A stretch of DNA of 64,000 bases from Promethearchaeota archaeon (GTDB taxonomy: Archaea > Asgardarchaeota > Lokiarchaeia > Sigyniarchaeales > SOKP01). The notes beneath the pieces are model-generated. The model made no database searches and was not told the origin of the DNA. It saw only the letters and a list, made by a program, of their open reading frames with translations. A program made the position numbers and the translations under genes. Positions 1 through 64,000 of this stretch are shown one piece after another; position 1 is the stretch's first letter, and each line of letters starts with the position of its first letter. The stretch is taken from positions 64,001 to 128,000 of the forward strand of contig JAHPZI010000006.1 of NCBI GenBank assembly GCA_019058295.1, given 5' to 3'.

Positions 1-946
1 TTATTGGGATAATTATAGGAAAAGCTATAAAAAAAGGACGGGAATAATCTAATGCAAAAAGACCCTGTAGAAATATAAATGGTAGAAGGATTAATGATCT
101 CTTTAGAAAAGGATTTTCGATTTTTTTTGAATATAAATATAAAAAACTAATCAGCCATAAGACTCCAAATGTTATATAGAACATATATGGATGAAAGAAA
201 ATATTTATTTTGATCATGTTTAAATGCCATTGTAGAGTAATTATGATTGTAATATATGAATAATAGACAGCAATAAAATGCATAATATAACGAATTATTA
301 GGAATACACTTATAGGAGGTATTGATATTAACAATGTAGATAGAATACTTGACCTTAGATCTTTTTCTTTAAGTTCCAAGTAAAAGAATAAAACTAAAGT
401 AATTAAAAGAATTTCCTTATTTATCGTTCCAATAGTTACACTAATAAGAAACAGTTTTTTATTTGAATCTACTAACGCATATAAAGCTAATAAAAAGAAG
501 AAGAAGGTTAAGAATTCAACAAAACAGATATTTTGGAGAAGGTAAATATTTATTGGACTTATAATAAATAAAAAAACACCACTCAAACTAATTGTAAAGC
601 TAAATCCGATTTTTCTAAGAAAATAATAAAATAAAAGGGATGTAGCGTAAAATCCAGTTAAATTTACAATTATAAATCCTATAAGTGTTTTAACTGGTAG
701 AATTGACACTAAAAAGGGCGTTAGTATTCTATACCTGAAAGGGATCCCTCCTTGCATAAGATTAATTTCTGCCATAAGATAATATTTATGCCCATCGTTT
801 ATGGGAACTACCGATAAGAATGGATCTATAAAAATTACGCCAATCACTATTATAGATAGAATTGTTAGGAAACATATTAAATTAAGTATAAAGAATTGAA
901 ATCTCGGCGAATCCTTGTTTATATTCATTGATCTAATACGTTTCAT
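1..946 (-). CDS. Multi-pass membrane protein, GT-C glycosyltransferase-like; 3' end runs off the window
   Basis: Manual translation from ATG at 946 (MKRIRSMNINKD...PFRYRILTPFLVSILP...NKEILL...DYSRPFFIAFPIIIPI) stays open to base 1 and has many hydrophobic segments. Not in the ORF track because there is no stop in the window. Confidence 0.65.
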   Translation of the reverse strand, partial: MKRIRSMNINKDSPRFQFFILNLICFLTILSIIVIGVIFIDPFLSVVPINDGHKYYLMAEINLMQGGIPFRYRILTPFLVSILPVKTLIGFIIVNLTGFYATSLLFYYFLRKIGFSFTISLSGVFLFIISPINIYLLQNICFVEFLTFFFFLLALYALVDSNKKLFLISVTIGTINKEILLITLVLFFYLELKEKDLRSSILSTLLISIPPISVFLIIRYIMHFIAVYYSYITIIITLQWHLNMIKINIFFHPYMFYITFGVLWLISFLYLYSKKIENPFLKRSLILLPFIFLQGLFALDYSRPFFIAFPIIIPI

Positions 947-1887
947 AAAAATTCTAAAATTTGGTTATGTTTAATAATTATAGATTTTTAAAAAAATAAA
1001 TTTTTTTAAAACGATATTATATGTTCGGTATAATCCCTTTTATTGATAACGTTGCTGAAAAGAGCTCCAAATATTTTTCTTAACGTCATTAACTGATTTA
1101 TTTCGATAAAAAGATATTTAAGAGCAATCTTTATTAAAAAAGGGATTTATTGAATAAATAATTATCTTTAGTGAATTATAATATATGTTTTGGCTATATT
1201 TATATTAGCTATTAAAACGGATATGTTACTTTTCCTTTTTTTGTCTCTAAATTTGATAAAAAAGCTCTAGAGATTCTGTTTGGAAAAATATGTCATCAAA
1301 AAATCTATTGGGTTTTTTTAATATATCTATTAATCTCAATTTTTAATAATTATTATCAATCTGGGTAATAAAATAAGGAAAAAAAGATATCTTTAAGGTA
1401 AAAAATGGGAATGAATCCCCATTATTAAGGAGTTGATATGTTTTATTAATCACTTATTAAACATAGCATATTAATCTGCAAATATTGTTGTCTCGTTAAT
1501 AAAATTCTTTAAATAATGATTTTTCTTATAGCTTAATCTTTAGAAGATATTTTATGAAAATACTAAATTATTTGCGGATTCGGTTCATTCGTAATTAATT
1601 TAAGAGATTTTATAGAATTGGTTAAAAATACTATCGCCGACGAATATACGAAAACCCTTCTATTTCGTTTTTTTCAACTAATTTTTACTGATGCCGTAGT
1701 TCAATTGTTGGAATTAATTTTAATGATTATATTATTTTAAGAATATAAAAATATTCAAAAATCGAAAATAGCTTTCATTTTTTATAATATTCTTTAAAAT
1801 TTTGATAAAAAACTTTTTCAGAAAGAACTAGAATTTCATTGATTCATATCTCAATAGTAGAAAAAGGATATTTAAATAGAGCCTATT

Positions 1888-2418
1888 TTAAGTTAGCTCC
1901 AATTTATCCATCATCATCTGAGAGATTTTAATAAATATCTCCTCAACATTTTCACCAGTTTTAGAAGAGCATTCAATAATATCGTCGATATTATTTTTTC
2001 TTGCCAATTCAATAGCTAATTCAGTGGAAACCGTCCTCTTTAAATTAAGATCTAATTTTCCTCCTACCATTATCAATGGAATATCTATCTCTTTTTTATC
2101 AAAACCTTCTTTAAAAACATTTAACCATTCATAAATATTTAAGATGCTAGAGTGGCGTGTAATGTCGTACATAAAGATTCCCCCTGAAGCTCCCTTTGCA
2201 TAACTGGGTAAAAGAAATCTGAATTTATCTTCTCCAGCAAAATCCCATATTTGTAAAGTAATTTGTTTTTGAGCATGGTTTAATTTTTTCATATAAAAGT
2301 CAGCGCCAATTGTAACCTTATACTCGCTTTTAAATAGTCCTGTAAGATACCGATTGACCAAAGTAGTCTTCCCTACACCTCCGTTCCCGAAAACACATAC
2401 TTTATACTTTAATGACAT
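1888..2418 (-). CDS. Rab-like small GTPase
   Basis: G1 GNGGVGKT, G2 TIGADF, G3 WDFAGE, G4 GKLD, G5 CSSK. Confidence 0.92.
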   Translation of the reverse strand: MSLKYKVCVFGNGGVGKTTLVNRYLTGLFKSEYKVTIGADFYMKKLNHAQKQITLQIWDFAGEDKFRFLLPSYAKGASGGIFMYDITRHSSILNIYEWLNVFKEGFDKKEIDIPLIMVGGKLDLNLKRTVSTELAIELARKNNIDDIIECSSKTGENVEEIFIKISQMMMDKLELT

Positions 2419-2526
2419 AGTTTTAATTTAATTCAAATCTTAAAAAAAAACTTTTTAATCAAAATTTCTGTTAATTTCTTTAGAGTAAAATAATCCTATT
2501 TTTTATTAGAAGTTAAATGAATTTAA

Positions 2527-3060
2527 TTAAATTAACCCTGCTATTTCTACCAATTTTCGAGCTATTTTATAGAAAATTAATTCTACATTTACGCCTGTTT
2601 TTGCTGAACATTCAATATAATCGTGAAGCTCGTATTCTTTTGCTAGGAGAACCGCATCACTGCTAATAACAGATCGTCTATCGTGGAGGTCTAACTTACC
2701 ACCAACCAGGGTAATAGGAATTTCATGATCACTGTCCTTAGTACCTTCATAAAAACCTTCAAGCCATTTAGGTAAGTTTCTTAAACTAGAAACCCTTGTT
2801 ATATCGAACATAAAAATACCACATGAGGCTCCTTTTACATAACTTGGTAAAAGGAAACGAAATCTGTCTTCACCAGCAAAATCCCAGATTTGGAGTGCTA
2901 CTTTTTTACCCTCTATTTCTAAAGTTTTAAGTAAAAAATCAACTCCTATCGTCATTGTTGTATTACTTTTAAAGATTCCCGTTAAGTATCTATTGACTAA
3001 ACATGTTTTTCCTACTCCACCATCACCGAAAATGCATACTTTAAACATTGCGTCTTGCAA
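2527..3060 (-). CDS. Rab-like small GTPase, tandem paralog, TTG start
   Basis: G1 GDGGVGKT, TIGVDF, WDFAGE, GKLD, CSAK; clearly similar to 1888..2418. Confidence 0.92.
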   Translation of the reverse strand: MQDAMFKVCIFGDGGVGKTCLVNRYLTGIFKSNTTMTIGVDFLLKTLEIEGKKVALQIWDFAGEDRFRFLLPSYVKGASCGIFMFDITRVSSLRNLPKWLEGFYEGTKDSDHEIPITLVGGKLDLHDRRSVISSDAVLLAKEYELHDYIECSAKTGVNVELIFYKIARKLVEIAGLI

Positions 3061-3213
3061 AAGATTCTCCCGTAAATCTTATCTTATTTAAATAAATTAT
3101 TAATATACAATTTGTATTGTTCTTTTTTAAAGTTTTATTAAAAAAAACATTGATTTTCATTTATACCTTAAAATAATAATTAAAATAAAACTAAAATATT
3201 TAATCGTTTTTAT

Positions 3214-4638
3214 TTAAATTTCCTTATTTTTATAGAAATCAGAGTAGAATTTTAAGAAATAATAATTTGACAACCTTGTATTTATAATTGAATCTATTTG
3301 AATAAATTCATTAGGAGCGTGAGCGAATCCACCAACGCCCAGACCTCCACTGATAAAATTTAACCCCAACATTTTTTTTATTTCGCTTAGTGGAGCAGCA
3401 GCTGCGCTTATTGGCCATAATTCAGTAGAAACTCCTAAAAAATCTGCACTTTTTATCAGACTTTTAACTAACGCAACATCTTTTTTGACTCTACATCCTT
3501 CATACCCCGCATTCCTAATTAATTCAATTTTGGATTTAGTACCTTTAGAGAAATTTTCAATTTTTTCTTTAATTTCTTTGAAAATTTGTTCTACAGAAAT
3601 ATTATGTGCAAATCTAATGTCTATTTTGCAGATTGCTTCATTTGGGACATAATTTTTCGTTCCTTGTTCTAAATAGCCGGATTTTAATGTGGAAATATTA
3701 AAGGTTGGATTAAATAAGTAATTGGTAAATGTCAATTTAGGATCGATTTCAATTGTTTGCACTATTCCGGCTTTCTTTATTATTTTATTTATATTGAATT
3801 TTTTGATTAAATCGTCGATTAGCGTTTGTTCTTCTTCTGAAAGCACGTAAGGTTCTTTCAAGCAGTCAATGTGAAACTCATTACTAGAATAGATGGTATT
3901 AATTAAAGAGATCAAATCAGACGCAGGATTTGGGATCAATGCACTAAATGCTGAGTGTGGCTCTTTATTTTCTGATGAAACTTTTATGGTTAAAGATATA
4001 ATTCCCTTATAACCTAACTTTAAAACTGAAATTCCGTTAAGATCTTGCTTTGTTGATGGATAATAGGCGCCAATACAATTTTCAAAAATCTTATTGTTAA
4101 TTACATTTTCAAGATATTTCAATAAAGTTGGCGAACCTTTCTCCTCTTCACTGTCGAATAAAAGTACCAATGATATCGGTAATTCATTCTTCTCTTTCAA
4201 TAATTTTATAACGTTTAAGAAGCATAATAAAGGGGTTTTTGAATTATAAGCACCTCTAGCGATTATACATTTACCTAAAGTATTTAAGGGTGGGGAAAGA
4301 ATTCTTATTTCTGCACCAAAAGGGTCACATATCCATTGTTCTTTTTTATTTATTGGTTGAGTGTCGTACATCATATAAATAAGCAATTTTTTTTTTAATT
4401 TACCTTCAACTTTAGCAATAATTAAAGGATTAATTTCACCAGGACATTCAATGATCTCCTCAGAAAAGCTTGAAATATAAGAGATTAAAAATTTTTTTGC
4501 TTTTTTAATGCCTTTTTCATTTAGAGTATTACTAGGGATCTTCAAAAAGGGAATTAATTCACTTTTAATAAATTCATCATTGCTTATCTTTAATAGATCT
4601 TCTATTATTGGGATTTCATTCTCATTCTCATTTTTCAT
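3214..4638 (-). CDS. M20/M25/M40 family metallo-hydrolase (ArgE/DapE/dipeptidase-like)
   Basis: YDTQP, ARGAYNSK, DSEEEKGS, FAHAPNE motifs; some metal ligands look substituted. Confidence 0.85.
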   Translation of the reverse strand: MKNENENEIPIIEDLLKISNDEFIKSELIPFLKIPSNTLNEKGIKKAKKFLISYISSFSEEIIECPGEINPLIIAKVEGKLKKKLLIYMMYDTQPINKKEQWICDPFGAEIRILSPPLNTLGKCIIARGAYNSKTPLLCFLNVIKLLKEKNELPISLVLLFDSEEEKGSPTLLKYLENVINNKIFENCIGAYYPSTKQDLNGISVLKLGYKGIISLTIKVSSENKEPHSAFSALIPNPASDLISLINTIYSSNEFHIDCLKEPYVLSEEEQTLIDDLIKKFNINKIIKKAGIVQTIEIDPKLTFTNYLFNPTFNISTLKSGYLEQGTKNYVPNEAICKIDIRFAHNISVEQIFKEIKEKIENFSKGTKSKIELIRNAGYEGCRVKKDVALVKSLIKSADFLGVSTELWPISAAAAPLSEIKKMLGLNFISGGLGVGGFAHAPNEFIQIDSIINTRLSNYYFLKFYSDFYKNKEI

Positions 4639-4705
4639 ATATAATAAAATAGTTAAATTAATAATTAATTTAATTAATCATTGGAATTTGAAGCAATCAA
4701 TTATA

Positions 4706-5092
4706 ATGAGTAAAGACATATCGTCATATTCTATGAACTTTGAAGCTATAAACTTAATATTAGATGAAATGAAAGAATTAGGCACGTTTAAAGGAATTTT
4801 ATTTTCTAAGCGTGATGGAGGATTAATTGCTGAAAATATTGGTAAAGATATTGACTATAATGAGTTTGCGGCGATGTGTGCTTCTGTTTTTGAAAGTGCT
4901 GAAGGATTAGGAAAGACCTTTGGAGTTAATAAAATTGGCAAGATTATTGCCGAATTAGGTGATCAAACAATAATAATTGTTGAATGCTCCAATAAGACTT
5001 TTTTAACATTCATAATTGGGAAAGAATCCAATGTTGATCTTGTATTTGATAATTGGGCTAAATATAATCAGAAAATAATAAACGCATATTAA
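4706..5092 (+). CDS. Roadblock/LC7 domain protein
   Basis: GILFSKRDGGLIAE...FAAMCASVF pattern. Start placed at ATG 4706 because the 4508 extension overlaps the opposite-strand M20 gene. Confidence 0.85.
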   Translation: MSKDISSYSMNFEAINLILDEMKELGTFKGILFSKRDGGLIAENIGKDIDYNEFAAMCASVFESAEGLGKTFGVNKIGKIIAELGDQTIIIVECSNKTFLTFIIGKESNVDLVFDNWAKYNQKIINAY

Positions 5093-5152
5093 ATTCAAAT
5101 TGAATTAAATCCTATAAGAAGTAATGTATACGAGCTTACCTGACATTAAACA

Positions 5153-5752
5153 ATGAAAGTAAAAATTATTGCCTATTCGGATAATATTTGTCCATTCTGT
5201 TATATTGGAGCAAAACGTTTTGAAAAACTCAAGCAAGAAGTTGATTTTGATATTGAATGGAGGGGATTTGAAATTCATCCTGAAGTTCCCAAAGAAGGAA
5301 TATCACTCAATATTATTTTCAAATCTCTTTATTTGAGTAAAGGTATTGAGTATATAGAGAACTTAGGCAAAGATGTAGGGTTAATAATTAGGTGCACTAT
5401 GCTTTATAATTCACATTTAAGTTTAAAGGCGAACGAATTTGCTAAAAAAAAAGGGATCTTTAAAGAATTTCATTTAGCAATTTTTAAGGCATATTTTGAA
5501 GAAAATAAAAATATCGGAAAGGTTAATGTGATACTTGATATCGCTGAGAGTGTAGGTTTAAATAATCAAAAGTTAGAGGAATATCTACAAAGTGATGAAG
5601 CTGAAAATATTCTAAAAGAAAACTCAAATTTTGCATTTAAGCATGGAATAACTGGAGTGCCTACATTTATCATTGGAAATTCAATTATTGTGGGAGCGCA
5701 GCCGTATGATTTCCTTAAAAAAGCAATCTTAAAAGAACAAATTATGGATTGA
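5153..5752 (+). CDS. DsbA/FrnE family thiol oxidoreductase
   Basis: SDNICPFCYIG active site, GITGVPTF, GAQP. Confidence 0.9.
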   Translation: MKVKIIAYSDNICPFCYIGAKRFEKLKQEVDFDIEWRGFEIHPEVPKEGISLNIIFKSLYLSKGIEYIENLGKDVGLIIRCTMLYNSHLSLKANEFAKKKGIFKEFHLAIFKAYFEENKNIGKVNVILDIAESVGLNNQKLEEYLQSDEAENILKENSNFAFKHGITGVPTFIIGNSIIVGAQPYDFLKKAILKEQIMD

Positions 5753-5824
5753 TAAACATTTTATAAAACTAAATATTAGGAAAAAAATTTTATTTTCTTT
5801 TTTAATTATGAAATTTGTTAATCA

Positions 5825-6619
5825 ATGAAGTTCAAATACACAGATTATCATGTTCATACACGTTGGAGCCACGATATTAAAGAGTTCGGCCCAGCTTTCG
5901 AAGAATACATAAAAGTGGCAGAAAAAAATAAAATTAATATCTGTTTTTTAGACCACTATGAACTTCATTATATTGAAAATGATAAAAATTATCCATTTTA
6001 CGGAGATGGCAAAATAAATCAATATCTTGAAAAAGTAGATAAACTTAAGGAAAATTTTGAATTTGTTTTTAGCGGTCTTGAAGTGGATTATTATATTGAC
6101 AGGGAAATGGAATTATGGGAATTTATGGATGATTATAGGAAACAAATAGATTTCATTGCAGGAACATTACACGAGACGGAAGTTGGATATCCAGTAACCA
6201 CAAGAGAAAAACTATTAGAGCTGTTAAGAAAAAAAAAAATAAAAGATATTGTGGATGAATATTTTGAATTAATGGAGCGATTAATAAATTCAAAAATTTT
6301 TAAAAATATTTGCCATCTTGATACCATTTTTAGATATTTAAATCCAAAAGATTTTAAACCGACTTTAGATTGTGATATATCGGATGAGAGAGTTTTAAAT
6401 CTTGGTAGACTCTGTATTGAAAATAGAATTAGCATAGAATATAATCTCTCTGGAATAAAATATCCTATAGCACGTTCATTTCCCTCAAAACCTGTCATAA
6501 AACAATTAAATAAGGAAGGCGCTCGTATTTTTGTTGGCTCAGATTCCCATTCGGTTAATTATTTTCGAACTAGAATTCAGAAAGTTAAAAAAGCTTATAA
6601 ATTTTTAAAGAAAAATTAA
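5825..6619 (+). CDS. PHP domain phosphoesterase (histidinol-phosphatase HisJ-like)
   Basis: DYHVHT, LDH, GLEVD, CHLD, GSDSH motifs. Confidence 0.85.
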   Translation: MKFKYTDYHVHTRWSHDIKEFGPAFEEYIKVAEKNKINICFLDHYELHYIENDKNYPFYGDGKINQYLEKVDKLKENFEFVFSGLEVDYYIDREMELWEFMDDYRKQIDFIAGTLHETEVGYPVTTREKLLELLRKKKIKDIVDEYFELMERLINSKIFKNICHLDTIFRYLNPKDFKPTLDCDISDERVLNLGRLCIENRISIEYNLSGIKYPIARSFPSKPVIKQLNKEGARIFVGSDSHSVNYFRTRIQKVKKAYKFLKKN

Positions 6620-6634
6620 AAATTTCTTCAATAA

Positions 6635-7930
6635 TTAAAGATCTAATTTATGCTTTTTCTTAAATAAGTCTTTTAATTCGCCTAGAATAGAGGATCTTGA
6701 ATTAGGTGTTGGAGGCTCAATATTAGATTCTTCGAGGTGAATAGGCTCTTCAGCTGGTATTTCAGCTGGTACTTCAGCTGGTACTTCAGCTGATACTTCA
6801 GCTGGTACTTCAGCTGGTACTTCAGCTGGTACTTCAGCTGGTACTTCAAGATACTCCCTTCCTTCAATTGCTTCAATTCTCTGTTCTATTGCTGATAATT
6901 GGGATGAGATAGATTCAGAAAGTTTTATAATAGCATTCATTAGGCCTTCCACAATTTCTCCTAATCCATCAATTCTTGTAATAGCAGGGTCGCTTACACT
7001 ATAATTTGATTTCATAACATCTTTAATATATTTGGAAAATTTTGGTTCATTAGATATTAAGGAGTATATCGAAGTTAAATAGGTTTCATAATCTAATTTA
7101 AGCTCTATACGGTCAAATAATTCTTTCAGATTATCTTTTAAAAATTCAACATTCAACTCTATTGTTGGTTCCCCTTTTAAATCCGGGTCGTATTTATGTA
7201 AGAAGATTAGCAAGTAAGGATTTTCTTCTAAATTACCAAGTATTTCAAGTATTTTTTCAAAATACTCAAATGAAGCTGCAAATCTCTCAGAATCTTGTAC
7301 ATCAATTACATATAATAGTAAATCAATCTGAAGGAAATATTGCTCAGGATATTTCAGATATTTACTTCTATATTCTTTCTGCCCTCCCAGATCCCAGACA
7401 AATAAATCGAGCCCTGAACCTTCTATTACTTTTCTTTTGACCCCCTTTGTGGGTTTTAAACCAACCAGATCATCTATTCCTAACTTACCACCAAATTTAG
7501 ATATTATTGCGGTTTTACCGGCATTGTCTAGACCTACAACGACAACCTTTTGTTGTGTTTTATCTCCACTAATCGCATCGTCTTTGATGCTTGAGATAAT
7601 AGAGCTAATAGTAATGGCTTTTTCCAATTTTTTTTCAAATTGAGGATATTTATTGTAGAGTGCTTTAATTTTTTCATCAAATTTTTCTCGTGTCTTTTTA
7701 CTTTTAAATTTAGAAGCTTCGACGATATTGGAGATTTCTAAAAATTCTTCTAAATAATTCGCCTCATCTTTGTCAATAAAATTAAATATTTCAAGGGGTA
7801 AATTCTTAATATCATCAATAGATTCTATTTTTATGGTTTCCTCTCCGCCTGAATATTCTAATTTTTTAACGAATTTAGGTTCCAAGAATTTTGCCAGTGC
7901 ATCAATTATATTTGAGAAACCTGATTCCAT
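6635..7930 (-). CDS. Arf/Rag-like small GTPase with N-terminal extension, coiled coil and EVPA repeat tail
   Basis: GLDNAGKT, PTKG, WDLGGQ, HKYD, TSI. Confidence 0.88.
   Translation of the reverse strand: MESGFSNIIDALAKFLEPKFVKKLEYSGGEETIKIESIDDIKNLPLEIFNFIDKDEANYLEEFLEISNIVEASKFKSKKTREKFDEKIKALYNKYPQFEKKLEKAITISSIISSIKDDAISGDKTQQKVVVVGLDNAGKTAIISKFGGKLGIDDLVGLKPTKGVKRKVIEGSGLDLFVWDLGGQKEYRSKYLKYPEQYFLQIDLLLYVIDVQDSERFAASFEYFEKILEILGNLEENPYLLIFLHKYDPDLKGEPTIELNVEFLKDNLKELFDRIELKLDYETYLTSIYSLISNEPKFSKYIKDVMKSNYSVSDPAITRIDGLGEIVEGLMNAIIKLSESISSQLSAIEQRIEAIEGREYLEVPAEVPAEVPAEVPAEVSAEVPAEVPAEIPAEEPIHLEESNIEPPTPNSRSSILGELKDLFKKKHKLDL
6749..6848. repeat. 12-bp tandem repeat (ttcagctggtac) x8 encoding EVPA units
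   Basis: Seen directly: 8 copies, two with single-base variants (EVSA, EIPA). Confidence 0.97.
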
Positions 7931-8122
7931 TACAATCTCTGTTATTAGTATTTTAATTATGTAATATTAATAGTTAGAATTAATTTTAAATTATGTATTA
8001 TAAATTATTTAATATCTAGATTTAATTAAGATTTATATAGTTGTTTTCTCTTTTTATATATACTAAGGATATATGAATTATCCAATTTATTTTTTGATTT
8101 AATCAATATAGAAGAAATATTT

Positions 8123-9028
8123 ATGCCTTCTGAATCCGATGATTTTAATGAAGATAAGGAAAACTGCTGTGATTCTCCTAAAATTAGCGAAGAGGATGGT
8201 TTTTATGTATGTTTAAACTGTGGATCTGTATTCTCTAGAATTCTCGATTCATCACCCAGAAGGGCATTTACAGCGGAAGAGATTCAAAAAAGAAAAAGTA
8301 CCGAACGTGTTTATAGCCCTATCGGCCCTCGTACAATTATTCGCGGTAGTCGTGATGCTCGAGGTACTTTGTTAAGCCCAAAATTTAAATCAAAATTTAA
8401 TAGATTAGCTAAAATCCATAGATCCTTAACAACCAGTTATGAAAGAAATTTATGGATAGCTTTACCAAATTTACAGCGTTTACAAAAAAGATTAGGTATT
8501 CCTGATATAGTTGCTGAGGATGCACTTCGAATATATACCCAAACCGTTAAAAAAAAGTTAACGATGGGACGAAGTATTGATACATTATTATCTGCATCTA
8601 TATTTTGTGCCTTAAGAATTCATGGTATTCCCAGAACTATAGAGGAAATAACTAAGATTGCTCAGATACCAAAGAAGAAAGTTATAAAAAGTTATAGATT
8701 AATTTTGATGGAGATTTTACCTCATTTAAATTTAAAAGTACAACATTTCACCTCAGACCGTTATGTAGATAAGTTTAATGATGAATTGGGATTGTCAATG
8801 CAAGTTAGAAATATTGCAGTTAAATTAATTAAAAGTGCGAAAGAAAATGGTTTTAACACTGCTGGTAAAGATCCAAAAGGAATTGCTGCTGCCGCTATCT
8901 ATCTCGGTTCTAAGATAGCAAATGAAAATCGCACTCAGAAAGAAATATCAAAACTCGCGATGGTTACAGAAGTAACACTTCGCATGAGAGTTAAGGACCT
9001 CCAAAAATACGCTAATATTATTCTATAA
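8123..9028 (+). CDS. tfb: Transcription initiation factor IIB (TFB) paralog
   Basis: N-terminal Zn ribbon (CC...CLNCG), two cyclin folds with GRSI, PRTIEEI, GKDPKGIAAAAIY, TQKEI..VTEVTLR. Confidence 0.93.
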   Translation: MPSESDDFNEDKENCCDSPKISEEDGFYVCLNCGSVFSRILDSSPRRAFTAEEIQKRKSTERVYSPIGPRTIIRGSRDARGTLLSPKFKSKFNRLAKIHRSLTTSYERNLWIALPNLQRLQKRLGIPDIVAEDALRIYTQTVKKKLTMGRSIDTLLSASIFCALRIHGIPRTIEEITKIAQIPKKKVIKSYRLILMEILPHLNLKVQHFTSDRYVDKFNDELGLSMQVRNIAVKLIKSAKENGFNTAGKDPKGIAAAAIYLGSKIANENRTQKEISKLAMVTEVTLRMRVKDLQKYANIIL

Positions 9029-12000
9029 TATTGATTAATTCTTTTTCTTCCTCAAATAAAGGCAAAATATTTAATAGGTTTTCAATGTTAGAATTATATT
9101 GTTTCATATCGTAGATTTTTACATCAATAATGAATTTCATCAAAGTAAAATAGAACGTATCTTTAAGAATTTTTTCGCTCAATCCCATATTTTCAAAAAA
9201 TTTATTAAATTCAATTTTTATTTGCTTAGGAGATTTAATTTTTAATAAAGATAAACCATACAAAAAAAGTAGCATTGCACTGGTCTCATAATTCTTTCTT
9301 TTCAAAAAATTATTAGATAACTCTAAATATTTATTTGCTGCTTCCTTGAATTTTTTGTTTTTTACTAATAATAAAACCTCATCATAATATCGTTTTTTCA
9401 TTGCTTTTCTTTTAGTAAAAAAATCTTTAATATCCCTTTTTATATCACCTACTTTTTGTTGAAGACTACTATTAATACCGTCTAACTCAATTTTTATATG
9501 TTTAGGCTTTTTTATGAGAGTTGTGTCTTCAATTTTATCCTTTATTATTTCCTCTCCTAAAAGGGTTCTTAGAAAAGTGATTTCTGGTTCAAAAAGAATT
9601 AATTTATCAATGAGATGATTGATGCTTATTTGGATTAAATCTTGTAGATCTTCTTGATATGCAATGAAGATATATTTCATGAATTGAATTTCTGGTAACG
9701 TTTCTTCTATAATATTAAAATTTAAAACCTCTTTTGTATGATCTACAAAAATCGATTTCGCAAATTGAACATTCGTATCATAAATCTGAATTAAGGTTCC
9801 TAAAATTAAACTTACGGCTGCATATTTAAGAAGTTTTTTATCAGCGAGCTTTTGAAATGCGCTTAAATAAATTAAGGATGCTTCTTGTAAATTATTATTA
9901 ATTAATTCTTTGATAGCTTTATCCCAATAATCTCGTTTCATCATTTTTCTTTTAGCAATATCTTGGGTTTTTTTTTCAATGTTTTTTGCTATTTGATTAA
10001 TTTCTCTTCTAAGCTTTGCTATTTCCTCAGGAGGTAATTTAGTTTTTTCAGTTTTCTCTTCTTTTTCAATTTTTTTACCCAAATAATCATAAAGTACCAA
10101 AATTTCTTCTTCAAACATCGGTAAAAATTCTAAATAAGACATAGCTTTTTTTAATTTTGGTTCATCTTCGATTTTTTTCAGATCTATAACATATTCTATA
10201 AGAGTGACTGGGAATGTCTCGAATAACAAATTTCCTACTCTGGAAAATTCTTCTTTTATATCTTTCATTAAATTTATTAATTCATCTATTCTATCATCTT
10301 TTATTAACAATAGAGACGCTACAGCTAAGGATACTCCAGCTAAATTATATTTTTTAATTTTATTCAATTTAATTACACTCTCCTTATAAGAAATAATAGC
10401 GTTATCAAATTCTTGATTTTTTATGAATTCCAAAGCATTCTTAAAATAAGTTCGTTTCATACCACTTCTTTGTTTCATTTCATTTTCTTGATCCTGCTTT
10501 GCATCCCTTCCTTTTTTCATTATAATCGAAAGCTTTTCTTTTAATATTTCGGTCTTAACTGATTCTTTAGCTTTCTTGGTTTTTATTGCTGCTTTGCTAG
10601 TCTCTACTTTAGCTAATTTCTTGTGGATTTCATTTTTAAATGTTTTATTTTCAATTTTATCTGAAAATGTTTGGGCAGATGAAAAATCTTCTAAAGTAAT
10701 ATAGATTTCAGCAATTTTCTTATAGATTTTATCAAAATTAACTTTAAATTTTTCAACGTCTAAATAAGCTGCTGCAATTATATGAATTTTTTTTCTTAAT
10801 TCATTTGATTTTTCGATTCCTGATAAATTATTTTCAATTTCTACAATTTTTAGGGCTTCCTTTTTGATTTGTTTTATAAATAATTTATTTATTTCTCTGG
10901 ATTTTTCATACAATTGTTGACTTCTAAAGATTTTATTTGATTTTTCAAAAATTTTTTCTTTATTAGTGAAATCCTTTTCTGATGGCAATTTTTTCAATTT
11001 TTCAATGAAGAGTGTATAGATTCTTATTAAGTAATTTTTCTTAGTTTCATCTTTTAAATCTGAGTAGAACTCAAAGAAATTATCAAATAAATTACCTTCA
11101 ATTAAAATGTCCAAAGATTTTATCAAAATCTGATTTCCTGCTTCTTCTTTACCTATATCTTTGAGAAAAATAGAATGATTTTTTATTATTTGAGCAGCTT
11201 TAAGAAAATCATCTTTCTTAATATATTCATTAGACTCTTCTATTTTTTGAGAATTCATCTCAACAATAATATTTTCTTCAGCATCATAAAAATCTTGTAT
11301 AATATCAACCCCTTGTTGGACATATTCATTTATTTCTTTCTTTTTTAGTTTTTTATTCTTCTCTTCAATTTTTACACTAAATTCAGTTAATTCCTTCTTT
11401 AATTCCAAAGAATTTAATTTATTGATTAAAATAGTAGCCATCCCAAAATTCAATTCTTCTAAGAGTAATTTAATTAATTTTTCCAATTTGTTATCAATAT
11501 CTACTTTTTCTAACTCATAAGTCTCCCAAATATTTTCAATCTCATCGTGTACCTCTTTAGCAGCATATAAATCCTTTTCGTTGACTTTTTGTTCTAGTAA
11601 CTTTATTAATATCTCAATTACCTTTTCTTCAAATATTTTTAAGTCTTCATATAGCCCTTCTCGTTGATATTCATTTATACTGTAATATAATTGATCCCTT
11701 GCAGATTCTAGCTCTCCATTTGAAGATAAATATTCAGCAGCGTCAACAATTTTTTCAGAAACTTCACTTAAAATACCACTAGTTTCTTCGTGAGGTAACC
11801 TTTCAAGAATACTAAATGCGTTTTCAACTTTACAGGCTGAGATAAAAGAATTTATAGATAATTTAAAACAATCATTAACTAATTTTTTATCTTCTAGCTC
11901 AATTGATGCCCATTGAGCAGCGCTTTCATATTGTGAAGCGGCTAATTCGTAATCTCCATTATTAAATAGTTTATTTCCTTCTGTAATCATCGCTCTGTGA

Positions 12001-12743
12001 TATAATTTCTTAAAATCTATCGCTTTTCTTTTATCAAATTTATTAAAAATTTCTGAAGCTTCTAAAAAAAGGTTGATCTTTGAAAAAGTAAAGGCAGCTT
12101 GTTCATAATGAATCATGAATTCGCTATTATTGTAAATTTCTGAAATTATTGCTGCCTTTTTCATAGCCCGAGCAGCATAATAATAATTTTGTTCTTTAAA
12201 ATATTCATTCGCTAATTCTATAAATATAGGAAATCTCAACCAAGCATTTTCAATATTTAATGGAGTTTCTGCAGCAATCATCGCCAATGATAGGCATTCA
12301 AGCGCTTGATGAAATTTTTTTGGTGAAAGATTTATAAATACTTCAAGATCAGGGTAATTTAACCACATGCTTTCCAAAACATCGTTAGTAATAAGAGGAA
12401 GGAGACCATTTTTATCATAAAAAATAACTACTATAGGTATATTCCTTTTAACTGAATTTATAATAGGTAGACTCATTTCAAAAAACTCAAATTCCTCAAT
12501 TTTAAGAGGATTAATAAGAAATAGAATTCCATCAACAGTAGGAATAACTTCATCGTAATCTGCAGAAATAATATCCGTTAAAACGTCCACTTCCAAATCG
12601 CAAATATCTTCTAACGCATTAATTTCTTTATAAAATTCATAATAAGCATGCTTCTCCTCACCTACATCCTGAAATGATCTCACTATATATTCATATGTCG
12701 ATTCTGGTTCCCCCATTATTAAAACTTTAAATACATATCGCAT
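9018..12743 (-). CDS. 1241-aa protein: degenerate small-GTPase-like N-terminus plus TPR/SNAP-like alpha-solenoid with three C-terminal repeats
   Basis: FKVLIMG / DGILFLIN / IPIVVIF strand pattern without GKT/S; helical repeats. Confidence 0.6.
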   Translation of the reverse strand: MRYVFKVLIMGEPESTYEYIVRSFQDVGEEKHAYYEFYKEINALEDICDLEVDVLTDIISADYDEVIPTVDGILFLINPLKIEEFEFFEMSLPIINSVKRNIPIVVIFYDKNGLLPLITNDVLESMWLNYPDLEVFINLSPKKFHQALECLSLAMIAAETPLNIENAWLRFPIFIELANEYFKEQNYYYAARAMKKAAIISEIYNNSEFMIHYEQAAFTFSKINLFLEASEIFNKFDKRKAIDFKKLYHRAMITEGNKLFNNGDYELAASQYESAAQWASIELEDKKLVNDCFKLSINSFISACKVENAFSILERLPHEETSGILSEVSEKIVDAAEYLSSNGELESARDQLYYSINEYQREGLYEDLKIFEEKVIEILIKLLEQKVNEKDLYAAKEVHDEIENIWETYELEKVDIDNKLEKLIKLLLEELNFGMATILINKLNSLELKKELTEFSVKIEEKNKKLKKKEINEYVQQGVDIIQDFYDAEENIIVEMNSQKIEESNEYIKKDDFLKAAQIIKNHSIFLKDIGKEEAGNQILIKSLDILIEGNLFDNFFEFYSDLKDETKKNYLIRIYTLFIEKLKKLPSEKDFTNKEKIFEKSNKIFRSQQLYEKSREINKLFIKQIKKEALKIVEIENNLSGIEKSNELRKKIHIIAAAYLDVEKFKVNFDKIYKKIAEIYITLEDFSSAQTFSDKIENKTFKNEIHKKLAKVETSKAAIKTKKAKESVKTEILKEKLSIIMKKGRDAKQDQENEMKQRSGMKRTYFKNALEFIKNQEFDNAIISYKESVIKLNKIKKYNLAGVSLAVASLLLIKDDRIDELINLMKDIKEEFSRVGNLLFETFPVTLIEYVIDLKKIEDEPKLKKAMSYLEFLPMFEEEILVLYDYLGKKIEKEEKTEKTKLPPEEIAKLRREINQIAKNIEKKTQDIAKRKMMKRDYWDKAIKELINNNLQEASLIYLSAFQKLADKKLLKYAAVSLILGTLIQIYDTNVQFAKSIFVDHTKEVLNFNIIEETLPEIQFMKYIFIAYQEDLQDLIQISINHLIDKLILFEPEITFLRTLLGEEIIKDKIEDTTLIKKPKHIKIELDGINSSLQQKVGDIKRDIKDFFTKRKAMKKRYYDEVLLLVKNKKFKEAANKYLELSNNFLKRKNYETSAMLLFLYGLSLLKIKSPKQIKIEFNKFFENMGLSEKILKDTFYFTLMKFIIDVKIYDMKQYNSNIENLLNILPLFEEEKELINIIE

Positions 12744-12893
12744 TTTATCGTCGTATAAAATCTTTAAAATTATGAGTTTTATGAAATCATTTAAATGATT
12801 TTCTCTTCATAAAATAAATTAATTCATTTAGCTTAATAAATTATTTAAATTAATTGATTGAAAAAGTAAAATCTAACAAACAATAAAATTTTA

Positions 12894-13556
12894 ATGATAA
12901 CATTGCTCGTCGAAAGGAATTATCGAATTGTAGAAGCGAAAATGATCGCCCAGATGGAAGAGGCCCTAGAATATGGGAAAAAATTGATTGATTCAGAATT
13001 GGATGCTGGGATTTTTGATTTTATTGTGAAACCTATAGTTAAAACCTTCTATAAATATTGGAGCGACAATGATGCCCGCGAAGGCACCTTACAACAAATA
13101 AAAGTAACTTTAGATTGTGCAAAGTTAATCCTAAATAATGGTATAGAAAATGAAGAATTTGAAAAAACGATTGAAGAAAATTTTCCAATTTATCTTAAAG
13201 GTGATCAAACCTATCGACAATGTAAAATGAAACATAAAAGTTTTAATAAATTAAAAGAAATTACAAGAGACTGTTTTATATCCCAAGTCAATGAAGCCGT
13301 ATTGTTTTTGAATGTGAAAGAAGATATTACGACTTATGATGATATAGTTAGGATTGTTTTTAAGACAAAAGAAAATGCTCTAAAATCTTTAATGCAACAA
13401 CTAGATTTTAATGAGGCTGGAATCAATGTCATTGAAAAAAATCCTTCAATTTTAAAGATTCCAACTGGCAAAAACATTCTTTTAAAATGCCTAAGAAAAG
13501 GTTTTGAGCACACAAAAACATTATTAATTGAGAGACTTGACAATATTTTCAATTAA
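12894..13556 (+). CDS. Hypothetical helical protein
   Basis: 220-aa ORF filling the gap between genes, typical composition; no recognised motif. Confidence 0.7.
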   Translation: MITLLVERNYRIVEAKMIAQMEEALEYGKKLIDSELDAGIFDFIVKPIVKTFYKYWSDNDAREGTLQQIKVTLDCAKLILNNGIENEEFEKTIEENFPIYLKGDQTYRQCKMKHKSFNKLKEITRDCFISQVNEAVLFLNVKEDITTYDDIVRIVFKTKENALKSLMQQLDFNEAGINVIEKNPSILKIPTGKNILLKCLRKGFEHTKTLLIERLDNIFN

Positions 13557-13583
13557 AAAACAACTTTTTGCGTTGTTATATAT

Positions 13584-14672
13584 ATGGAAGAAAATAGTGA
13601 TGATATTGCCTTAGTAAAAAACACTAAAAATGAGCATAATAATCCTTTAAGAATTATTTTTTTAAATTTGTTTATTAGCGTATTTATAATAATGTGTTAC
13701 TTCTATTTAGCAGAATTTTTCGGTTCAATATCTACGATTTTTGTAGAAAATTCTGAATTGATAATATCATTCGGGATCACTTTGTTATTATTCACGTTTT
13801 TTTCCACATTAGCAGGTAAATATCATGGCTTTATTGCGGGTTTTATAGGAGAATTACTTTACCAATTGGCCTATTACGATGTGATTTATATTCATTGGTG
13901 TTTGATAGTTTCAATATGGGGATTATTAAATGGTATATGGAAATATAAACCATTAAGATATCATAATTTAAAGAATTTAGGCTATTCAGTAGTAATATTA
14001 TTTCTTTCTTCTCTCTTTACGATGTTTCTTATAATAATATTTCAAAAAATTTTGTATTTTAGGCATTTTCAATCAACTATAATAAATTACGGATTAAAAT
14101 TTCTTATTAATGCAGTTATAGTAATTGTAATGGTTCCACTCCTTCTTTTTCTCTATGATAAAACTCTTGCTACAGATGAACAACACCTCTATTATTTGTT
14201 ATTAACTCATCATACTGTCTCTCAGAGTGATCACACATTTGTTTTAAAATTTGGCAGAACTTATATTTATTTTTGTTCGAGATGTTCAGGGGTAATACTT
14301 GGAGGATTGATTGCATTCTTTTTTACACATTTATTTGAAAGGATATATCATACCGAAATAAATCCCATAACTGCTGTGTTTTTATGTGTTATTTTGCCAA
14401 TACCAGGATTAATTGATTGGGGAACTCAGAGGTTAACATTAAGAAAAAGTACGACTGAATCAAGATTGTTTACCGGATTCGTTATTGGCAGTGCAATACA
14501 TTTGATGTCTTTTACGAGAGAATATTATTTCATAACGATTTTTTTGGTTATTTTCTATTTCAGCATTGTAGGTATATTAATATTTTTGGGGGAACGCCGC
14601 GGTTATGGCCTCGAATATTTAGAAATAGAGGAAGAAGAAAAATTCGATGAACAGGATAATCTAACAGAATAA
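13584..14672 (+). CDS. Membrane protein with C-terminal DUF2085-like domain (N-terminus ECF S-component-like)
   Basis: HH...FCSRCSG, IDWGTQ, RLFTG are typical of DUF2085; about 10 TM segments. Confidence 0.7.
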   Translation: MEENSDDIALVKNTKNEHNNPLRIIFLNLFISVFIIMCYFYLAEFFGSISTIFVENSELIISFGITLLLFTFFSTLAGKYHGFIAGFIGELLYQLAYYDVIYIHWCLIVSIWGLLNGIWKYKPLRYHNLKNLGYSVVILFLSSLFTMFLIIIFQKILYFRHFQSTIINYGLKFLINAVIVIVMVPLLLFLYDKTLATDEQHLYYLLLTHHTVSQSDHTFVLKFGRTYIYFCSRCSGVILGGLIAFFFTHLFERIYHTEINPITAVFLCVILPIPGLIDWGTQRLTLRKSTTESRLFTGFVIGSAIHLMSFTREYYFITIFLVIFYFSIVGILIFLGERRGYGLEYLEIEEEEKFDEQDNLTE

Positions 14673-14705
14673 AATTTAGTTAAGAAAAAATTTATTAAAA
14701 AAAAT

Positions 14706-15212
14706 ATGCCAAATATTATTTTTATTCATGGTTTAGAGAGTTCAGGTCAAGGCTTTAAAGGTCAACTATTCAAAAAAGTATTACCGGGATGTATTACGCC
14801 TACTTTTGAAGAATTTACAGATAAAATTACTTATAATAAATTATTAGAAATTCGAATGGCTCAATTGAAATCAATTTTGAAAGAAAAAGATACTTGGATA
14901 ATTATAGGATCAAGCTTTGGAGGGTTGATGGGAGCACTATATACAAGTCATTTTCCAGAAAAAGTAGCCCAGCTAATACTTCTTGCACCTGCTTTAGCAG
15001 TACCAGAATTGGATCCTGCTGTAATCTCTCGCATCAATATCCCAGTTGTTATATATCACGGTAGATATGATAAAATTATCCCATTAAAGTCAGTTCGGTC
15101 TCGGGCAGAAAGAATTTTTCTTAATCTGGAATTTATTGAGGTTGATGACGATCATATGCTTCACTCCACGGTAACTCAGATTAGCTGGAAAAAATTAATT
15201 AGAGATACCTAA
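14706..15212 (+). CDS. Alpha/beta hydrolase (YqiA/YcfP-like esterase)
   Basis: FIHGLES, nucleophile GSSFGG, HGRYD, DDDH. Confidence 0.88.
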   Translation: MPNIIFIHGLESSGQGFKGQLFKKVLPGCITPTFEEFTDKITYNKLLEIRMAQLKSILKEKDTWIIIGSSFGGLMGALYTSHFPEKVAQLILLAPALAVPELDPAVISRINIPVVIYHGRYDKIIPLKSVRSRAERIFLNLEFIEVDDDHMLHSTVTQISWKKLIRDT

Positions 15213-15289
15213 ACCATATAAGAAAAAAAAAATAAATATTATTCAGTTCGTCTTAAATTGTAAAATCATTATTATTATCGCTTTAAAAG

Positions 15290-16261
15290 ATGTCAGAAGA
15301 AAAGAGGAAAGAGAAAAAAAAAGAAGAAGAACGAAAACCATTAGAAGAAAGTCCATTTAGGCGAACTGATTTTGAACCATTAGAAAAAATAAATGATATT
15401 AAAAGAACCATAGCACCTGTAGAAATAAAACCTGTTGAAGTAGTTATAGATGAAGAATTAACAGAGATTGAAAATGATGTTCTGGAAATAGCTAAAGATA
15501 TTTTAAAATTAAAACGCTATGATGCTGAATTTGAAGTCGAATCAGAAGCTCATATTCAGAAATATCCGATTATTGAGAAATTATACGCTAAATGTATAGC
15601 TAAACTTTCTTTTAAGAAAGGATATAGTAAAGCTGATATTTTTCTGGCAATTCGAAGCTTAGAAGAAAAAAACTGGATAATAACCAATTCTAGAGTGACT
15701 AAGATGGAAATACTAGAAAATGAAAAACTTATGGGTGTATTAGACTTTATTAGAGAAAATGCAGGAATTCATGCCCGAGATAATAAAATAAAAGAGGAAC
15801 TAAAGATTACGAGAACTCCTTTTTTAAAGCATATCATGACTTTAGAAAGATTTAAGATGATAAGGTCAAAAAGAGTTGGAAAATCATTACATTATTTTCC
15901 AGCTGAAATACCAGAGGACGATAAAATAGATAAGCTTAGGATAATGCTATCGAATCCCTTAATCTTTAAAATTTTGGAAGAAATTTCAAAAGATAATACT
16001 ATATCCATATCAAAGATAGGAGACAATATAGATTATTATTCGGGAACAGTTCAGTATCATTTTAAAAAATTAAAAAAATTAGATTTATTAAAAATAAGTA
16101 AAGATAAAGAGGGTAGAAAGACTCATATAATAAACAAATCGATTATAAAAAAATATAAAAATATCTACAAAGAACCAGACTTCTCTAAAATACTTCTCTT
16201 ATACATCTCACTAATTTTTGGTCTTTTTAATATGATATTCTTTTTATCTATAATTATTTGA
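15290..16261 (+). CDS. Multi-winged-helix (ArsR/MarR-like) transcriptional regulator
   Basis: FIRENAGIHAR...HIMTLERFKMI...HYF and SISKIG...GTVQYHFKKL wHTH patterns. Confidence 0.75.
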   Translation: MSEEKRKEKKKEEERKPLEESPFRRTDFEPLEKINDIKRTIAPVEIKPVEVVIDEELTEIENDVLEIAKDILKLKRYDAEFEVESEAHIQKYPIIEKLYAKCIAKLSFKKGYSKADIFLAIRSLEEKNWIITNSRVTKMEILENEKLMGVLDFIRENAGIHARDNKIKEELKITRTPFLKHIMTLERFKMIRSKRVGKSLHYFPAEIPEDDKIDKLRIMLSNPLIFKILEEISKDNTISISKIGDNIDYYSGTVQYHFKKLKKLDLLKISKDKEGRKTHIINKSIIKKYKNIYKEPDFSKILLLYISLIFGLFNMIFFLSIII

Positions 16262-16437
16262 TTTTTCTTTGTATCAATTAAGAACGAGTATATTGAAAAT
16301 CATTCAGGGAAATAAATACATATATTAAACATAGAGCTGCTAAAGAAATACAACAAGATATTTAAATAACCAGATTTTTATAAATTTTTAGAAGGGTTTT
16401 AATTGATATTAAATGAAATATCATTTGGAATTCTGTA

Positions 16438-17832
16438 TTATTTCGATTTATCAATTAACCCCCTCAAATTTTCTTTCTTTTTTAGAAATTCACGTATTGA
16501 ATTGAGGTCTTTGTTTATCATTCTCGCAGATCGTATATTAAATGGATTTCCTTCAAGCTTCAAGAAGAATTGTCGTAAATTTTTCAATTTCCTAATAATT
16601 CTAGGTATAGTAATGAAATCATTATGCCTTAAGTCCAATTCTTCGAGTGATTTTAAGTTTCCAATAGAATCTGGGAGTGAAGTCAATTGATTATTTCTTA
16701 AATCTAATATTCTAAGAGATTTAAGATTTCCAATAGAATTCGGAAGTGAAGTCAATTGATTATTAACTAAAAATATTTGTTGGAGCAATTTAAGGTTGCC
16801 AAATGAGTTTGGCAGTGTTTCTATCTGATTATTTTCAAGAAATAACTGTTTAAGAGATTTAAGATTTCCAAATGATTTTGGAAGGCTTTTTAATTCATTA
16901 TTTTCAGCATATAATCGTTCCAAATTTGATAAATTAAGGACTGGCTTAGGAAATTCCTTAAAGTTATTTTTACTTATATCTAATGATTGTAATGATTTTA
17001 ATTTTCCAAACGTTTTAGGGAGATCTTTTAAATGATTATCTCTTAATCTTAATACTTTTAATTTAGTTAAATTCTCTATAGATTCAGGAATAGATTTTAA
17101 TAGATTATGGCTAAAACCTAATACAAGTAGCGAATTTAACCTGAATAAAGGTTCAAGAATCTTATCTGGTAAAACTTTTAAAGAATTGCCTGCTAAAGAG
17201 AGAATTCGAAGATTTTTTAAACTGCATATATTATCGGGAAGAGTCGATATCCTATTATAATCTAAATATAATCCTTCAAGCGATTTTAAATTACAAACAG
17301 CCTTAGGGATTTGTGTAAATTTATTTTTGCTTAAATATAATTCTTTCAGTGAATTAAGGTTACTAAAAGATTCTGGAAGCGATTTAAATTGATTATTTCG
17401 TAAGATTAATTGTTGAAGCATGCTTAAATTTGCAAAAGATTCTGGTAGAGTTGTTAATTTATTTGTATCTAATTCTAATTCTTCTAGTAATTCAAAGTCT
17501 CCGAAAGTTTTTGGGAGAGCAGTTAAAGAGTTCCATCTTAAATTTAATTTTTCTAGCAATTGTAATTTACCAAATGATTCTGGGAGAATAGTCAATGAAT
17601 TATAACCTAAGTACAATTCTCTGATAGTATCTAGGTTCAAAATTTGTTTTGGAAGTTCTTTTAGACCACAACGTTCAAGCCATAAACTAACAACATTGTC
17701 ATCATCAATTTTAACTCCAAAAGAAGGTATTCCACGTTCATCAAGACAAGGAATTTTTTTACCGATTATCTTATTCAAATCGTTTAATGCTTCTGCTTGT
17801 TTGGGTTTAACGTTGTATTCTTCACTTTTCAT
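16438..17832 (-). CDS. Leucine-rich repeat protein (about 16 repeats of 23 aa)
   Basis: LxxLxLxxNxLxxLPxSxGNL repeats. Confidence 0.95.
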   Translation of the reverse strand: MKSEEYNVKPKQAEALNDLNKIIGKKIPCLDERGIPSFGVKIDDDNVVSLWLERCGLKELPKQILNLDTIRELYLGYNSLTILPESFGKLQLLEKLNLRWNSLTALPKTFGDFELLEELELDTNKLTTLPESFANLSMLQQLILRNNQFKSLPESFSNLNSLKELYLSKNKFTQIPKAVCNLKSLEGLYLDYNRISTLPDNICSLKNLRILSLAGNSLKVLPDKILEPLFRLNSLLVLGFSHNLLKSIPESIENLTKLKVLRLRDNHLKDLPKTFGKLKSLQSLDISKNNFKEFPKPVLNLSNLERLYAENNELKSLPKSFGNLKSLKQLFLENNQIETLPNSFGNLKLLQQIFLVNNQLTSLPNSIGNLKSLRILDLRNNQLTSLPDSIGNLKSLEELDLRHNDFITIPRIIRKLKNLRQFFLKLEGNPFNIRSARMINKDLNSIREFLKKKENLRGLIDKSK

Positions 17833-17895
17833 ACTATTATTCTTTTTCCTTTTTTAGCTGATTAAATTATCCTTTATAATATATAAATTATTATC

Positions 17896-18783
17896 TCACT
17901 TTAAAGCAGCTTTGATTTTTGGTAAAGAACTAATTAACATATTAATTGCATTATTAATCCCTTTCTCAAGATTAGGATGAATCTCATTCGTTTTAAATAT
18001 ATCATATTTAGAGGACGGCATATCAGATACGGATAGAATTGAGGCAGTTTTTATATTAAATAATTTTCCTAATAGAAATAAAATTGAATTTTCCATATCA
18101 ATTCCTAAGACATTTATTGATTTTAATGAGTTGATAAACTCGTCGGTCTCACAAAACAGGGCGTCAGTTGTCCAAAAATCAACCTCTTTAACTTGATTAG
18201 GATTTTTAGATTTAGCTTCGTTAAATAATAATTCCCTTAATTGATTGTTTGGCTTGGTAATGAATACCATTTGATTACCCGCTTTAATATCTTTAATTTT
18301 CGAAATGGGATTTGATATTGATTCTAATTGATTAATCAACTCGGGATACTTAAGAATATAATGAGGAGATGTCCCATCGCCACAATAAGCAAGTTTGGGG
18401 ATTAAAATATCACCCACGTTAATTTTATTATTCTGGTTATCAATACCTCCACAAAAATCAACTCTTAGAATTACTTTTGTATTACATCTTTTCAAGCATT
18501 CCATAGCAGTAGCACAGTTAGGACACCCAACTAAAGAACGGATTACACTTACCTTAACTCCATTTAGCAATCCATTATAAACTCTACCGCGAACTCTTTT
18601 GTTTTGAAGTTTGCTAATCAATTTTTTCATTACAAATTTGACTGCTGGTAGGATAACAATGTCGGGATTTACACTTTTAGAAGAGGTCTCTAAAAATAAT
18701 CTTACAATTTTCTCATCTACACTCATAAATTTTAATCCAACGTTTATCAAATCTGACTTTATTCTATTTAACATTTTAAACAA
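17896..18783 (-). CDS. Nucleoside phosphorylase family protein (PNP/UDP)
   Basis: VGCPN..ME, RVDFCGG, WTTDALFCET, GIDMENS, LSVSD. Confidence 0.82.
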   Translation of the reverse strand: MFKMLNRIKSDLINVGLKFMSVDEKIVRLFLETSSKSVNPDIVILPAVKFVMKKLISKLQNKRVRGRVYNGLLNGVKVSVIRSLVGCPNCATAMECLKRCNTKVILRVDFCGGIDNQNNKINVGDILIPKLAYCGDGTSPHYILKYPELINQLESISNPISKIKDIKAGNQMVFITKPNNQLRELLFNEAKSKNPNQVKEVDFWTTDALFCETDEFINSLKSINVLGIDMENSILFLLGKLFNIKTASILSVSDMPSSKYDIFKTNEIHPNLEKGINNAINMLISSLPKIKAALK

Positions 18784-18926
18784 TTTTTTTTATAATTTAT
18801 AACTACCACATTAATTACTTCAAAACTTATAATTATTAATCGTTTTTTTTTTTTATTTACTTACATTAAATACATTTATTAATAGATATTAAATCATCAG
18901 AAAAATACAGTGAAGCTTGGTTAACT

Positions 18927-20225
18927 TTGATGGGAAATAGATATATCATCGATAATAAAATTACAAATAAATTTGTTGAAATATATACGAAAACAACTTA
19001 TAGAATTATCGGAAATAATAAACACTCTGCTATTAAACCTTGTCATTGGCTCGAACAGAAATTAATGACAGGTAGAGAAAATAGAAATTGTTATAAGAGC
19101 ATTTTTGGAATTCAAAGTCATAAGTGTCTTCAGAATAGTCCCTCTTTCCCCTTTTGCAATCATCAGTGTGTTTTTTGCTGGCGAGATATTGAAAATGGAG
19201 ATCTAGGAAGCGATTTTATCGTTGAGCCAGACGAACCCAGAGATTTAGTTAATGAGATGATCCGACATCATCAAGACATTATCCAAAATCATTTACCCTT
19301 AAGAAGATATTTGGATAACTATGAAATTATGAATGAAATCCTTTATTACATGCTCAAAAATGGAGAGCACTGTGATATCAATCAGTTATCTAATATTATT
19401 CACGTTAGTCGAAATAAAATTGAACGAGCATTGATTTTACTAAAAAATCAAAAATTTATACACTCTATCGATAATACTTATAAAAATTTTAAACTTGAAG
19501 AAGATATTAAAAGTTGTATTAATTCAAAAGAAGAGATTCAAAGCTTAATCCATAGTGAACTTACAACTCCAGATGAAATTATGCAAACACATTCCGAAGC
19601 TATCTATCCAAATCACGCAGCTATTTCTCTTGATGGAGAACCGTTATTGTATCCTAAAATATCTGAACTCGTTGAAGAATTTAAAACTCGAAAGATGACT
19701 ACATTTATCGTGACAAATAGTACTTTACCAGAAAAGATTGAATCTTTAGATTCGTTACCTTCACAATTATATCTTACTCTGCCAGCTTCAAATGAAGAAG
19801 TTTACAAAAAAACTTGCCGTCCAATGATTAAAAATGGGTGGAAAAAAATTGAAGCCTCTTTAGATATGATTGAATCGCTATCCTGTAGAACTCTCGTAAG
19901 ATTAACTGCTGTTAAATCCCTTAATGTTAAGCTGGACGAAAGTCTAATAAAAAATTATGTTAAAATTATTGAAAAAGCAAATCCTAACTTTTTCGAAATT
20001 AAAGGTTTTACATTACAAGCAAAGGCTTTATTAATAAAAGAACGATTAAAAAGCGATAACCCAGTCAATTATTACTTTCCAGAATATGATTATTTAGAAC
20101 AAATCGCTTTAAAATTTGAGGAGTTGGGAAATTTTCCCTTGATTTATACAAATAAAGATAGCAGAGATTTCTTGTTTGCTGTGAACTGGGATAAAAATAA
20201 AGATCCTAAATTAAGAAAACCCTAA
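18927..20225 (+). CDS. taw1: Radical SAM 4-demethylwyosine synthase TYW1/Taw1 with internal insertion
   Basis: HSAIKPCHW, CYK..FGIQSHKC, CNHQCVFCWR, HAAISLDGEP, TFIVTN. Confidence 0.9.
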   Translation: MMGNRYIIDNKITNKFVEIYTKTTYRIIGNNKHSAIKPCHWLEQKLMTGRENRNCYKSIFGIQSHKCLQNSPSFPFCNHQCVFCWRDIENGDLGSDFIVEPDEPRDLVNEMIRHHQDIIQNHLPLRRYLDNYEIMNEILYYMLKNGEHCDINQLSNIIHVSRNKIERALILLKNQKFIHSIDNTYKNFKLEEDIKSCINSKEEIQSLIHSELTTPDEIMQTHSEAIYPNHAAISLDGEPLLYPKISELVEEFKTRKMTTFIVTNSTLPEKIESLDSLPSQLYLTLPASNEEVYKKTCRPMIKNGWKKIEASLDMIESLSCRTLVRLTAVKSLNVKLDESLIKNYVKIIEKANPNFFEIKGFTLQAKALLIKERLKSDNPVNYYFPEYDYLEQIALKFEELGNFPLIYTNKDSRDFLFAVNWDKNKDPKLRKP

Positions 20226-21440
20226 TCAGTTATTTAAAATAAGTTTCATGAATTCTTCTCCATTCTCAATTAAACCATACTCACCTTTTTCACCAGTGTT
20301 TTCAGAATATTCTCGCTGAGATTTTGATAGCTTTTTAGGATTATAAATAACAAAAGGTATTGGATCACTAGTATGTGTACGTTTTTTGCATGGAGTTGGA
20401 TGATCTGGTAGAACTACAATAACTAATTCATTATTAAATTCTTTTTCTGCTTCAATAAATGGTTTTACAATCTTTAAATCAAAATCTTCTAACGCAGCTA
20501 TTTTCTTTTTGGGATCTCCTGTATGGCCCATCTCATCTATAGCTTCTATATGTAAATATACAAAATCTTTTTCTCTTAATTGTTTTAAGGCAGCCTCTAC
20601 TTTGCCCTCATAATTTGTATCTGGTAAACCAGTAGCACCCTCAACTCGAATGGGTTTGAGTCCTGCAGCAATTCCGATACCAAATATTAGATCGACAGCA
20701 GAAATAACAGCGCCCTCTTTTCCGTATTTTTCTTTAAAAGATTTAATATTTGGTCTTTTACCAACCCCCCATGGCCAAATGTGGGTCGCAACTACTTTTC
20801 CCTCTTTTTTCCTCTCTTGATTAATCCTATCATTCCTAAGTGGTTCCTGACTCTCTTCAATAAGTTTATTTATATAACTTGCAGTTTTTATTGCTTTTTC
20901 GTCATTAGGATCTTTAGGTATTGTTAAGTAATCTTTATATGGTTTTCCAAGATGATCATGTGGAGGATATTGATGGATATTAGCGGAATAATTATTTCCA
21001 TCAAGCTTTAAAATGTGGCGATATTGTACACCAGCAGAAAATTCTGCACCAGTAGTATATGTTAGGTTATCAATTAAATGCTTAGCTTCGCCAGTAGTTA
21101 TATGACCTGAAGAATAATCATAAATAAATCCATCTTTAATATTTATTAAATTAACTCTAAACACAATATCATTCTCTTTTAATTTTACTCCAGCACTTAA
21201 AGCTTCAAATGGTCCACGACCACTATAGTCATTTTCAGGGGCATAACCTAAGATAGTCATATTTGCAACTCCACTATCCGCAGGCATATCGTCAGGAATT
21301 GTCTTTAACATCCCCATCTGACCATGACTGGCAAGCCAATCTAAGTTAGGAGTTTTTGCTGCTTCGAAGACAGTTTTATGCCCCAATTCCTCAATCGGCC
21401 AATCCGCTGCCCCATCACAAATTAATATGATATACTTCAT
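20226..21440 (-). CDS. apgM: Cofactor-independent phosphoglycerate mutase, archaeal type
   Basis: DGAAD, TPNLD, ADSGVAN, GRGPFEA, EAIDEMGH, PDHPTP, HTSDP. Confidence 0.92.
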   Translation of the reverse strand: MKYIILICDGAADWPIEELGHKTVFEAAKTPNLDWLASHGQMGMLKTIPDDMPADSGVANMTILGYAPENDYSGRGPFEALSAGVKLKENDIVFRVNLINIKDGFIYDYSSGHITTGEAKHLIDNLTYTTGAEFSAGVQYRHILKLDGNNYSANIHQYPPHDHLGKPYKDYLTIPKDPNDEKAIKTASYINKLIEESQEPLRNDRINQERKKEGKVVATHIWPWGVGKRPNIKSFKEKYGKEGAVISAVDLIFGIGIAAGLKPIRVEGATGLPDTNYEGKVEAALKQLREKDFVYLHIEAIDEMGHTGDPKKKIAALEDFDLKIVKPFIEAEKEFNNELVIVVLPDHPTPCKKRTHTSDPIPFVIYNPKKLSKSQREYSENTGEKGEYGLIENGEEFMKLILNN

Positions 21441-21485
21441 GAACTAATTATCGAGTGATAATAATTATTTTAAAATGATATTACC

Positions 21486-22127
21486 TTAAACTTTTTTGAT
21501 GTCTTTTTGATATTTATGAATTATCTTTCTGAGTTTCTCTAAGTTGGTTTTTTTCAATGCAGAAAATTCTAGAAAAGGAATCTCAGCTTCTTTACCATAC
21601 TTAAAATTGTCTAAATGGATAAAAGACAAACCATATTCTTTTGCTGATTCAAGAAATAAATTAATAATACTTCTTTTATCGATATGTGAAACTTTATCAA
21701 TTTTATTTATAAGAATTAAGAGTGGAATGCTATATTCTTTCAGAAAATTGATTAATTCAAAACTTAATGGAATTGACTCCCTATTTTGAATAAAATATTT
21801 ATTAATTTCATCTTCAATTCTTAGAGCATTTAAAACGACTAATCCAAGAAAATAATCTTTATTGCACTTTTCAATGTGAATTATTATTTGTTTTTTAATG
21901 TGTTCTTCTCTCCTACGACTCGAATGTTTCATATAACCGAATCCAGGTAAATCGACAATTTGATAGGGTAAATTAGGTTGCGAAATTGGTTTTATTAGCA
22001 TTGTACTACCAGGTTTTTTACCTGCTTTTCCCTTGAATTTGCTTGGATTTGGTAATAATAACCGAGTTATAGAACTCTTTCCGACATTAGAATTTCCAAT
22101 AATTAACAAGGATGATTTTTTCTTCAT
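21486..22127 (-). CDS. engB: EngB/YihA-family GTP-binding protein
   Basis: GNSNVGKSS, GKKPGST, DLPGFG, NKIDK, FSAL. Confidence 0.88.
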   Translation of the reverse strand: MKKKSSLLIIGNSNVGKSSITRLLLPNPSKFKGKAGKKPGSTMLIKPISQPNLPYQIVDLPGFGYMKHSSRRREEHIKKQIIIHIEKCNKDYFLGLVVLNALRIEDEINKYFIQNRESIPLSFELINFLKEYSIPLLILINKIDKVSHIDKRSIINLFLESAKEYGLSFIHLDNFKYGKEAEIPFLEFSALKKTNLEKLRKIIHKYQKDIKKV

Positions 22128-22146
22128 TTTACTATAATTAAAAAGC

Positions 22147-22995
22147 TTAAATATCTAAGAAATCGTCTTTGAGGAAGTCCCTAAACATTTCTTTTTTCTT
22201 TCCTTCTTCGATAACGGGTCTTGTGCTAATAGGCTTTCCTGCTTTTTCTAGAATCTCTTTTAAATCTTCAATATTAACTTTAGGATTAACTTTAAATTTA
22301 CCACTCATGTATCGGATAATTTTTTCATTCTTTAACGATAATCTTAAAATATAGCCGAGTCCAAAATAAAATTGAGGTTCTGGTATTGGATCGATTGCAC
22401 TTTTACTAGTTATTTCTTTTAAAATATCATATAATAAAGATTTACTCGCAGTATGATCTTCTACTTCGAAGACCAAATAATAAAGCGAATGGTACCATAT
22501 TTTTTCGCGCTTTTGTTTAACATACTCTAAAAATTTTTCAGGTGTAATTATTTCCTTTTCTTCTTTTTTTTTTTTTTCTAACAATTCCAGTTTAATTCTT
22601 TCTTCTAACTCTCCAGAAATCTCTTGAGTAGGTTTAGGCTCAACTTCACCTTCAGAAAGGCTGTGTAATTCCTCTTTTTTAACGCTTTCAATTGCTTGTT
22701 TCATTTCTTTTAATTCATCAAAATCAATTTGTTCTATATCTGAAAAATCTGAGATTAAATCCTCTTTTTGTTGTATATAATCACTTATTTCATTTTCACT
22801 CTCAGGAATCTCTGTATCTTCACTCTTTATATCTTCTTCTTTAACTTTAGCTATTGCTTCTTGCATTTCCTGAATCTCTTCGAATTCTAAATCATCTAAA
22901 TCTGAAAAATCTGTTTCAAGAAGTTCCATATCTTTTAAATAATCTTGTAAATCGTCTTCGTTTAATTCATCTTTTTCTTCATGATTTTCGTTCAT
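22147..22995 (-). CDS. Hypothetical protein with duplicated acidic N-terminal motif
   Basis: 282-aa ORF, co-oriented between EF-2 and engB. Confidence 0.7.
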   Translation of the reverse strand: MNENHEEKDELNEDDLQDYLKDMELLETDFSDLDDLEFEEIQEMQEAIAKVKEEDIKSEDTEIPESENEISDYIQQKEDLISDFSDIEQIDFDELKEMKQAIESVKKEELHSLSEGEVEPKPTQEISGELEERIKLELLEKKKKEEKEIITPEKFLEYVKQKREKIWYHSLYYLVFEVEDHTASKSLLYDILKEITSKSAIDPIPEPQFYFGLGYILRLSLKNEKIIRYMSGKFKVNPKVNIEDLKEILEKAGKPISTRPVIEEGKKKEMFRDFLKDDFLDI

Positions 22996-23111
22996 ATTTT
23001 AATCATTAATAAAATATTTTCGCTTTTTATCAATAAAATTATAGTTTTTTAATACTTTAAATATTAATAATCTGGAAAAAATAAAAATAAGCAATAAAAA
23101 TATTATATTCT

Positions 23112-25364
23112 TTAAGTTCTCTTGTAGATGAATCTCTCCCAGGATTTTGCGGATGGCATTGATTCTGGCATTCCTTTGCGTTTTCTTATCTCTAAAATAA
23201 CATCTTCTTCTAACGAACTAGGAACTTTTTCAAAACCAAGAAATTCATAGCCAAAGAAAGCACGGCCCTGAGTAGTGCTTCGAATCTCATCTGCAATTCC
23301 AATTATTTCCGCTGCGGGAATTTGTCCTTGAACTCTCACATATTCTCCTTCAGGAATAACATTATGAATCCGGCCTCGATGTTTGAGTATTATTGAATTA
23401 ACACCCCCTTCGGTTCCTTGAGGGGTTTTTACATCAATCTTCTGAATGGGTTCGAAAAGATGAGGTCCAGCTTCTAACATTGCCAATGATAAAGCAGAAT
23501 ATGCCATGCTGGCGGTTTGTGCAAATTGAGTGTGTCTAGGGTCCTCATGGATAACCATGTCTGTAAAAGTTGCTCTAATTCCCATGGCAGGTTCCTTCGC
23601 TATAATACACTCTTCAAGCCAATTTCTAAAGGAGCTCACTAAGTCATTTTTGACACGATCAAATCGCTGTAATCCAGATGTTCCATTAACAAGGATATTT
23701 CCTTTATAAACATCAACGATACGTCTTGCTTCTTTCGCATCCCATCCTGCTTCTTCTCTTAGGATTTGAGCCCGCTCTTTTTCATTTTGCAAATCGGTAA
23801 TTTTACCTAAATCTATTAATTCCTCGGTTTTATTATCTAAAGGTTCAACATATAATAATAACCGATTATGCGCATTTGATGATTTAGTGTGATATTCTTT
23901 GCTTTTCTTACTAATTTTTTCTCTATACACTATGATGGGTTCTCCTATTTCAATATTAACTTGATTATTTATCCTTTTGGTCAAGATTTCAATTTGCAAT
24001 GGGTCAATCCCGCTTAAGATATACTCCATTGACTCTTTATTGAGTCGGAATTCAGCCGTAGGATCCGCTTGCAACCATTTCCCTACGACTTCTCCTAATT
24101 TTGCTAGATCATGAGGATCTTTGGGTTTAATACTTCTCGATACAACTGCTCTACAGGCGTAATTTATTTTTTCAAACGATGGAAGATTTGCTGCTTCATC
24201 TTTATCCTTAGGTATTTTATCAGATGCTAAAAAAGTCTCTCCTGAAGGGCAAATAAATCCATATAATGCAAAAAGATTCCCTGCGGGAATACTTGAAATA
24301 TCTAATATATCTGTAATCTCCATAACACCTAATCTTTTTACTCGATTACTAGTTTTGCTATTAACCAGATATAATGAGTCGGTTTGGTCAAAAGTACCTG
24401 AGAATACTCGACCGATTAAAGTTGCTTGATAATTTTTCTTAGGATCAAGGAATATTTTAGTAATCATACCATAGAGAGGTCCTTTCGGATCACTTTTTTG
24501 TAAGGCTTGACCAAGTTCAGAATTAAGATCGCCCCCCCAAATATGAGGTATTCTATATTTTGCGGCAGAAATAGGATTGGGTAAATGATCAACAACCATT
24601 CGTAGTATTGGCTCATCAAGAGGTAAGTTTTCTCTTAACCACATGATATCTCCTTCGTTATATTTCGCAAAAACATCTTGAGGTTTTAATTTCTTCTCCA
24701 GCAAAATTTCATAAGTAAAACCCCATCCATGTTTTGCTGAACCGACTGCTACACTATTTTTAGCAAAGTCAATTGACCAATCTGATCCTTCAGGTCTTAC
24801 CTTCTTAATTAGATCATTAACATCTCGCGTAATTTTATCTATTTTTGCGAAAGTGTCTTTTGGACTTAATTTTAATTCGCTAATCAATCTGTCAACTTTA
24901 TTAATGAACAAAACTGGTTTGCAGAACTCTTCGCCTACAGCAAGTCTGATGTTCGTTTCCGTCTGAGTCATTATTCCTTCTAACGCATCAACTAATATGA
25001 TGGCCCCGTCACTTCCTCGAAGGGCACGAGAAACTTCACCAGTGAAAGATATATGCCCAGGTGTATCATTTAGCTGAAAAATATAAGGTTCATCATCATC
25101 AGGGTGTCTTGGATCTTGAAAAGCGAGCAATACGACACTTGTGAAAATTGTAATGCCACGTTCTTGTTCCTCATCGTCGCTGTCAGTCATTTGTAACTGA
25201 CCTGCGTCTTCAGGTCTCATAAGTCCAGCCCGTCTTAATAGATAATCAGTCGCTGTGGTTTTACCATGATCAATATGAGCTGTAATACTGAAAATTCTTT
25301 TTTTCTCGTATGAGCCAGAAGTAACAAGTTTAGCAATTTCTTCCGGATTCTTTACTTTAACCAT
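23112..25364 (-). CDS. fusA: Elongation factor EF-2 family protein with non-canonical diphthamide loop
   Basis: AHIDHGKT, EQERGITI, DTPGH, NKVD, C-terminal IRKRKG; domain IV loop HEDPRHTQFAQ. Confidence 0.93.
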   Translation of the reverse strand: MVKVKNPEEIAKLVTSGSYEKKRIFSITAHIDHGKTTATDYLLRRAGLMRPEDAGQLQMTDSDDEEQERGITIFTSVVLLAFQDPRHPDDDEPYIFQLNDTPGHISFTGEVSRALRGSDGAIILVDALEGIMTQTETNIRLAVGEEFCKPVLFINKVDRLISELKLSPKDTFAKIDKITRDVNDLIKKVRPEGSDWSIDFAKNSVAVGSAKHGWGFTYEILLEKKLKPQDVFAKYNEGDIMWLRENLPLDEPILRMVVDHLPNPISAAKYRIPHIWGGDLNSELGQALQKSDPKGPLYGMITKIFLDPKKNYQATLIGRVFSGTFDQTDSLYLVNSKTSNRVKRLGVMEITDILDISSIPAGNLFALYGFICPSGETFLASDKIPKDKDEAANLPSFEKINYACRAVVSRSIKPKDPHDLAKLGEVVGKWLQADPTAEFRLNKESMEYILSGIDPLQIEILTKRINNQVNIEIGEPIIVYREKISKKSKEYHTKSSNAHNRLLLYVEPLDNKTEELIDLGKITDLQNEKERAQILREEAGWDAKEARRIVDVYKGNILVNGTSGLQRFDRVKNDLVSSFRNWLEECIIAKEPAMGIRATFTDMVIHEDPRHTQFAQTASMAYSALSLAMLEAGPHLFEPIQKIDVKTPQGTEGGVNSIILKHRGRIHNVIPEGEYVRVQGQIPAAEIIGIADEIRSTTQGRAFFGYEFLGFEKVPSSLEEDVILEIRKRKGMPESMPSAKSWERFIYKRT

Positions 25365-25504
25365 ATCTTTTCACATTATTTCAATTTTTGAGGTATTATA
25401 TCACAAAAAAATATGGGAAAACATAAAAATTTTGTGAAACAAGGCTATAAATCCTTAATTTTAGACAGTTTCATATTAAAAAAGATTAGTCGTTATTTCT
25501 TTTA

Positions 25505-26962
25505 TTATAAATAAAATGGCAAAACCATCTCCTTTAAGACATATATTACCCTTTTTCCCGTAACTGTCTTACAACCAAACGAGTTTGAAATATTTATAAT
25601 GTTTAAATTATCAGGAATTTTATTTCTGATGAAGTCTTTTAAAAATTCTAAAAATATTGTAAATTTTCTCTCCGTTTCAATCCATAAATATCCTTTTTCT
25701 TCGAAAAATTTAGGATTTTTCTCTTTAAATTGACGGGCATGAAATTTATCTTTCACTGGTGGACCTTTGCGTATATAAGTGGGAGAAATTATAGGTTTTT
25801 CGCAAAATATCGCTACATTATATTCATTAAGTTCTACTTCAAAATATAATTCAAAAACTATATTTTCAAATCTTTTTGCATGAGAAAACTCTTTTTCTCC
25901 GTTTGCTTTGATGCTATGGCATAATGAATATAATTTATCTCTATTAATCGTATAATGGACATCATCATTAACATTTTTAAATTCTAAAACATAAATTTTT
26001 GAAATTAAAGGATCTTCAGAATTAGATAAGTCCACTTTAGGGATTGGTTTTATTCTAAAAAAGTTAATATTTGGATTTTTTAAGAAAGCTTTAACTATTT
26101 TATTACAATATTTATATGCCTTCTCGGATATCGCCGATGCTACATTCCTATTTTTATCAATAGGATCTGTAATAATAAGAAAATCGTTTTGGAAATGAAT
26201 TATCTTCTCTAATTCTTTTTTACTTCTATTAAAATAGTCTAAAGGATTTTCTTTTAAATCATTAAAGTTTTCAAAAACTTTTTGAATCGTTCCAAAATGA
26301 TATATTAATAATTCAGCGCTATATCCAATGAAACCAACCTTTCCAACTGCGCTCTTGTCACCATAACTATGGCAAGATTTAAAAAATTGTTTTAAAAGCC
26401 TAACATCATTTTTTTGATTGTTTGAGAGATTATCCCTAACAAACCATCCATGCCATGGTGACCTATCAACTGCAGTTATAGGTCCATTTTCTCTTATAAA
26501 TTCAAGGTCCAAATCAAAATAAAGAACGATATTAAACTCAATTTTTGTATCCTGAGTAATATAATCTACAGTTACATAAGGATGTTCAGCATATAATAGG
26601 CGGGCATTTTGAAATTCTTTTAAATTTAAGACTTTTAGGATCCACTCATTACACAATTTTAAAAAATCTTTTTTCGATGCTTTCTTTAATTTATTTTTAC
26701 TTAATCCCCTATATCTTGGTTCATATGATTCGTAATTTAATCCAATAAATAAATCAATATCAAAATCGTTTTTTAACTGAGTTTGTTTAATTCCAGTGGA
26801 CCCTTGAGGTTCGATTTTAGTATATTCAATATTTAATTCCTTCGCTTTATTTTCTAATAAGGACTTTAAATTCTTAGTAACTCTTTCAATGATAGCTAAT
26901 TCTTGATCGGTTGGTATAATTTCCTTTAATCCTTTATTTAGGATATCATTTATTGAGTTCAT
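25505..26962 (-). CDS. cca: Archaeal class I CCA-adding enzyme
   Basis: QGSTG..T.L..DFDIDLF, YAEHPYV, AVDRSPWH, VRLLKQF, DPID..RNVASA. Confidence 0.93.
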   Translation of the reverse strand: MNSINDILNKGLKEIIPTDQELAIIERVTKNLKSLLENKAKELNIEYTKIEPQGSTGIKQTQLKNDFDIDLFIGLNYESYEPRYRGLSKNKLKKASKKDFLKLCNEWILKVLNLKEFQNARLLYAEHPYVTVDYITQDTKIEFNIVLYFDLDLEFIRENGPITAVDRSPWHGWFVRDNLSNNQKNDVRLLKQFFKSCHSYGDKSAVGKVGFIGYSAELLIYHFGTIQKVFENFNDLKENPLDYFNRSKKELEKIIHFQNDFLIITDPIDKNRNVASAISEKAYKYCNKIVKAFLKNPNINFFRIKPIPKVDLSNSEDPLISKIYVLEFKNVNDDVHYTINRDKLYSLCHSIKANGEKEFSHAKRFENIVFELYFEVELNEYNVAIFCEKPIISPTYIRKGPPVKDKFHARQFKEKNPKFFEEKGYLWIETERKFTIFLEFLKDFIRNKIPDNLNIINISNSFGCKTVTGKRVIYVLKEMVLPFYL

Positions 26963-27043
26963 ACAATTTTAGTTTTAATTCAGTAATTAAAGTGAATAAC
27001 TTAACTGTTTTATATTGAAATTCTGATATTTTTAATCACCCGA

Positions 27044-28849
27044 TCACATCCCCCACCAGGGGTGTTCCTTTTCTCTCTTTAACTGAATATATTCTCTCAA
27101 TGCTTCTTTTTGATCGCTTGTTAATTCGTTTAGAAATTTTGCCATTAACTGTCTTACATGGGATTCTGGAACGTTAACAAATAGCGTTTCGTCTTTCCCA
27201 ATATCACGTCCGATTTCAATACCTCGAACAGATATTGCCACTTCCTTATCTTTATCAGCTTTATCTAAAGATTGACCTTTATCTTGTATTTGATGAACTC
27301 TTCCAATTAGTTTGCCCTTATCAGTTATTAAAGGAACTTTTGATTTTAAAGTGCCTCCTTCGACACTTACACCAAAAACCGCCGGATTTGAATTTCTGAA
27401 AATGTACTCTGGGAACATTTTAATTTTAGCTGGCAAAATTAATTCTCCCAATTCTTTTGCGGTATCTTCAGCTCGTCTAGTCTCTGCATATTCTATATAA
27501 TCCTCTAATAAGCGATATATAACATTATTAGTAAAAATTCTAATATTATCAATGTAAGCTTGCTCCTTCGCTTCAGGCAAAATAGGCACATTAAAGCCTA
27601 AAACCACTGCCGAATATGGATCAAACTCATTAACGATATTAGCGTTCATAATATCTTCTTTTTTAATTGGCCCTACATCTGCGATAGAAATACTTATGCC
27701 ATTTTTAGTTAAATGATTCTCTAAAGCTTCAAGAGATCCTAGAGTATCTGTTTTCAAAACAATACCAGCTTTTTCTGTTTTTATTTTAATACTTTCAACT
27801 TCGGCTTCAATTTCACTATATACGCTTTCTTCTTCGGAAGGGTCTGCAATTATCCTAAAAGGAGAACCAGCCACTACATCTTCAATATTTGGAGCGAGTA
27901 TTTTAAGACCAGCAGCTGCACTTATTAAATCCTTGTTATCAAATTTTTGTCTCGGATCCCTAATCTCATCTAAAGGTTTTGGCACCAATAATGCTCTAAC
28001 TTTTGATTTAATCGGTTTTTCTAAACCTCCAACGATAAAATTATCGCCTTTTCTAATGATTCCATCATATATTAAAAGATCTATTGTTTTTCCATATCCT
28101 TTTTCTTTTTTAACTTCTAATACGACGCCCTTTGCAGGTCCTTCAGAAAATTTCAAATTCTGAGTTAGGAATTGTTGGACTAATCCCATTAGTACCATTA
28201 AAAGAGTAGAAATTCCTTCTCCAGATTTAGCACTGGTGGGAATGATTGCAATTTTTTTTGTAAAGTCTTTTATTTTATCATATCGATCAATTCCTTTAAA
28301 ACCTTCTTCCAAAAAACTACCTACGATTTGAAGAATCTTCTCGTCTAAAAAATCTTTCACATGTGGTTTCTGTTTATTATAGGAATCCAAGAAGTCAGCG
28401 TCTTTTATTGATTTCCAACCTGAAATTCTATCGATTTTATTAGCAGAGATTATAAATGGCGTTTTTTTCTCTCGAAGAATTCGCACAGATTCCCATGTAA
28501 TTGGCATGGTACCAGCAGTTACATCAATGACTAAAATCGCGATATCTGCAACAGCACCGCCTCTTTTCCTTAAATTCATAAAAGCAGCGTGACCAGGAGT
28601 ATCAACAACCAAGATTCCCGGAAGCTTGATATCTTTCTCTGCAAATTCTTTCTTTGATTTTGCTAAGAAATCTTTAATGTTCTCAGTTGGAAAATAAGAT
28701 GCACCTATATGTTGTGTAATTCCTGCGGCCTCTCTTTTTTGAACTATAGTCCCACGGATATAATCCAAAAGGGACGTTTTTCCATGATCTATGTGCCCCA
28801 AAATACACGCTATTGGTGCTCTTATTATTTTCTTTTCTTGCTCAGCCAT
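27044..28849 (-). CDS. infB: Translation initiation factor aIF5B (IF-2)
   Basis: GHIDHGKT, EAAGITQHIGA, DTPGHAAF.NLR.RGG, GSLEAL. Confidence 0.96.
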   Translation of the reverse strand: MAEQEKKIIRAPIACILGHIDHGKTSLLDYIRGTIVQKREAAGITQHIGASYFPTENIKDFLAKSKKEFAEKDIKLPGILVVDTPGHAAFMNLRKRGGAVADIAILVIDVTAGTMPITWESVRILREKKTPFIISANKIDRISGWKSIKDADFLDSYNKQKPHVKDFLDEKILQIVGSFLEEGFKGIDRYDKIKDFTKKIAIIPTSAKSGEGISTLLMVLMGLVQQFLTQNLKFSEGPAKGVVLEVKKEKGYGKTIDLLIYDGIIRKGDNFIVGGLEKPIKSKVRALLVPKPLDEIRDPRQKFDNKDLISAAAGLKILAPNIEDVVAGSPFRIIADPSEEESVYSEIEAEVESIKIKTEKAGIVLKTDTLGSLEALENHLTKNGISISIADVGPIKKEDIMNANIVNEFDPYSAVVLGFNVPILPEAKEQAYIDNIRIFTNNVIYRLLEDYIEYAETRRAEDTAKELGELILPAKIKMFPEYIFRNSNPAVFGVSVEGGTLKSKVPLITDKGKLIGRVHQIQDKGQSLDKADKDKEVAISVRGIEIGRDIGKDETLFVNVPESHVRQLMAKFLNELTSDQKEALREYIQLKREKEHPWWGM

Positions 28850-29078
28850 TTTTTTAATGCTTGCTGGAAATAATTATCTATATGGAATAAAAAATGAATC
28901 TAAAGATTAGAATTTTATTAATGATTTAAAAGTTGAAATTTATATATAATGATTTTTTTTAAACAACATAGTGAGTAAATAGAGTTGGTTAATTATGATA
29001 TTTTTTTATTGGATTGGAAAAAATCTCACTAAAATTAAAAAAAATCGATGAAAATTATATCTAATTATTATATTTGAC

Positions 29079-29927
29079 ATGCCAAAAATTGAAATTAGAT
29101 GCCCAGCTTGTAATAAAAAAGGATATATGGAAGTAGATGGAGTCATTTTAGAAAGGAAAATGGAACGGGGCATTATGACTATAAATTTAGGAAAAGATCA
29201 AATATGTGAGCATACATTCGTAGCCTATATTGATAATAATCTCCAAGTGAGAGATTGTTTTATAACCGATTTTCAAATCGAAATTCCAGAATTAGCTCCA
29301 TCTGAAATAGTTTTAGAAACAAAAATTCCCAGTTCTGAAGAGCTTAATGTAGATTTGATCAAAATGAACTTCTATCCCCTTACACTAACTTTTATTATAA
29401 GAGGAGGTTTTTTAAACAAAAAAATATTAGTTTTGAGTGAAGATGAATTTTTAAATAATTTTCTCAAGAATTTCTTCGAATTTATTTATAAAAATTCCTT
29501 TAATTTAGATATTATCATTTTGTCAATGGAAAAATATAAAAAAAATAAGAAGAATTATGAAGACTTCTTAATTATTAAAGACAAAAAGATTATAAGAGAT
29601 AAGGATAAAATACTTGATGTTAAAAAACTAAAAATAGAAAGTTTAATTATTCAAAGGTTTTATTCTGAATATATAGCAAATTCTAGCTTACTTTTTCTGA
29701 AAAATGAAATTTATAAAACTTATTTATTATCAAAAAGCATTGTAGATTTTATTAAAGAATTTAAAGGAGAAGAATTACTTTCAAAAAATATCCTTGATAA
29801 TTTAGAAAAAGTTCATAATGTTAAAATACAAATACCATATTTGGATTTCTTACTTGAAATTGTTAAAAATTATTTTAAAGTGGAAGTGCCAAAAACATCT
29901 AAAATTTCAGATTTCCTAAAATTTTAA
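29079..29927 (+). CDS. Hypothetical protein with N-terminal CPxC...CxH zinc-binding domain
   Basis: CPAC...ICEHTFVAYID..LQVRD, a pattern I recall from Lokiarchaeal hypothetical proteins. Confidence 0.7.
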   Translation: MPKIEIRCPACNKKGYMEVDGVILERKMERGIMTINLGKDQICEHTFVAYIDNNLQVRDCFITDFQIEIPELAPSEIVLETKIPSSEELNVDLIKMNFYPLTLTFIIRGGFLNKKILVLSEDEFLNNFLKNFFEFIYKNSFNLDIIILSMEKYKKNKKNYEDFLIIKDKKIIRDKDKILDVKKLKIESLIIQRFYSEYIANSSLLFLKNEIYKTYLLSKSIVDFIKEFKGEELLSKNILDNLEKVHNVKIQIPYLDFLLEIVKNYFKVEVPKTSKISDFLKF

Positions 29928-30010
29928 CATGAATTTTATATATAAGAGCATTGATTTATATTATAAATAAAAATATATCATAAAAATATAGAAAAAGTTG
30001 AAATCTGCCT

Positions 30011-30745
30011 ATGGCGTTATATATATTACCAACTGAACAATTAATTAGTGGATTATTCAGCCTTTTTTTTGTGATAATCTCATTAATTATTGGATTAATG
30101 TTAATCTCGAAATATTTCAGATATAAACAAAGTAACTTTTTATTAGTTGGTTTGACGTGGATTGGAATGGTTTCAATATGGTATCCTAGCGCAATCAATG
30201 TAATATATTTTTCCATTACAGGTAAGAGTATATCGGATTTATTATTTATGGCAATTGGAAATGGTTTAATTCCAATTACCGCATTTATTTGGATGATTAC
30301 GTTTACAGATCTTTTATATAAAGAGAAACAAAAAATAATTCTTATAATATTTGGGATTTTAAGCATTTTAACTGAAATCATATTCTTCTATTTTCTCTTT
30401 ACAGAACCATCTGTTCTTGGAAAAGTAGTATCCCCTGTAGACGCTATAACGACATTACCGGTTATAATTTATCATATATCCATATTACTCATGATCTTAA
30501 TAACAGGGATATTAATATGGAGAGAATCTTTAAAATCCACTGATCCAGAAGTTAATTTAAAAGGAAAATTACTTCTTACAGCAGTTTTATCTTTTATCAC
30601 TGGGGCCATTTTTGAAATTTTTAGCGATTTATCAATTATTATAATAATTATAGGTAGATTAATATTGATTTCCTCGAGTCTCGAATTTTATATGGGCTGG
30701 ATACTTCCATCGTTTATCAAAAATCGATTATTAAAAGAGAGTTAA
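30011..30745 (+). CDS. Approximately 7-TM membrane protein, hypothetical
   Basis: About seven hydrophobic segments, no soluble domain. Confidence 0.75.
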   Translation: MALYILPTEQLISGLFSLFFVIISLIIGLMLISKYFRYKQSNFLLVGLTWIGMVSIWYPSAINVIYFSITGKSISDLLFMAIGNGLIPITAFIWMITFTDLLYKEKQKIILIIFGILSILTEIIFFYFLFTEPSVLGKVVSPVDAITTLPVIIYHISILLMILITGILIWRESLKSTDPEVNLKGKLLLTAVLSFITGAIFEIFSDLSIIIIIIGRLILISSSLEFYMGWILPSFIKNRLLKES

Positions 30746-30779
30746 TTTAAAATTAACTTATTATTTTTTTTTTAATCTT

Positions 30780-33653
30780 TCAGTTAGAAAAATTCAGAGA
30801 TTTTTTTAAATATTTAGCTGTATATGATCTTTCATTTCTAATAATCTCTTCCGGACTTCCCATAACAACAATTTCACCCCCTTCATCACCACCTTCTGGA
30901 CCTAAATCAATAATATAATCCACAGATTTTATAATTTCCATATTATGCTCAATAATTATTACGGTATTGCCTTTATCGACTAATCTTTGAAGGACTTTTA
31001 ACAAAATCTTTATATCATAAGCACTTAATCCTGTTGTTGGTTCATCTAGAATATAGAGAGTATTGCCTGTACTCGTTTTTCTTAATTCCCTAGCAATTTT
31101 TAGCCTTTGAGATTCTCCTCCACTTAAAGTTGTTGATGATTGTCCCAATTCTAGGTAACCTAAGCCAACATCCACAACAGTTTTTAGCGTTCTTTTTAGG
31201 TTTGGAAAACTATCAAAGAATTGTAAAGCGTGATCAAAAGTCATGTCCAGAACGTCTGAAATTGTTTTTTTCTTAAATTTAATTTCAAGAGTTTCCGCAT
31301 TATATCGCTTTCCTTTACATAAATCACATCTAATATAAACATCAGGAAGAAAATACATTTCCTTAAGGATGTAGCCTGTGCCTCTACATTTTCTACAATG
31401 ACCTGCCTTTGTATTAAAGCTGAATCTCCCTTTTTTATATCCTCTTTCTCTAGATTCCTGTAATGCAGCAAATATATCTCTAATATAATCCATAGCTTTA
31501 GAATAAGTTGCGGGAACTGACCTTGGTGTCTTTCCTATTGGTGATTGATCAATATTAATGATTTTATCAATGTTCTCAAATCCATTTATTTCATCAAAAT
31601 CACCTGTCCTTAATTTAGAGCTTCGAATATTAACAAGATTATGTAATCCTTTATAAAGACATTCAATAAACAAACTAGTTTTACCAGCTCCTGAAACTCC
31701 TGTTACACACGTAAATATTTCTAATGGAATTTTTACATTTACATTTTTTAAATTGTTTTCTCTAGCGCCTTTAATCTCAATAAAGTCATCTCCAATATTT
31801 CTTCTTTTTTTAGGGATTGCAATTTTCTCTTTTCCAGATAAATATTTTCCAGTTAAACTATTTGCTTTTATTATGTCTTCGACTGGCCCTTCTGCAACTA
31901 TTTCTCCACCGTGTTCTCCTGCCATTGGTCCTAAATCAATGATATGGTCAGCATTTCTAATTACAGCATCATCATGTTCTACAACTAATACAGTATTTCC
32001 TAAATTTCTCAATTTCTTTAGCATATTAACTAATCGAGAGATATCTCTCTGGTGTAAACCTACTGTAGGTTCATCTAAGACATATAAAACACCCACTAAA
32101 GTTGAACCTAATTGAGTTGCTAATCTTATTCTCTCTGCTTCTCCAACAGATAATGTATCTGATCTTCGACTTAATTGAATATAGTCTAATCCAACATTAT
32201 TCAAGAATGAGAGTCTATCCTTAATCTCTTTTAATACATCTTTTACAATAGTTTTCTGAATATCATCAATGCCTAAACTTTCAAAAAATTTTATAGAGTC
32301 TTTTACGGGTAGATTTGTTAATTCAGCGATATTTAAGTCATTAATTGTAACAGCTAAACTTTCAGGCTTTAATTTTTGCCCATTACATTTAGGACAATCA
32401 ATTCGATTCATAAAGCTCTCATAGACTTCACGAGCTCCTTCTGACGTGGTCTCCATATACCTCCGATGTAGCATAGGAATTAAACCTTCAAATGGTCGAG
32501 CCGTTTTCCAGGATGTAAAAGATTCATTATTAGAATTCCTATAGTCATTTCTATCACTAACAAAATGAAAATTTATATTTTCATCCCCTGAACCAAATAA
32601 TAATTTTTGCAATTTATTGGGATCAATTTCTTTAATTGGTGTTTCATCAATATCGAAATCATAATGTTCTGACACTTGATTTATCATTTGCCATGAATAG
32701 CCTGTTGAAGATCTAAATCCTGGTATATTTCTTATACCACTTTCTGCCAGTGGAACAAAAACATTATTTCCCAATATTAAACTATAATCAAATTCCATTA
32801 CAGTGCCCAATCCATTACAATATTTGCAACTACCATGGGGTATATTAAATGAAAACATTTTATGGTCAAGAGGAGGTAAAGAAATTTGGCAATCTAAACA
32901 TGCATAGTGTTCGGAATATATTTGCTCATTTTTTCCTATTAATTCAACAAGAACAATTCCTTCAGTTAATTCCAATGCTGTTTCTATAGAATCAGCAAGC
33001 CGAGTTTTAATGTCCTCTTTCATAACAAGCCTATCGATTATAACATTAATATTGTGTTTCACATGTTTTTCCATTGGAATTTCTTCATCAAGAGTATATT
33101 GAATCCCATCAACTTCTACACGAACATATCCTTGTTTTTTTAGATCTTGTAAAAGTTCTTTATACTCACCTTTTCGATCTCGTATTAAAGGTGCTTTAAT
33201 TATGAATTTTTGATTCTCTTTTAGAGACTTTAGAATTTGATTTATAATTTGTTGAGGTGTTTGAGGTTTGATCTCTTTTCCGCAATTTGGACAATGCGGT
33301 ATCCCTATATTTGCGAATAATAGTCTGTAATAATCGTAAATTTCAGTTACAGTTCCTACGGTACTTCGAGGATTTTTTGAAAGAGGTTTTTGCTCAATTG
33401 CGATAGCAGGTGATAACCCCTCAATAGAATCGACATCTGGTTTGTCCATCTCTCCTAGAAACTGTCTTGCATAGCTTGAGAGAGACTCCAAAAATCTTCT
33501 TTGACCCTCAGCAAATAGAGTATCAATAACTAATGAACTCTTACCACTTCCAGAAACGCCAGTAACAACTACGAGCTTATTTCTGGGAATATTTACGTCA
33601 ATATTCTTTAAATTATGCTGTCTAGCTCCCTTGATTATTATATAATCATTCAT
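30780..33653 (-). CDS. uvrA: Excinuclease ABC subunit A
   Basis: Two Walker A motifs (GVSGSGKSS, GVSGAGKT), zinc fingers, LSVGE/LSGGE signatures, LDEPT. Confidence 0.98.
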   Translation of the reverse strand: MNDYIIIKGARQHNLKNIDVNIPRNKLVVVTGVSGSGKSSLVIDTLFAEGQRRFLESLSSYARQFLGEMDKPDVDSIEGLSPAIAIEQKPLSKNPRSTVGTVTEIYDYYRLLFANIGIPHCPNCGKEIKPQTPQQIINQILKSLKENQKFIIKAPLIRDRKGEYKELLQDLKKQGYVRVEVDGIQYTLDEEIPMEKHVKHNINVIIDRLVMKEDIKTRLADSIETALELTEGIVLVELIGKNEQIYSEHYACLDCQISLPPLDHKMFSFNIPHGSCKYCNGLGTVMEFDYSLILGNNVFVPLAESGIRNIPGFRSSTGYSWQMINQVSEHYDFDIDETPIKEIDPNKLQKLLFGSGDENINFHFVSDRNDYRNSNNESFTSWKTARPFEGLIPMLHRRYMETTSEGAREVYESFMNRIDCPKCNGQKLKPESLAVTINDLNIAELTNLPVKDSIKFFESLGIDDIQKTIVKDVLKEIKDRLSFLNNVGLDYIQLSRRSDTLSVGEAERIRLATQLGSTLVGVLYVLDEPTVGLHQRDISRLVNMLKKLRNLGNTVLVVEHDDAVIRNADHIIDLGPMAGEHGGEIVAEGPVEDIIKANSLTGKYLSGKEKIAIPKKRRNIGDDFIEIKGARENNLKNVNVKIPLEIFTCVTGVSGAGKTSLFIECLYKGLHNLVNIRSSKLRTGDFDEINGFENIDKIINIDQSPIGKTPRSVPATYSKAMDYIRDIFAALQESRERGYKKGRFSFNTKAGHCRKCRGTGYILKEMYFLPDVYIRCDLCKGKRYNAETLEIKFKKKTISDVLDMTFDHALQFFDSFPNLKRTLKTVVDVGLGYLELGQSSTTLSGGESQRLKIARELRKTSTGNTLYILDEPTTGLSAYDIKILLKVLQRLVDKGNTVIIIEHNMEIIKSVDYIIDLGPEGGDEGGEIVVMGSPEEIIRNERSYTAKYLKKSLNFSN

Positions 33654-33813
33654 AAATAATTGCTTATAGTAAAGTAAAATTTGAGATTAATAAAGCACAT
33701 CTTCTAGGTTACTTAAAAGATCGGTTCTTGGTAAACTTTATGAAAAACGTAAACTCTTAAGATTTCTTTTTCTGAGACTTAACCATGATAGAAAGTCATT
33801 CTTCTTTTTGTAT

Positions 33814-34536
33814 TTAATACCCCCAAGGAGGCGGATCGAATATAGTACCATCTCCTATTAAGTCTTCATCAGCATCATCAAACTCTTCATCTTCATAATA
33901 ACTTGTTTTTATAGATCTGAAATATGAAGGGAGTTCCTTAAAGAATTTATTTGGCATATATAATACTTCAAGTGATTTAAGATTAATAAATGATTTAGGA
34001 AGCGATTTTAGCTTATTATCAAGTATATTTAATTTTCTAAGATTTCTTAAATTACCTAAAGAATCTGGAAGGTATTTGAGTTTAGTATGAAATAAATTAA
34101 GATCTATCAAGGATTGTAATTCTCCTATCGGCTCGGGAATCACTTTTAATGAATTTCTACTTAAATCTAATACCTCAAGCATCTCTAAATCAAATATCTG
34201 CTTCGGAAATAATTTAAACTTGTTTTCTTTCAGACTTAGGTATTGAAGCGATGCAAGGTTGGTGATTGATTCGGGAAGAGCTTTTAACTTGTTTTTCTCT
34301 AAATCTAATTCTTTTAAGAACTTAAGTTCACAAATAGTCTTAGGTAAGAATTTTAATTTACAATTAGATAAACCTAATTTTGTTATATTCTTCCCATCAG
34401 ATTCAAATCCAAACTCAAAGAATCCTTTTCCATAGGTTCGAGTAATAGGTCTTTTTATGAGTTGCTCTAATTCTGTTAATGCCTTAGCTTCGGATTTCGG
34501 GATTTCTGCGCCTCTAAAGGAAAATAATTTACTCAT
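33814..34536 (-). CDS. Leucine-rich repeat protein (short, acidic C-terminal tail)
   Basis: About six 23-aa LRRs; N-cap similar to 16438..17832. Confidence 0.92.
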   Translation of the reverse strand: MSKLFSFRGAEIPKSEAKALTELEQLIKRPITRTYGKGFFEFGFESDGKNITKLGLSNCKLKFLPKTICELKFLKELDLEKNKLKALPESITNLASLQYLSLKENKFKLFPKQIFDLEMLEVLDLSRNSLKVIPEPIGELQSLIDLNLFHTKLKYLPDSLGNLRNLRKLNILDNKLKSLPKSFINLKSLEVLYMPNKFFKELPSYFRSIKTSYYEDEEFDDADEDLIGDGTIFDPPPWGY

Positions 34537-34588
34537 AATTTAATCTCTTTTTAGCTTATTCAAGATAAAATGTCAAATTTGTTGTCAT

Positions 34589-35128
34589 TTAAGGTATTCC
34601 TTGTTTGTATTTCAAGATTAATCGCTCGGTTTCTTTATACTCAGTAACCCATTGATCGCTTATAATATATGGGTCTTGATTCTTAATATAAATATAAATA
34701 AACCAAAATAACCCTTTGGAAAGACCTTTTTTGTTTTTGACTGTCTTTCTTTCTGATTTAGAATTTGTTATTATATCAAATGGAATGAAAATGCGTTTTA
34801 AGGGAATTAATGGATTAAATTTTTCAGCTAAAATATGATCTTTTCGATATTCAATTTTTCTGACTAATACCCCATTTTCATAAATGACAACATAGGTTAA
34901 GAAAAACCGAATAATCCAAAAAATAAAAAACATCCCTGAAATCAAAATAAGAGCACTAATTATTAATTTAAACACATCAAATGTATTTAGAATATTCAAG
35001 AAATTTAAGTAAAATCCGAGCAGTCCAATGGAGGTAAAAAAAAAACCCATAAAGCATAGAATAACAATTCCAAACCAAGGTCTATGTGCTTTACTTTTAA
35101 ATAATAATTTACCTCTTTTAGCTTTCAT
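34589..35128 (-). CDS. 2-TM membrane protein with probable PH-like soluble domain
   Basis: Two TM helices followed by VVIYENGVLV...FIPFDIIT, a bacterial PH-like pattern. Confidence 0.65.
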   Translation of the reverse strand: MKAKRGKLLFKSKAHRPWFGIVILCFMGFFFTSIGLLGFYLNFLNILNTFDVFKLIISALILISGMFFIFWIIRFFLTYVVIYENGVLVRKIEYRKDHILAEKFNPLIPLKRIFIPFDIITNSKSERKTVKNKKGLSKGLFWFIYIYIKNQDPYIISDQWVTEYKETERLILKYKQGIP

Positions 35129-35164
35129 AAGAATTGTCTTCTATGTTTTTTTTATTAGGAATAA

Positions 35165-35800
35165 TTATGTAAGATTTAGATTCTCCAAAGTTTTTTTTGC
35201 TATTTCCTTGTCTTCTTTTGAAAGAGAATCTAAAAAAAAATTAATTTCATCTTTTATGAGAAAAATTATATCCTCAAAAGCAAATCTAGTAAAAAATCTT
35301 GATATTTTTTCACATAATACTTTTTGTGCTTCATTCTTTAATCTCGCTACAAAATATTTTTCAAGACTTCCAGTAAAAAATTCATAGGGTATCAGAAATA
35401 GATTTTTAAAGTCTAATAATTTGGGTTCCTTAAATAACTCAATCTCGTCAGAAGGGGGAAAATAATGTATTCTAGTATCATCTCTTATAATACTCTTTAT
35501 TCCTTTGATCCTTTTCTCTAAGTTGCTCGGAGAAAGTTTATCTTTTGGTAATTTTTTTAGTTCAGCAAATAAAATTGAAGAATTTGGTCTTATATCACAA
35601 GATTGTGATAAAATAACACCCGTAGTTAAAAAAGGTCTGACATTATAACTAGCTTTTTTTGGTAATTTGTCTGAATTTAAAGACTTTAACCATTCTTCCT
35701 TTATCTTGCTAAAATCAATTTGATTTGGAGTAATTTTCGGGAGATTTTGTAAAATATCTCCTTGATTGAGATAATCAGGGATTTCTTTTATGTAAATCAT
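35165..35800 (-). CDS. Hypothetical protein with QGDIL...ILSQSCDI motif; possible PemK/MazF-like fold
   Basis: LNQGDIL...GVILSQSCDI...ILFAEL...LLDFKNLF...RL...FFTRFA. Confidence 0.55.
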   Translation of the reverse strand: MIYIKEIPDYLNQGDILQNLPKITPNQIDFSKIKEEWLKSLNSDKLPKKASYNVRPFLTTGVILSQSCDIRPNSSILFAELKKLPKDKLSPSNLEKRIKGIKSIIRDDTRIHYFPPSDEIELFKEPKLLDFKNLFLIPYEFFTGSLEKYFVARLKNEAQKVLCEKISRFFTRFAFEDIIFLIKDEINFFLDSLSKEDKEIAKKTLENLNLT

Positions 35801-35815
35801 TTAAATTCAGTATAA

Positions 35816-36427
35816 CTAATAATTTAATATTCTAGATACATCTTCTTCAAATCTAATATGATTTTCCGTTTCTTTTTCTAACATTTTCAAACAATCAATT
35901 AAATCTTTTATAGTATCAATATACTCCAGAGGAGTATTGGATAATAATGAATTTTTATAAGATTCTAGAAAATTTAGATCAATCCAATAAGTCGGACAAA
36001 TTTTCCATTGAAGAGCAGCATTTATTTTATCAAATGTCTCAGAATTTATCATATCGAGACCAAATAATTGAAATATCTCGAAAATTTGTCCAAATGTAAA
36101 AAAAATCTGCTTTTTTGTTTTTTTTGAATCTAAAAGAATATTTTCTATAAATTTATCGAAAATTTGAGGTAATATTTCTTTAAAGCCAAAATAAATTTTC
36201 TTTAAAGCCAATATTATTTTATTTAATATTTCATAAAGGAAATTAAAAAATCGTACAATAAAACTTTCACTCTCTTCAATAGCAAGGGTTGGAGCTGTGG
36301 TAATTTCTGTGCTTTCATATTTTTCAATATCCTCGAATTCTTCGAAATTTCTATAAGCATTAAATAAACTTTCTGATAAATTTTTGATAATATCTTCATT
36401 ATATAACGCAGATTGAACTTCAGTCAT
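35816..36427 (-). CDS. Hypothetical helical protein (middle gene of triad)
   Basis: ATG at 36427 lies just inside the 3' end of the upstream gene (aATGACTGA), suggesting translational coupling. Confidence 0.7.
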   Translation of the reverse strand: MTEVQSALYNEDIIKNLSESLFNAYRNFEEFEDIEKYESTEITTAPTLAIEESESFIVRFFNFLYEILNKIILALKKIYFGFKEILPQIFDKFIENILLDSKKTKKQIFFTFGQIFEIFQLFGLDMINSETFDKINAALQWKICPTYWIDLNFLESYKNSLLSNTPLEYIDTIKDLIDCLKMLEKETENHIRFEEDVSRILNY

Positions 36428-37154
36428 TTTTTTTAACACCTAAAGTTTGCCTTAAATTTTCACTCATTATATTGAAGAAATAATCAATAATGGTATCATG
36501 AACATAATTTAAATCATCAATTAAGATCTGTTCATCATCAATTGAGAATTCTTTCTGCTTTAAATAAATACTTTCTAATCGAAATAGAAAAGATTCAATT
36601 TCTTTTATTGGTATTCCACGTAATCTAATTATAAATGTATCATTTTCCAGAGTATTTATTTTAATACCGGTATGAAAATCATTAAAGTCAATGCTCCACT
36701 TTTCTGGTTTATTAATAGACAAATTAAAATAATTGCCTAGATCAAAATTCTTTTTTGGAAAAGTAAATTCATCAATATATTCCATTCTAAATTGCTCAAT
36801 TTTATCTATTTCTAGGATCTTGCATGAATTTAATACCAATTTGACTATTTCCCCTTTTATTTCATTCCAATGCGTATATTCCGTGAAAATAAATATTAGA
36901 CCATCTGAAAAAAACTGAATTTGTCCACTTTTTTCTTTATTTAAAAATCTAATAGGTCCTATTTGAATTGGGACTTTTGCCTTTATTTTAACATCATAAG
37001 GATATTCTATAATATCTAAACTAGGAGCATTAGGATAATCTTTTTTAAGAAGCTCTTCAACTTTGGACATCATTTCAAATGATATTTTCTCAGGCTTTTT
37101 AAATTTAAAATCTATCCTAAAAGTTTTAAGAGGTGGCTTTTCTATTGTTAGCAT
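36420..37154 (-). CDS. TIGR04255-like family protein
   Basis: N-terminal KPPL...F, YTHWNE, IEQFRMEYIDEF, C-terminal LNYVHD...F...SE pattern and about 245-aa size. Confidence 0.65.
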   Translation of the reverse strand: MLTIEKPPLKTFRIDFKFKKPEKISFEMMSKVEELLKKDYPNAPSLDIIEYPYDVKIKAKVPIQIGPIRFLNKEKSGQIQFFSDGLIFIFTEYTHWNEIKGEIVKLVLNSCKILEIDKIEQFRMEYIDEFTFPKKNFDLGNYFNLSINKPEKWSIDFNDFHTGIKINTLENDTFIIRLRGIPIKEIESFLFRLESIYLKQKEFSIDDEQILIDDLNYVHDTIIDYFFNIMSENLRQTLGVKKND

Positions 37155-37332
37155 TGTTTTTTTCTAATATTATTTATGAATATATTGTCATTTACCAATA
37201 AATTTTTTATGTTTATAAAATCCTTGAAAAAGAAACTAAAAAACGCCAAGAGAGAACTAATATTAGAAAGTTGAAATAGAATGTAAGGGAGAAGGGATAA
37301 AAGAGAATCCAATAATTATTGAATCCGTATCA

Positions 37333-37470
37333 CTAATAGGTTTTTCTTTTGTTCGATTTTTCATCTCTCCTTGATTTACTTGATTGAAGGAAATGATTAA
37401 TAAGGTAAATAATAGCGGAAACAAATCCAATAATTGCTGTTGCTAGATTAATCAAATCTGAGATATTCAT
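37333..37470 (-). CDS. 45-aa single-TM peptide with basic C-terminus
   Basis: MNISDLINLATAIIGFVSAIIYLINHFLQSSKSRRDEKSNKRKTY; below the ORF-track cutoff. Confidence 0.45.
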   Translation of the reverse strand: MNISDLINLATAIIGFVSAIIYLINHFLQSSKSRRDEKSNKRKTY

Positions 37471-37552
37471 TTTACTTTTTTATGAAAATAATATTTTTAT
37501 TTTGTTAATACTTAAATAGAAAGATTGACTTATTTTATTTATGGTGACTAGA

Positions 37553-37570
37553 ATGGTCAACATTGACTAT
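37553..37570. promoter_or_regulatory. Imperfect palindrome atgGTCAAcaTTGACtat in a divergent promoter; candidate operator
   Basis: GTCAA-N2-TTGAC dyad with additional TGACT half-sites nearby (about 37526 and 37545). Confidence 0.35.
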
Positions 37571-37607
37571 TTAATATTAAAACATAATCAATAATAACTT
37601 TAAGAAA

Positions 37608-38639
37608 ATGATTAATAAAGCAAATATCTATAGCATTTCTCTTATCATAGAGTATCTGTGGTATAATCCTCGTCGTAAAATGGAGGATTTAATTAAAAAT
37701 AAAGTAAGAAGTAAGAATACTTTAAAACGCTATTTATATGGTCAGAGATATGGATATAGTGACGACGAAAGCTTAATAGATAATGGAATTTTAATTGCTC
37801 ATTCTACAACAAAGAAAAAAAGTAGAAAAACTGGTAAAATAAAATCTTACCCTGATGAATTTGAAGTTAATCAAGATTGGTTAATTTCGAATATTAATAA
37901 ATTTCCTAATATAAAAAAAGTAATCCGTTTTGGTAATGAGGATTTTGGATATGAATTCTATACTGTTGATGAAGCACGAAAAAAAATCGAAGAAGATAAG
38001 GGATATAGAGAAATGGATGCAATTTATCAAATTTATGAGAGTATCTTTGCAAATTCTATTTCTCATGAAATAAAACAAAATCCCAATTCAAAGTCATTTT
38101 ATTTCTCTGAAGAACAAAGAATTGCAAAAAGCTGGTTGATATATGGATTATTACTTATTTCTTTCGCATATAACCCAGATTTATGGAATTCATTAGAAAA
38201 AGTGGATGATTTTAATTTTGAAATGACAATTAAAATAGATATTCCAAAAGAATATCAAAATGATTTCTTTAATGCTTTTCAAAAAGTAAGGGATTTTTGC
38301 ATGAAAAAAAAACAGTTACCTTCTTCCTTAAAATTTCCCTTAGAAAAAAGTTTAGCACATATTCGTAGAATGAGTAAAGGACTTCTTATTAAAAATCCAC
38401 CAAAGACGTCAAAGGAGGATAAAAAAGAAATACCATTCCATAATGATCTTGATGTGTTTGAGGCTGTCGCATATATGCAACAAGGAACTTATGAGGAAAA
38501 TAAAAATAAGATTAATGCTGAAAATAAAAAGGATTTAAGAGAACTCATCGAACTTTTAAAAATATCAAAACCTTACTACCAAGGAAGCCAAGAATTAAAA
38601 TCGATTAATAAGCAATTGAAAAAAGTAAAAAAAAAATAA
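37608..38639 (+). CDS. Hypothetical protein with probable N-terminal winged helix-turn-helix
   Basis: IIEYLWYNPRRKMEDLIKNKVRSKNTLKRYL...LIDNGIL followed by a basic wing. Confidence 0.6.
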   Translation: MINKANIYSISLIIEYLWYNPRRKMEDLIKNKVRSKNTLKRYLYGQRYGYSDDESLIDNGILIAHSTTKKKSRKTGKIKSYPDEFEVNQDWLISNINKFPNIKKVIRFGNEDFGYEFYTVDEARKKIEEDKGYREMDAIYQIYESIFANSISHEIKQNPNSKSFYFSEEQRIAKSWLIYGLLLISFAYNPDLWNSLEKVDDFNFEMTIKIDIPKEYQNDFFNAFQKVRDFCMKKKQLPSSLKFPLEKSLAHIRRMSKGLLIKNPPKTSKEDKKEIPFHNDLDVFEAVAYMQQGTYEENKNKINAENKKDLRELIELLKISKPYYQGSQELKSINKQLKKVKKK

Positions 38640-38704
38640 TTTCTATCAAATTTTAACCAAAAATATAAAAGCTGTTATTTCTTAAATAATAGAGAAGGAA
38701 CTTA

Positions 38705-39376
38705 TTAGGGAAACATTTTAAAAAAATTTCTTAATCCAATAATCATAATCTTTACTTCCTCTTCAGAATAATTATTATAATTACCATGTGCTGCATCATT
38801 CCTTATGCCTAACCAAGCTGTCACTTGTTTCATCTGAGTTTTTGAGTAAACATTTTCCCCTTTCAAATCTGAATTCATCTGATCAGCTTTTTTAGGTTTT
38901 ACTCTCCCAGATGTCGTAATTTCTATATCAATGCCATTTTTTTCACATAGCTTTCTTAGATGTTCTTCTAAGGTACTTCCTGCTATAACAGCAGAAGCAT
39001 CTTTATATTTCTCATCTAAAAGATATTGTGCCATATCTAAATAATCAGAAAAAATATCTCCATGTATTAATTCTGATACTGTCTTAAGGTAATCTTGTTG
39101 CAAATCCTTATATAATGCAATTAAGGCTCCTTTAACAAATTTAAAGCGATTTACAATTAATTTATCACTTTCAAAATATTCTTCAATTCTTATATAATAT
39201 TCTGATTTTTTACCTGCAATCCTATCTATCACTGATAATGCTCTTGTAATACAAGTACTTAAAAATTCTCTACTTTTATTTACTGAACCAGCATATTGAC
39301 CATTCTTCACACTATTAATATCACTTAAAATTTCTTCAATTTGTTTAATAAAAACCTTATTTAATTCTTCTACTAT
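38705..39376 (-). CDS. HEPN/DUF4145-like protein
   Basis: ASAVIAGSTLEEHLRKL and RNDAAH (RxxxxH). The frame is open 22 codons upstream of the track's GTG (39310) to an ATA preceded by AGGTGA. Confidence 0.8.
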   Translation of the reverse strand: MVEELNKVFIKQIEEILSDINSVKNGQYAGSVNKSREFLSTCITRALSVIDRIAGKKSEYYIRIEEYFESDKLIVNRFKFVKGALIALYKDLQQDYLKTVSELIHGDIFSDYLDMAQYLLDEKYKDASAVIAGSTLEEHLRKLCEKNGIDIEITTSGRVKPKKADQMNSDLKGENVYSKTQMKQVTAWLGIRNDAAHGNYNNYSEEEVKIMIIGLRNFFKMFP

Positions 39377-39470
39377 TGGATATCACCTGAATTTTTATTA
39401 ATTAATATAAGCCATTCATATAATAAGTAATTTGATATGACAATTTATTATAAATAACAAAGAAAGAATT

Positions 39471-39593
39471 TTATAAGTTCCCACCCCCACTTACCCCCAT
39501 AATCACAACTAATTTATTTCTGGGAATAATTACATTAATATTCTTTAAATTGTTCTGCCTAGCCCCTTTAATTATAATGGGATTATCAGTCAT
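39471..39593 (-). pseudogene. uvrA: Truncated uvrA 5' fragment (40 codons)
   Basis: [40 protein letters not shown] versus intact [39 protein letters not shown]. Confidence 0.92.
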
Positions 39594-39660
39594 CTCTTAT
39601 CAATGATTATTGAATTAATCAAAAATGAAAAATTCTACGATTTTATTTTATAAGAATTCT

Positions 39661-41652
39661 TTAAATCTTTAATTTTAACTTAAGTTCTTTGATTCTATCC
39701 CTCAAATACGCAGCATCTTCAAATCTTAATTCTTTTGCTGCTAAAAACATTTTATTCTCAAGATATTGTATAATCATCTCATTATCACCTAATTCTTCCA
39801 TTTTATCCTCGATTGTTCTTTTCAACCTCTTGCTTTCTTTCTCCTTGAATTCTTTTTCTTCTGAAAGTGATTCTAAGATATTCTTTTTGACTGTTTGAGG
39901 TGTAATATTATTAACTTCATTATATGAGATTTGTTTAGCTCTCCTTCTGTTTGTCTCATCAATTGCAGCTTTCATCGCAGGAGATGTTTTATCAGCATAT
40001 AATATAGCCCTCCCGTTAATGTTTCTTGATGCCCTTCCTATAGTTTGGATTAATGAGCGAGTATCTCTCAAAAAGCCAAGTTTATCTGCATCGAGTATAG
40101 CCACTAATTGAACTTCTGGTAAATCAAGACCTTCACGTAGGAGATTTATACCTACAACGCTGTCGAAGGTTCCATCTCTTAGTTTTCTTAAAATTTCAAA
40201 CCTTTCTACAGTATCAACTTCGGAATGTAAGTATGCAATTTTAATTCCCAATTCTGCATAATATTCTGCAATATCTTCAGCCATTCTTTTAGTTAATGTA
40301 GTAATCAAAATCCTTCCTTTATTATTTATAACTTTGCGGAGTTCCCCTAGTAAATCATCTATTTGGTTTTCAGCTGACCTAACTTCAATCTGAGGATCGA
40401 CTAATCCAGTAGGGCGAATGATTTGTTCTGCCGAAATTCCACCACTTTTCTTTAATTCATAATCTCCTGGAGTAGCACTCATAAAAATAATATATTTAAT
40501 TTTGCTTTCCCATTCTTCAAAAGTTAATGGTCTATTATCGTAAGCGCTTGGAAGCCGCCACCCATATTCTATCAGATTTTTCTTACGTGCTTTGTCACCG
40601 CCTATCATACCACGGATTTGCGGAACCGTAACGTGAGATTCGTCTACTACAATCAAAAAATCTTGTGGGAAATAGTCAATCAAATTCATTGGGGGTTTTC
40701 CTGGAGGTCGCCCATCCAAATGTCTTGAATAATTTTCAATTCCCTTACAATAGCCCATCTCTCTCATCATTTCTAAATCAAATTTTACTCTCCTTTCAAT
40801 ACGTTGAGCTTCTGCGTACTTTTTTTCATTTTTAAAGAATGCAATCTGTTTCTTTAATTCCATTTTTATGGATTCTAATGCTTTTATTTTATTTTCTTCT
40901 GGAATAATAAAATGGGTAGCTGGAAAAATTCGACAATTGGGTAATTCTTTAAGAACTTGATTAGAAAGCGGATGGATTTCTTGAATTGATTCAATCTCGT
41001 CTCCAAATAACGATATTCTTATAGCTGTATCTAAGTATGCTGGAAAAATATCAACAATATCTCCTTTCACTCTAACAACGCCCCTTTTAAATTCAATGTT
41101 TTTTCGTTCGTAATTCATTTTGATTACGCGTTTCAATATATCAGATCTTTTAATAGTTTGTCCTACTTCTAAATCCAATGAAACAGCAACCCATTCATCA
41201 GGATTTCCAATTCCATAAATGCATGAAACGCTAGCGACTATTATTACGTCCTCTCTAGTTTTTATCGCATGGGTAGACGCCAATCTTAATTTTTCAATTT
41301 CCTCGTTTACGCTAAAATCTTTTTCAATATACAAACCAGTAATCGGCATATAAGCTTCAGGTTGATAATAATCATAATATGAGACGAAATAATGAACTGC
41401 ATTATGAGGAAAGAGTTCTTTAAGTTCATTATATAATTGTGCCGCTAAAGTTTTATTTGGAGCCATTACTAATGTAGGTTTCTGGACTTCTTGAATTATA
41501 TTAGCAATTGTAAAAGTCTTTCCTGTTCCGGTCGCACCTAATAATGTTTGAAAGCTTTTACCATTTTTAATATTTTTAACAAGATTTTTAATTGCTTGAG
41601 GTTGATCTCCTCGTGCCGTAAATTCAGACTCTATTTTGAATTTTTTACTCAT
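39661..41652 (-). CDS. uvrB: Excinuclease ABC subunit B
   Basis: GDQPQAI, GATGTGKT, FVSYYDYYQPEAY, DESH, INLLREGLDLPEV, C-terminal UVR domain. Confidence 0.98.
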   Translation of the reverse strand: MSKKFKIESEFTARGDQPQAIKNLVKNIKNGKSFQTLLGATGTGKTFTIANIIQEVQKPTLVMAPNKTLAAQLYNELKELFPHNAVHYFVSYYDYYQPEAYMPITGLYIEKDFSVNEEIEKLRLASTHAIKTREDVIIVASVSCIYGIGNPDEWVAVSLDLEVGQTIKRSDILKRVIKMNYERKNIEFKRGVVRVKGDIVDIFPAYLDTAIRISLFGDEIESIQEIHPLSNQVLKELPNCRIFPATHFIIPEENKIKALESIKMELKKQIAFFKNEKKYAEAQRIERRVKFDLEMMREMGYCKGIENYSRHLDGRPPGKPPMNLIDYFPQDFLIVVDESHVTVPQIRGMIGGDKARKKNLIEYGWRLPSAYDNRPLTFEEWESKIKYIIFMSATPGDYELKKSGGISAEQIIRPTGLVDPQIEVRSAENQIDDLLGELRKVINNKGRILITTLTKRMAEDIAEYYAELGIKIAYLHSEVDTVERFEILRKLRDGTFDSVVGINLLREGLDLPEVQLVAILDADKLGFLRDTRSLIQTIGRASRNINGRAILYADKTSPAMKAAIDETNRRRAKQISYNEVNNITPQTVKKNILESLSEEKEFKEKESKRLKRTIEDKMEELGDNEMIIQYLENKMFLAAKELRFEDAAYLRDRIKELKLKLKI

Positions 41653-41778
41653 ATGAATTAAATATTGTTTTAATGAAAAATTTAAGATTTAAATATATAT
41701 AAACGATTAGACTAAACTATTTTAATGAATAATGGCTTAAGATTTTTATGATGTTAAGTAAAAATTAATGTCTATAAT

Positions 41779-44700
41779 TTAATCTATATCTAAAATTTTT
41801 ATATCTTCGGCGCCTTCTTTCGTGCGAACTAAAACTTCTAATTCATGACTTGTAGTAAGTGTTGGAATTCCTAATTCAATTGATAATGTGTTATTAACAT
41901 ATGACATAGCAATCGTTAATGTAACTGAATCTAAGGGTTCTAGATCTAATGATTCTCCTACTCCTAAGCTGAAATCGTTGGGGTTGAAATAGGTGCCATT
42001 AATGTAAATTGAATCTACATTGAGATCTCGAGTGCCACCATTAGTGTTTGTTATTACCAAATCACCAGAGCCACTAAGATCTGCATCCGGTTCAGTTGAA
42101 CTTATTGTAATATTATAAAGATTACTATCAACTATTGCATTAAATGTATGAATTGTTGTTGCGGTAGTATTGGTTGTAATATTTACTCTAACTTCATTTG
42201 ATTTATTTATTTTTAAAGTATCAATATCAAAAGAGATTAATGCGCATTCTTGTACTTCTAAGGTGGCATCTCCATAGAGAAAGTTTACGTCATTAGCAAC
42301 TGAGATAGGTGTTGTATCATTAAGAGTCACATTAATTAAAGTGATAGGCTCATCTCCAGTATTTTTTATTAATATTCTTCCTGTTTCATTAGCAGCAATA
42401 TACGATGTTGTTAAACCATCAATTTTATCGATAATTGATATATTAGCCTCGTTCTTAATTGCATGAAATACACCGATATCTGAAGCTACTGGGTTATCTA
42501 ATTCATATCCTTTAGCCGCAATAGCAATAATTAATTCTTCATTTAAATTTATATCAGGTAATATTGATTGGATGTCTGAAGGTTCTATTACAATTGTGTT
42601 TTCATCGTTTGGGTTCAATATTAAATTGTGATTAATAGTATCAATATTTTCAGGATCAAGAGCATTTGCAATTGTTAAATCAAAAGTATTTCCATTCCTA
42701 ACAGAATCCGCTTTAGCAACATAAACTGAATCTAATCCCAAAACTTTACTTCCGCTATTTTTTACACGAATTTTAATGTTTCCATCAGTGTAGGCATAAG
42801 TATCTATGTTATTATAATCAATTGGTATGTGATATTTATAAGTATTTTTACTGTTTACTGCTAAAAGTTCAGGTGAAAGAGTTCTCTCATCATTAAGGAT
42901 CGAAAGTTGGTAGTTTTTAGTATTATATGACAACAGGGTTTCATCTTTTGCACCTTGTGAAGTATTTACTCCAACTAAATTACCTGTTATACCTGAAAGA
43001 AGAGGGTTAAATTCACCGGTAACATTTTCTATATAGGCTTTCGCTTTTTCTCCTGGCCTTAATACTGAGGATCCACTTATATAGCTTGTAGCATCATATG
43101 CATTTTGTTCACTATTAATATAAAATTTATTTAAATTAACAGGAGAAGTTCCAACATTTTCCACTTCAAGAAAAACATCAGCCAATTCGCCTTTTTGCTC
43201 AATCTTACTATTCTCTCGATTAATTTTTATTTCTCCTGGTTCAGCTTCAGAAACAAAGAAATTATCTGTGCTTTCATCAAAATTATATTTAGTTCCCTCT
43301 AACGCATCTGCTTCAGCTGAAACAGTTATATTCACTACATCATCCTCTTTATAAGGAATGTTCAAATCAACCCAAACTATATCTTCCTCATTTATATTCA
43401 ATATTTTATCATAATTTGATCGACCCATTGTAAAATTGTATTCTATATTGTTAATTTTTACATTTTTAATTGTTAAATCTCTCGTTCCTGTGTTTTTTAA
43501 ACTAAATGTAGAGCTCCCGATATCAAATACTTTAGGATCAATTATTGAAAAGCTAGAATCCAAGGCAGTATAGTCGACTTGAAATAATTTTACCATACCA
43601 TTTTGAGAGAAATATGCTGGTTTAAATACTTTAAAGTCATACTCCCCATTAGTAGGTATGTGATCTGCCCATTCATTTCCATTATCGTCTTCTCTCGCTT
43701 TAATATTGTACGATGGATTTCCGCCAATCTGAGAAGCGTAATACCATTTTAAATAGTCTGTATTAGGATTAACATTTGAAGGATTTGTAGGTTCCCCATA
43801 AAACATTAACTTAACTAATTGACTTTGAAACCAAGAATCTTCATATTTACCACTTGTTTCATTGATATAATCACTCTCAAGAAAAACGCTATCTTCAGCC
43901 CAATTATCTTCTTCCAATCCCTTTTTTTCATATTTTGCATAATTGTCGTTACAAATTCTCAACATCCATGGCCATTTACCCTCATCGCCTCCCATTCCAC
44001 TAATTAAAAATCCAAAATACACTAAGACATAATCCGCTTCTAATTCCCTAAGTATTTTAGCACTATATATTTCATTCGTTTGCATAAATGCCATTCCTGT
44101 CATTCCTATTCTAGAACCATCATGTGTATTGTTATCATTAACCGTAGTTACATTTCCAACGGGAGTGAGCCAATAACCATAATCCCACCAACTTACAACA
44201 ACATCGGTCCCAGCTAAATTATTTTTCATCCAAGTCAATGCATCTTCCCAATCATGAAATTGTCCTCCAGCTACCATTTGGCTATAAGATAATTGATTAA
44301 TAGAAATATCAGTTGCATGATAAACTTGAGCTATGCATAATATTCCAACCAAAGCATAGACCGCAAAAACTTCCGACCTCCCTACAGGTTTTCTTATTTG
44401 TCTTCTCCGTTTCCTGCTCACGCTAAGCTTTCTTTCTCCAACAAAACCCCCATAGATTTTCAAAACGTTTACTAACCCATAAGCACCCATTAATGATGCC
44501 GCAGGTGCAAATAATAAAATTATTCGAATCATACTTCCTGTAAAATAAAATAATGTCAATAAAAATATCATTAAAAATACATCCGCAAAATTTAACCTCT
44601 TAAAACAAAAAAATATTCCAAGAGGTAAAAGGAGCATTGGAATTAAAGTGTTATAATAAAAAATGGACCAAGCACTAGGCATATGTTCTGCAACTGAAGC

Positions 44701-45777
44701 TACAAGATGCATTTGATCACGTAATAAAGGACTAAGAACACTATTTAATCTGCTTCCAATGCCCAAAGGTACTAATTTTGGGTTAACCCATATGATTACT
44801 GCAATAATAATTATGAGAGGAATTGCTAACCATTTTATTGAATTTAATAAAATATTATAAAATCTAGGATAATTATTCCTTTTTGAGTGAATCATATGAA
44901 ATAGGATCAAAATTAAGGTAAAAAAAAATACCCCTGCAAAGGATAAATTAGTAAAAAAATCGCTAGGTTCAAAAGCAAGAAATAACGAATGTATCATAAA
45001 TCCCGTCCCTATGGTTCCACTATAAGCAATTAATATATTCTCATCATATTTATTTAATAAAATCATAATAGTACATACAAGTGGTATAATAAAGAAAACA
45101 AATTGATAACCGCCCCAACTTAAGGATAAATAGCCTAAGAAAAAACCTCCCATTATCGAATGCGTAAATTTGCCCGTTTTAACTGCTTTTAAGAAAAATA
45201 AAAATGTCATGAGGGTCGCAAACACACCTATGGTTTCATTATCGAAAAAACCAGCCATTGTACGCTGCATATGTCCAGTATTGAATGCTAAGAAAAAAGC
45301 CGCAAATAACCCACATTCCCGATTGTAAACCTCTTTTCCAAGAAAATACATAGCCAATACAGTAAGTCCACCCATAATAGCTGGAAGATAATAACAAACT
45401 TCATATATAGAAACTGGGATTCCAATAAAATTCAAAATCATCCATACAGCAACTGCCGTAAAGGGTAAGCCAGGTCTTGTCCTTGCTCGTGGAATACCCT
45501 CAGGATACCAACTCTTTTTATCTACCCAATGAAAGTACTCATAAAGAGAGTGCTCGCTGATATATTTAGCATTATAATATTGTATCCATGGATCAAATGC
45601 TTTAATTAAAGTTTGTCCTCTAAGAACGGGCGTTAGCCTTATCATTATCGCTAGAATTACGATTAATGTAATCGCTAAAAAAAAGACAATATTTTGCTTT
45701 TTTGCCCCCACAACTGAGCTGCGGATCCGGTCTTTAAAACCACTTAGGGAGTTGCCAATCCTACGTAAAACAGGCAT
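41779..45777 (-). CDS. aglB: Oligosaccharyltransferase AglB/STT3 with long C-terminal Ig-like extension
   Basis: AFDPW, GFFDNE, SVAEH, SWWDYG, DNNT motifs; TM N-terminal half. Confidence 0.93.
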   Translation of the reverse strand: MPVLRRIGNSLSGFKDRIRSSVVGAKKQNIVFFLAITLIVILAIMIRLTPVLRGQTLIKAFDPWIQYYNAKYISEHSLYEYFHWVDKKSWYPEGIPRARTRPGLPFTAVAVWMILNFIGIPVSIYEVCYYLPAIMGGLTVLAMYFLGKEVYNRECGLFAAFFLAFNTGHMQRTMAGFFDNETIGVFATLMTFLFFLKAVKTGKFTHSIMGGFFLGYLSLSWGGYQFVFFIIPLVCTIMILLNKYDENILIAYSGTIGTGFMIHSLFLAFEPSDFFTNLSFAGVFFFTLILILFHMIHSKRNNYPRFYNILLNSIKWLAIPLIIIIAVIIWVNPKLVPLGIGSRLNSVLSPLLRDQMHLVASVAEHMPSAWSIFYYNTLIPMLLLPLGIFFCFKRLNFADVFLMIFLLTLFYFTGSMIRIILLFAPAASLMGAYGLVNVLKIYGGFVGERKLSVSRKRRRQIRKPVGRSEVFAVYALVGILCIAQVYHATDISINQLSYSQMVAGGQFHDWEDALTWMKNNLAGTDVVVSWWDYGYWLTPVGNVTTVNDNNTHDGSRIGMTGMAFMQTNEIYSAKILRELEADYVLVYFGFLISGMGGDEGKWPWMLRICNDNYAKYEKKGLEEDNWAEDSVFLESDYINETSGKYEDSWFQSQLVKLMFYGEPTNPSNVNPNTDYLKWYYASQIGGNPSYNIKAREDDNGNEWADHIPTNGEYDFKVFKPAYFSQNGMVKLFQVDYTALDSSFSIIDPKVFDIGSSTFSLKNTGTRDLTIKNVKINNIEYNFTMGRSNYDKILNINEEDIVWVDLNIPYKEDDVVNITVSAEADALEGTKYNFDESTDNFFVSEAEPGEIKINRENSKIEQKGELADVFLEVENVGTSPVNLNKFYINSEQNAYDATSYISGSSVLRPGEKAKAYIENVTGEFNPLLSGITGNLVGVNTSQGAKDETLLSYNTKNYQLSILNDERTLSPELLAVNSKNTYKYHIPIDYNNIDTYAYTDGNIKIRVKNSGSKVLGLDSVYVAKADSVRNGNTFDLTIANALDPENIDTINHNLILNPNDENTIVIEPSDIQSILPDINLNEELIIAIAAKGYELDNPVASDIGVFHAIKNEANISIIDKIDGLTTSYIAANETGRILIKNTGDEPITLINVTLNDTTPISVANDVNFLYGDATLEVQECALISFDIDTLKINKSNEVRVNITTNTTATTIHTFNAIVDSNLYNITISSTEPDADLSGSGDLVITNTNGGTRDLNVDSIYINGTYFNPNDFSLGVGESLDLEPLDSVTLTIAMSYVNNTLSIELGIPTLTTSHELEVLVRTKEGAEDIKILDID

Positions 45778-46054
45778 CCATGATCTAAATCTTATTTACT
45801 ATGAAAATCTAATAAAATCTATTTAGATTATAAAAAATACTAAATCTTATAAAATTTTTTATTATAGGTGTGTAAATATATGGAAATACGCATTTAATTG
45901 TATAAATAAATTTAAATTTATCTGCGTTGAAATGATAACGAGAGATAATAATATTGATAATTTTTTGAATATTATATTTCATGTTATAATATTTTATTAT
46001 CATGTTTCTTTACTATTTAGAATTGAAATATATAATATATTGATAGGAATTTAG

Positions 46055-46900
46055 ATGGAAAGCAGAAGGTATCTCTTAAAATTTTATTATATAGGAAGAA
46101 AAAAGTTTCATGGTTCACAAAGGCAAAAAAGTTTTTTAACTATTGAAGAATGTTTAATTAACGCTTTAAATGAAAAGAATTACATAAAAGATGCTGAAAG
46201 TTCTGGATTTGAAGTAGCAAGTAGAACAGATCGATTTGTTTCTGCCCGAGCCGCTGTATTTTCGTTCATTACTACAAAAAAACCCATTTTGATGGAAATA
46301 AATTCAGAATTGCCTGAAGAAATAGGGCTTTGGGCTTATACAGAAGTATCTATTGATTTTTTATCTAGATTTAATGCATTATATCGCCATTACAAATATA
46401 TAGTTCCTGAATCTCTTAGTTTTCTTCAAAAAAATAGCAAATTTAACTTTAATATTATTAAAAAAGCTTGTACGGAATTGGAAGGTAAACATAACTTTAT
46501 AAATTTCTCTAAACCAGGGAAAGTGGAGGAAAAAACAGTAAGAGATATGGATTCAGTCAAGATTTCTATTAATAACGACTTTTTAATCTTTGATTTTAAA
46601 AGTAGGGCTTTTTTGAGACAACAAATTCGAAGAATGGTTAAAAAAATTTTAGAATTAGGGACAGGTGAAATAGAATATGATGATTTTCTAAAATTATTCG
46701 ATGTAACAAAACAATTTTTTTATCAGCCAGCCGATCCTTCAGGTTTAATTTTATGGGATATCAAATTTGATGATAATATTAAATTTGAAGTAGATATAAA
46801 ATCTAAAAAAAGAATGGAAACCTATTTTCTAAATCAAGAATTAAAATTCTGCTTAAAAAAGCAATTATTCAGAATTTTGCAGCAAGACGATTTTAGCTAA
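46055..46900 (+). CDS. truA: tRNA pseudouridine synthase A
   Basis: FHGSQRQ, ASRTDRFVSA, RHYKY, GKHNF.NF, FLRQQIRRMV. Confidence 0.92.
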   Translation: MESRRYLLKFYYIGRKKFHGSQRQKSFLTIEECLINALNEKNYIKDAESSGFEVASRTDRFVSARAAVFSFITTKKPILMEINSELPEEIGLWAYTEVSIDFLSRFNALYRHYKYIVPESLSFLQKNSKFNFNIIKKACTELEGKHNFINFSKPGKVEEKTVRDMDSVKISINNDFLIFDFKSRAFLRQQIRRMVKKILELGTGEIEYDDFLKLFDVTKQFFYQPADPSGLILWDIKFDDNIKFEVDIKSKKRMETYFLNQELKFCLKKQLFRILQQDDFS

Positions 46901-47836
46901 TAAAGATTGCAATTGAATTTCTTCTGTTCCTCCTTGACTTAAACGGTATTCAAATTCTGCAAGTAATTTTGAGAGCTCGATTTTTAAATTTTCGGATATA
47001 TTTAAATCATAAATCTCTCTGTGTATATCTCTAATGATATTTCTACCTGAGATGCCATAATCTTTAATTAATTCATTCAATAGTTTAATCGATAATTGTA
47101 ATTGTCCTTCTAGAGCATTCTGAAGGATAATTTTAATTTTATCTGGTGGCACTTCACCAGCTACTCTAAATACTATCTCTTGGTCTATTTTTTTTGATAT
47201 TGTTCCACATGATTGTAAATAATTTATAGCTCTTCGACAATCTCCGCGTGAAACATCTACTAAGGCATTTAAACCATTTGCAGCTAAATTTAGCTCCTCT
47301 TTAGAAGCAATTAGTTTAATTCTGTTTTTAATATCATCTTTATTTAAAGGAGAAAACCTAAACACAACGCATCTTGATTGAATCGGCGGGATTATTTTAT
47401 TTGAATAATTACATATTAAAATCATTCTACAGTTTTTTGTATATTTTTCCATTGTTCTTCTTAATGCTTGTTGAGCTGGAGCAGTCATATTATCTGCTTC
47501 ATCAAGAATTAATATTTTAAAGGGAACATCAATTGGTGGTATTGCTTTAGCAAAATCTTTAATATATGTTCTAATCACATCGATACCTCGGGCATCACTA
47601 GCATTCAATTCTAAATAAGTATTGTTTAACGACATTTTCTTGCCGTATAAATCTCTTACCATTGCTAAAGCAGAAGTTGTTTTTCCTGTTCCTGCTGGAC
47701 CAGCAAAGATTAAATGAGGCATAGATTCATCTATAATAAATTGTTTTAAACGTTTTATAATGGCATTTTGGTTAACAACATCGTTTAAAGAACGCGGACG
47801 ATACTTTTCGACCCAAGGACGATTTTCTACTGACAT
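46865..47836 (-). CDS. rfcS: Replication factor C small subunit
   Basis: PWVEKYRP, GPAGTGKT, ELNASDARGID, LDEAD, IQSRC. Confidence 0.97.
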   Translation of the reverse strand: MSVENRPWVEKYRPRSLNDVVNQNAIIKRLKQFIIDESMPHLIFAGPAGTGKTTSALAMVRDLYGKKMSLNNTYLELNASDARGIDVIRTYIKDFAKAIPPIDVPFKILILDEADNMTAPAQQALRRTMEKYTKNCRMILICNYSNKIIPPIQSRCVVFRFSPLNKDDIKNRIKLIASKEELNLAANGLNALVDVSRGDCRRAINYLQSCGTISKKIDQEIVFRVAGEVPPDKIKIILQNALEGQLQLSIKLLNELIKDYGISGRNIIRDIHREIYDLNISENLKIELSKLLAEFEYRLSQGGTEEIQLQSLLAKIVLLQNSE

Positions 47837-47943
47837 TACAACTCTTAAAAATATATACTAATATAATAGAAGAAAATATTAAGATTAAATTTTCTTAATT
47901 CTTAATTAATAAATATTATTAAAAAAAAAGAGAGTAAATATTT

Positions 47944-49251
47944 ATGGTTGATTTTAAAATAAAAAAAATTAAATCTAGGTGGATTTTAGATTCTCGTGGA
48001 AATCCCACCGTAGAAACTGAAGTATACGCTGAAGATGATTTTGGAAGAGCTGCAGTACCTTCAGGAGCTTCGACAGGAGTTTTAGAAGCACTTGAATTAA
48101 GAGATGGGGGAAAAGCTTTTCTAGGAAAACATGTTACCAAGGCTGTTTCTAATGTAAACAACATAATAGCAAACAAATTAGTAGGATTTGATGTCAGGGA
48201 TCAGAAAAAAATTGACGAGGAATTGATAGCTATTGATGGAACTGAAAATAAAAGTAAATTGGGTGCTAATGCGATATTATCAGTTTCTTTAGCAGTTGCG
48301 AAAATAGCAGCAAAATTATCCGATAAACCTTTATTTGCACATTTGTATGAATTAAGCTATGGTAAAAATAGAGAAGATTATCTTCTGCCTCTGCCGTGTT
48401 CTAATGTCTTAAATGGAGGCGAACACGCAGGAAATAATTTAGCAATCCAAGAATTTATGATATTACCGATCGGAGCGAAATCGTTTTCTGGGGCGATACA
48501 AAATGTTGCTGAAGTTTATCAAACGCTTAAAGCCCTTTTATCTAAGAAATATGGTAGACCATCTGTTAATGTTGGCGACGAAGGAGGATTTGCCCCAAAT
48601 TTATCTTTAACTAGAGATGCTATTGATATAATCATTGATGGAATCGAAGAGGCAGGATTTATGATGGGAACCGATTTTGTATTAGGAATAGATGCTGCTG
48701 CTAGTGAATTTTATGAAGATGATGAATATTATAATATTGATGGAAAAAAATTAACAGAAGAAGAGTTATTACAATATTATTTGGATTTAACTCACGATTA
48801 CCCTTTAAACTCAATTGAAGACCCATTTGACGAAAAAGCATTTAGTGGTTTTACACACTTAACTGCTAAAGTTGGAAAATCAATCCAAATTGTAGATGAC
48901 GACATTACTGTTACTAATATTAAAATTCTCGAAAGGGCAATTACTGAAAAAGCAGGAAATGCATTGCTACTTAAAGTTAACCAAATTGGAAGTTTAACTG
49001 AAGCAATTAAAGCTGCTAAAATGTCTTTTGAGCATGGATTTAATGTAATGGTATCTCATCGTTCTGGTGAAACTGAAGATACTTTTATTGCTGATTTGGC
49101 TGTTGGGCTCTGCACAGGTCAATTAAAGACTGGAGCCCCTTGCAGAAGCGATAGAAATTGTAAATTTAATCAGCTTCTTAGAATTGAAGAGATTTTAGGA
49201 GAAAACGCAAAGTATCCTAAGAATTTCGGTTCTTGGAAGAATTTTCAGTAA
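47944..49251 (+). CDS. eno: Enolase
   Basis: DSRGNPTVE, VPSGASTG, GDEGGFAP, LLKVNQIG, SHRSGETED. Confidence 0.98.
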   Translation: MVDFKIKKIKSRWILDSRGNPTVETEVYAEDDFGRAAVPSGASTGVLEALELRDGGKAFLGKHVTKAVSNVNNIIANKLVGFDVRDQKKIDEELIAIDGTENKSKLGANAILSVSLAVAKIAAKLSDKPLFAHLYELSYGKNREDYLLPLPCSNVLNGGEHAGNNLAIQEFMILPIGAKSFSGAIQNVAEVYQTLKALLSKKYGRPSVNVGDEGGFAPNLSLTRDAIDIIIDGIEEAGFMMGTDFVLGIDAAASEFYEDDEYYNIDGKKLTEEELLQYYLDLTHDYPLNSIEDPFDEKAFSGFTHLTAKVGKSIQIVDDDITVTNIKILERAITEKAGNALLLKVNQIGSLTEAIKAAKMSFEHGFNVMVSHRSGETEDTFIADLAVGLCTGQLKTGAPCRSDRNCKFNQLLRIEEILGENAKYPKNFGSWKNFQ

Positions 49252-49276
49252 ATTCTAATATCATTTACTTCCCATC

Positions 49277-49915
49277 TTATTGCTTTAAGAACCTATAAAT
49301 ATTCACATCTATTTTCTTTATTTTTTGAGTATGAAATTTGAATGATTTTTCTAAAATCATATTAAACGGAAGAACATTATCAACTTTCCAATTGAATTTT
49401 TTTATAAAATTGAGAATAAATTTATGAACCTTTTCACTTGCTAGGTGAATCGAGTAAATTACATCTGAGAATGAAAATGCTTTCTCCAAAAATATTCTAT
49501 CAGCTGTTTTATGTTGAACTCCAAAAGGAGGATTCATAATTGTTGTTATTTTCAGATTTTTAGGTATCAATAATTTAGAAAATTCAAGATATTTTACTTC
49601 AGCGCATATGGGAAAAATAATATGGTCAAGATCAAGGTTTTTTATATTATTTTTTAATATACATAAAGCTTTCCAATCCTTATCTATACTTAAGATGCAA
49701 CTAGCTCTCATTAAGGCACTTGCTATTGATAATCTCCCCGTTCCGGCACCAAGATCAAAAATTAATTTATTTTTTATATCGTTGAATTCGAAACCAGCAA
49801 AAAATATAAGATCTACAGCACATGTAGCGTCTATAGTATACTGTTCTAATTTTATTTTTGGCTCAATAAATGTTTGGGTGTTTTGGATTATAGAGATTAA
49901 ATGCTTTTTGTTAAT
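49277..49915 (-). CDS. METTL5-like RNA methyltransferase; needs a non-canonical start
   Basis: Frame extends upstream of ATG 49711 through PKIKLEQY and DLGAGTG (motif I) and contains NPPFG. No in-frame ATG/GTG/TTG occurs before the stop at 49958-49960. Start coordinate is tentative. Confidence 0.82.
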   Translation of the reverse strand: MNKKHLISIIQNTQTFIEPKIKLEQYTIDATCAVDLIFFAGFEFNDIKNKLIFDLGAGTGRLSIASALMRASCILSIDKDWKALCILKNNIKNLDLDHIIFPICAEVKYLEFSKLLIPKNLKITTIMNPPFGVQHKTADRIFLEKAFSFSDVIYSIHLASEKVHKFILNFIKKFNWKVDNVLPFNMILEKSFKFHTQKIKKIDVNIYRFLKQ

Positions 49916-50010
49916 TTTAAAATCCGCTCTATTACAATTAATTATGAATAAATTTATTTACATTATAACATAATATTTACTTAAAATAAAGATCTATTGT
50001 TATTTTTTAT

Positions 50011-50613
50011 ATGCCAAATAGAGAACAAATTAAAAATAAGGATATCGCTGTCACAGGACAATATCTAGGGGTTATAGAAGAGTATATCAGTAATGAGCAA
50101 TCTACATACGTTAAAGAAGGTCAAATTTTTGCGACTAAGACTGGCATGATTTCAATAGACGATAAAAAACGACAAATTGAAATAGAAACACATCAAGAAA
50201 AAGATAGAAAAACAGTTGAAATCGGAGATATTGTTATCGGGACCGTCGTTTTTTTGCGGAAATTTTCCATAGGAATTACTTTTAATACTATCAATCAAAA
50301 GATTCATTTTAATTCTTCTTATTTTGGTAATACTCATGTTTCTCAAATATCTAATAAATATATAGAAAAAATTAACGATGCTTTTCAAATTACGGATATC
50401 ATTAGGGCCAAGGTTACTAAAAAAAATGCAAATGAGTATACTTTAAGTACAGTAGGGAAAAATTTTGGAGTAATACATGCTGATTGTTCGATCTGTGGAA
50501 CAAAACTTAATAAAATCGGATATGATAAATTAAAATGCGACTTTTGTGGGAACATTGAAAAAAGAAAACTTGCTATAGATTATGGAGATATAGCTCATAA
50601 ATTAAGGTTCTAA
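50011..50613 (+). CDS. csl4: Exosome complex RNA-binding protein Csl4
   Basis: GQYLGVIEEY, S1 domain (HVSQIS, DIIRAKV), C-terminal CxxC...CxxC, EKRKLA. Confidence 0.92.
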   Translation: MPNREQIKNKDIAVTGQYLGVIEEYISNEQSTYVKEGQIFATKTGMISIDDKKRQIEIETHQEKDRKTVEIGDIVIGTVVFLRKFSIGITFNTINQKIHFNSSYFGNTHVSQISNKYIEKINDAFQITDIIRAKVTKKNANEYTLSTVGKNFGVIHADCSICGTKLNKIGYDKLKCDFCGNIEKRKLAIDYGDIAHKLRF

Positions 50614-50679
50614 TTTTTTTTCTAATTATCTATCAATAAATTTATTGTTTTTGAATTATTAAGTAGGTGTTTACAATTA

Positions 50680-50901
50680 TTGCCTAGATCTGGTAAAAAA
50701 GTTATTCATTTTTATAATTCAAGTGGAAATTTGGAAAATACAATAAAATTTCTTGAAAAAATTCAAGAAAAAGTAAATTACATTAATTTAAATGCAACAG
50801 TTTCTGGTAAGAGTATTAAGATCACAATATATGGATCTAGGGATCTTCAATATTTGGCTTGTGAAAGATTACGCAATTTAGCAGAAATATATTTGTGTTA
50901 A
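50680..50901 (+). CDS. Small hypothetical protein (possibly DUF2067-like)
   Basis: Lies between csl4 and rpoL; IKITIYG motif. Confidence 0.6.
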   Translation: MPRSGKKVIHFYNSSGNLENTIKFLEKIQEKVNYINLNATVSGKSIKITIYGSRDLQYLACERLRNLAEIYLC

Positions 50902-50988
50902 TTTCATTTCAATACTAAAAAATACCATAAAACATTTATTTTATTTTTCATTAGGATTGATAAGTTCGAATAGTTTAAAGTTATCATA

Positions 50989-51492
50989 ATGGCAAAGAAA
51001 AGAATTAAAAAAGAATCAGAAGAAGAATTAGAAGACGATATAGGAGATTTAGAGGAGGAAGAAGTTGAGATTGAACTTCCTAAAATAACTAAAAAATCGC
51101 GTAAAGACGAAAAAGAACTTGAGGACACTTTTTCAATAACTTCAGAGTTAGGAGAAGAGGAGGATGAAGAGGAGTTAGAATTTGAGCTTGAAAAAAAGCC
51201 TGAATTTCCTGACTATAAATATCTTGATCTAAAGATTTATGAAGTAACAGAAAATAATTATGAAATTGAAATTATTGGACAATCGCATGGATTTTGTAAT
51301 ATTCTTGTTAAACATCTCTTAAATATCGAAGGTGTGAACATAGCGGCATATAAAATGACTGGTTTAGAACCCCCTAAAATTTATTTAAGTCTCAAAAATG
51401 GTCATAAAATTAAAGAGATATTACATAAAGGGATTGAATCGCTTAGAGAAGAAGTTCTAGAGGTCAAAAAACATTTTCAAAAACTCATGTAA
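50989..51492 (+). CDS. rpoL: RNA polymerase subunit L (Rpo11) with acidic N-terminal extension
   Basis: IEIIGQSHGFCNIL...GVNIAAY; csl4-rpoL gene context. Confidence 0.85.
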   Translation: MAKKRIKKESEEELEDDIGDLEEEEVEIELPKITKKSRKDEKELEDTFSITSELGEEEDEEELEFELEKKPEFPDYKYLDLKIYEVTENNYEIEIIGQSHGFCNILVKHLLNIEGVNIAAYKMTGLEPPKIYLSLKNGHKIKEILHKGIESLREEVLEVKKHFQKLM

Positions 51493-51550
51493 ACATATCA
51501 ATGCTTTTTTTATGAAAAATTTTTAAGAAGTTAAAATTCTACTTACTATA

Positions 51551-52003
51551 ATGGTTTATGAGTTTTTAATTAACGATTTAAACAAGATTAAAACGCAAAA
51601 AAGTATTGGAACTGATAAAGGATTAGCTAAAATAGGAGATGGGATAGTTAATCTAGCATATTCAGTGGCAAAATCAATTTATTTAACAAGAAACAACTCA
51701 AATAAAGAAGTAGTGCGTACCGGATTAAAAGTAAGTAAAAAAATTTTATCTAACGCTTTAAAAAATGCAAATATGAAAAATTTTGCTAAAAATAGGGCTG
51801 ATGCTCATGATCTTGCAAATACCGTAGAGGCTATTGTAGCTTATGTTTGGCTAAATAATAAAATGTCTTTAAAAGAAATTATTGATTTTTTAACCGAAAA
51901 TTTTTCTGGAAATCTACAAGGTAGAATTGATGAGATAAATAATGCCATAAATGCCTTTACAACTCTTTTGAATTACACAAAAAAATTCTTACCCGAAAAT
52001 TAA
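51551..52003 (+). CDS. Archaeal RNase III-like (mini-III) domain protein
   Basis: DKGLAKIGDGIVNLAYS, LANTVEAIVAY. Confidence 0.8.
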   Translation: MVYEFLINDLNKIKTQKSIGTDKGLAKIGDGIVNLAYSVAKSIYLTRNNSNKEVVRTGLKVSKKILSNALKNANMKNFAKNRADAHDLANTVEAIVAYVWLNNKMSLKEIIDFLTENFSGNLQGRIDEINNAINAFTTLLNYTKKFLPEN

Positions 52004-52006
52004 AAT

Positions 52007-52570
52007 ATGAAAGAAAATCCTATTACAATCGGATTTGATGATGCCCCTTTTAAGCTAAAATCGACTGAGAGAAAAATAACTCAGTTAATAGGTGTAGTTT
52101 GTCAAGGGACAAGAATGGTCAATGTAGTTAGAAGAGAAATTGAGATCGATGGCTATGACGCGACTGAAGCTTTAATTGAACTCACAAAACAAAATGAACT
52201 TCATGTGCAATATATTTTAACTGATACGATAACATTTGGTGGGTTTAATATTGTTGATTTAAATGAAATTTATAATAAAACAAAAAAACCAATAATTGCT
52301 ATTACTGAAAAAGAAGTTAATCTGGAATCTGTAAAAGATGCATTAATAAAGAAATTTCCACAGAATTATGATTTAAAAATTCAAAAAATAATTAATGCGG
52401 GAAATTTATACGAGACAGATATTGAGACAGCCGGAGGTTTATCAAGGATTTATTTTCATTCTAAAGGAATTGATCCTGATGAGGTTGAATTGTTATTGCA
52501 AAAAATATGTATTGATTCAAAACTTCCCGAGCCGGTTCGTCTCGCACATATAATAGGAAAAGTATTTTGA
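52007..52570 (+). CDS. DUF99 family (endonuclease V-like) protein
   Basis: IGFDDAPF, DGYDAT, ITFGGFNIVD, LPEPVRLAHII. Confidence 0.88.
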   Translation: MKENPITIGFDDAPFKLKSTERKITQLIGVVCQGTRMVNVVRREIEIDGYDATEALIELTKQNELHVQYILTDTITFGGFNIVDLNEIYNKTKKPIIAITEKEVNLESVKDALIKKFPQNYDLKIQKIINAGNLYETDIETAGGLSRIYFHSKGIDPDEVELLLQKICIDSKLPEPVRLAHIIGKVF

Positions 52571-52587
52571 GAAGAAAAAATAAAAGT

Positions 52588-53070
52588 TTAATCTGTTCTC
52601 ATCTCAAATTCTAAAATAGCTTTCATTCTTTGACGTAGTTCAGGACGAATTGCGCTCATTCCATAAGTTTTTACTCCTAATCTCTTTTCTACTTCATCTT
52701 CGGTAAGAACATTCGGAAGATCTTGTTTATTCGCTATGACAATAATTTTTGATCTTATATGACGGGAGAATCTTTCAAAGATTTCTTTACACTTAGAAAT
52801 ATTCTTTTCTGTGGAATCTGTAACTAATACAGCTAAACCTGCACCTCTCAAAAAGTCTTTCCACATGAATCTAAATCTATTTTGGCCTCCAAAATCCCAT
52901 ATGGATACTTTACCGTAAGAGCCCAAGATCCTTGTATTAATATTTAATCCAATAGTTGGGGATCTTTCATTCGAAACCTCTTCTCCTGACAATAATTTTA
53001 GTAAACTAGACTTCCCGACTCCACTCTCCCCAATAATTGCTATTTTATTCTTAATGTGGATCATTTTCAA
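52588..53070 (-). CDS. Arf-like small GTPase
   Basis: GESGVGKS, PTIG, WDFGGQ.RFR.MW, ANKQDLP, MSA. Confidence 0.9.
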   Translation of the reverse strand: MKMIHIKNKIAIIGESGVGKSSLLKLLSGEEVSNERSPTIGLNINTRILGSYGKVSIWDFGGQNRFRFMWKDFLRGAGLAVLVTDSTEKNISKCKEIFERFSRHIRSKIIVIANKQDLPNVLTEDEVEKRLGVKTYGMSAIRPELRQRMKAILEFEMRTD

Positions 53071-53250
53071 TCAAGTCTTCAATTATTTAATTTGTTATTT
53101 AGAAGATGAAAATTATATCTCAAAAAATAGAATAATATGGCGGTATTACCTTTCAAATAAATTTAAATAATTGACTAAATTAACTTTAAAATGAAATCTA
53201 AATAAATAAAAATTGATAGAATGATATAAAAAAATTAGAGGTAAGACTTT

Positions 53251-54360
53251 ATGAACAGAAAAAAAGTTTTTTATTTTCTTTTTTTATGGGGATTATTTCT
53301 CTTACCACTTGTAAATTTTGCTGTAGCTCAACCGAGTTATGTCGGAATTGATGAGGAAGATTCCTATGAGTGGAATACATCTTTCCATAAAAGTCCTCTT
53401 GAAGATTATTGGATTGATCTTGGTTATTCTGTAACATATGCTGAAAATATTACTGATTTTTTTTTTAATGCGTTAGATATAGATACAGACGTTGATGGTT
53501 GGAGAGTTTATATTACAGAAATTGAGAGTGAAGATGATTATTCTTATGCTGGGAATGAGATTGGTGGAGTTCACTATATATACAATTTTTACGTAAGAGA
53601 GGATGGAGGAGATTGGAAAAGAAAAGAACATAATGGTAGAGCAGAGATTATGGAATATGATATATATTTATATCTAGCTTTTACTTGGGCGGATATGGGA
53701 TTCTTCCCTACTTGGCTTAATCCTTTAGACTTGAAAGAATTGTTTCCTTTTGACATGAAATTATGGTTTACTCCTACTAACACGAATTGGCGTCGCATAG
53801 CTGACAATGTTGACTATTTGTATCAACATTATCATGGGGATGGAGAAGCAAACACTGAATACTGTACTTCTTACTTTATCCAAGAAGATTGTGGAATGTC
53901 TACTTCATGGAATCCCGAATATAATAGTCAGATAGAGGAGTTTGGATCTGTGGTAAGATACACTAGTGATGGCGTTCTTTTGCATTATGAATTTACATAT
54001 GATGGACGCATTATTATGGAAATTGATTTAGAACAATCTTTTCTCTACGAAAATTCTTGGTGGTTAATTCCTTTAATAGTAATAGTCATTGTATTAGTTA
54101 TAATTCCAGTTACTATCGTTAGTATTGTAAAGGTAAGAAAGAAACATAGAGTAAAAAAAGAAAAAATTGCTCCACCCAAAGAAGAGAAAAAACCAGAAGT
54201 TTCAGCACCAGCTGCCGTTACTCCAGCTGTCGTTACTCCAGCTGCCGTTACATCACCGGTCGAAACTCAGGAAGAGGTATTTTTTTGCCCAATGTGTGGA
54301 AACCAAGTTAAAGCTGGTAAAAATTTTTGCCAAGAGTGTGGTGCTAATTTAAAGGAGTAA
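53251..54360 (+). CDS. Secreted single-pass membrane protein with cytoplasmic zinc ribbon
   Basis: Signal peptide, acidic/aromatic ectodomain, TM helix, Pro/Ala linker, CPMCG...CQECG. Confidence 0.8.
   Translation: MNRKKVFYFLFLWGLFLLPLVNFAVAQPSYVGIDEEDSYEWNTSFHKSPLEDYWIDLGYSVTYAENITDFFFNALDIDTDVDGWRVYITEIESEDDYSYAGNEIGGVHYIYNFYVREDGGDWKRKEHNGRAEIMEYDIYLYLAFTWADMGFFPTWLNPLDLKELFPFDMKLWFTPTNTNWRRIADNVDYLYQHYHGDGEANTEYCTSYFIQEDCGMSTSWNPEYNSQIEEFGSVVRYTSDGVLLHYEFTYDGRIIMEIDLEQSFLYENSWWLIPLIVIVIVLVIIPVTIVSIVKVRKKHRVKKEKIAPPKEEKKPEVSAPAAVTPAVVTPAAVTSPVETQEEVFFCPMCGNQVKAGKNFCQECGANLKE
54208..54252 (+). repeat. 15-bp tandem repeat x3 encoding PAAVT/PAVVT/PAAVT
   Basis: ccagctgccgttact ccagctgtcgttact ccagctgccgttaca. 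Confidence 0.9.
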
Positions 54361-54546
54361 AAAATCAATATTTAAGTCATTTTTTTCCTTTTTTTTATTT
54401 AATAAATAATAAATCGATATCTCCTTGATGAGTGAAATATAATGAAAATAGAATAATAATTATTCTATAATATAAAAGGCGATAACAAAAATACAGAAAC
54501 TAAAAAAAATAACCAAAAATAAAAATAAGCTAAAAAAAATAAATTC

Positions 54547-55845
54547 TTATGCTCCTGTGTCGATATCCTTGACAATACCTACGGCGACAGTTCTACCCAT
54601 ATCGCGTACCGCGAATCGGCCCATCTCAGGAATTTCAGTATATTTCTCAATACATAGTTTCTTTATTGGGGCTAATTCTACGATTGCAGCTTCATTTCTT
54701 TTGAGAAATTTAGGATTGTCTTCGATTACTGCTCCTGTTTTCTGATCTAATTTTTTCATAAGACTGTTAAATTTTGCTGCAACTTGAGCTGTATGTGCAT
54801 GAACAACAGGAGTATATCCTTGAGCGATAGCGGTTGGATGCCAAATGACAATAATTTGTCCCGTCCATTTTCCCTTTGGAGTTATAACTGTTGGGGGATT
54901 ATCAGGATGACCTAAACAATCACCTCTACCAGCATCTTGCATACTAATTCCTCTGATACTAAATCCAACATTATCACCAGGCTCGGCTTGAGGTATTTCT
55001 TCGTGATGCATTTCAATAGTTCTTATTTCTCCTTTAAAGCCAGTTGGCATAATTATGATTTTATCTCCTTTTTTCAAAACTCCCGTTTCTACTCTACCAA
55101 CTGGAACAACTCCTGTACCTTTAATCTGATAAGAGTCTTGGATTGGAAGTCTCAATGGTTTGTCTGTTGGCTTTGCAGGAATTTCAAATTTATCAATTGC
55201 ATCAATTAAGGTTGGGCCCTTATACCAAGGCATTTTATCGCTAGCTTTTGCTAGATTCTCCATCGCCATACCGCTAGTTGGGATGAAAGGAATTTTTTTC
55301 ACAGGGAATCCAATATTACTAAGAAGGTCAGACACATTTTCTACACATTCGTTAAATCTGTCTTCATTATAATCCCAAACATCAGCTTTATTTATGGCTA
55401 CTACTAATTGCTTAACACCAAGAGTTTGTGCAAGGTAAGCATGTTCCCTAGTTTGCCCATTTGCTGCAATACCCACTTCCATTTCTCCTTTTTTACCAGA
55501 AACGACTAGGATTGCAGCATCTGCTTGAGATGCACCTGTAATCATGTTTTTTACAAAATCAGCGTGTCCGGGAGCATCAATGATTGTAAAGTATCGATTT
55601 GGAGTCTCAAATTTTCTAAATGCAAGATCGATTGTAATCCCTCGCTGACGTTCTTCCTTCAATCTATCAAAAACAAAAGCGTAGGACCATGATTCTCGAT
55701 CATATTCTTTTGCGAGTTTTTCAAGCTCTCTTGCTTCTCTTTCTGATACTGAGCCTGTTTCTATAAGTAAGGCACCCATCATTGTTGATTTGCCGTGATC
55801 TATATGACCTATGATTACGAGATTTAAATGTTGCTTGTCAACCAT
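54547..55845 (-). CDS. tuf: Elongation factor 1-alpha
   Basis: GHIDHGKST, ERQRGITID, DAPGHADFVKNMITG, GRFAVRDMG. Confidence 0.98.
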   Translation of the reverse strand: MVDKQHLNLVIIGHIDHGKSTMMGALLIETGSVSEREARELEKLAKEYDRESWSYAFVFDRLKEERQRGITIDLAFRKFETPNRYFTIIDAPGHADFVKNMITGASQADAAILVVSGKKGEMEVGIAANGQTREHAYLAQTLGVKQLVVAINKADVWDYNEDRFNECVENVSDLLSNIGFPVKKIPFIPTSGMAMENLAKASDKMPWYKGPTLIDAIDKFEIPAKPTDKPLRLPIQDSYQIKGTGVVPVGRVETGVLKKGDKIIIMPTGFKGEIRTIEMHHEEIPQAEPGDNVGFSIRGISMQDAGRGDCLGHPDNPPTVITPKGKWTGQIIVIWHPTAIAQGYTPVVHAHTAQVAAKFNSLMKKLDQKTGAVIEDNPKFLKRNEAAIVELAPIKKLCIEKYTEIPEMGRFAVRDMGRTVAVGIVKDIDTGA

Positions 55846-56202
55846 ATTTCAATCAATTTCCATATTTAATTTATATATACAATTAATTTACTTAATTTTT
55901 AATTGTCAATAATAATATTAATTATTAATTGATAATGAATTTTAATGTTAAGGAATTTATATTCTTTTCTATAAAGGATTCTCTAGGGGAAATAAATGGG
56001 ATATTTATATAATAAGTCAATAAATTTTCTTTTTAAGTAAATACTTACCTTTAGGATCCTCAAATAATTTTCGATTATTATAATAATTAAAAAATTACTT
56101 AGAATTAACATTTAGATAATAAATATAAAAAAACATAGAACTTTAATTTACATTAAGGAATATACAAAATTTAAGTAATAAATCTATCCTCAATTAAAAA
56201 CA

Positions 56203-57021
56203 ATGGTTCGTTCAAGAGAAAAATTTCCAAAGGAAGGAGAATTCATAGTCGGAAAAGTGACTGATATTCACGATCAACATGTTTATGTAGATTTAATAGA
56301 TTACGAGGGTTTAAATACGGAGGACATCGCAAGAGGTATGATTCATGTTAGTGAAATATCAAGCCGATGGGTAAAAAATATAAGAAATCACGTAAGAGTT
56401 GGTCAGAGAATTGTTTTAAGAGTTCTGCATGTGGATCCGACAAAGGGACACGTTGATTTATCATTAAGAAGGGTAAATTCAGCTCAAAGAGAAGTTCGAA
56501 TGAAGGAATGGAAATATGCTTTAAAATACGAAAATTTATTACAATTTCTTGTAGATGCTACGGATTTGTCTCTTGATGATGCTTACAAACTAATTGGATT
56601 TCCAATCTTGGATAAATTTGATTCTTACCAAGAAACTATTGAAGAACTTAAAGAAAATGGCAAGGACATTTTAAAGAATATAAAAAATGTTTCCGAAGAT
56701 GTAAAAAAAGCTTTTCTGCGGGTGATTGACGAGAATGTAGAAATATCGACTATTAACATAGTAGGAAAAATTAAAATTTCTTATAATGCTGAAAATGGGA
56801 TAGATTTAGTAAAAGAATCATTAAATGAAGCAAAAAAGGTCATAAAAAATCCTAAAGAGACCAGAAAATTAAGCATTAGTTATATCGCAGCTCCGCTTTA
56901 CCGTCTCGAAATCGTCTCTAAGGATTATTTAGATGCTGAAAACATACTTTCTGAGGTTTTAGAGGTTATTGAAGCTAAAACAAATAAATATGAGGGTAGG
57001 TTCGATTTTATTCGAGATTAA
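56203..57021 (+). CDS. eif2a: Translation initiation factor 2 alpha subunit
   Basis: S1 domain GMIHVSEISSRWVKNI, KGHVDLSLRRV, AAPLYR. Confidence 0.95.
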   Translation: MVRSREKFPKEGEFIVGKVTDIHDQHVYVDLIDYEGLNTEDIARGMIHVSEISSRWVKNIRNHVRVGQRIVLRVLHVDPTKGHVDLSLRRVNSAQREVRMKEWKYALKYENLLQFLVDATDLSLDDAYKLIGFPILDKFDSYQETIEELKENGKDILKNIKNVSEDVKKAFLRVIDENVEISTINIVGKIKISYNAENGIDLVKESLNEAKKVIKNPKETRKLSISYIAAPLYRLEIVSKDYLDAENILSEVLEVIEAKTNKYEGRFDFIRD

Positions 57022-57055
57022 ATTAATTGTAATAATCTTATTTTAATATATAAGC

Positions 57056-57244
57056 ATGACAAAATATCTTCAAAAATGTAAAAAGTGTGGTAGATACGGA
57101 TTAGCTAATCCAGAATTAAAGTGTCGATACTGCGGTGGTCAATTAATAAATCCAAAGCCACCAAAATTTTCATTAATCGATAAGTATGGAAAATACAGAT
57201 TAAAATATTTTAAAGAAGAATTTGAGGAAAAATTTACTAAATGA
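57056..57244 (+). CDS. nop10: H/ACA RNP protein Nop10
   Basis: CKKC...CRYCGG, PPKFSLIDKYGKYR; directly downstream of aIF2alpha. Confidence 0.93.
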   Translation: MTKYLQKCKKCGRYGLANPELKCRYCGGQLINPKPPKFSLIDKYGKYRLKYFKEEFEEKFTK

Positions 57245-57250
57245 TTTGTA

Positions 57251-57928
57251 TTAAGTGTTAATTTCGATTTTTTCTGCAAATTTCTCGTTAAGAACTATTT
57301 CTGCGTTTTTAGAAGGCATGCACGCAATTTCACCTTTTTTAAATGGCCCATAATTGATAAGATCAATACCCACTAAAGGAGGGGTTTCTTTTAAAAATCT
57401 GATTATAACATAATCGAATTCTTCACCCTTAGATTTGAAAGATTTTTTAAGATCTTCAACTCTAATTTCTTTGAAAGATTCTTCAACTTTACCTATTTCT
57501 GTGCTTCCATTTTCCTTCAATTCAAACGTTTTTTTAATTTCTTCATCTTTAACTCCTTCATAAAGCGCCATTGCTTTTACTTTTTCAAATCCTTTAATAT
57601 CGCTGACTAAATTTCGATAAAATAATTTTTCAGCCTCCAAAAGATCATCTAAATTAATTTCTTGTAAGGCTAAGGCAAAATTTAAAATTTTAATTTCCCG
57701 CATTTTTAAAAAGTCGTTAAATAGAAATTCAAAATTTTCTTTATAAGAATCTAATATCTCGGTTTTTATTTTATTATTTTCTAAATCATTTAATTTTGTA
57801 TTATTAAGAATTTGAAGATTTTCTTTAAATTCTTTAAACAGCTCTTTAGTTAATTGAGTCAAATCTTTATTCTTAAATTCATTAAGCCAATATTGATATA
57901 ACTTCTCGTATTCGTTTTTAATATCCAT
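57251..57928 (-). CDS. gins15: GINS complex subunit (Gins15, A-B domain order)
   Basis: Helical A domain (REIKIL) followed by B domain IRFLKETPPLVGIDLINYGPF; downstream of priS. Confidence 0.88.
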   Translation of the reverse strand: MDIKNEYEKLYQYWLNEFKNKDLTQLTKELFKEFKENLQILNNTKLNDLENNKIKTEILDSYKENFEFLFNDFLKMREIKILNFALALQEINLDDLLEAEKLFYRNLVSDIKGFEKVKAMALYEGVKDEEIKKTFELKENGSTEIGKVEESFKEIRVEDLKKSFKSKGEEFDYVIIRFLKETPPLVGIDLINYGPFKKGEIACMPSKNAEIVLNEKFAEKIEINT

Positions 57929-57989
57929 AAATTAAGAAAATTTTTTTATTCTTAAAAAAGAAAAAGTAGAGAAAGAATTTATTATTAAC

Positions 57990-59240
57990 TTAAGCAGTCT
58001 TAGCAACCCCCCTACAAAGCAAAAATACAGCAATATGATGTGGAACCTCGATTATCTCTCCTTGAGAGAAAGGCCCATAAGTTTGACCTTTTATTTTTGT
58101 AGCAGGTACCTTAGGCTCTAAAATTTCGATTTTTTGCATAATATCACTCTGGAATACTATTGGATCCAGATTTTTATTACTTTCATCGAGGGGATTAAAA
58201 GTATCTAGTTCTTTAATTGATAATTCTTGAACTTTAAATCCTGTTTTCCCATGTAAAGACCCTGGATATCGAATAAGTCTATGGATGTCAATTGATACAG
58301 GGTCATCAATTCTGATTCCAATTTCCTTGATTATTCCATATAAAAAGGTCTCCCATTTTTTTGGACCGAATCCCTCTATATTCCATAATATTTCCAGAAA
58401 ATTTTGCTTATTATTCAGAATAAATTCTATAGTGTCATTACTCAATCCAAATTGCTTACCCTTAAAGAGTTTAATTATTATATCATTAGAATAATTTTTT
58501 AAGACTTCTTCAATTTTTAAAATAATTTTTTTAGACCAGCCGATATTATCTCTTAACAAACTTAAATTCAAGCTTAAATTTTTAAGACCCAAAATTTCAA
58601 GAGAAATATTACTTCCAGTAATATAATCGACAATTTCTCTTCTGTCTCCACTAGATAATCCTCTCATTTTTTTATTTTCGACCTTTAAGTGATACCCACG
58701 ATGCCCTGAAAAAGCAATTTTCAAATCTTTTTCATCAATCCCAAAATCTGGAAAGAGAAAATCGTAAATTAAACTAATTATATCTCTTTTAGCAATATCT
58801 AAACAAATATCACAAATCCAATTTAAATTTCTTAGCTTACGTTTACCACATTTAGGACATTTATTCATCATCCCTTTTCCACTTTTTCCACACTCAACAC
58901 AATACCAATAGTCGTGATTAGTTTTACAGGGGGTTTCAAAATGGTCTACATCAATATCAATAACTAAATCACAGCCTTGATATTGCTTATTATTCATATT
59001 TAAATTATCTGGTTGAAGATATAGTGTTCCACTTGAATATACATGTCTTGATCCATTATCGGCTAAATATTTTTTTAGAAGTTCAACATTTTTAAATGCC
59101 ATATGCCTAATCATAATTTGTTTATCCCACGGAATAAATCCGAATTCCCGATGTTCTAGCAAATCAACAATAGGGATTTTAGACTTATTTTCGCGATAGT
59201 ACGCTTGAAATAGCTTTTTTAATAGTTTATTTTCGCTCAT
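57990..59240 (-). CDS. priS: DNA primase small (catalytic) subunit
   Basis: REFGF, DLVIDID, FSGHRGYH, IDDPVSIDIHRLIRYPGSLHGKTG. Confidence 0.96.
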   Translation of the reverse strand: MSENKLLKKLFQAYYRENKSKIPIVDLLEHREFGFIPWDKQIMIRHMAFKNVELLKKYLADNGSRHVYSSGTLYLQPDNLNMNNKQYQGCDLVIDIDVDHFETPCKTNHDYWYCVECGKSGKGMMNKCPKCGKRKLRNLNWICDICLDIAKRDIISLIYDFLFPDFGIDEKDLKIAFSGHRGYHLKVENKKMRGLSSGDRREIVDYITGSNISLEILGLKNLSLNLSLLRDNIGWSKKIILKIEEVLKNYSNDIIIKLFKGKQFGLSNDTIEFILNNKQNFLEILWNIEGFGPKKWETFLYGIIKEIGIRIDDPVSIDIHRLIRYPGSLHGKTGFKVQELSIKELDTFNPLDESNKNLDPIVFQSDIMQKIEILEPKVPATKIKGQTYGPFSQGEIIEVPHHIAVFLLCRGVAKTA

Positions 59241-60414
59241 TATTATTTTTTAAATTATTATTAGGATGGTTTTCTTTTCTGGAAGCTCGAAATTGTTTTA
59301 ATTGTACATAAAATAGGGGGTGTTTTATCTTTTTTTGAGCATCCTGTTTTTTTGAATAATACCCCTCTAAACAAATTTTATCCTTATACTTAGCTGCCAT
59401 GCATAAATTTAACGATTTTAGAGTAGTACATTTATGAGGTGTGTAGCCTTTTTTTTTAGCAAAATTTACTTGATAGGCAGTCTTATCTCTAGCAAAATCT
59501 GGCATAGTTGAAAATATGTCAATAATTTTATCTACTGGGTAGTTGAGAGCGTGTAAAAAAAACACTAAAAATAACCTCTCTATATGAATCAGATTTTGAC
59601 CTTCTTGAGATTTCGAGAGTATTTCATTTATACATGGAGGAAAAGTATTTGAAATATCAGCCCCTTCTTTAAAACTAATATCAAAAGAATATTCAAAAAC
59701 TTCCTTTTTTAGTTCCCATTGGCTTAAAATATTTTCATATAATTCTTTAAATTCTTGTAAATTTAATAATTCCTTTTTAAGAGATTCTAAAGAAGCTTTA
59801 TCTTCTTTTACTTCAAATTTATTACGAATGTACTCTTGTATAAGGCGAATTAAACTTCGTTTTTGAATAAACACATATCCATTGGAGAGAGCATTATTCA
59901 CAAGTTTACGATACTCATCATGCAAATTAGATATTAACTTTAAATAATCTGTATAATAAATTCGAAAACTAGTTTTAAGTAGTTCTCTCTGGTCTTTTAA
60001 AATATTTACCCCATATTCCATTGGATCACTATAAAGAATATCTAATTTTAAATCTTCACAAATAGAATAAATGTTGTAGTCATTTTCTTTAATTAGATCG
60101 TTATAATTTATTTTCGAATATAAGTTAGCGATTTTATTTGTAATTATTTTGTTATCCAGAACAACCATTAAGATTTTTAACAATAAATACAGATATACAT
60201 TTACCTTATCAAGTTTATAATATGAGACATTTTCTAAATTATCAAAAGCGGCTTTAAAAATTTCAAACAATCTTTCTTGTATTTCTTCACTAAAAGTTTC
60301 TGAAAAAATAGTTGAAATAAATTCTGAAGGTGGTTTAGAAGCGATGTCAGAAAAAAATTCTTTTAACGATGGAAGCCAAGGATAACGGTAAATCAATTCA
60401 ATTGGAACGGTCAA
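59227..60414 (-). CDS. priL: DNA primase large subunit
   Basis: YPWL, FPPCI...HIERL, Fe-S cysteines (KCTTL..LNLC...C), HPL. Confidence 0.93.
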   Translation of the reverse strand: MTVPIELIYRYPWLPSLKEFFSDIASKPPSEFISTIFSETFSEEIQERLFEIFKAAFDNLENVSYYKLDKVNVYLYLLLKILMVVLDNKIITNKIANLYSKINYNDLIKENDYNIYSICEDLKLDILYSDPMEYGVNILKDQRELLKTSFRIYYTDYLKLISNLHDEYRKLVNNALSNGYVFIQKRSLIRLIQEYIRNKFEVKEDKASLESLKKELLNLQEFKELYENILSQWELKKEVFEYSFDISFKEGADISNTFPPCINEILSKSQEGQNLIHIERLFLVFFLHALNYPVDKIIDIFSTMPDFARDKTAYQVNFAKKKGYTPHKCTTLKSLNLCMAAKYKDKICLEGYYSKKQDAQKKIKHPLFYVQLKQFRASRKENHPNNNLKNNNERK

Positions 60415-60546
60415 GGCGTTAAATTCTCCTTTTTCAAAATTATTAATTCTCTATATAAAATGATCATTTGAAGTTTTAATAAACAAGGAGCACATTGATT
60501 TATTAATAATTATATTTGAAAAGAGATAAGAAGTTAAAATAATTGA

Positions 60547-61350
60547 TTAAAATTCATCCATGTCCTCATCTTCATCGAAATCAGCCTCTTCCACCCTTGG
60601 GGCAAGAAAATAGAATAATTCACCACCTTCAAGGAGATTAAACATCATTTTTAAGGGATGGTCCGTTTTGAGTGAGATCTCTAACTTTTCTGTAATTGAA
60701 GAAATTTTTAAGATTGCTTTTAAAAAAGTTAGAGAGTATGCGCCACTACTAGTGCCAGAAATATCTGTTTCAATCAATTCATCTAGTTCAAGCTCATAAT
60801 TCATCTCTCCAATTTGTCCGGTAGAACTAAAAACTAAACCCTGGTCTTCTATGGACTTCATATTTAAAATTTCGGAATAAATCTCAGCATCTTTGATCGC
60901 CTCAACTAAGAAATCCGGATCTATTACCCATTTTGAAGAATATTCAATATTTAGTAAATTTTCCATGGGAATTTCTTCAATATCGATGTCCAGTAAAGCT
61001 AAACTAAAGGTTCTAGTGCGAGAAGTTCCCTCTCTCTGCATTTTAATTTTAATTTTTTGATCCTTCTCATTAAAATCAATTTCCACAGCATCATTAGCAG
61101 CACATCGTTTCAAAATCTTATCTAGATCATCTAGATTTAATCCTACTTTAGATTCTTTACTGCATTTATAATCATCAAAATTATCTTTCTTGATAGAAAG
61201 TTTTAACAAACAAATTCGACTTGGGTCCATTGCTGAGATTGTGAACTCTTTTGGAGTTACTCTAAACTCAGTTTCATCAATAATACTAGCAAGAGTTTCT
61301 ACTATGCCTTTTAAAATCCGACTATTTTCTAGTTTTAACGTAAAACTCAT
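60547..61350 (-). CDS. pcn: PCNA sliding clamp
   Basis: AMDPSRICL, GLNL, YSLTFL, YFLAPRVEE. Confidence 0.97.
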   Translation of the reverse strand: MSFTLKLENSRILKGIVETLASIIDETEFRVTPKEFTISAMDPSRICLLKLSIKKDNFDDYKCSKESKVGLNLDDLDKILKRCAANDAVEIDFNEKDQKIKIKMQREGTSRTRTFSLALLDIDIEEIPMENLLNIEYSSKWVIDPDFLVEAIKDAEIYSEILNMKSIEDQGLVFSSTGQIGEMNYELELDELIETDISGTSSGAYSLTFLKAILKISSITEKLEISLKTDHPLKMMFNLLEGGELFYFLAPRVEEADFDEDEDMDEF

Positions 61351-61610
61351 ATCTCATTAACTCTTTTATTTATAACTTATTGCGTTAGCTTTCACAATAT
61401 ATTAATATTGGTTTATTGCCTTTCTTTATTAAATTTAATATTAGTGTTTTAATAATAACTAATTTTACTTCTCGATTAAATTATTTATAGTTATTTAAAA
61501 ATTCTATAATATGAATATATAAAAATAAAAAAATTACTTAATGAATTAATTATTTATATTTGCCTAAAACTTTCAAAATTATAAGTTATGTTTTAAGGAT
61601 GGTGGTTTAA

Positions 61611-61940
61611 GTGGAAAAGCTATATGCGAAACAGAGGATAATAAGGGATGTGAAAAATGAAGATGAGCGAATTCAAATTACTGGTTATGTAAAAAATTTA
61701 GTTGAAAATGACCATATTATATTAGAAGACAAATCTGGCAATATTAAAGTAAGTATTAAAAACATTGATTTTAATTTTAAAGAAAAAAATTTAATCAACA
61801 TTATGGGGAGTTTAATGATAAAAACTGATGGTGAAAAAATCATAGATGCTGATATTGTACAGGATATGAACAATTTAAATTTCGAATATTACTGCAAATT
61901 ATATGAGTTAAAAAAAGAATTGGATGAAAAGGAAAAATAA
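61611..61940 (+). CDS. Small OB-fold protein, RPA14/RPA3-like
   Basis: IQITGYV...ILEDKSGNIKV...INIMG...DADIVQD..NLNFEYY: single OB fold plus C-terminal helix. Confidence 0.7.
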   Translation: MEKLYAKQRIIRDVKNEDERIQITGYVKNLVENDHIILEDKSGNIKVSIKNIDFNFKEKNLINIMGSLMIKTDGEKIIDADIVQDMNNLNFEYYCKLYELKKELDEKEK

Positions 61941-61996
61941 TTGATTACTACTCAGATTTACATTAAAAAAATTAGATATAAGTTAAAAATATTGCC

Positions 61997-62203
61997 TTAA
62001 GAAAGAACTTCTAAAATTTTTGTAAGAATACGAGCCTTCCCGCCTGTTGATTGAAGTAGTATTTTCCCGCATACCAAACATTCGACATCAGTGGCAGAAC
62101 ACCCAAAAATTATTTGTTGATTTCCACAATTTAAGCATTTTACGCGCAAGAAACGACTTTTAGGTTGGGGGATCAATTCTTTTGATTTTTTATTTCTACC
62201 CAT
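61997..62203 (-). CDS. rps27e: 30S ribosomal protein S27e
   Basis: [15 protein letters not shown]...C..CG..L..TGGKA. Confidence 0.97.
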
Positions 62204-62224
62204 TGTTAGTATCCTAATTTTTAA

Positions 62225-62506
62225 TTAAACTTCTTGCAATTCAAATTTTTTTACGCGATAGGCCTTTGAATAGTACTTTTTACCACATTCAGAACATTCA
62301 AGTAAAGGAGTTGTTTTTTTATTTATTTTTGCGTTTTTATGAAAAATTTCTTTTGGAAAAGAACCATAACCTTTTTTCTTTTTTTCAAATCTTCTTTTTC
62401 CTTGAGCTTGGGTGTTTTCTTTTCCTTTTTTATAAATTGAGACGTTATGCTTGGTATGCGTTCTGCATTGCGGACAATATCTGTTTAATGTTCTAGGATA
62501 TTTCAA
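62225..62506 (-). CDS. rpl44e: 50S ribosomal protein L44e
   Basis: YCPQCRTHT.H, QGKRRF..KKKGYG, K..KK...LECSECGK. Confidence 0.96.
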   Translation of the reverse strand: MKYPRTLNRYCPQCRTHTKHNVSIYKKGKENTQAQGKRRFEKKKKGYGSFPKEIFHKNAKINKKTTPLLECSECGKKYYSKAYRVKKFELQEV

Positions 62507-62673
62507 TTTTCAAAAACCTAAATTAAAATAATGATATAATTAATTATTAATAAATTTTAAATTTTATTAGTTCCGCTAAATTTTAGCTCATTTAAAACTC
62601 TTTACTTATTGAACGGATATAACCTAAATAGCAAATAATTTAAGCAACTTTTACATAAAAATAATAATAACCT

Positions 62674-63606
62674 TTGGAAAAGAATAAAATGTTTAAAGAG
62701 AAATTTGGCGAAGGTATAATAAGTGCTAAGCAATTTAATAGAGAAGATATTGAATATATCTTGAAAAAGGGTAAAGAAATGATTTCTTCCACAAATTCTA
62801 ATCTTCTCAAAGGTAAAATACTTGCAACATTATTTTTTGAACCTTCTACCCGAACTCGACTCAGCTTTGAATCCGCGATGTATAGATTGGGAGGAAATGT
62901 TATTGGTTTTCAATCAGGAGAAGTATCTTCAATTAAAAAAGGAGAAAGCCTTGCTGATACGATAAGAACTGTGGAAAATTATTGTGATTGTATAGTTATA
63001 AGACACTCTATGGAGGGGGCTGCTAAACTGGCTTCTCGATTTTCAAAAGTTCCAATCATTAACGCAGGGTCAGGTAGCGGTGAACATCCTACTCAAGCAT
63101 TATTGGATTTATTGACAATCAAAGAAGAATGTGGTAAATTAGATGGATTAAACATAGGAATCATGGGAGACCTAAAGTATGGTCGAACTGTACATAGTTT
63201 AGCTGTATTATTTTCAAATTTTGATGCAAACCTTTATTTTATAAGTCCAAAAGAATTAACAATTAGGACTCAAGAAAAAGAGTTTTTAATTCAGCGGCAG
63301 CTCAAATTTAAAGAAGTACTTCAATATAGGAGTCTATTAAATCTACTTGATGTTCTTTATATGACAAGAATTCAAAGAGAAAGATTTGTTGATGAGGAAG
63401 AATATGAAAAAGTGAAAAATGTCTATATTTTTAAAGAAGAAGATCTCATAAACACGAAGGACACATTTATCCTTATGCACCCTCTTCCAAGAATAACAGA
63501 AATCTCTCCAGATGTAGATAGTTCGACAAAGGCAATATATTTCAAACAAACATCTTATGGATTAATGATGAGAAAGGCAATTCTAGCGGAATTATTAGCC
63601 GATTGA
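62674..63606 (+). CDS. pyrB: Aspartate carbamoyltransferase catalytic subunit (alternative ATG start at 62689)
   Basis: FFEPSTRTRLSF, KGESLADT, HPTQALLD, GDLKYGRTVHS, MHPLPR. Confidence 0.97.
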   Translation: MEKNKMFKEKFGEGIISAKQFNREDIEYILKKGKEMISSTNSNLLKGKILATLFFEPSTRTRLSFESAMYRLGGNVIGFQSGEVSSIKKGESLADTIRTVENYCDCIVIRHSMEGAAKLASRFSKVPIINAGSGSGEHPTQALLDLLTIKEECGKLDGLNIGIMGDLKYGRTVHSLAVLFSNFDANLYFISPKELTIRTQEKEFLIQRQLKFKEVLQYRSLLNLLDVLYMTRIQRERFVDEEEYEKVKNVYIFKEEDLINTKDTFILMHPLPRITEISPDVDSSTKAIYFKQTSYGLMMRKAILAELLAD

Positions 63607-63607
63607 A

Positions 63608-64000
63608 TCAATCGGTTATTGAAAATGCTTTTAATTTAGATTCCATTAAAATTTTTAAACTTTCTTTCTTTGAAATATTATTAGAACTAAATGTGTTATT
63701 GAATTTCGTTCCACCTTCAATTACTGTCTCAAATTTTTTGAAAATGGAAATCTTTTCTTGTAGAGATAATTTGGAGTTTTTTCTTATTATTCTTGGGGAA
63801 TAATAATAGTTCTTTTTATTAAATTTCTTAATCTTATTATTTATAGATAGCGCAATATATCTATCACGATGAGGCTGACTCAAAACAAAAGATTCATTTT
63901 CGTTTTCATTTTTTTCATTGATTAGATCTTTTAAAAGGGATAAAATTTTAAGGGCAAAAGATTGACTTGCGACTACTCTATCGAGCTCTAAACCACAATG
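63608..64000 (-). CDS. C-terminal part of a gene starting beyond the window; resembles a degenerate class III ribonucleotide reductase (NrdD) barrel
   Basis: Frame is open to base 64000: HCGLELDR..SQSFALKIL...FVLSQP...YYYS...LQEKI..F...IEGG. Confidence 0.45.
   Translation of the reverse strand, partial: HCGLELDRVVASQSFALKILSLLKDLINEKNENENESFVLSQPHRDRYIALSINNKIKKFNKKNYYYSPRIIRKNSKLSLQEKISIFKKFETVIEGGTKFNNTFSSNNISKKESLKILMESKLKAFSITD

Follow-up and report, generated by a model that had tools for sequence, protein, structure and literature searches.

The question raised by this locus is why the DNA-repair gene uvrA begins twice, and how the DNA between its two starts arrived. The window analyzed herein is a 64-kb stretch of the Promethearchaeota archaeon contig JAHPZI010000006.1, belonging to a metagenome bin (G000) that is 79% complete with 3.6% contamination. 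The original prediction held that an ancestral uvrB-uvrA operon had been split by incoming DNA that carried its own uvrA start.

Two uvrA starts in the window

The features of the locus are as follows.

39661..41652, minus strand: uvrB, 663 aa, 98% identical to the UvrB of the relative G007; Pfam UvrB_inter, UvrB, Helicase_C, UVR
39641..39653, minus strand: TTATAAAATAAAA box, directly after the uvrB stop and now preceding the remnant
39471..39593, minus strand: remnant ORF of 40 codons, judged to be the native uvrA start; begins 67 nt after the uvrB stop
33654..39477, no strand assigned: inserted cassette, 5,824 nt, GC 26%
38705..39310, minus strand: cargo, 201-aa protein, weakly matching RiboL-PSP HEPN below the Pfam cut-off
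37608..38639, plus strand: cargo, 343-aa protein without a family match, the sole opposite-strand gene
35165..37154, minus strand: cargo, three-gene module (TIGR04255 protein, 207-aa and 211-aa proteins)
36420-37154, minus strand: TIGR04255 protein gene, first of the module
35816-36439, minus strand: 207-aa protein gene of the module
35165-35800, minus strand: 211-aa protein gene of the module
34589..35128, minus strand: cargo, 179-aa hydrophobic protein without a family match
33814..34536, minus strand: cargo, 240-aa leucine-rich-repeat protein; Pfam LRR_14, LRR_8
33693..33797, minus strand: nuclease-gene relic of 36 codons (about codons 980-1015 of 1035), with one in-frame stop
33504..33653, minus strand: replacement uvrA start, nt 1-150, of foreign type, fused in frame to the native gene
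33457..33503, minus strand: 47-nt block identical to G007, codons of QRRFLESLSSYARQF; holds the right-hand crossover
30780..33653, minus strand: working uvrA, 957 aa, intact, 95% identical to G007

The predicted duplicate start after uvrB (ORF 39593-39471) is real. The two 15-mers common to both copies are exact at 33600/39537 and 33577/39514 and occur nowhere else in the window, and no further uvrA 5' copy is present in the whole G000 genome. The copies are identical at 76 of 101 nt, with a longest identical run of 15 nt, and differ over 30 aligned codons by 12 synonymous and 6 non-synonymous changes. The working gene is a class I UvrA of full length without stops; UvrA_inter and UvrA_DNA-bind are listed for an identical gene.

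In the closest relative, G007, uvrB and uvrA are adjacent, which represents the empty site. G007 aligns to the window at 25714-33654 and 39478-45651, and the two alignments overlap by 117 nt within G007. The uvrA-derived part of the remnant is 116 nt long (39593-39478, native uvrA nt 1-116) and ends inside the Walker-A codons; beyond 39478 the remnant side has no further uvrA similarity. Nucleotides 1-94 are identical to G007, four substitutions follow (39499, 39486, 39485, 39480), and identity is lost from 39478. The TTATAAAATAAAA box is kept ahead of native uvrA in most relatives, as read by eye from upstream alignments, and is probably the native uvrA TATA box.

The first 150 nt of the working uvrA are about 78% identical to G007 versus about 95% downstream. 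Windows of 60 nt over nt 14-133 gave 73-83% identity, the last foreign-type difference is at nt 150, and the best DNA match to this start among all sampled sequences is 80%. The 160 nt ahead of the working start bear no relation to the native intergenic sequence. The inserted DNA brings new first codons and its own upstream region, and probably supplies its own uvrA promoter. The GC content is 26.1% in the island versus 32-33% in uvrA and uvrB. By these comparisons, the native uvrA start is the remnant, which matches the G007 allele, and the start now in use is of foreign origin, in agreement with the incoming DNA that had been predicted.

Cargo of the inserted cassette

The match of the 201-aa protein to RiboL-PSP HEPN has an E-value of 4.8e-6 and 27.0 bits against a cut-off of 28.4, and DNA relatives of its gene at about 70% are found elsewhere in G047, G061, G106, and G009. 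The TIGR04255 assignment was made at 47.4 bits against a curated cut-off of 30, covering profile positions 2-252 of 252. The entire three-gene module recurs at 77% DNA identity in G060:C60, away from uvrA, and at 65-69% in G055. The leucine-rich-repeat gene has a gene-sized homologue (83% nt) in a different context in SDBV01025658. A tblastn search of P0020 against the window gave a single match, the relic (20/36 identical, E 1e-4), directly upstream of the working uvrA, which is the position of the intact nuclease copies in relatives. Family profile scans of the seven cargo ORFs found no integrase family, and the single PF00589 (tyrosine recombinase) match in the G000 genome is on another contig, C28; the predicted lack of a recombinase was thereby confirmed. 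Neither a tRNA gene nor terminal repeats were found at the island.

Recurrence across Lokiarchaeia

A gap of at most 100 nt between uvrB and uvrA was counted by hand in 57 of the 91 family genomes that have both genes on one contig. By this tally adjacency is the common state, in line with the predicted ancestral pair. The same architecture with unrelated cargo was found in at least 12 other Lokiarchaeal assemblies from three genera. Both empty sites and alternative cargo are present among the relatives, and the variety of inserts marks the site as a cargo hotspot, as had been proposed. Housekeeping-type genes are found in many of the inserts, among them genes for PFL-like enzymes, an Opp transporter, and a CLC channel.

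The remnants end mostly within the Walker-A codons (G111, G116, G065, G120, G086, G062/G085, G008:C329, and L164/L165). The scatter of these ends is about 18 nt wide, and this 18-nt interval takes in eight or more junctions followed by unrelated DNA. Three junctions are earlier, at codons ~12 and ~22; the one in G134 clearly arose secondarily, by a deletion that reached into the nuclease gene. The junction clusters coincide with the only two GC-rich patches of the AT-rich uvrA start. In L164 and G111 the remnant end is identical to the nucleotide and the sequences diverge straight after. Serial insertions were found in G062 and G085, where the stranded remnant itself is of the cassette type. 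One 90% UvrA cluster contains both native-type and cassette-type starts; the native-type member that was looked up (P0009) adjoins uvrB, and both cassette-type members looked up (P0008, P0011) are behind inserts. Pfam scans of ORFs from the inserts of G000, G120, and G111 and of representative shared genes from the other inserts gave no integrase family, and no uvrA start was found on Asgard-like viral contigs. The recurrence points to a recombination-driven, possibly homing-like insertion hotspot.

Recombination joints

The joints of the window lie in the conserved flanks: the right joint is within the 47-nt identical block, and the left joint is upstream of remnant nt ~88-95. The foreign tract of the working uvrA extends about 35 nt beyond the end point of the remnant (116 vs 150), which excludes a single att-type crossover. 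Similar patterns were seen in other pairs. G111 and G120 are identical in the left flank up to remnant nt ~88 and then show nine third-position differences in a patch; their working copies are about 78% identical to nt ~165 and about 97% beyond. Between L164 and the empty-site L162, homology stops at nt 117 and restarts at nt ~142-145. Thus, in three independent pairs (G000/G007, G111/G120, L164/L162) the switch from element to host in the working copy is 30-50 nt past the remnant end, and the joints are within about 25-50 nt on each side of the insertion point. Short foreign tracts flank the Walker-A junctions on both sides in the three pairs, a pattern that would suit co-conversion during homing and plain recombination alike. 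The original prediction had likened the island to SXT/R391 at prfC. The supply of a new start by the insert stands; taken to the letter, with a core common to both ends and an integrase, the analogy breaks down, as the foreign tract continues past the remnant end.

The right-end module and its nuclease-like protein

The cassettes are of common descent although their cargo varies, and what unites them is a right-end module. It consists of a gene for a LAGLIDADG-fold and Cas4/Exo5-like PD-(D/E)XK protein, a spacer of about 115 nt, and the replacement uvrA start. The nuclease-like protein has 1035 aa (gene at L164:6780-9887). Intact genes are present in L164/L165, G008:C247, and G120, and the G134 copy has an internal stop. 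Most cassettes, that of G000 included, are without an intact nuclease gene; 3'-end relics were found in G000, G147, G085, and G108. Close homologues of the gene (68-96%) were found only directly upstream of cassette-type uvrA. All three nuclease-bearing cassettes with a known start read ...SLVIN..., in place of ...SLAMD... in native alleles; the SLVIN variant is also present in the adjacent-type G019.

The spacer is 74-92% conserved over 12 cassettes, against a shuffle maximum of 71%. The G000 spacer is 61% identical to the family spacer, which is the shuffle level and gives no detectable relationship. What links G000 to the nuclease cassettes is therefore the relic of 36 codons, together with signature residues in the replacement start.

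The fold model of the nuclease-like protein (pLDDT 78) matches PI-SceI, PI-PfuI, and I-DmoI, as well as the nuclease domains of AdnA, Exo5, and Cas4 type. E...GHIDL...DxK is conserved. Both LAGLIDADG motifs, inspected by eye, are apparently without the usual acidic residues, so any cutting would come from the PD-(D/E)XK domain. No Hint or intein family matched at E<=1, and splicing domains are absent. Among the relatives of the nuclease, one candidate is located directly upstream of argS.

Origin of the island

The reading put forward here, at slightly less than even confidence, is that uvrA-start replacement cassettes form a family circulating among Lokiarchaeia, with spread possibly triggered by a nuclease, and that the island is one of its members in a decayed state. 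The original prediction had offered a decayed or trans-mobilized element and a homologous-recombination cassette as alternatives; the data are compatible with the two together.

An assembly chimera of two strains, or an in-situ tandem duplication of the uvrA start followed by divergence, is improbable in the extreme. The DNA is from a metagenome bin, and an assembler might in principle be misled by the 47 identical nucleotides at the right boundary. However, a second assembler gave the identical 12.2 kb (the independent Logan assembly of run SRR14802572, 12,224 nt over both junctions with zero mismatches), the left junction has only about 5 nt in common with uvrA, too few for a k-mer join, and the same structure is present in the 12 or more other independent assemblies. 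Local duplication is excluded by a start diverged by 22% beside a gene body diverged by 5%. A decayed site-specific integrative element of the SXT/R391-at-prfC type, with its attB in the uvrA start and its integrase lost, is very unlikely. It would account for the same target across many genomes, for a replacement start that probably comes with its own promoter, and for the serial insertions with cassette-type remnants in G062 and G085. Against it stand the lack of any integrase family in the scanned insert ORFs, with the lone PF00589 match of G000 on C28, the lack of a shared core, and the switch 30-50 nt past the remnant end in three pairs; Asgard-like viral contigs without a uvrA start and the lack of a tRNA gene or terminal repeats also argue against it.

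Ordinary recombination alone is a serious, if rather doubtful, possibility. In this case, a cargo-linked foreign uvrA would have crossed over in the invariant block of nt 151-197, the other end would have been joined illegitimately at a GC-rich patch of the resident uvrA (homology-facilitated illegitimate recombination, HFIR), later spread would have used the remnant and uvrA' as arms, and the nuclease gene would be merely the oldest passenger. The replaced tract overshoots the remnant, and the loss of native nt ~117-153 is what a double crossover with insertion plus deletion would leave. The coincidence of the junction clusters with the two G/C-rich patches, the housekeeping-type genes in many inserts, and the lack of an intact nuclease in the window agree with this, and short tracts ending in the nearest identical blocks are expected between diverged DNAs. 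HFIR elsewhere uses microhomologies of 3-10 bp and leaves displaced remnants (PMC3240628, PMC5361080). For the cargo of the window, DNA comparisons found no donor context of the left end. However, at least eight junctions with unrelated downstream DNA fall inside 18 nt, and the shared remnant end of L164 and G111, with different sequence directly after, suggests that the junction itself is recombination-active. The tight linkage of the nuclease gene to uvrA' would also have to be a coincidence.

For a cassette family with a nuclease trigger, the following course is proposed. A full cassette occupies the Walker-A codons of uvrA, leaving the native promoter and the first ~39 codons stranded behind uvrB, and the substitute start at its right end keeps the repair gene whole. 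The family would spread by homologous recombination with short tracts. The putative cassette nuclease may cut the native gene in the Walker-A codons or close to them, with repair of the break from cassette-bearing DNA; this step, too, is proposed at slightly less than even confidence. In such homing-like copying the donor remnant would be the left arm and uvrA' the right arm. The endonuclease-like fold and the restriction of close nuclease homologues to the position upstream of cassette-type uvrA speak for this step; the altered LAGLIDADG motifs, the lack of an intact nuclease gene in most cassettes, the scatter of remnant ends with three earlier junctions, and the unrelated G000 spacer weigh against it. 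In the window, the nuclease gene has been lost except for 36 codons, with defense-like cargo occupying the space; having lost it, this copy would now be movable only passively, by homologous recombination. With a little more reserve, we suggest a new style of homing in Asgard archaea, in which a predicted-nuclease cassette at P-loop codons brings its own spacer and a cleavage-resistant copy of the first ~50 codons, and nothing is spliced. In each following round the stranded old start would provide the left homology arm, and cargo such as defense genes would accumulate between the arms. Relatives of the nuclease may act likewise at other housekeeping genes, the gene upstream of argS being a candidate.

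Comparison with known systems

Inteins and group I introns insert at P-loop codons of conserved genes. The uvrA cassettes share with them the most conserved ATPase motif as the target and a LAGLIDADG-fold protein aboard; unlike them, they have no splicing domains, and a duplication mends the gene in the DNA itself, not in its RNA or protein. SXT/R391 enters prfC at its 5' end by means of a tyrosine integrase and a short core common to element and host, and gives the gene a new promoter and new first codons. Both systems target the start of a conserved gene and supply replacement codons, but the uvrA cassettes have neither integrase nor shared core, and the switch points of the two copies differ. 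Neisseria minimal mobile elements are alternative cassettes between conserved genes, exchanged by homologous recombination without mobility genes. Their interchangeable cargo and lack of mobility genes resemble the uvrA cassettes, whereas their intergenic position, without a duplicated gene end or a linked nuclease, does not.

The free-standing homing endonuclease genes of T-even phages (SegF, SegG, MobE) perform 'intronless homing' (review PMC2988022). As in the uvrA cassettes, the nuclease gene is beside its presumed target gene, no integrase is involved, and the sequence near the site is not the same in the resident allele. The phage genes spread when a break is repaired from the allele that bears the nuclease, with flanking markers co-converted, and the spread proposed here would be of this kind. 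In contrast, the uvrA insert is inside the coding region at the presumed cut site, an intron-like position with nothing spliced, and the duplicated start with its own spacer restores the gene while the old start is stranded. The uvrA cassette is further distinguished by its archaeal chromosome and its LAGLIDADG-fold and Cas4/Exo5-like fusion, a putative nuclease. In HFIR/displacement arrays of T6SS effector-immunity modules and Rhs orphans, the 3' ends of toxin genes are replaced (PMC5361080, PMC3240628). There too a conserved gene part is the anchor, remnants are stranded, no recombinase is present, and arrays are transferred by homologous recombination. The uvrA cassettes differ in that they replace the 5' end of a housekeeping repair gene together with the DNA upstream of it, in that their arms are overlapping pieces of the same 200 nt, and in the strong clustering of their junctions.

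Significance

The new elements here are the recurrence with unrelated cargo, the shared right-end module, and the nuclease relic in the window. If the LAGLIDADG/PD-(D/E)XK protein is the trigger, this would be an undescribed homing strategy in which a gene end is replaced instead of spliced. Nature would then also have provided a sequence-specific knock-in system whose short arms are defined (uvrA nt 1-116 and 1-200), a possible guide for building genetic tools in cultured Lokiarchaeia. Alleles of uvrA that are empty, occupied, or occupied in series are all at hand for comparison. For marker-gene phylogenies it is relevant that housekeeping genes in Lokiarchaeal genomes can be mosaics with tracts of as little as 150 nt. 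Gene movement among Asgard archaea, the closest prokaryotic relatives of eukaryotes, is little known, and the uvrA locus is a concrete, reused route: a repair-gene hotspot that exchanges defense genes, transporters, and glycyl-radical enzymes over at least three genera without any integrase.

Insertion and start replacement at uvrA in the window

The uvrA sequences of the window are as follows.

39593-39471, minus strand: remnant ORF, a 40-residue UvrA-like start with a stop inside Walker A
33653-30780, minus strand: intact working uvrA, 957 aa

The remnant starts 67 nt after the uvrB stop. It is identical to the start of the working uvrA at 76 of 101 nt, with a longest identical run of 15 nt, and the 30 aligned codons carry 12 synonymous and 6 non-synonymous differences. 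The two 15-mers that the original prediction had reported as shared by both copies are present where it placed them and nowhere else in the window. These two are the only uvrA starts in the 3.2-Mb bin, and an exact look-up of the 40-aa remnant product gave no exact match on record.

Among the species collected, G007 is nearest: its UvrB is 98% and its UvrA 95% identical to those of the window, and its uvrB and uvrA are about 84 nt apart (an empty site). G007 was aligned to window positions 25714-33654 and 39478-45651, with a 117-nt overlap in G007 that is the uvrA start. This indicates that the insert is 33654-39477. The remnant and the preceding intergenic region match G007 almost perfectly, which indicates that the remnant is the native uvrA start. 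Its coding differences from G007 are confined to the last 22 nt (39499, 39486, 39485, and 39480), and identity is lost from 39478. In the working uvrA, identity to G007 is 73-83% in 60-nt windows across nt 14-133 and averages about 95% over the remainder of the gene; beyond nt 150, where the last foreign-type difference lies, comes a 47-nt block identical to G007. The foreign tract extends about 35 nt past the remnant end, and about 35 nt of native sequence is missing. The best DNA match of the working start in the 154 genomes of the order is only 80%, so the donor lies outside the sampled genomes; at the protein level, the closest start is that of uvrA in G111, a different genus, at 93%. The remnant is the copy that matches the nearest relative, and the working start is foreign. 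As had been proposed, uvrB and uvrA were split by incoming DNA with its own uvrA start: the insertion took place in an empty ancestral site, and the gene start was replaced together with new upstream DNA.

Two features near the site were also observed. A box like TTATAAAATAAAA lies at 39641-39653, immediately 3' of the uvrB stop, and is conserved across genera at the same place, which suggests that uvrA has its own promoter and is not solely co-transcribed with uvrB. In the window, this box now faces the remnant and a HEPN-like gene. Upstream of uvrB, an STT3/AglB homologue of 1,332 aa (41779-45777) has its core up to about residue 590, followed by a long C-terminal extension with an Ig-like match; the STT3/AglB gene stands beside uvrB in all relatives looked at.

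Insertions at the uvrA start in relatives

The relatives are Lokiarchaeota (Promethearchaeota) MAGs. The uvrB-uvrA gaps were tallied for family f1 by combining uvrA starts and uvrB ends by hand. The gap is 100 nt or less in 57 genomes, 100-1000 nt in 15, and more than 1 kb (up to 20.6 kb) in 19, and the two genes are on different contigs in 16, all of these genomes being metagenome bins and the counts being non-independent across kin. Both empty sites, in the 57 genomes with the shortest gaps, and varied alternative cargo were found, in agreement with the cargo hotspot that had been proposed. Judged from these genome comparisons, the uvrA start is a family-wide insertion hotspot.

Inserts between uvrB and uvrA in relatives.
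G103, G063, G147: CLC channel
G072, G083, G089, G065: 20-kb block with two PFL-like glycyl-radical enzymes, an Opp-type ABC transporter, an enoyl-CoA hydratase, and a ferredoxin
G120: DUF4238, Fic, and other accessory genes
G111: membrane protein and an IS4-type transposase relic
L166: LRR and WD40 giants

Several assemblies showed further features. In G001, uvrB and uvrA are at least 5.4 kb apart, at the end of contig C10 (L045) and the start of C6 (L044); the break is inside a BcrAD/BadFG-type activase gene, probably the place where C10 joins C6. In the G008 bin, a uvrA remnant of the type of genus g2 (C329, L049) and a g2-type nuclease cassette (C247, L169) lie on two short contigs, although the bin has its own intact uvrB-uvrA pair, side by side, on C19; C329 and C247 are probably mis-binned DNA of a second Lokiarchaeon. 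Clustered UvrA paralogues, about 41% identical, are present in G017:C22, G023:C289, and G024:C37, and some of them are open frames of about 1,625-1,656 aa with two or three UvrA-like units in tandem.

Remnants and recombination junctions

Stranded uvrA starts were found after uvrB or inside the insert in G111, G116, G065, G120, G086, G062 and G085 (one event), G008:C329, and the metagenome contigs L164/L165. All of them end within the Walker-A codons, with a spread of about 18 nt, and the longest has about 39 codons. The DNA past the break is unrelated between junctions, except that G062 equals G085. None of 8 remnants showed significant similarity to uvrA codons 39-108 after the break, and a hidden decayed continuation was therefore rejected. 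Inspection by eye of the DNA after uvrB revealed shorter remnants, of about 12 codons in G134 and G001 and 22 codons in G072/G083, so the statement that every break falls exactly at Walker A had to be softened. In G134, the remnant is fused into the nuclease gene at about codon 225, which indicates a secondary deletion. The start left behind in G062 and G085 is of the cassette type too, indicating serial insertion.

Paired comparisons located the joints. G111 and G120 are near-identical from uvrB through the intergenic region to remnant nt 88 (one mismatch); 9 third-codon-position differences follow in the final 30 nt of the remnant, and after them unrelated cargo. Their working uvrA genes share about 78% identity up to nt ~165 and about 97% beyond it. 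Between occupied L164 and the empty site L162, homology is lost at uvrA nt 117 and regained at nt ~142-145. Comparison with the L162 native allele shows the remnant of G120 to be native through its last codon, whereas the L164/G111 remnant terminates in a patch derived from a different functional allele. In a single UvrA cluster at 90% identity, the native-type start (MIVDS...) is found with uvrB adjacency and cassette-type starts (MNDY, MNEY, or MNEF) with inserts. These comparisons indicate that the cassette moves with a short Walker-A patch on the left and uvrA nt 1 to ~150-165 on the right, and that both recombination joints lie in the nearest conserved blocks, near the insertion point.

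The right-end module and its predicted nuclease

P0020, a protein of 1035 aa, is encoded immediately upstream of the replacement start in L164/L165 (L164:6780-9887). It contains an N-terminal zinc-ribbon-like segment and LAGLIDADG_3, and its C-terminal domain has a homologue in a ubiquitous PD-(D/E)XK-type protein of 244 aa. The protein family has 222 members, and E...GHIDL...DxK is kept across 30 of them. Sequence search of the nuclease against PDB sequences gave zero matches, and only fold comparison was informative. The AlphaFold model of residues 560-1035 (mean pLDDT 78) matches the LAGLIDADG homing endonucleases PI-SceI, PI-PfuI, and I-DmoI with probability 1.0 and E 7e-4 to 1e-2, and also the nuclease domains of AdnA, Exo5, and Cas4 type. 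By eye, both LAGLIDADG motifs are without the usual acidic residue, so this domain may only bind DNA.

Among the 154 genomes, nuclease homologues at least 68% identical occur only immediately upstream of cassette-type uvrA (G120:C75, G134:C147, G108:C279, and G008:C247, the last contig terminating in the first codons of a cassette-type start). Those of G120 and G008:C247 are relatives of P0020 at 96%. Relics of the last 36-59 nuclease codons are at the same position in G147, G108:C7, G085 (before the internal remnant), and the window.

33797-33693, minus strand: nuclease relic of the window, 20/36 residues identical, one in-frame stop, tblastn E 1e-4

This relic is the sole tblastn match in the 64 kb, at exactly the expected position. 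The spacer of about 115 nt from the nuclease stop to the uvrA ATG is 74-92% conserved among 12 cassettes (shuffle maximum 71%); that of the window, at 61%, has no recognisable relation to the family spacer. The common right end indicates that the cassettes are of shared descent, whatever their cargo. The module is distributed horizontally over genera g1, g2, and g11, and the window cassette is a degenerate copy of the family.

Related genes were also seen near argS. In L171 (4367-8621; GCA_030605085.1, JAUWBH010000030.1), P0021, an 807-aa homologue 60% identical to the cassette nuclease, is coded on the strand of argS, about 200 nt before it, and the nuclease family may thus have argS as a second target. 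Sequence faintly resembling ArgRS codons 1-25 (MKLINKK...) lies 4.2 kb upstream of argS; with E only 0.057 and no close relative for empty-site comparison, it was not accepted as a remnant. In L184 (G111:C5:8534-13660, minus strand), an open frame of 1,709 aa ends in ArgRS; its N-terminal part of about 1,100 residues matches neither ArgRS nor the cassette nuclease, and a link to the nuclease was rejected.

Cargo of the window insert

Cargo in the order from uvrB to uvrA.
201-aa protein: weak HEPN (RiboL-PSP) match
343-aa orphan: opposite strand to the other cargo
35165-37154: three-gene module, TIGR04255 protein first
179-aa hydrophobic protein
240-aa leucine-rich-repeat protein

PADLOC gave zero matches for any cargo protein, so only the weak HEPN match, TIGR04255, and the context speak for a defence island. 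A donor search of the island DNA against the 154 genomes found separate modules only, at 65-77% identity. The TIGR04255/207-aa/211-aa trio is a conserved three-gene unit with 65-77% DNA identity across genera in differing contexts, with relatives in L054 (G060:C60:71266-73330; 77% identical) and G055:C92. Relatives of the HEPN protein occur in four genomes in unrelated contexts, and the LRR protein had a single homologue (83% nt) in a metagenome scan, on a contig without uvrA. By its sequence matches, the insert is a mosaic: every module has relatives in other places, where the surroundings are unrelated. The 211-aa third trio protein has a weak PHROGs match, phrog_4575.

Mechanism of cassette spread

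An assembly artefact or a duplication is highly improbable. In the Logan assembly of SRR14802572, 12,224 nt covering STT3, uvrB, the remnant, all cargo, and uvrA matched with zero mismatches; given this second assembly and the recurrence in relatives, chimeric assembly is unlikely. Local duplication of the uvrA start is excluded by divergence of 22% versus 5%. A decayed integrase element is also improbable. None of the window cargo ORFs matched integrase families, and the sole tyrosine recombinase match of the genome is on contig C28; the earlier statement that no recombinase is present was upheld, and the cassette has no dedicated one. Neither tRNA genes nor terminal repeats, inverted or direct, were found in the insert, apart from the uvrA repeat. 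Conservative site-specific recombination or a Campbell-type single crossover would place both switch points at one place; they are about 35 nt apart in three pairs, and a single crossover of a circle with a uvrA fragment is ruled out. Element-borne starts were searched for in IMG/VR with UvrA residues 1-60, and nothing Asgard-like was found; the matches were full bacterial uvrA genes and a single fragment at the terminus of a high-GC contig. That contig, L152 (IMGVR_UViG_2811995052_000012, GC 66%; 71-205), viral or proviral, ends with only the first ~46 uvrA codons and possibly marks a prophage edge within the start of a bacterial uvrA.

Homing-like spread is the reading preferred here, tentatively and at a little short of an even chance. 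The cassette protein would cut native uvrA at the Walker-A codons or close to them. Resection would carry the right end into the invariant block, the left end would pair with the donor's remnant, and repair synthesis would copy the cargo together with the nuclease gene, the spacer, and the variant start. Consistent with this are the clustering of the junctions, the donor-type patches flanking the insertion, the choice of the P-loop as target, and the linkage to the nuclease. So are the use of one junction nucleotide for two different cargoes, in L164 and in G111, and the many degenerate copies expected from the life cycle of homing genes. It resembles intronless homing of T-even phages (PMC2988022). 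Alternatively, the nuclease gene may be a passenger, with one-sided homologous plus illegitimate recombination at GC-rich patches, then cassette exchange through the arms. This is a real possibility, albeit a doubtful one: the two junction clusters coincide with the only G/C-rich patches of the uvrA start, and the same route, recombination and then exchange through arms, has been proposed for T6SS and Rhs displacement arrays (PMC5361080, PMC3240628).

Significance of the uvrA cassettes

The cassettes combine a hotspot, a displaced gene end, start restoration, and a putative homing-type gene in archaeal chromosomes, and this combination is new. Restoration of a gene start by an insert is known from SXT at prfC, and recombination hotspots, displaced gene ends, and free-standing homing genes are already known. 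Also new are the replacement of a 5' end without an integrase, the arms that are overlapping pieces of one 200-nt stretch, and the linked LAGLIDADG/PD-(D/E)XK protein with its predicted nuclease function.

What the first reader, a model, noticed from the sequence alone, without database searches (positions are those of the whole stretch)
35165..37154. Three-gene TIGR04255-like / helical / PemK-like operon: candidate tripartite toxin-antitoxin(-chaperone) antiviral system
Seen: three co-oriented genes inside the uvrA island, with an 8-bp start/stop overlap and a 15-bp gap. Gene 1 has the motifs of the sporadically distributed, uncharacterised TIGR04255 family. Gene 2 has an acidic, Thr/Ser-rich, probably disordered N-terminal part followed by helices. 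Gene 3 has QGDIL...GVILSQSCDI...ILFAEL, which parallels the GD.....VVLS...V.P strand layout of MazF/PemK endoribonucleases. Inference: gene 3 is a toxin, gene 2 a labile antitoxin and gene 1 a chaperone or sensor, analogous to SecB-dependent TAC systems. I know of no characterisation of such a triad in Asgard archaea. This is the best candidate for a new system in the window.
Basis: inference. Interest (0 to 1): 0.8.

Follow-up and report, generated by a model that had tools for sequence, protein, structure and literature searches.

The report
TIGR04255-led three-gene toxin-like cassette
Three tightly packed genes on a foreign island in a Lokiarchaeia-type (Asgard) genome form one copy of a mobile cassette found in many genomes, for which I found no published description; it looks like a three-part toxin-antitoxin or antiviral module whose last gene has the shape of the MazF poison, but no function has been tested.

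Summary
Three co-oriented minus-strand genes lie at 36420-37154, 35816-36427 and 35165-35800, with an 8-bp overlap and a 15-bp gap.

- **Gene 1** is a genuine TIGR04255 protein (47.4 bits, cut-off 30).
- **Gene 3**, modelled at pLDDT 90.8, has a CcdB/MazF-type core. The top 13 fold matches are all toxins of that class (best: MazF, Z 9.6), then Z drops to 3.7.
  - It has no sequence similarity to canonical MazF (hhalign probability 0.4%).
  - It has its own signature, QGD...Q-x-C-D...R, with a Cys invariant in all 158 representatives examined.
- **Gene 2** is acidic (pI 4.6) and the fastest-evolving of the three.

The trio, and only the trio, recurs in unrelated contexts in Lokiarchaeia, an Odinarchaeota genome (genes 2 and 3 apparently fused) and Melainabacteria. 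In 400 Asgard genomes, 18 of 20 gene-3 relatives have a TIGR04255 gene just upstream.

Other TIGR04255 cassettes carry a GNAT protein, a weak HEPN-like protein or unknown proteins in third place.

Gene 1 models as a duplicated, TBP-like alpha/beta fold. Nothing here supports a SecB-like chaperone.

Toxicity, neutralisation and antiviral activity are inferred, not shown. This scan has already reported TIGR04255-led trios on other DNA (504 notes). I found no paper that describes them.

The parts
36420..37154 (-). Gene 1: TIGR04255-family protein, 244 aa. Predicted duplicated TBP-like alpha/beta fold. It is the conserved first gene of the cassette.
   Evidence: ORF. TIGR04255 47.4 bits against cut-off 30. 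AF2 model at pLDDT 84.5. Fold matches AdoMetDC/TBP/RepDE at E about 1e-4 and best Z 7.2. Single copy in this genome.
35816..36427 (-). Gene 2: acidic middle protein, 203 aa (207 aa if the GTG at 36439 is the start). The N-terminal ~80 residues are variable and acidic; the C-terminal ~120 residues are conserved. Candidate neutraliser/adaptor.
   Evidence: ORF. No family in Pfam, NCBIfam, PADLOC or PHROGs. 13 homologues. Conservation pattern. pI 4.57. Least conserved of the three in every locus compared.
35165..35800 (-). Gene 3: 211-aa protein with a CcdB/MazF-type core (about residues 9-170), two inserted helices and a C-terminal helical tail. Signature QGD(13-15), Q66-x-C68-D69, R153, R172. 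Candidate toxin/effector.
   Evidence: ORF. AF2 model at pLDDT 90.8. Foldseek top hits are all MazF. VIA: MazF Z 9.6, CcdB 7.7, Kid 7.5. Viral library: PemK-like proteins on top. 308 representative relatives. Conservation. Core pI 9.4.
33541..33641 (.). Context: left copy of the 101-nt direct repeat that bounds the ~5.9-kb island carrying the cassette. It lies in the present uvrA 5' end.
   Evidence: (repeat family D1) and alignment.
39478..39578 (.). Context: right copy of the repeat. It lies inside a 40-codon remnant of an older uvrA N-terminus (39471-39593, minus strand), next to uvrB.

Best explanation
The three genes are one copy of a horizontally mobile, three-part toxin-antitoxin-like cassette. 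Such cassettes are typically headed by a TIGR04255 protein.

Gene 3 is the effector. It is a basic protein built on the CcdB/MazF toxin fold, and it most likely acts on nucleic acid (RNA cleavage is the leading guess). Its conserved residues differ from MazF's: QGD, Q-x-C-D and two Arg.

Gene 2 is an acidic, fast-evolving protein. Its conserved C-terminal part is matched to the toxin type and probably holds gene 3 inactive.

Gene 1 is a TBP-like-fold protein that stays constant while the downstream genes are exchanged. It is the common control component, acting as a sensor, a stabiliser of gene 2 or a regulator. When the balance is disturbed, by virus infection or by loss of the island, gene 3 would be freed and would stop growth.

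Shown: gene order and coupling, family membership of gene 1, the predicted fold of gene 3, conservation and mobility of the trio, and variability of the third gene.

Inferred: toxicity, neutralisation by gene 2, the role of gene 1, and any antiviral effect.
For: 1. Tight operon: an 8-bp overlap and a 15-bp gap.
2. Gene 1 is TIGR04255.
3. Gene 3 fold: the 13 best of 48,161 representative chains are all CcdB/MazF/Kid or ToxN-class toxins (Z 9.6 to 4.0), and the next row is Z 3.7. Foldseek agrees on PDB and on viral proteins.
4. The trio alone is shared among loci with unrelated flanks. Identities for gene 1/gene 2/gene 3 are 75/59/75, 50/45/59, 39/39/54, 32/29/36 and 27/30/35; in two further loci they are 25/no hit/37 and 28/no hit/33. 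None of the window's neighbouring genes recurs (contexts).
5. In 400 Asgard genomes, 18 of 20 gene-3-family places have a TIGR04255 match on the same strand 450-1300 bp upstream. Bacterial and metagenomic trios also pass the TIGR04255 cut-off, at 117 and 114 bits.
6. Patchy distribution: 19 of 400 genomes carry the gene 3 family, and none of the 9 other genomes of the same genus does.
7. It sits on an island of 26% GC against 32-33% for uvrA and uvrB, bounded by a 101-nt repeat.
8. Charge pattern: gene 2 has pI 4.6 and the gene 3 core has pI 9.4.
9. All 28 Asgard TIGR04255 genes examined are followed by two packed same-strand ORFs. The third gene is usually a QGD...CD protein, but once a GNAT (above Pfam cut-offs), once a weak HEPN-like protein (E 0.016), and five times an unknown ~150-aa family.
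10. Middle proteins resemble each other only within a third-gene type, and in their C-terminal parts.
11. An Odinarchaeota protein of 616 aa carries the gene 3 domain at 233-437, behind an N-terminal part weakly like gene 2 (hhalign E 0.0015, probability 17%).
12. Some relatives lie beside defence or mobility genes: a type IIG restriction enzyme and VapB, a Piwi protein, an integrase.
Against: - No experiment exists, and none of the three proteins matches a PADLOC defence model.
- Gene 3 has no detectable sequence relation to MazF. The position I matched to MazF's catalytic Arg is not conserved.
- An invariant Cys is unusual for this class of RNase, so the activity may be something else.
- Fold similarity alone does not prove toxicity.
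- Gene 1's fold matches are middling (Z <= 7.2, which the tool says is common for unrelated folds) and give no function.
- One gene-3 relative, in Levyibacteriota, is preceded by DUF6941 plus a 141-aa gene rather than TIGR04255. The link is therefore not absolute.
- The evidence that the Odin fusion contains a gene-2 homologue is weak.
Confidence: 0.55

Rival explanations
1. Genes 2 and 3 form an ordinary two-part toxin-antitoxin pair. Gene 1 is only the operon's DNA-binding autoregulator, its TBP-like saddle replacing the DNA-binding domain that gene 2 lacks. It would be neither sensor nor chaperone.
For: Gene 2 has no recognisable DNA-binding domain. TBP proteins are among gene 1's better Foldseek matches, at E 3e-4 to 1e-3. 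Gene 1 is always first in the operon.
Against: The TBP-like arrangement is shared by many proteins that do not bind DNA, such as AdoMetDC and guanidino kinases, which score equally well. No DNA-binding residues or operator repeats were identified. Gene 1 is acidic (pI 5.5), which is unusual for a DNA binder.
Confidence: 0.15
2. Gene 3 is not a growth-arresting toxin. It is a Cys-dependent enzyme or binding protein that reuses the SH3-like CcdB/MazF barrel, and the trio carries out some accessory cellular function, such as modification or turnover of a specific target.
For: Cys68 is invariant in 158 of 158 representatives, with Q66 and D69 beside it. There is no sequence link to MazF. The position I matched to MazF's catalytic Arg is variable. 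No PADLOC hit.
Against: Every strong structural match is a toxin. The third position is filled elsewhere by a GNAT and a HEPN-like protein, both of which are toxin-type domains. The distribution is patchy and island-borne, which is typical of selfish or defence modules.
Confidence: 0.15
3. The cassette mainly stabilises the mobile island (post-segregational killing) and has no role in virus defence.
For: It sits on an inserted island bounded by repeats. In Lokiarchaeum ossiferum a relative lies near an integrase. No relative was found on viral contigs or in the defence model library.
Against: The trio moves independently of this island's other genes. Some relatives lie beside restriction and Argonaute-type genes. 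The two roles do not exclude each other.
Confidence: 0.15

Closest known systems
MazF/PemK/Kid and CcdB toxins (CcdB/MazF superfamily; Pfam PF02452 for PemK)
   Same: The predicted core fold of gene 3 matches: MazF Z 9.6 over 108 of 115 residues, CcdB Z 7.7, Kid Z 7.5. It has a Gly-Asp at the start of the first strand, a basic core, and an acidic partner gene encoded just upstream.
   Different: No sequence similarity. Gene 3 is about twice as long, with two inserted helices and a helical tail. The position I matched to MazF's catalytic Arg is not conserved, and a Q-x-C-D motif with an invariant Cys is. The partner is not a MazE/PemI-type antitoxin. There is an obligatory-looking third gene.
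Toxin-antitoxin-chaperone (TAC) systems, e.g. M. tuberculosis HigB1-HigA1-SecB(TA) (from my own knowledge of the literature)
   Same: A three-gene operon in which a third protein accompanies a toxin and an antitoxin-like protein.
   Different: Gene 1 has no SecB match by HMM, and its model is a 244-aa duplicated TBP-like fold. The gene order has the third component first. No chaperone-addiction segment has been identified in gene 2.
Hyperpromiscuous antitoxin/partner domains such as Panacea (DUF4065) (from my own knowledge of the literature)
   Same: One conserved component is combined with many unrelated toxin types. Here TIGR04255 occurs with QGD/CD proteins, a GNAT, a HEPN-like protein and unknown families.
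   Different: TIGR04255 is a separate gene, not a domain of the antitoxin. There is no DUF4065 match. A variable middle gene lies between it and the toxin.
GajC of type II Gabija: a split MazF-like domain with a helical insertion used as a defence effector (PMC13069673)
   Same: A MazF-like fold interrupted by helices and recruited as the effector of a multi-gene system.
   Different: The partner is different (a UvrD-like helicase, GajB).
Type III toxins ToxN, CptN, AbiQ
   Same: Weaker fold resemblance: CptN Z 5.3, ToxN Z 4.0, AbiQ Z 3.1.
   Different: These need a tandem-repeat RNA antitoxin upstream. No such array is present and there is no Rfam match.

Membership tests
TIGR04255 (NCBIfam) - gene 1 | Whole-protein score above the curated cut-off of 30 bits, with end-to-end profile coverage | tested here: met
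   47.4 bits, residues 4-239 on profile 2-252 of 252. Confirmed on the genome at 46.9 bits.
PemK/MazF (PF02452) - gene 3 | Match to the family HMM, or profile-level sequence similarity | tested here: not met
   No PemK hit at E<=1. hhalign of the gene 3 family against 21 Lokiarchaeial MazF proteins gives probability 0.4%. No PDB sequence match.
CcdB/MazF structural superfamily - gene 3 | SH3-like barrel with a C-terminal helix that superposes on solved MazF/CcdB/Kid structures | tested here: met
   Predicted model only (pLDDT 90.8). MazF Z 9.6, rmsd 3.4, 108 of 115 residues; CcdB Z 7.7; Kid Z 7.5; the next unrelated row is Z 3.7. Foldseek probability 1.00 for MazF chains.
PemK/MazF - gene 3 | Catalytic Arg in the strand 1-2 loop (Arg-Pro) and Thr/Ser at the end of strand 3 | tested here: inconclusive
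   Pro56 is invariant, but the preceding residue varies (R, K, E, S, Q, F) in the 24-sequence alignment.
MazEF/PemIK module | A small MazE/PemI-type (AbrB or RHH) antitoxin encoded next to the toxin | tested here: not met
   Gene 2 is 203 aa and matches no antitoxin family in Pfam or NCBIfam at E<=1.
TAC (toxin-antitoxin-chaperone) | The third component is a SecB-like chaperone | tested here: inconclusive
   No SecB HMM hit for gene 1 at E<=1. The model is a duplicated beta-alpha-beta4-alpha fold of 244 aa. Its fold matches are listed.
TAC (toxin-antitoxin-chaperone) | The antitoxin carries a C-terminal chaperone-addiction segment that the chaperone binds | not testable with these tools
Type III toxin-antitoxin (ToxIN/AbiQ) | A tandem-repeat RNA antitoxin upstream of the toxin gene | tested here: not met
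   The only array is 22 nt x 2.6 copies, inside the gene 2 coding sequence. No Rfam family at gathering score.
Known anti-phage systems (PADLOC-DB 2.0.0) | Match of any component to a defence-system model | tested here: not met
   No hit at E<=1 for any of the three genes or their four neighbours.

The most novel reading that the evidence does not exclude
TIGR04255-led trios are a large, unpublished class of three-part toxin-antitoxin or antiviral systems found in both archaea and bacteria. In them, a TBP-like-fold protein is the shared sensor or controller for interchangeable toxins. The QGD...Q-x-C-D proteins are a new, Cys-dependent enzymatic branch of the CcdB/MazF fold, with a target or chemistry unlike MazF or CcdB.
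Probability: 0.3. Interest if true: 0.8.

Novelty: new variant of a known kind. Interest (0 to 1): 0.6.

Why it matters
If the model is right, it assigns a role to TIGR04255, a sporadically distributed family with no known function. It would define a modular three-gene system that spans Asgard archaea and bacteria.

It would also add a divergent branch, marked by an invariant Cys, to the CcdB/MazF toxin fold. The 2026 Asgard defensome survey lists only canonical MazEF in Lokiarchaeales (PMC13700489), so this would extend the accessory or defence repertoire of the archaea closest to eukaryotes.

The cassette is small enough for a direct test of toxicity, rescue and phage challenge using bacterial homologues.

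Tried and rejected
- **Complex prediction, gene 3 with gene 2:** no answer (score 0.30, mark 0.32). This is not evidence either way. Five earlier attempts found the machine busy (include these).
- **Family libraries:** Pfam, PADLOC and NCBIfam gave nothing for genes 2 and 3. PHROGs gave only phrog_4575, of unknown function, for gene 3 at E 1.7e-6.
- **PDB sequence searches:** single proteins and profiles found nothing meaningful.
- **SecB idea for gene 1:** no SecB chain appears among the listed Foldseek or VIA rows. That absence is not proof.
- **Mobile-element collections:** tblastn of the Melainabacteria relative against plasmid and phage collections found no match. The IMG/VR scan found none. 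The GTDB contig pattern scan found only three close Promethearchaeota loci.
- **Fused or longer gene-3 relatives (330-616 aa):** their extensions have no Pfam domain above cut-off.
- **RNA features:** no ToxI-like RNA array, Rfam family or tRNA near the island.
- **Literature:**
  - No full-text hits for TIGR04255, CHP04255 or IPR026349.
  - The Gerdes 2024 HicA paper, named in an earlier scan note, describes long HicB proteins but no TIGR04255 partner.
- **Promoter reading upstream of gene 1:** left aside because the region is too AT-rich for a motif to carry weight.
Full report
**1. Observation**

The ORF scan shows three minus-strand genes exactly where reported:
- Gene 1: 36420-37154, 244 aa.
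- Gene 2: 35816-36427, 203 aa from its ATG.
- Gene 3: 35165-35800, 211 aa.

The gene 1/gene 2 overlap is 8 bp and the gene 2/gene 3 gap is 15 bp. A GTG at 36439 is an alternative start for gene 2. Several homologues begin MLKKL, which is what follows that GTG, so the overlap may be 20 bp. The quoted gene 3 motifs are present: QGDIL at 13-17, GVILSQSCDI at 61-70, ILFAEL at 76-81. The first 55 residues of gene 2 carry a net charge of -11.5.

**2. What the three proteins are**

*Gene 1.* It matches NCBIfam TIGR04255 end to end at 47.4 bits against a cut-off of 30. It is the only copy in this 3.2-Mb, 79%-complete assembly. It has no hit in Pfam, PADLOC or PHROGs.

An AlphaFold2 model built from 19 sequences (pLDDT 84.5) shows two successive beta-alpha-beta4-alpha units, a TBP-like pseudo-dimer.
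- Foldseek's best matches are AdoMetDC, TATA-binding proteins and RepDE, at E about 1e-4.
- The wide structural search peaks at Z 7.2. The tool itself warns that this level is common for unrelated folds.
- The fold class is therefore indicated but no function follows.

*Gene 3.* It has no family in Pfam, NCBIfam or PADLOC. Its model, from 24 sequences, is confident (pLDDT 90.8, pTM 0.84).
- Against 48,161 representative PDB chains, the top 13 are all toxins of the CcdB/MazF or ToxN class. S. aureus MazF gives Z 9.6 (108 of 115 residues, rmsd 3.4), M. tuberculosis MazF-mt3 9.0, CcdB 7.7, Kid 7.5, CptN 5.3 and ToxN 4.0.
- The list then falls to Z 3.7.
- Foldseek on PDB lists only MazF chains at the top (E about 1e-3, probability 1.00). 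Foldseek on viral proteins lists PemK-like proteins.

It is not right at the level of family.
- There is no PemK_toxin hit at E<=1.
- A profile-profile comparison with 21 canonical MazF proteins, which I extracted from Lokiarchaeial genomes, gives probability 0.4%.
- Relative to MazF, gene 3 has two inserted helices (residues 30-41 and 94-106) and a C-terminal helical tail.
- By my secondary-structure matching, MazF's Arg-Pro corresponds to residues 55-56 of gene 3. Pro56 is invariant but the residue before it varies.
- Across 158 representatives of the wider family, the conserved polar residues are Q13-G14-D15, Q66, C68 (158 of 158), D69 (96%), R153 (83%) and R172 (96%).
- An invariant Cys is not a feature of known MazF or CcdB toxins, so the chemistry or the target may differ.

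*Gene 2.* It has no family and only 13 word-indexed homologues. Its first ~80 residues are variable and acidic. Residues ~84-200 are conserved, with motifs EILP..FD.F, FGL and LQWK.

**3. The trio is the conserved unit, and it is mobile**

Relatives of gene 3 were traced to their contigs. In Lokiarchaeia-type contigs with entirely different flanks, the same order recurs, roughly 240 aa, then 160-200 aa, then 210-236 aa. The flanks include:
- a subtilase and an ABC ATPase;
- a nitroreductase and an M20 peptidase;
- PEMT with a type IIG restriction enzyme and VapB;
- an integrase island in Lokiarchaeum ossiferum.

The upstream genes pass the TIGR04255 cut-off (46-54 bits). Two more trios do so more strongly: a Melainabacteria one (117 bits) and a second metagenomic one on a long, unnamed contig (114 bits).

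A tblastn of all nine genes of the window's island region against eight such loci finds only genes 1, 2 and 3. Gene 2 is least conserved in six of the seven distinct loci, and in two of those it is undetectable:

| Locus | Gene 1 % | Gene 2 % | Gene 3 % |
|---|---|---|---|
| L087 (L012 is the same) | 75 | 59 | 75 |
| L014 | 50 | 45 | 59 |
| L003 | 39 | 39 | 54 |
| L088 | 32 | 29 | 36 |
| L009 | 27 | 30 | 35 |
| L001 | 25 | no hit | 37 |
| L011 | 28 | no hit | 33 |

In a search of 400 Asgard genomes:
- The gene 3 family occurs in 19 genomes (20 places), and in none of the 9 other genomes of the same genus.
- TIGR04255 occurs in 44 genomes (49 places).
- Comparing coordinates, 18 of the 20 gene-3 places have a TIGR04255 match on the same strand 450-1300 bp upstream.
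- The two exceptions are a 75-aa fragment and a weak partial match.

One counter-example exists. A Levyibacteriota relative is preceded by a DUF6941 protein and a 141-aa gene instead of TIGR04255.

An Odinarchaeota protein of 616 aa carries the gene 3 domain at 233-437. Its first 235 residues align weakly with the conserved part of gene 2 (hhalign E 0.0015, probability 17%). It follows a TIGR04255-like fragment at the contig edge and sits beside a Piwi gene. If that fusion is real, it argues that genes 2 and 3 act together.

In the window, the trio lies on a ~5.9-kb insertion.
- A 101-nt direct repeat links the present uvrA 5' end (33541-33641) to 39478-39578.
- At the second site, a 40-codon remnant of an older uvrA N-terminus survives next to uvrB.
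- The island has 26% GC, against 32-33% for uvrA and uvrB.

**4. TIGR04255 heads cassettes with exchangeable third genes**

Earlier notes of this scan made this claim, and I tested it within Asgard genomes. All 28 TIGR04255 genes examined are followed by two tightly packed same-strand ORFs. Among the 24 third genes not already counted as close gene-3 relatives:
- About half carry QGD and CD motifs or match the gene 3 profile weakly.
- One is a GNAT acetyltransferase above Pfam cut-offs.
- One is a weak, near full-length HEPN match (E 0.016, below cut-off).
- Five form an unknown ~150-aa family.

Middle proteins resemble each other only within a third-gene type, and the similarity lies in their C-terminal parts. 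This fits a toxin-matched neutralising domain. I found no shared segment across types that could mark a common gene-1-binding part, but BLAST sensitivity is low for such short, fast-evolving proteins.

**5. Mechanism**

The best-supported reading is a three-part toxin-antitoxin-like module.
- Gene 3 has a basic core (pI 9.4) on a toxin fold and is the effector.
- Gene 2 is acidic (pI 4.6), fast-evolving and matched to the toxin type. It is the neutraliser.
- Gene 1 is the constant element. It would be a sensor, a stabiliser of gene 2 or a regulator.

The steps that are shown are the anatomy, the family and fold assignments, the conservation, the mobility and the modularity. Toxicity, binding and the biological role (island maintenance or virus defence) are inferred. 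I put this at 0.55.

The rivals are:
- a classical two-gene pair plus a TBP-like DNA-binding regulator (0.15);
- a non-toxic, Cys-dependent enzyme function (0.15);
- a pure addiction role for the island (0.15).

The third rival concerns biological role rather than mechanism and overlaps with the main reading.

**6. Comparison with what is known, and novelty**

- The closest fold relatives are MazF/Kid/CcdB, but gene 3 fails the sequence test for PF02452 and its partner is not MazE-like.
- The closest system-level analogy is the TAC family, but gene 1 shows no SecB features.
- Combining one conserved component with many toxins recalls hyperpromiscuous antitoxin domains such as Panacea (from my own knowledge).
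- A split MazF-like effector with a helical insertion was recently reported in type II Gabija (PMC13069673).
- Full-text searches for TIGR04255 and its synonyms returned nothing.
- The 2026 Asgard defensome survey mentions only canonical MazEF (PMC13700489).

I therefore rate this a new variant of a known kind (multi-component toxin-antitoxin systems), apparently undescribed in the literature I could search. This scan has already reported the same class on other DNA (504 notes in at least 374 genomes), and the same stretch was flagged in an overlapping reading.

**7. Limits**

All structures are predictions. The complex prediction for genes 2 and 3 gave no verdict. Counts across related genomes are not independent. 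The assembly is incomplete (79%).

Noticed in passing
window 33541-33641 and 39478-39578; remnant ORF 39471-39593 (-): A ~5.9-kb island of 26% GC is inserted in the 5' end of uvrA. It is bounded by a 101-nt direct repeat (75% identity). A 40-codon remnant of the former uvrA N-terminus remains next to uvrB, so the island supplies the present uvrA start.
   Followed up: partly
window 38705-39310 (-): A 201-aa protein just below the HEPN_RiboL-PSP cut-off (27.0 against 28.4 bits), with an RNDAAH (Rx4H) motif. It may be a second toxin or defence gene on the same island.
   Followed up: no
window 33814-34536 (-) and 34589-35128 (-): A 240-aa leucine-rich-repeat protein (LRR_14, 93 bits) and a 179-aa predicted membrane protein lie on the island downstream of gene 3. 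The membrane gene starts 36 bp after the gene 3 stop, but neither gene recurs next to other trios.
   Followed up: partly
window 37608-38639 (+): A 343-aa orphan transcribed divergently from the trio, with only a weak EarA-like winged-helix hint (E 0.055). It is not found next to other trios.
   Followed up: no
window 37333-37470 (-): A 45-codon ORF encoding a hydrophobic peptide with a basic tail, upstream of gene 1. I read it by eye from the sequence and did not check it further.
   Followed up: no
L010:337-2187 (Odinarchaeota contig): A 616-aa protein that appears to fuse a gene-2-like N-terminal part to the gene 3 domain and a further 180-aa extension. It sits beside a Piwi (Argonaute-type) gene.
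   Followed up: partly
L090:3127-4651 (Levyibacteriota contig): A gene-3-family protein preceded by a DUF6941 protein and a 141-aa gene instead of TIGR04255. This looks like an alternative first component.
   Followed up: partly
L040, L044, L049, L050, L051 (Asgard TIGR04255 loci): A recurrent ~150-aa third gene with no family match, each paired with a related 203-266-aa middle protein. This appears to be another toxin type in TIGR04255 cassettes.
   Followed up: partly
P0074, P0079, P0083-P0085, P0093, P0095, P0104; L011:5001-6167: Many gene-3 relatives of 330-390 aa carry a C-terminal extension of about 170 aa with no Pfam match. In L011 the middle region is split into 60-aa and 107-aa genes.
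   Followed up: partly
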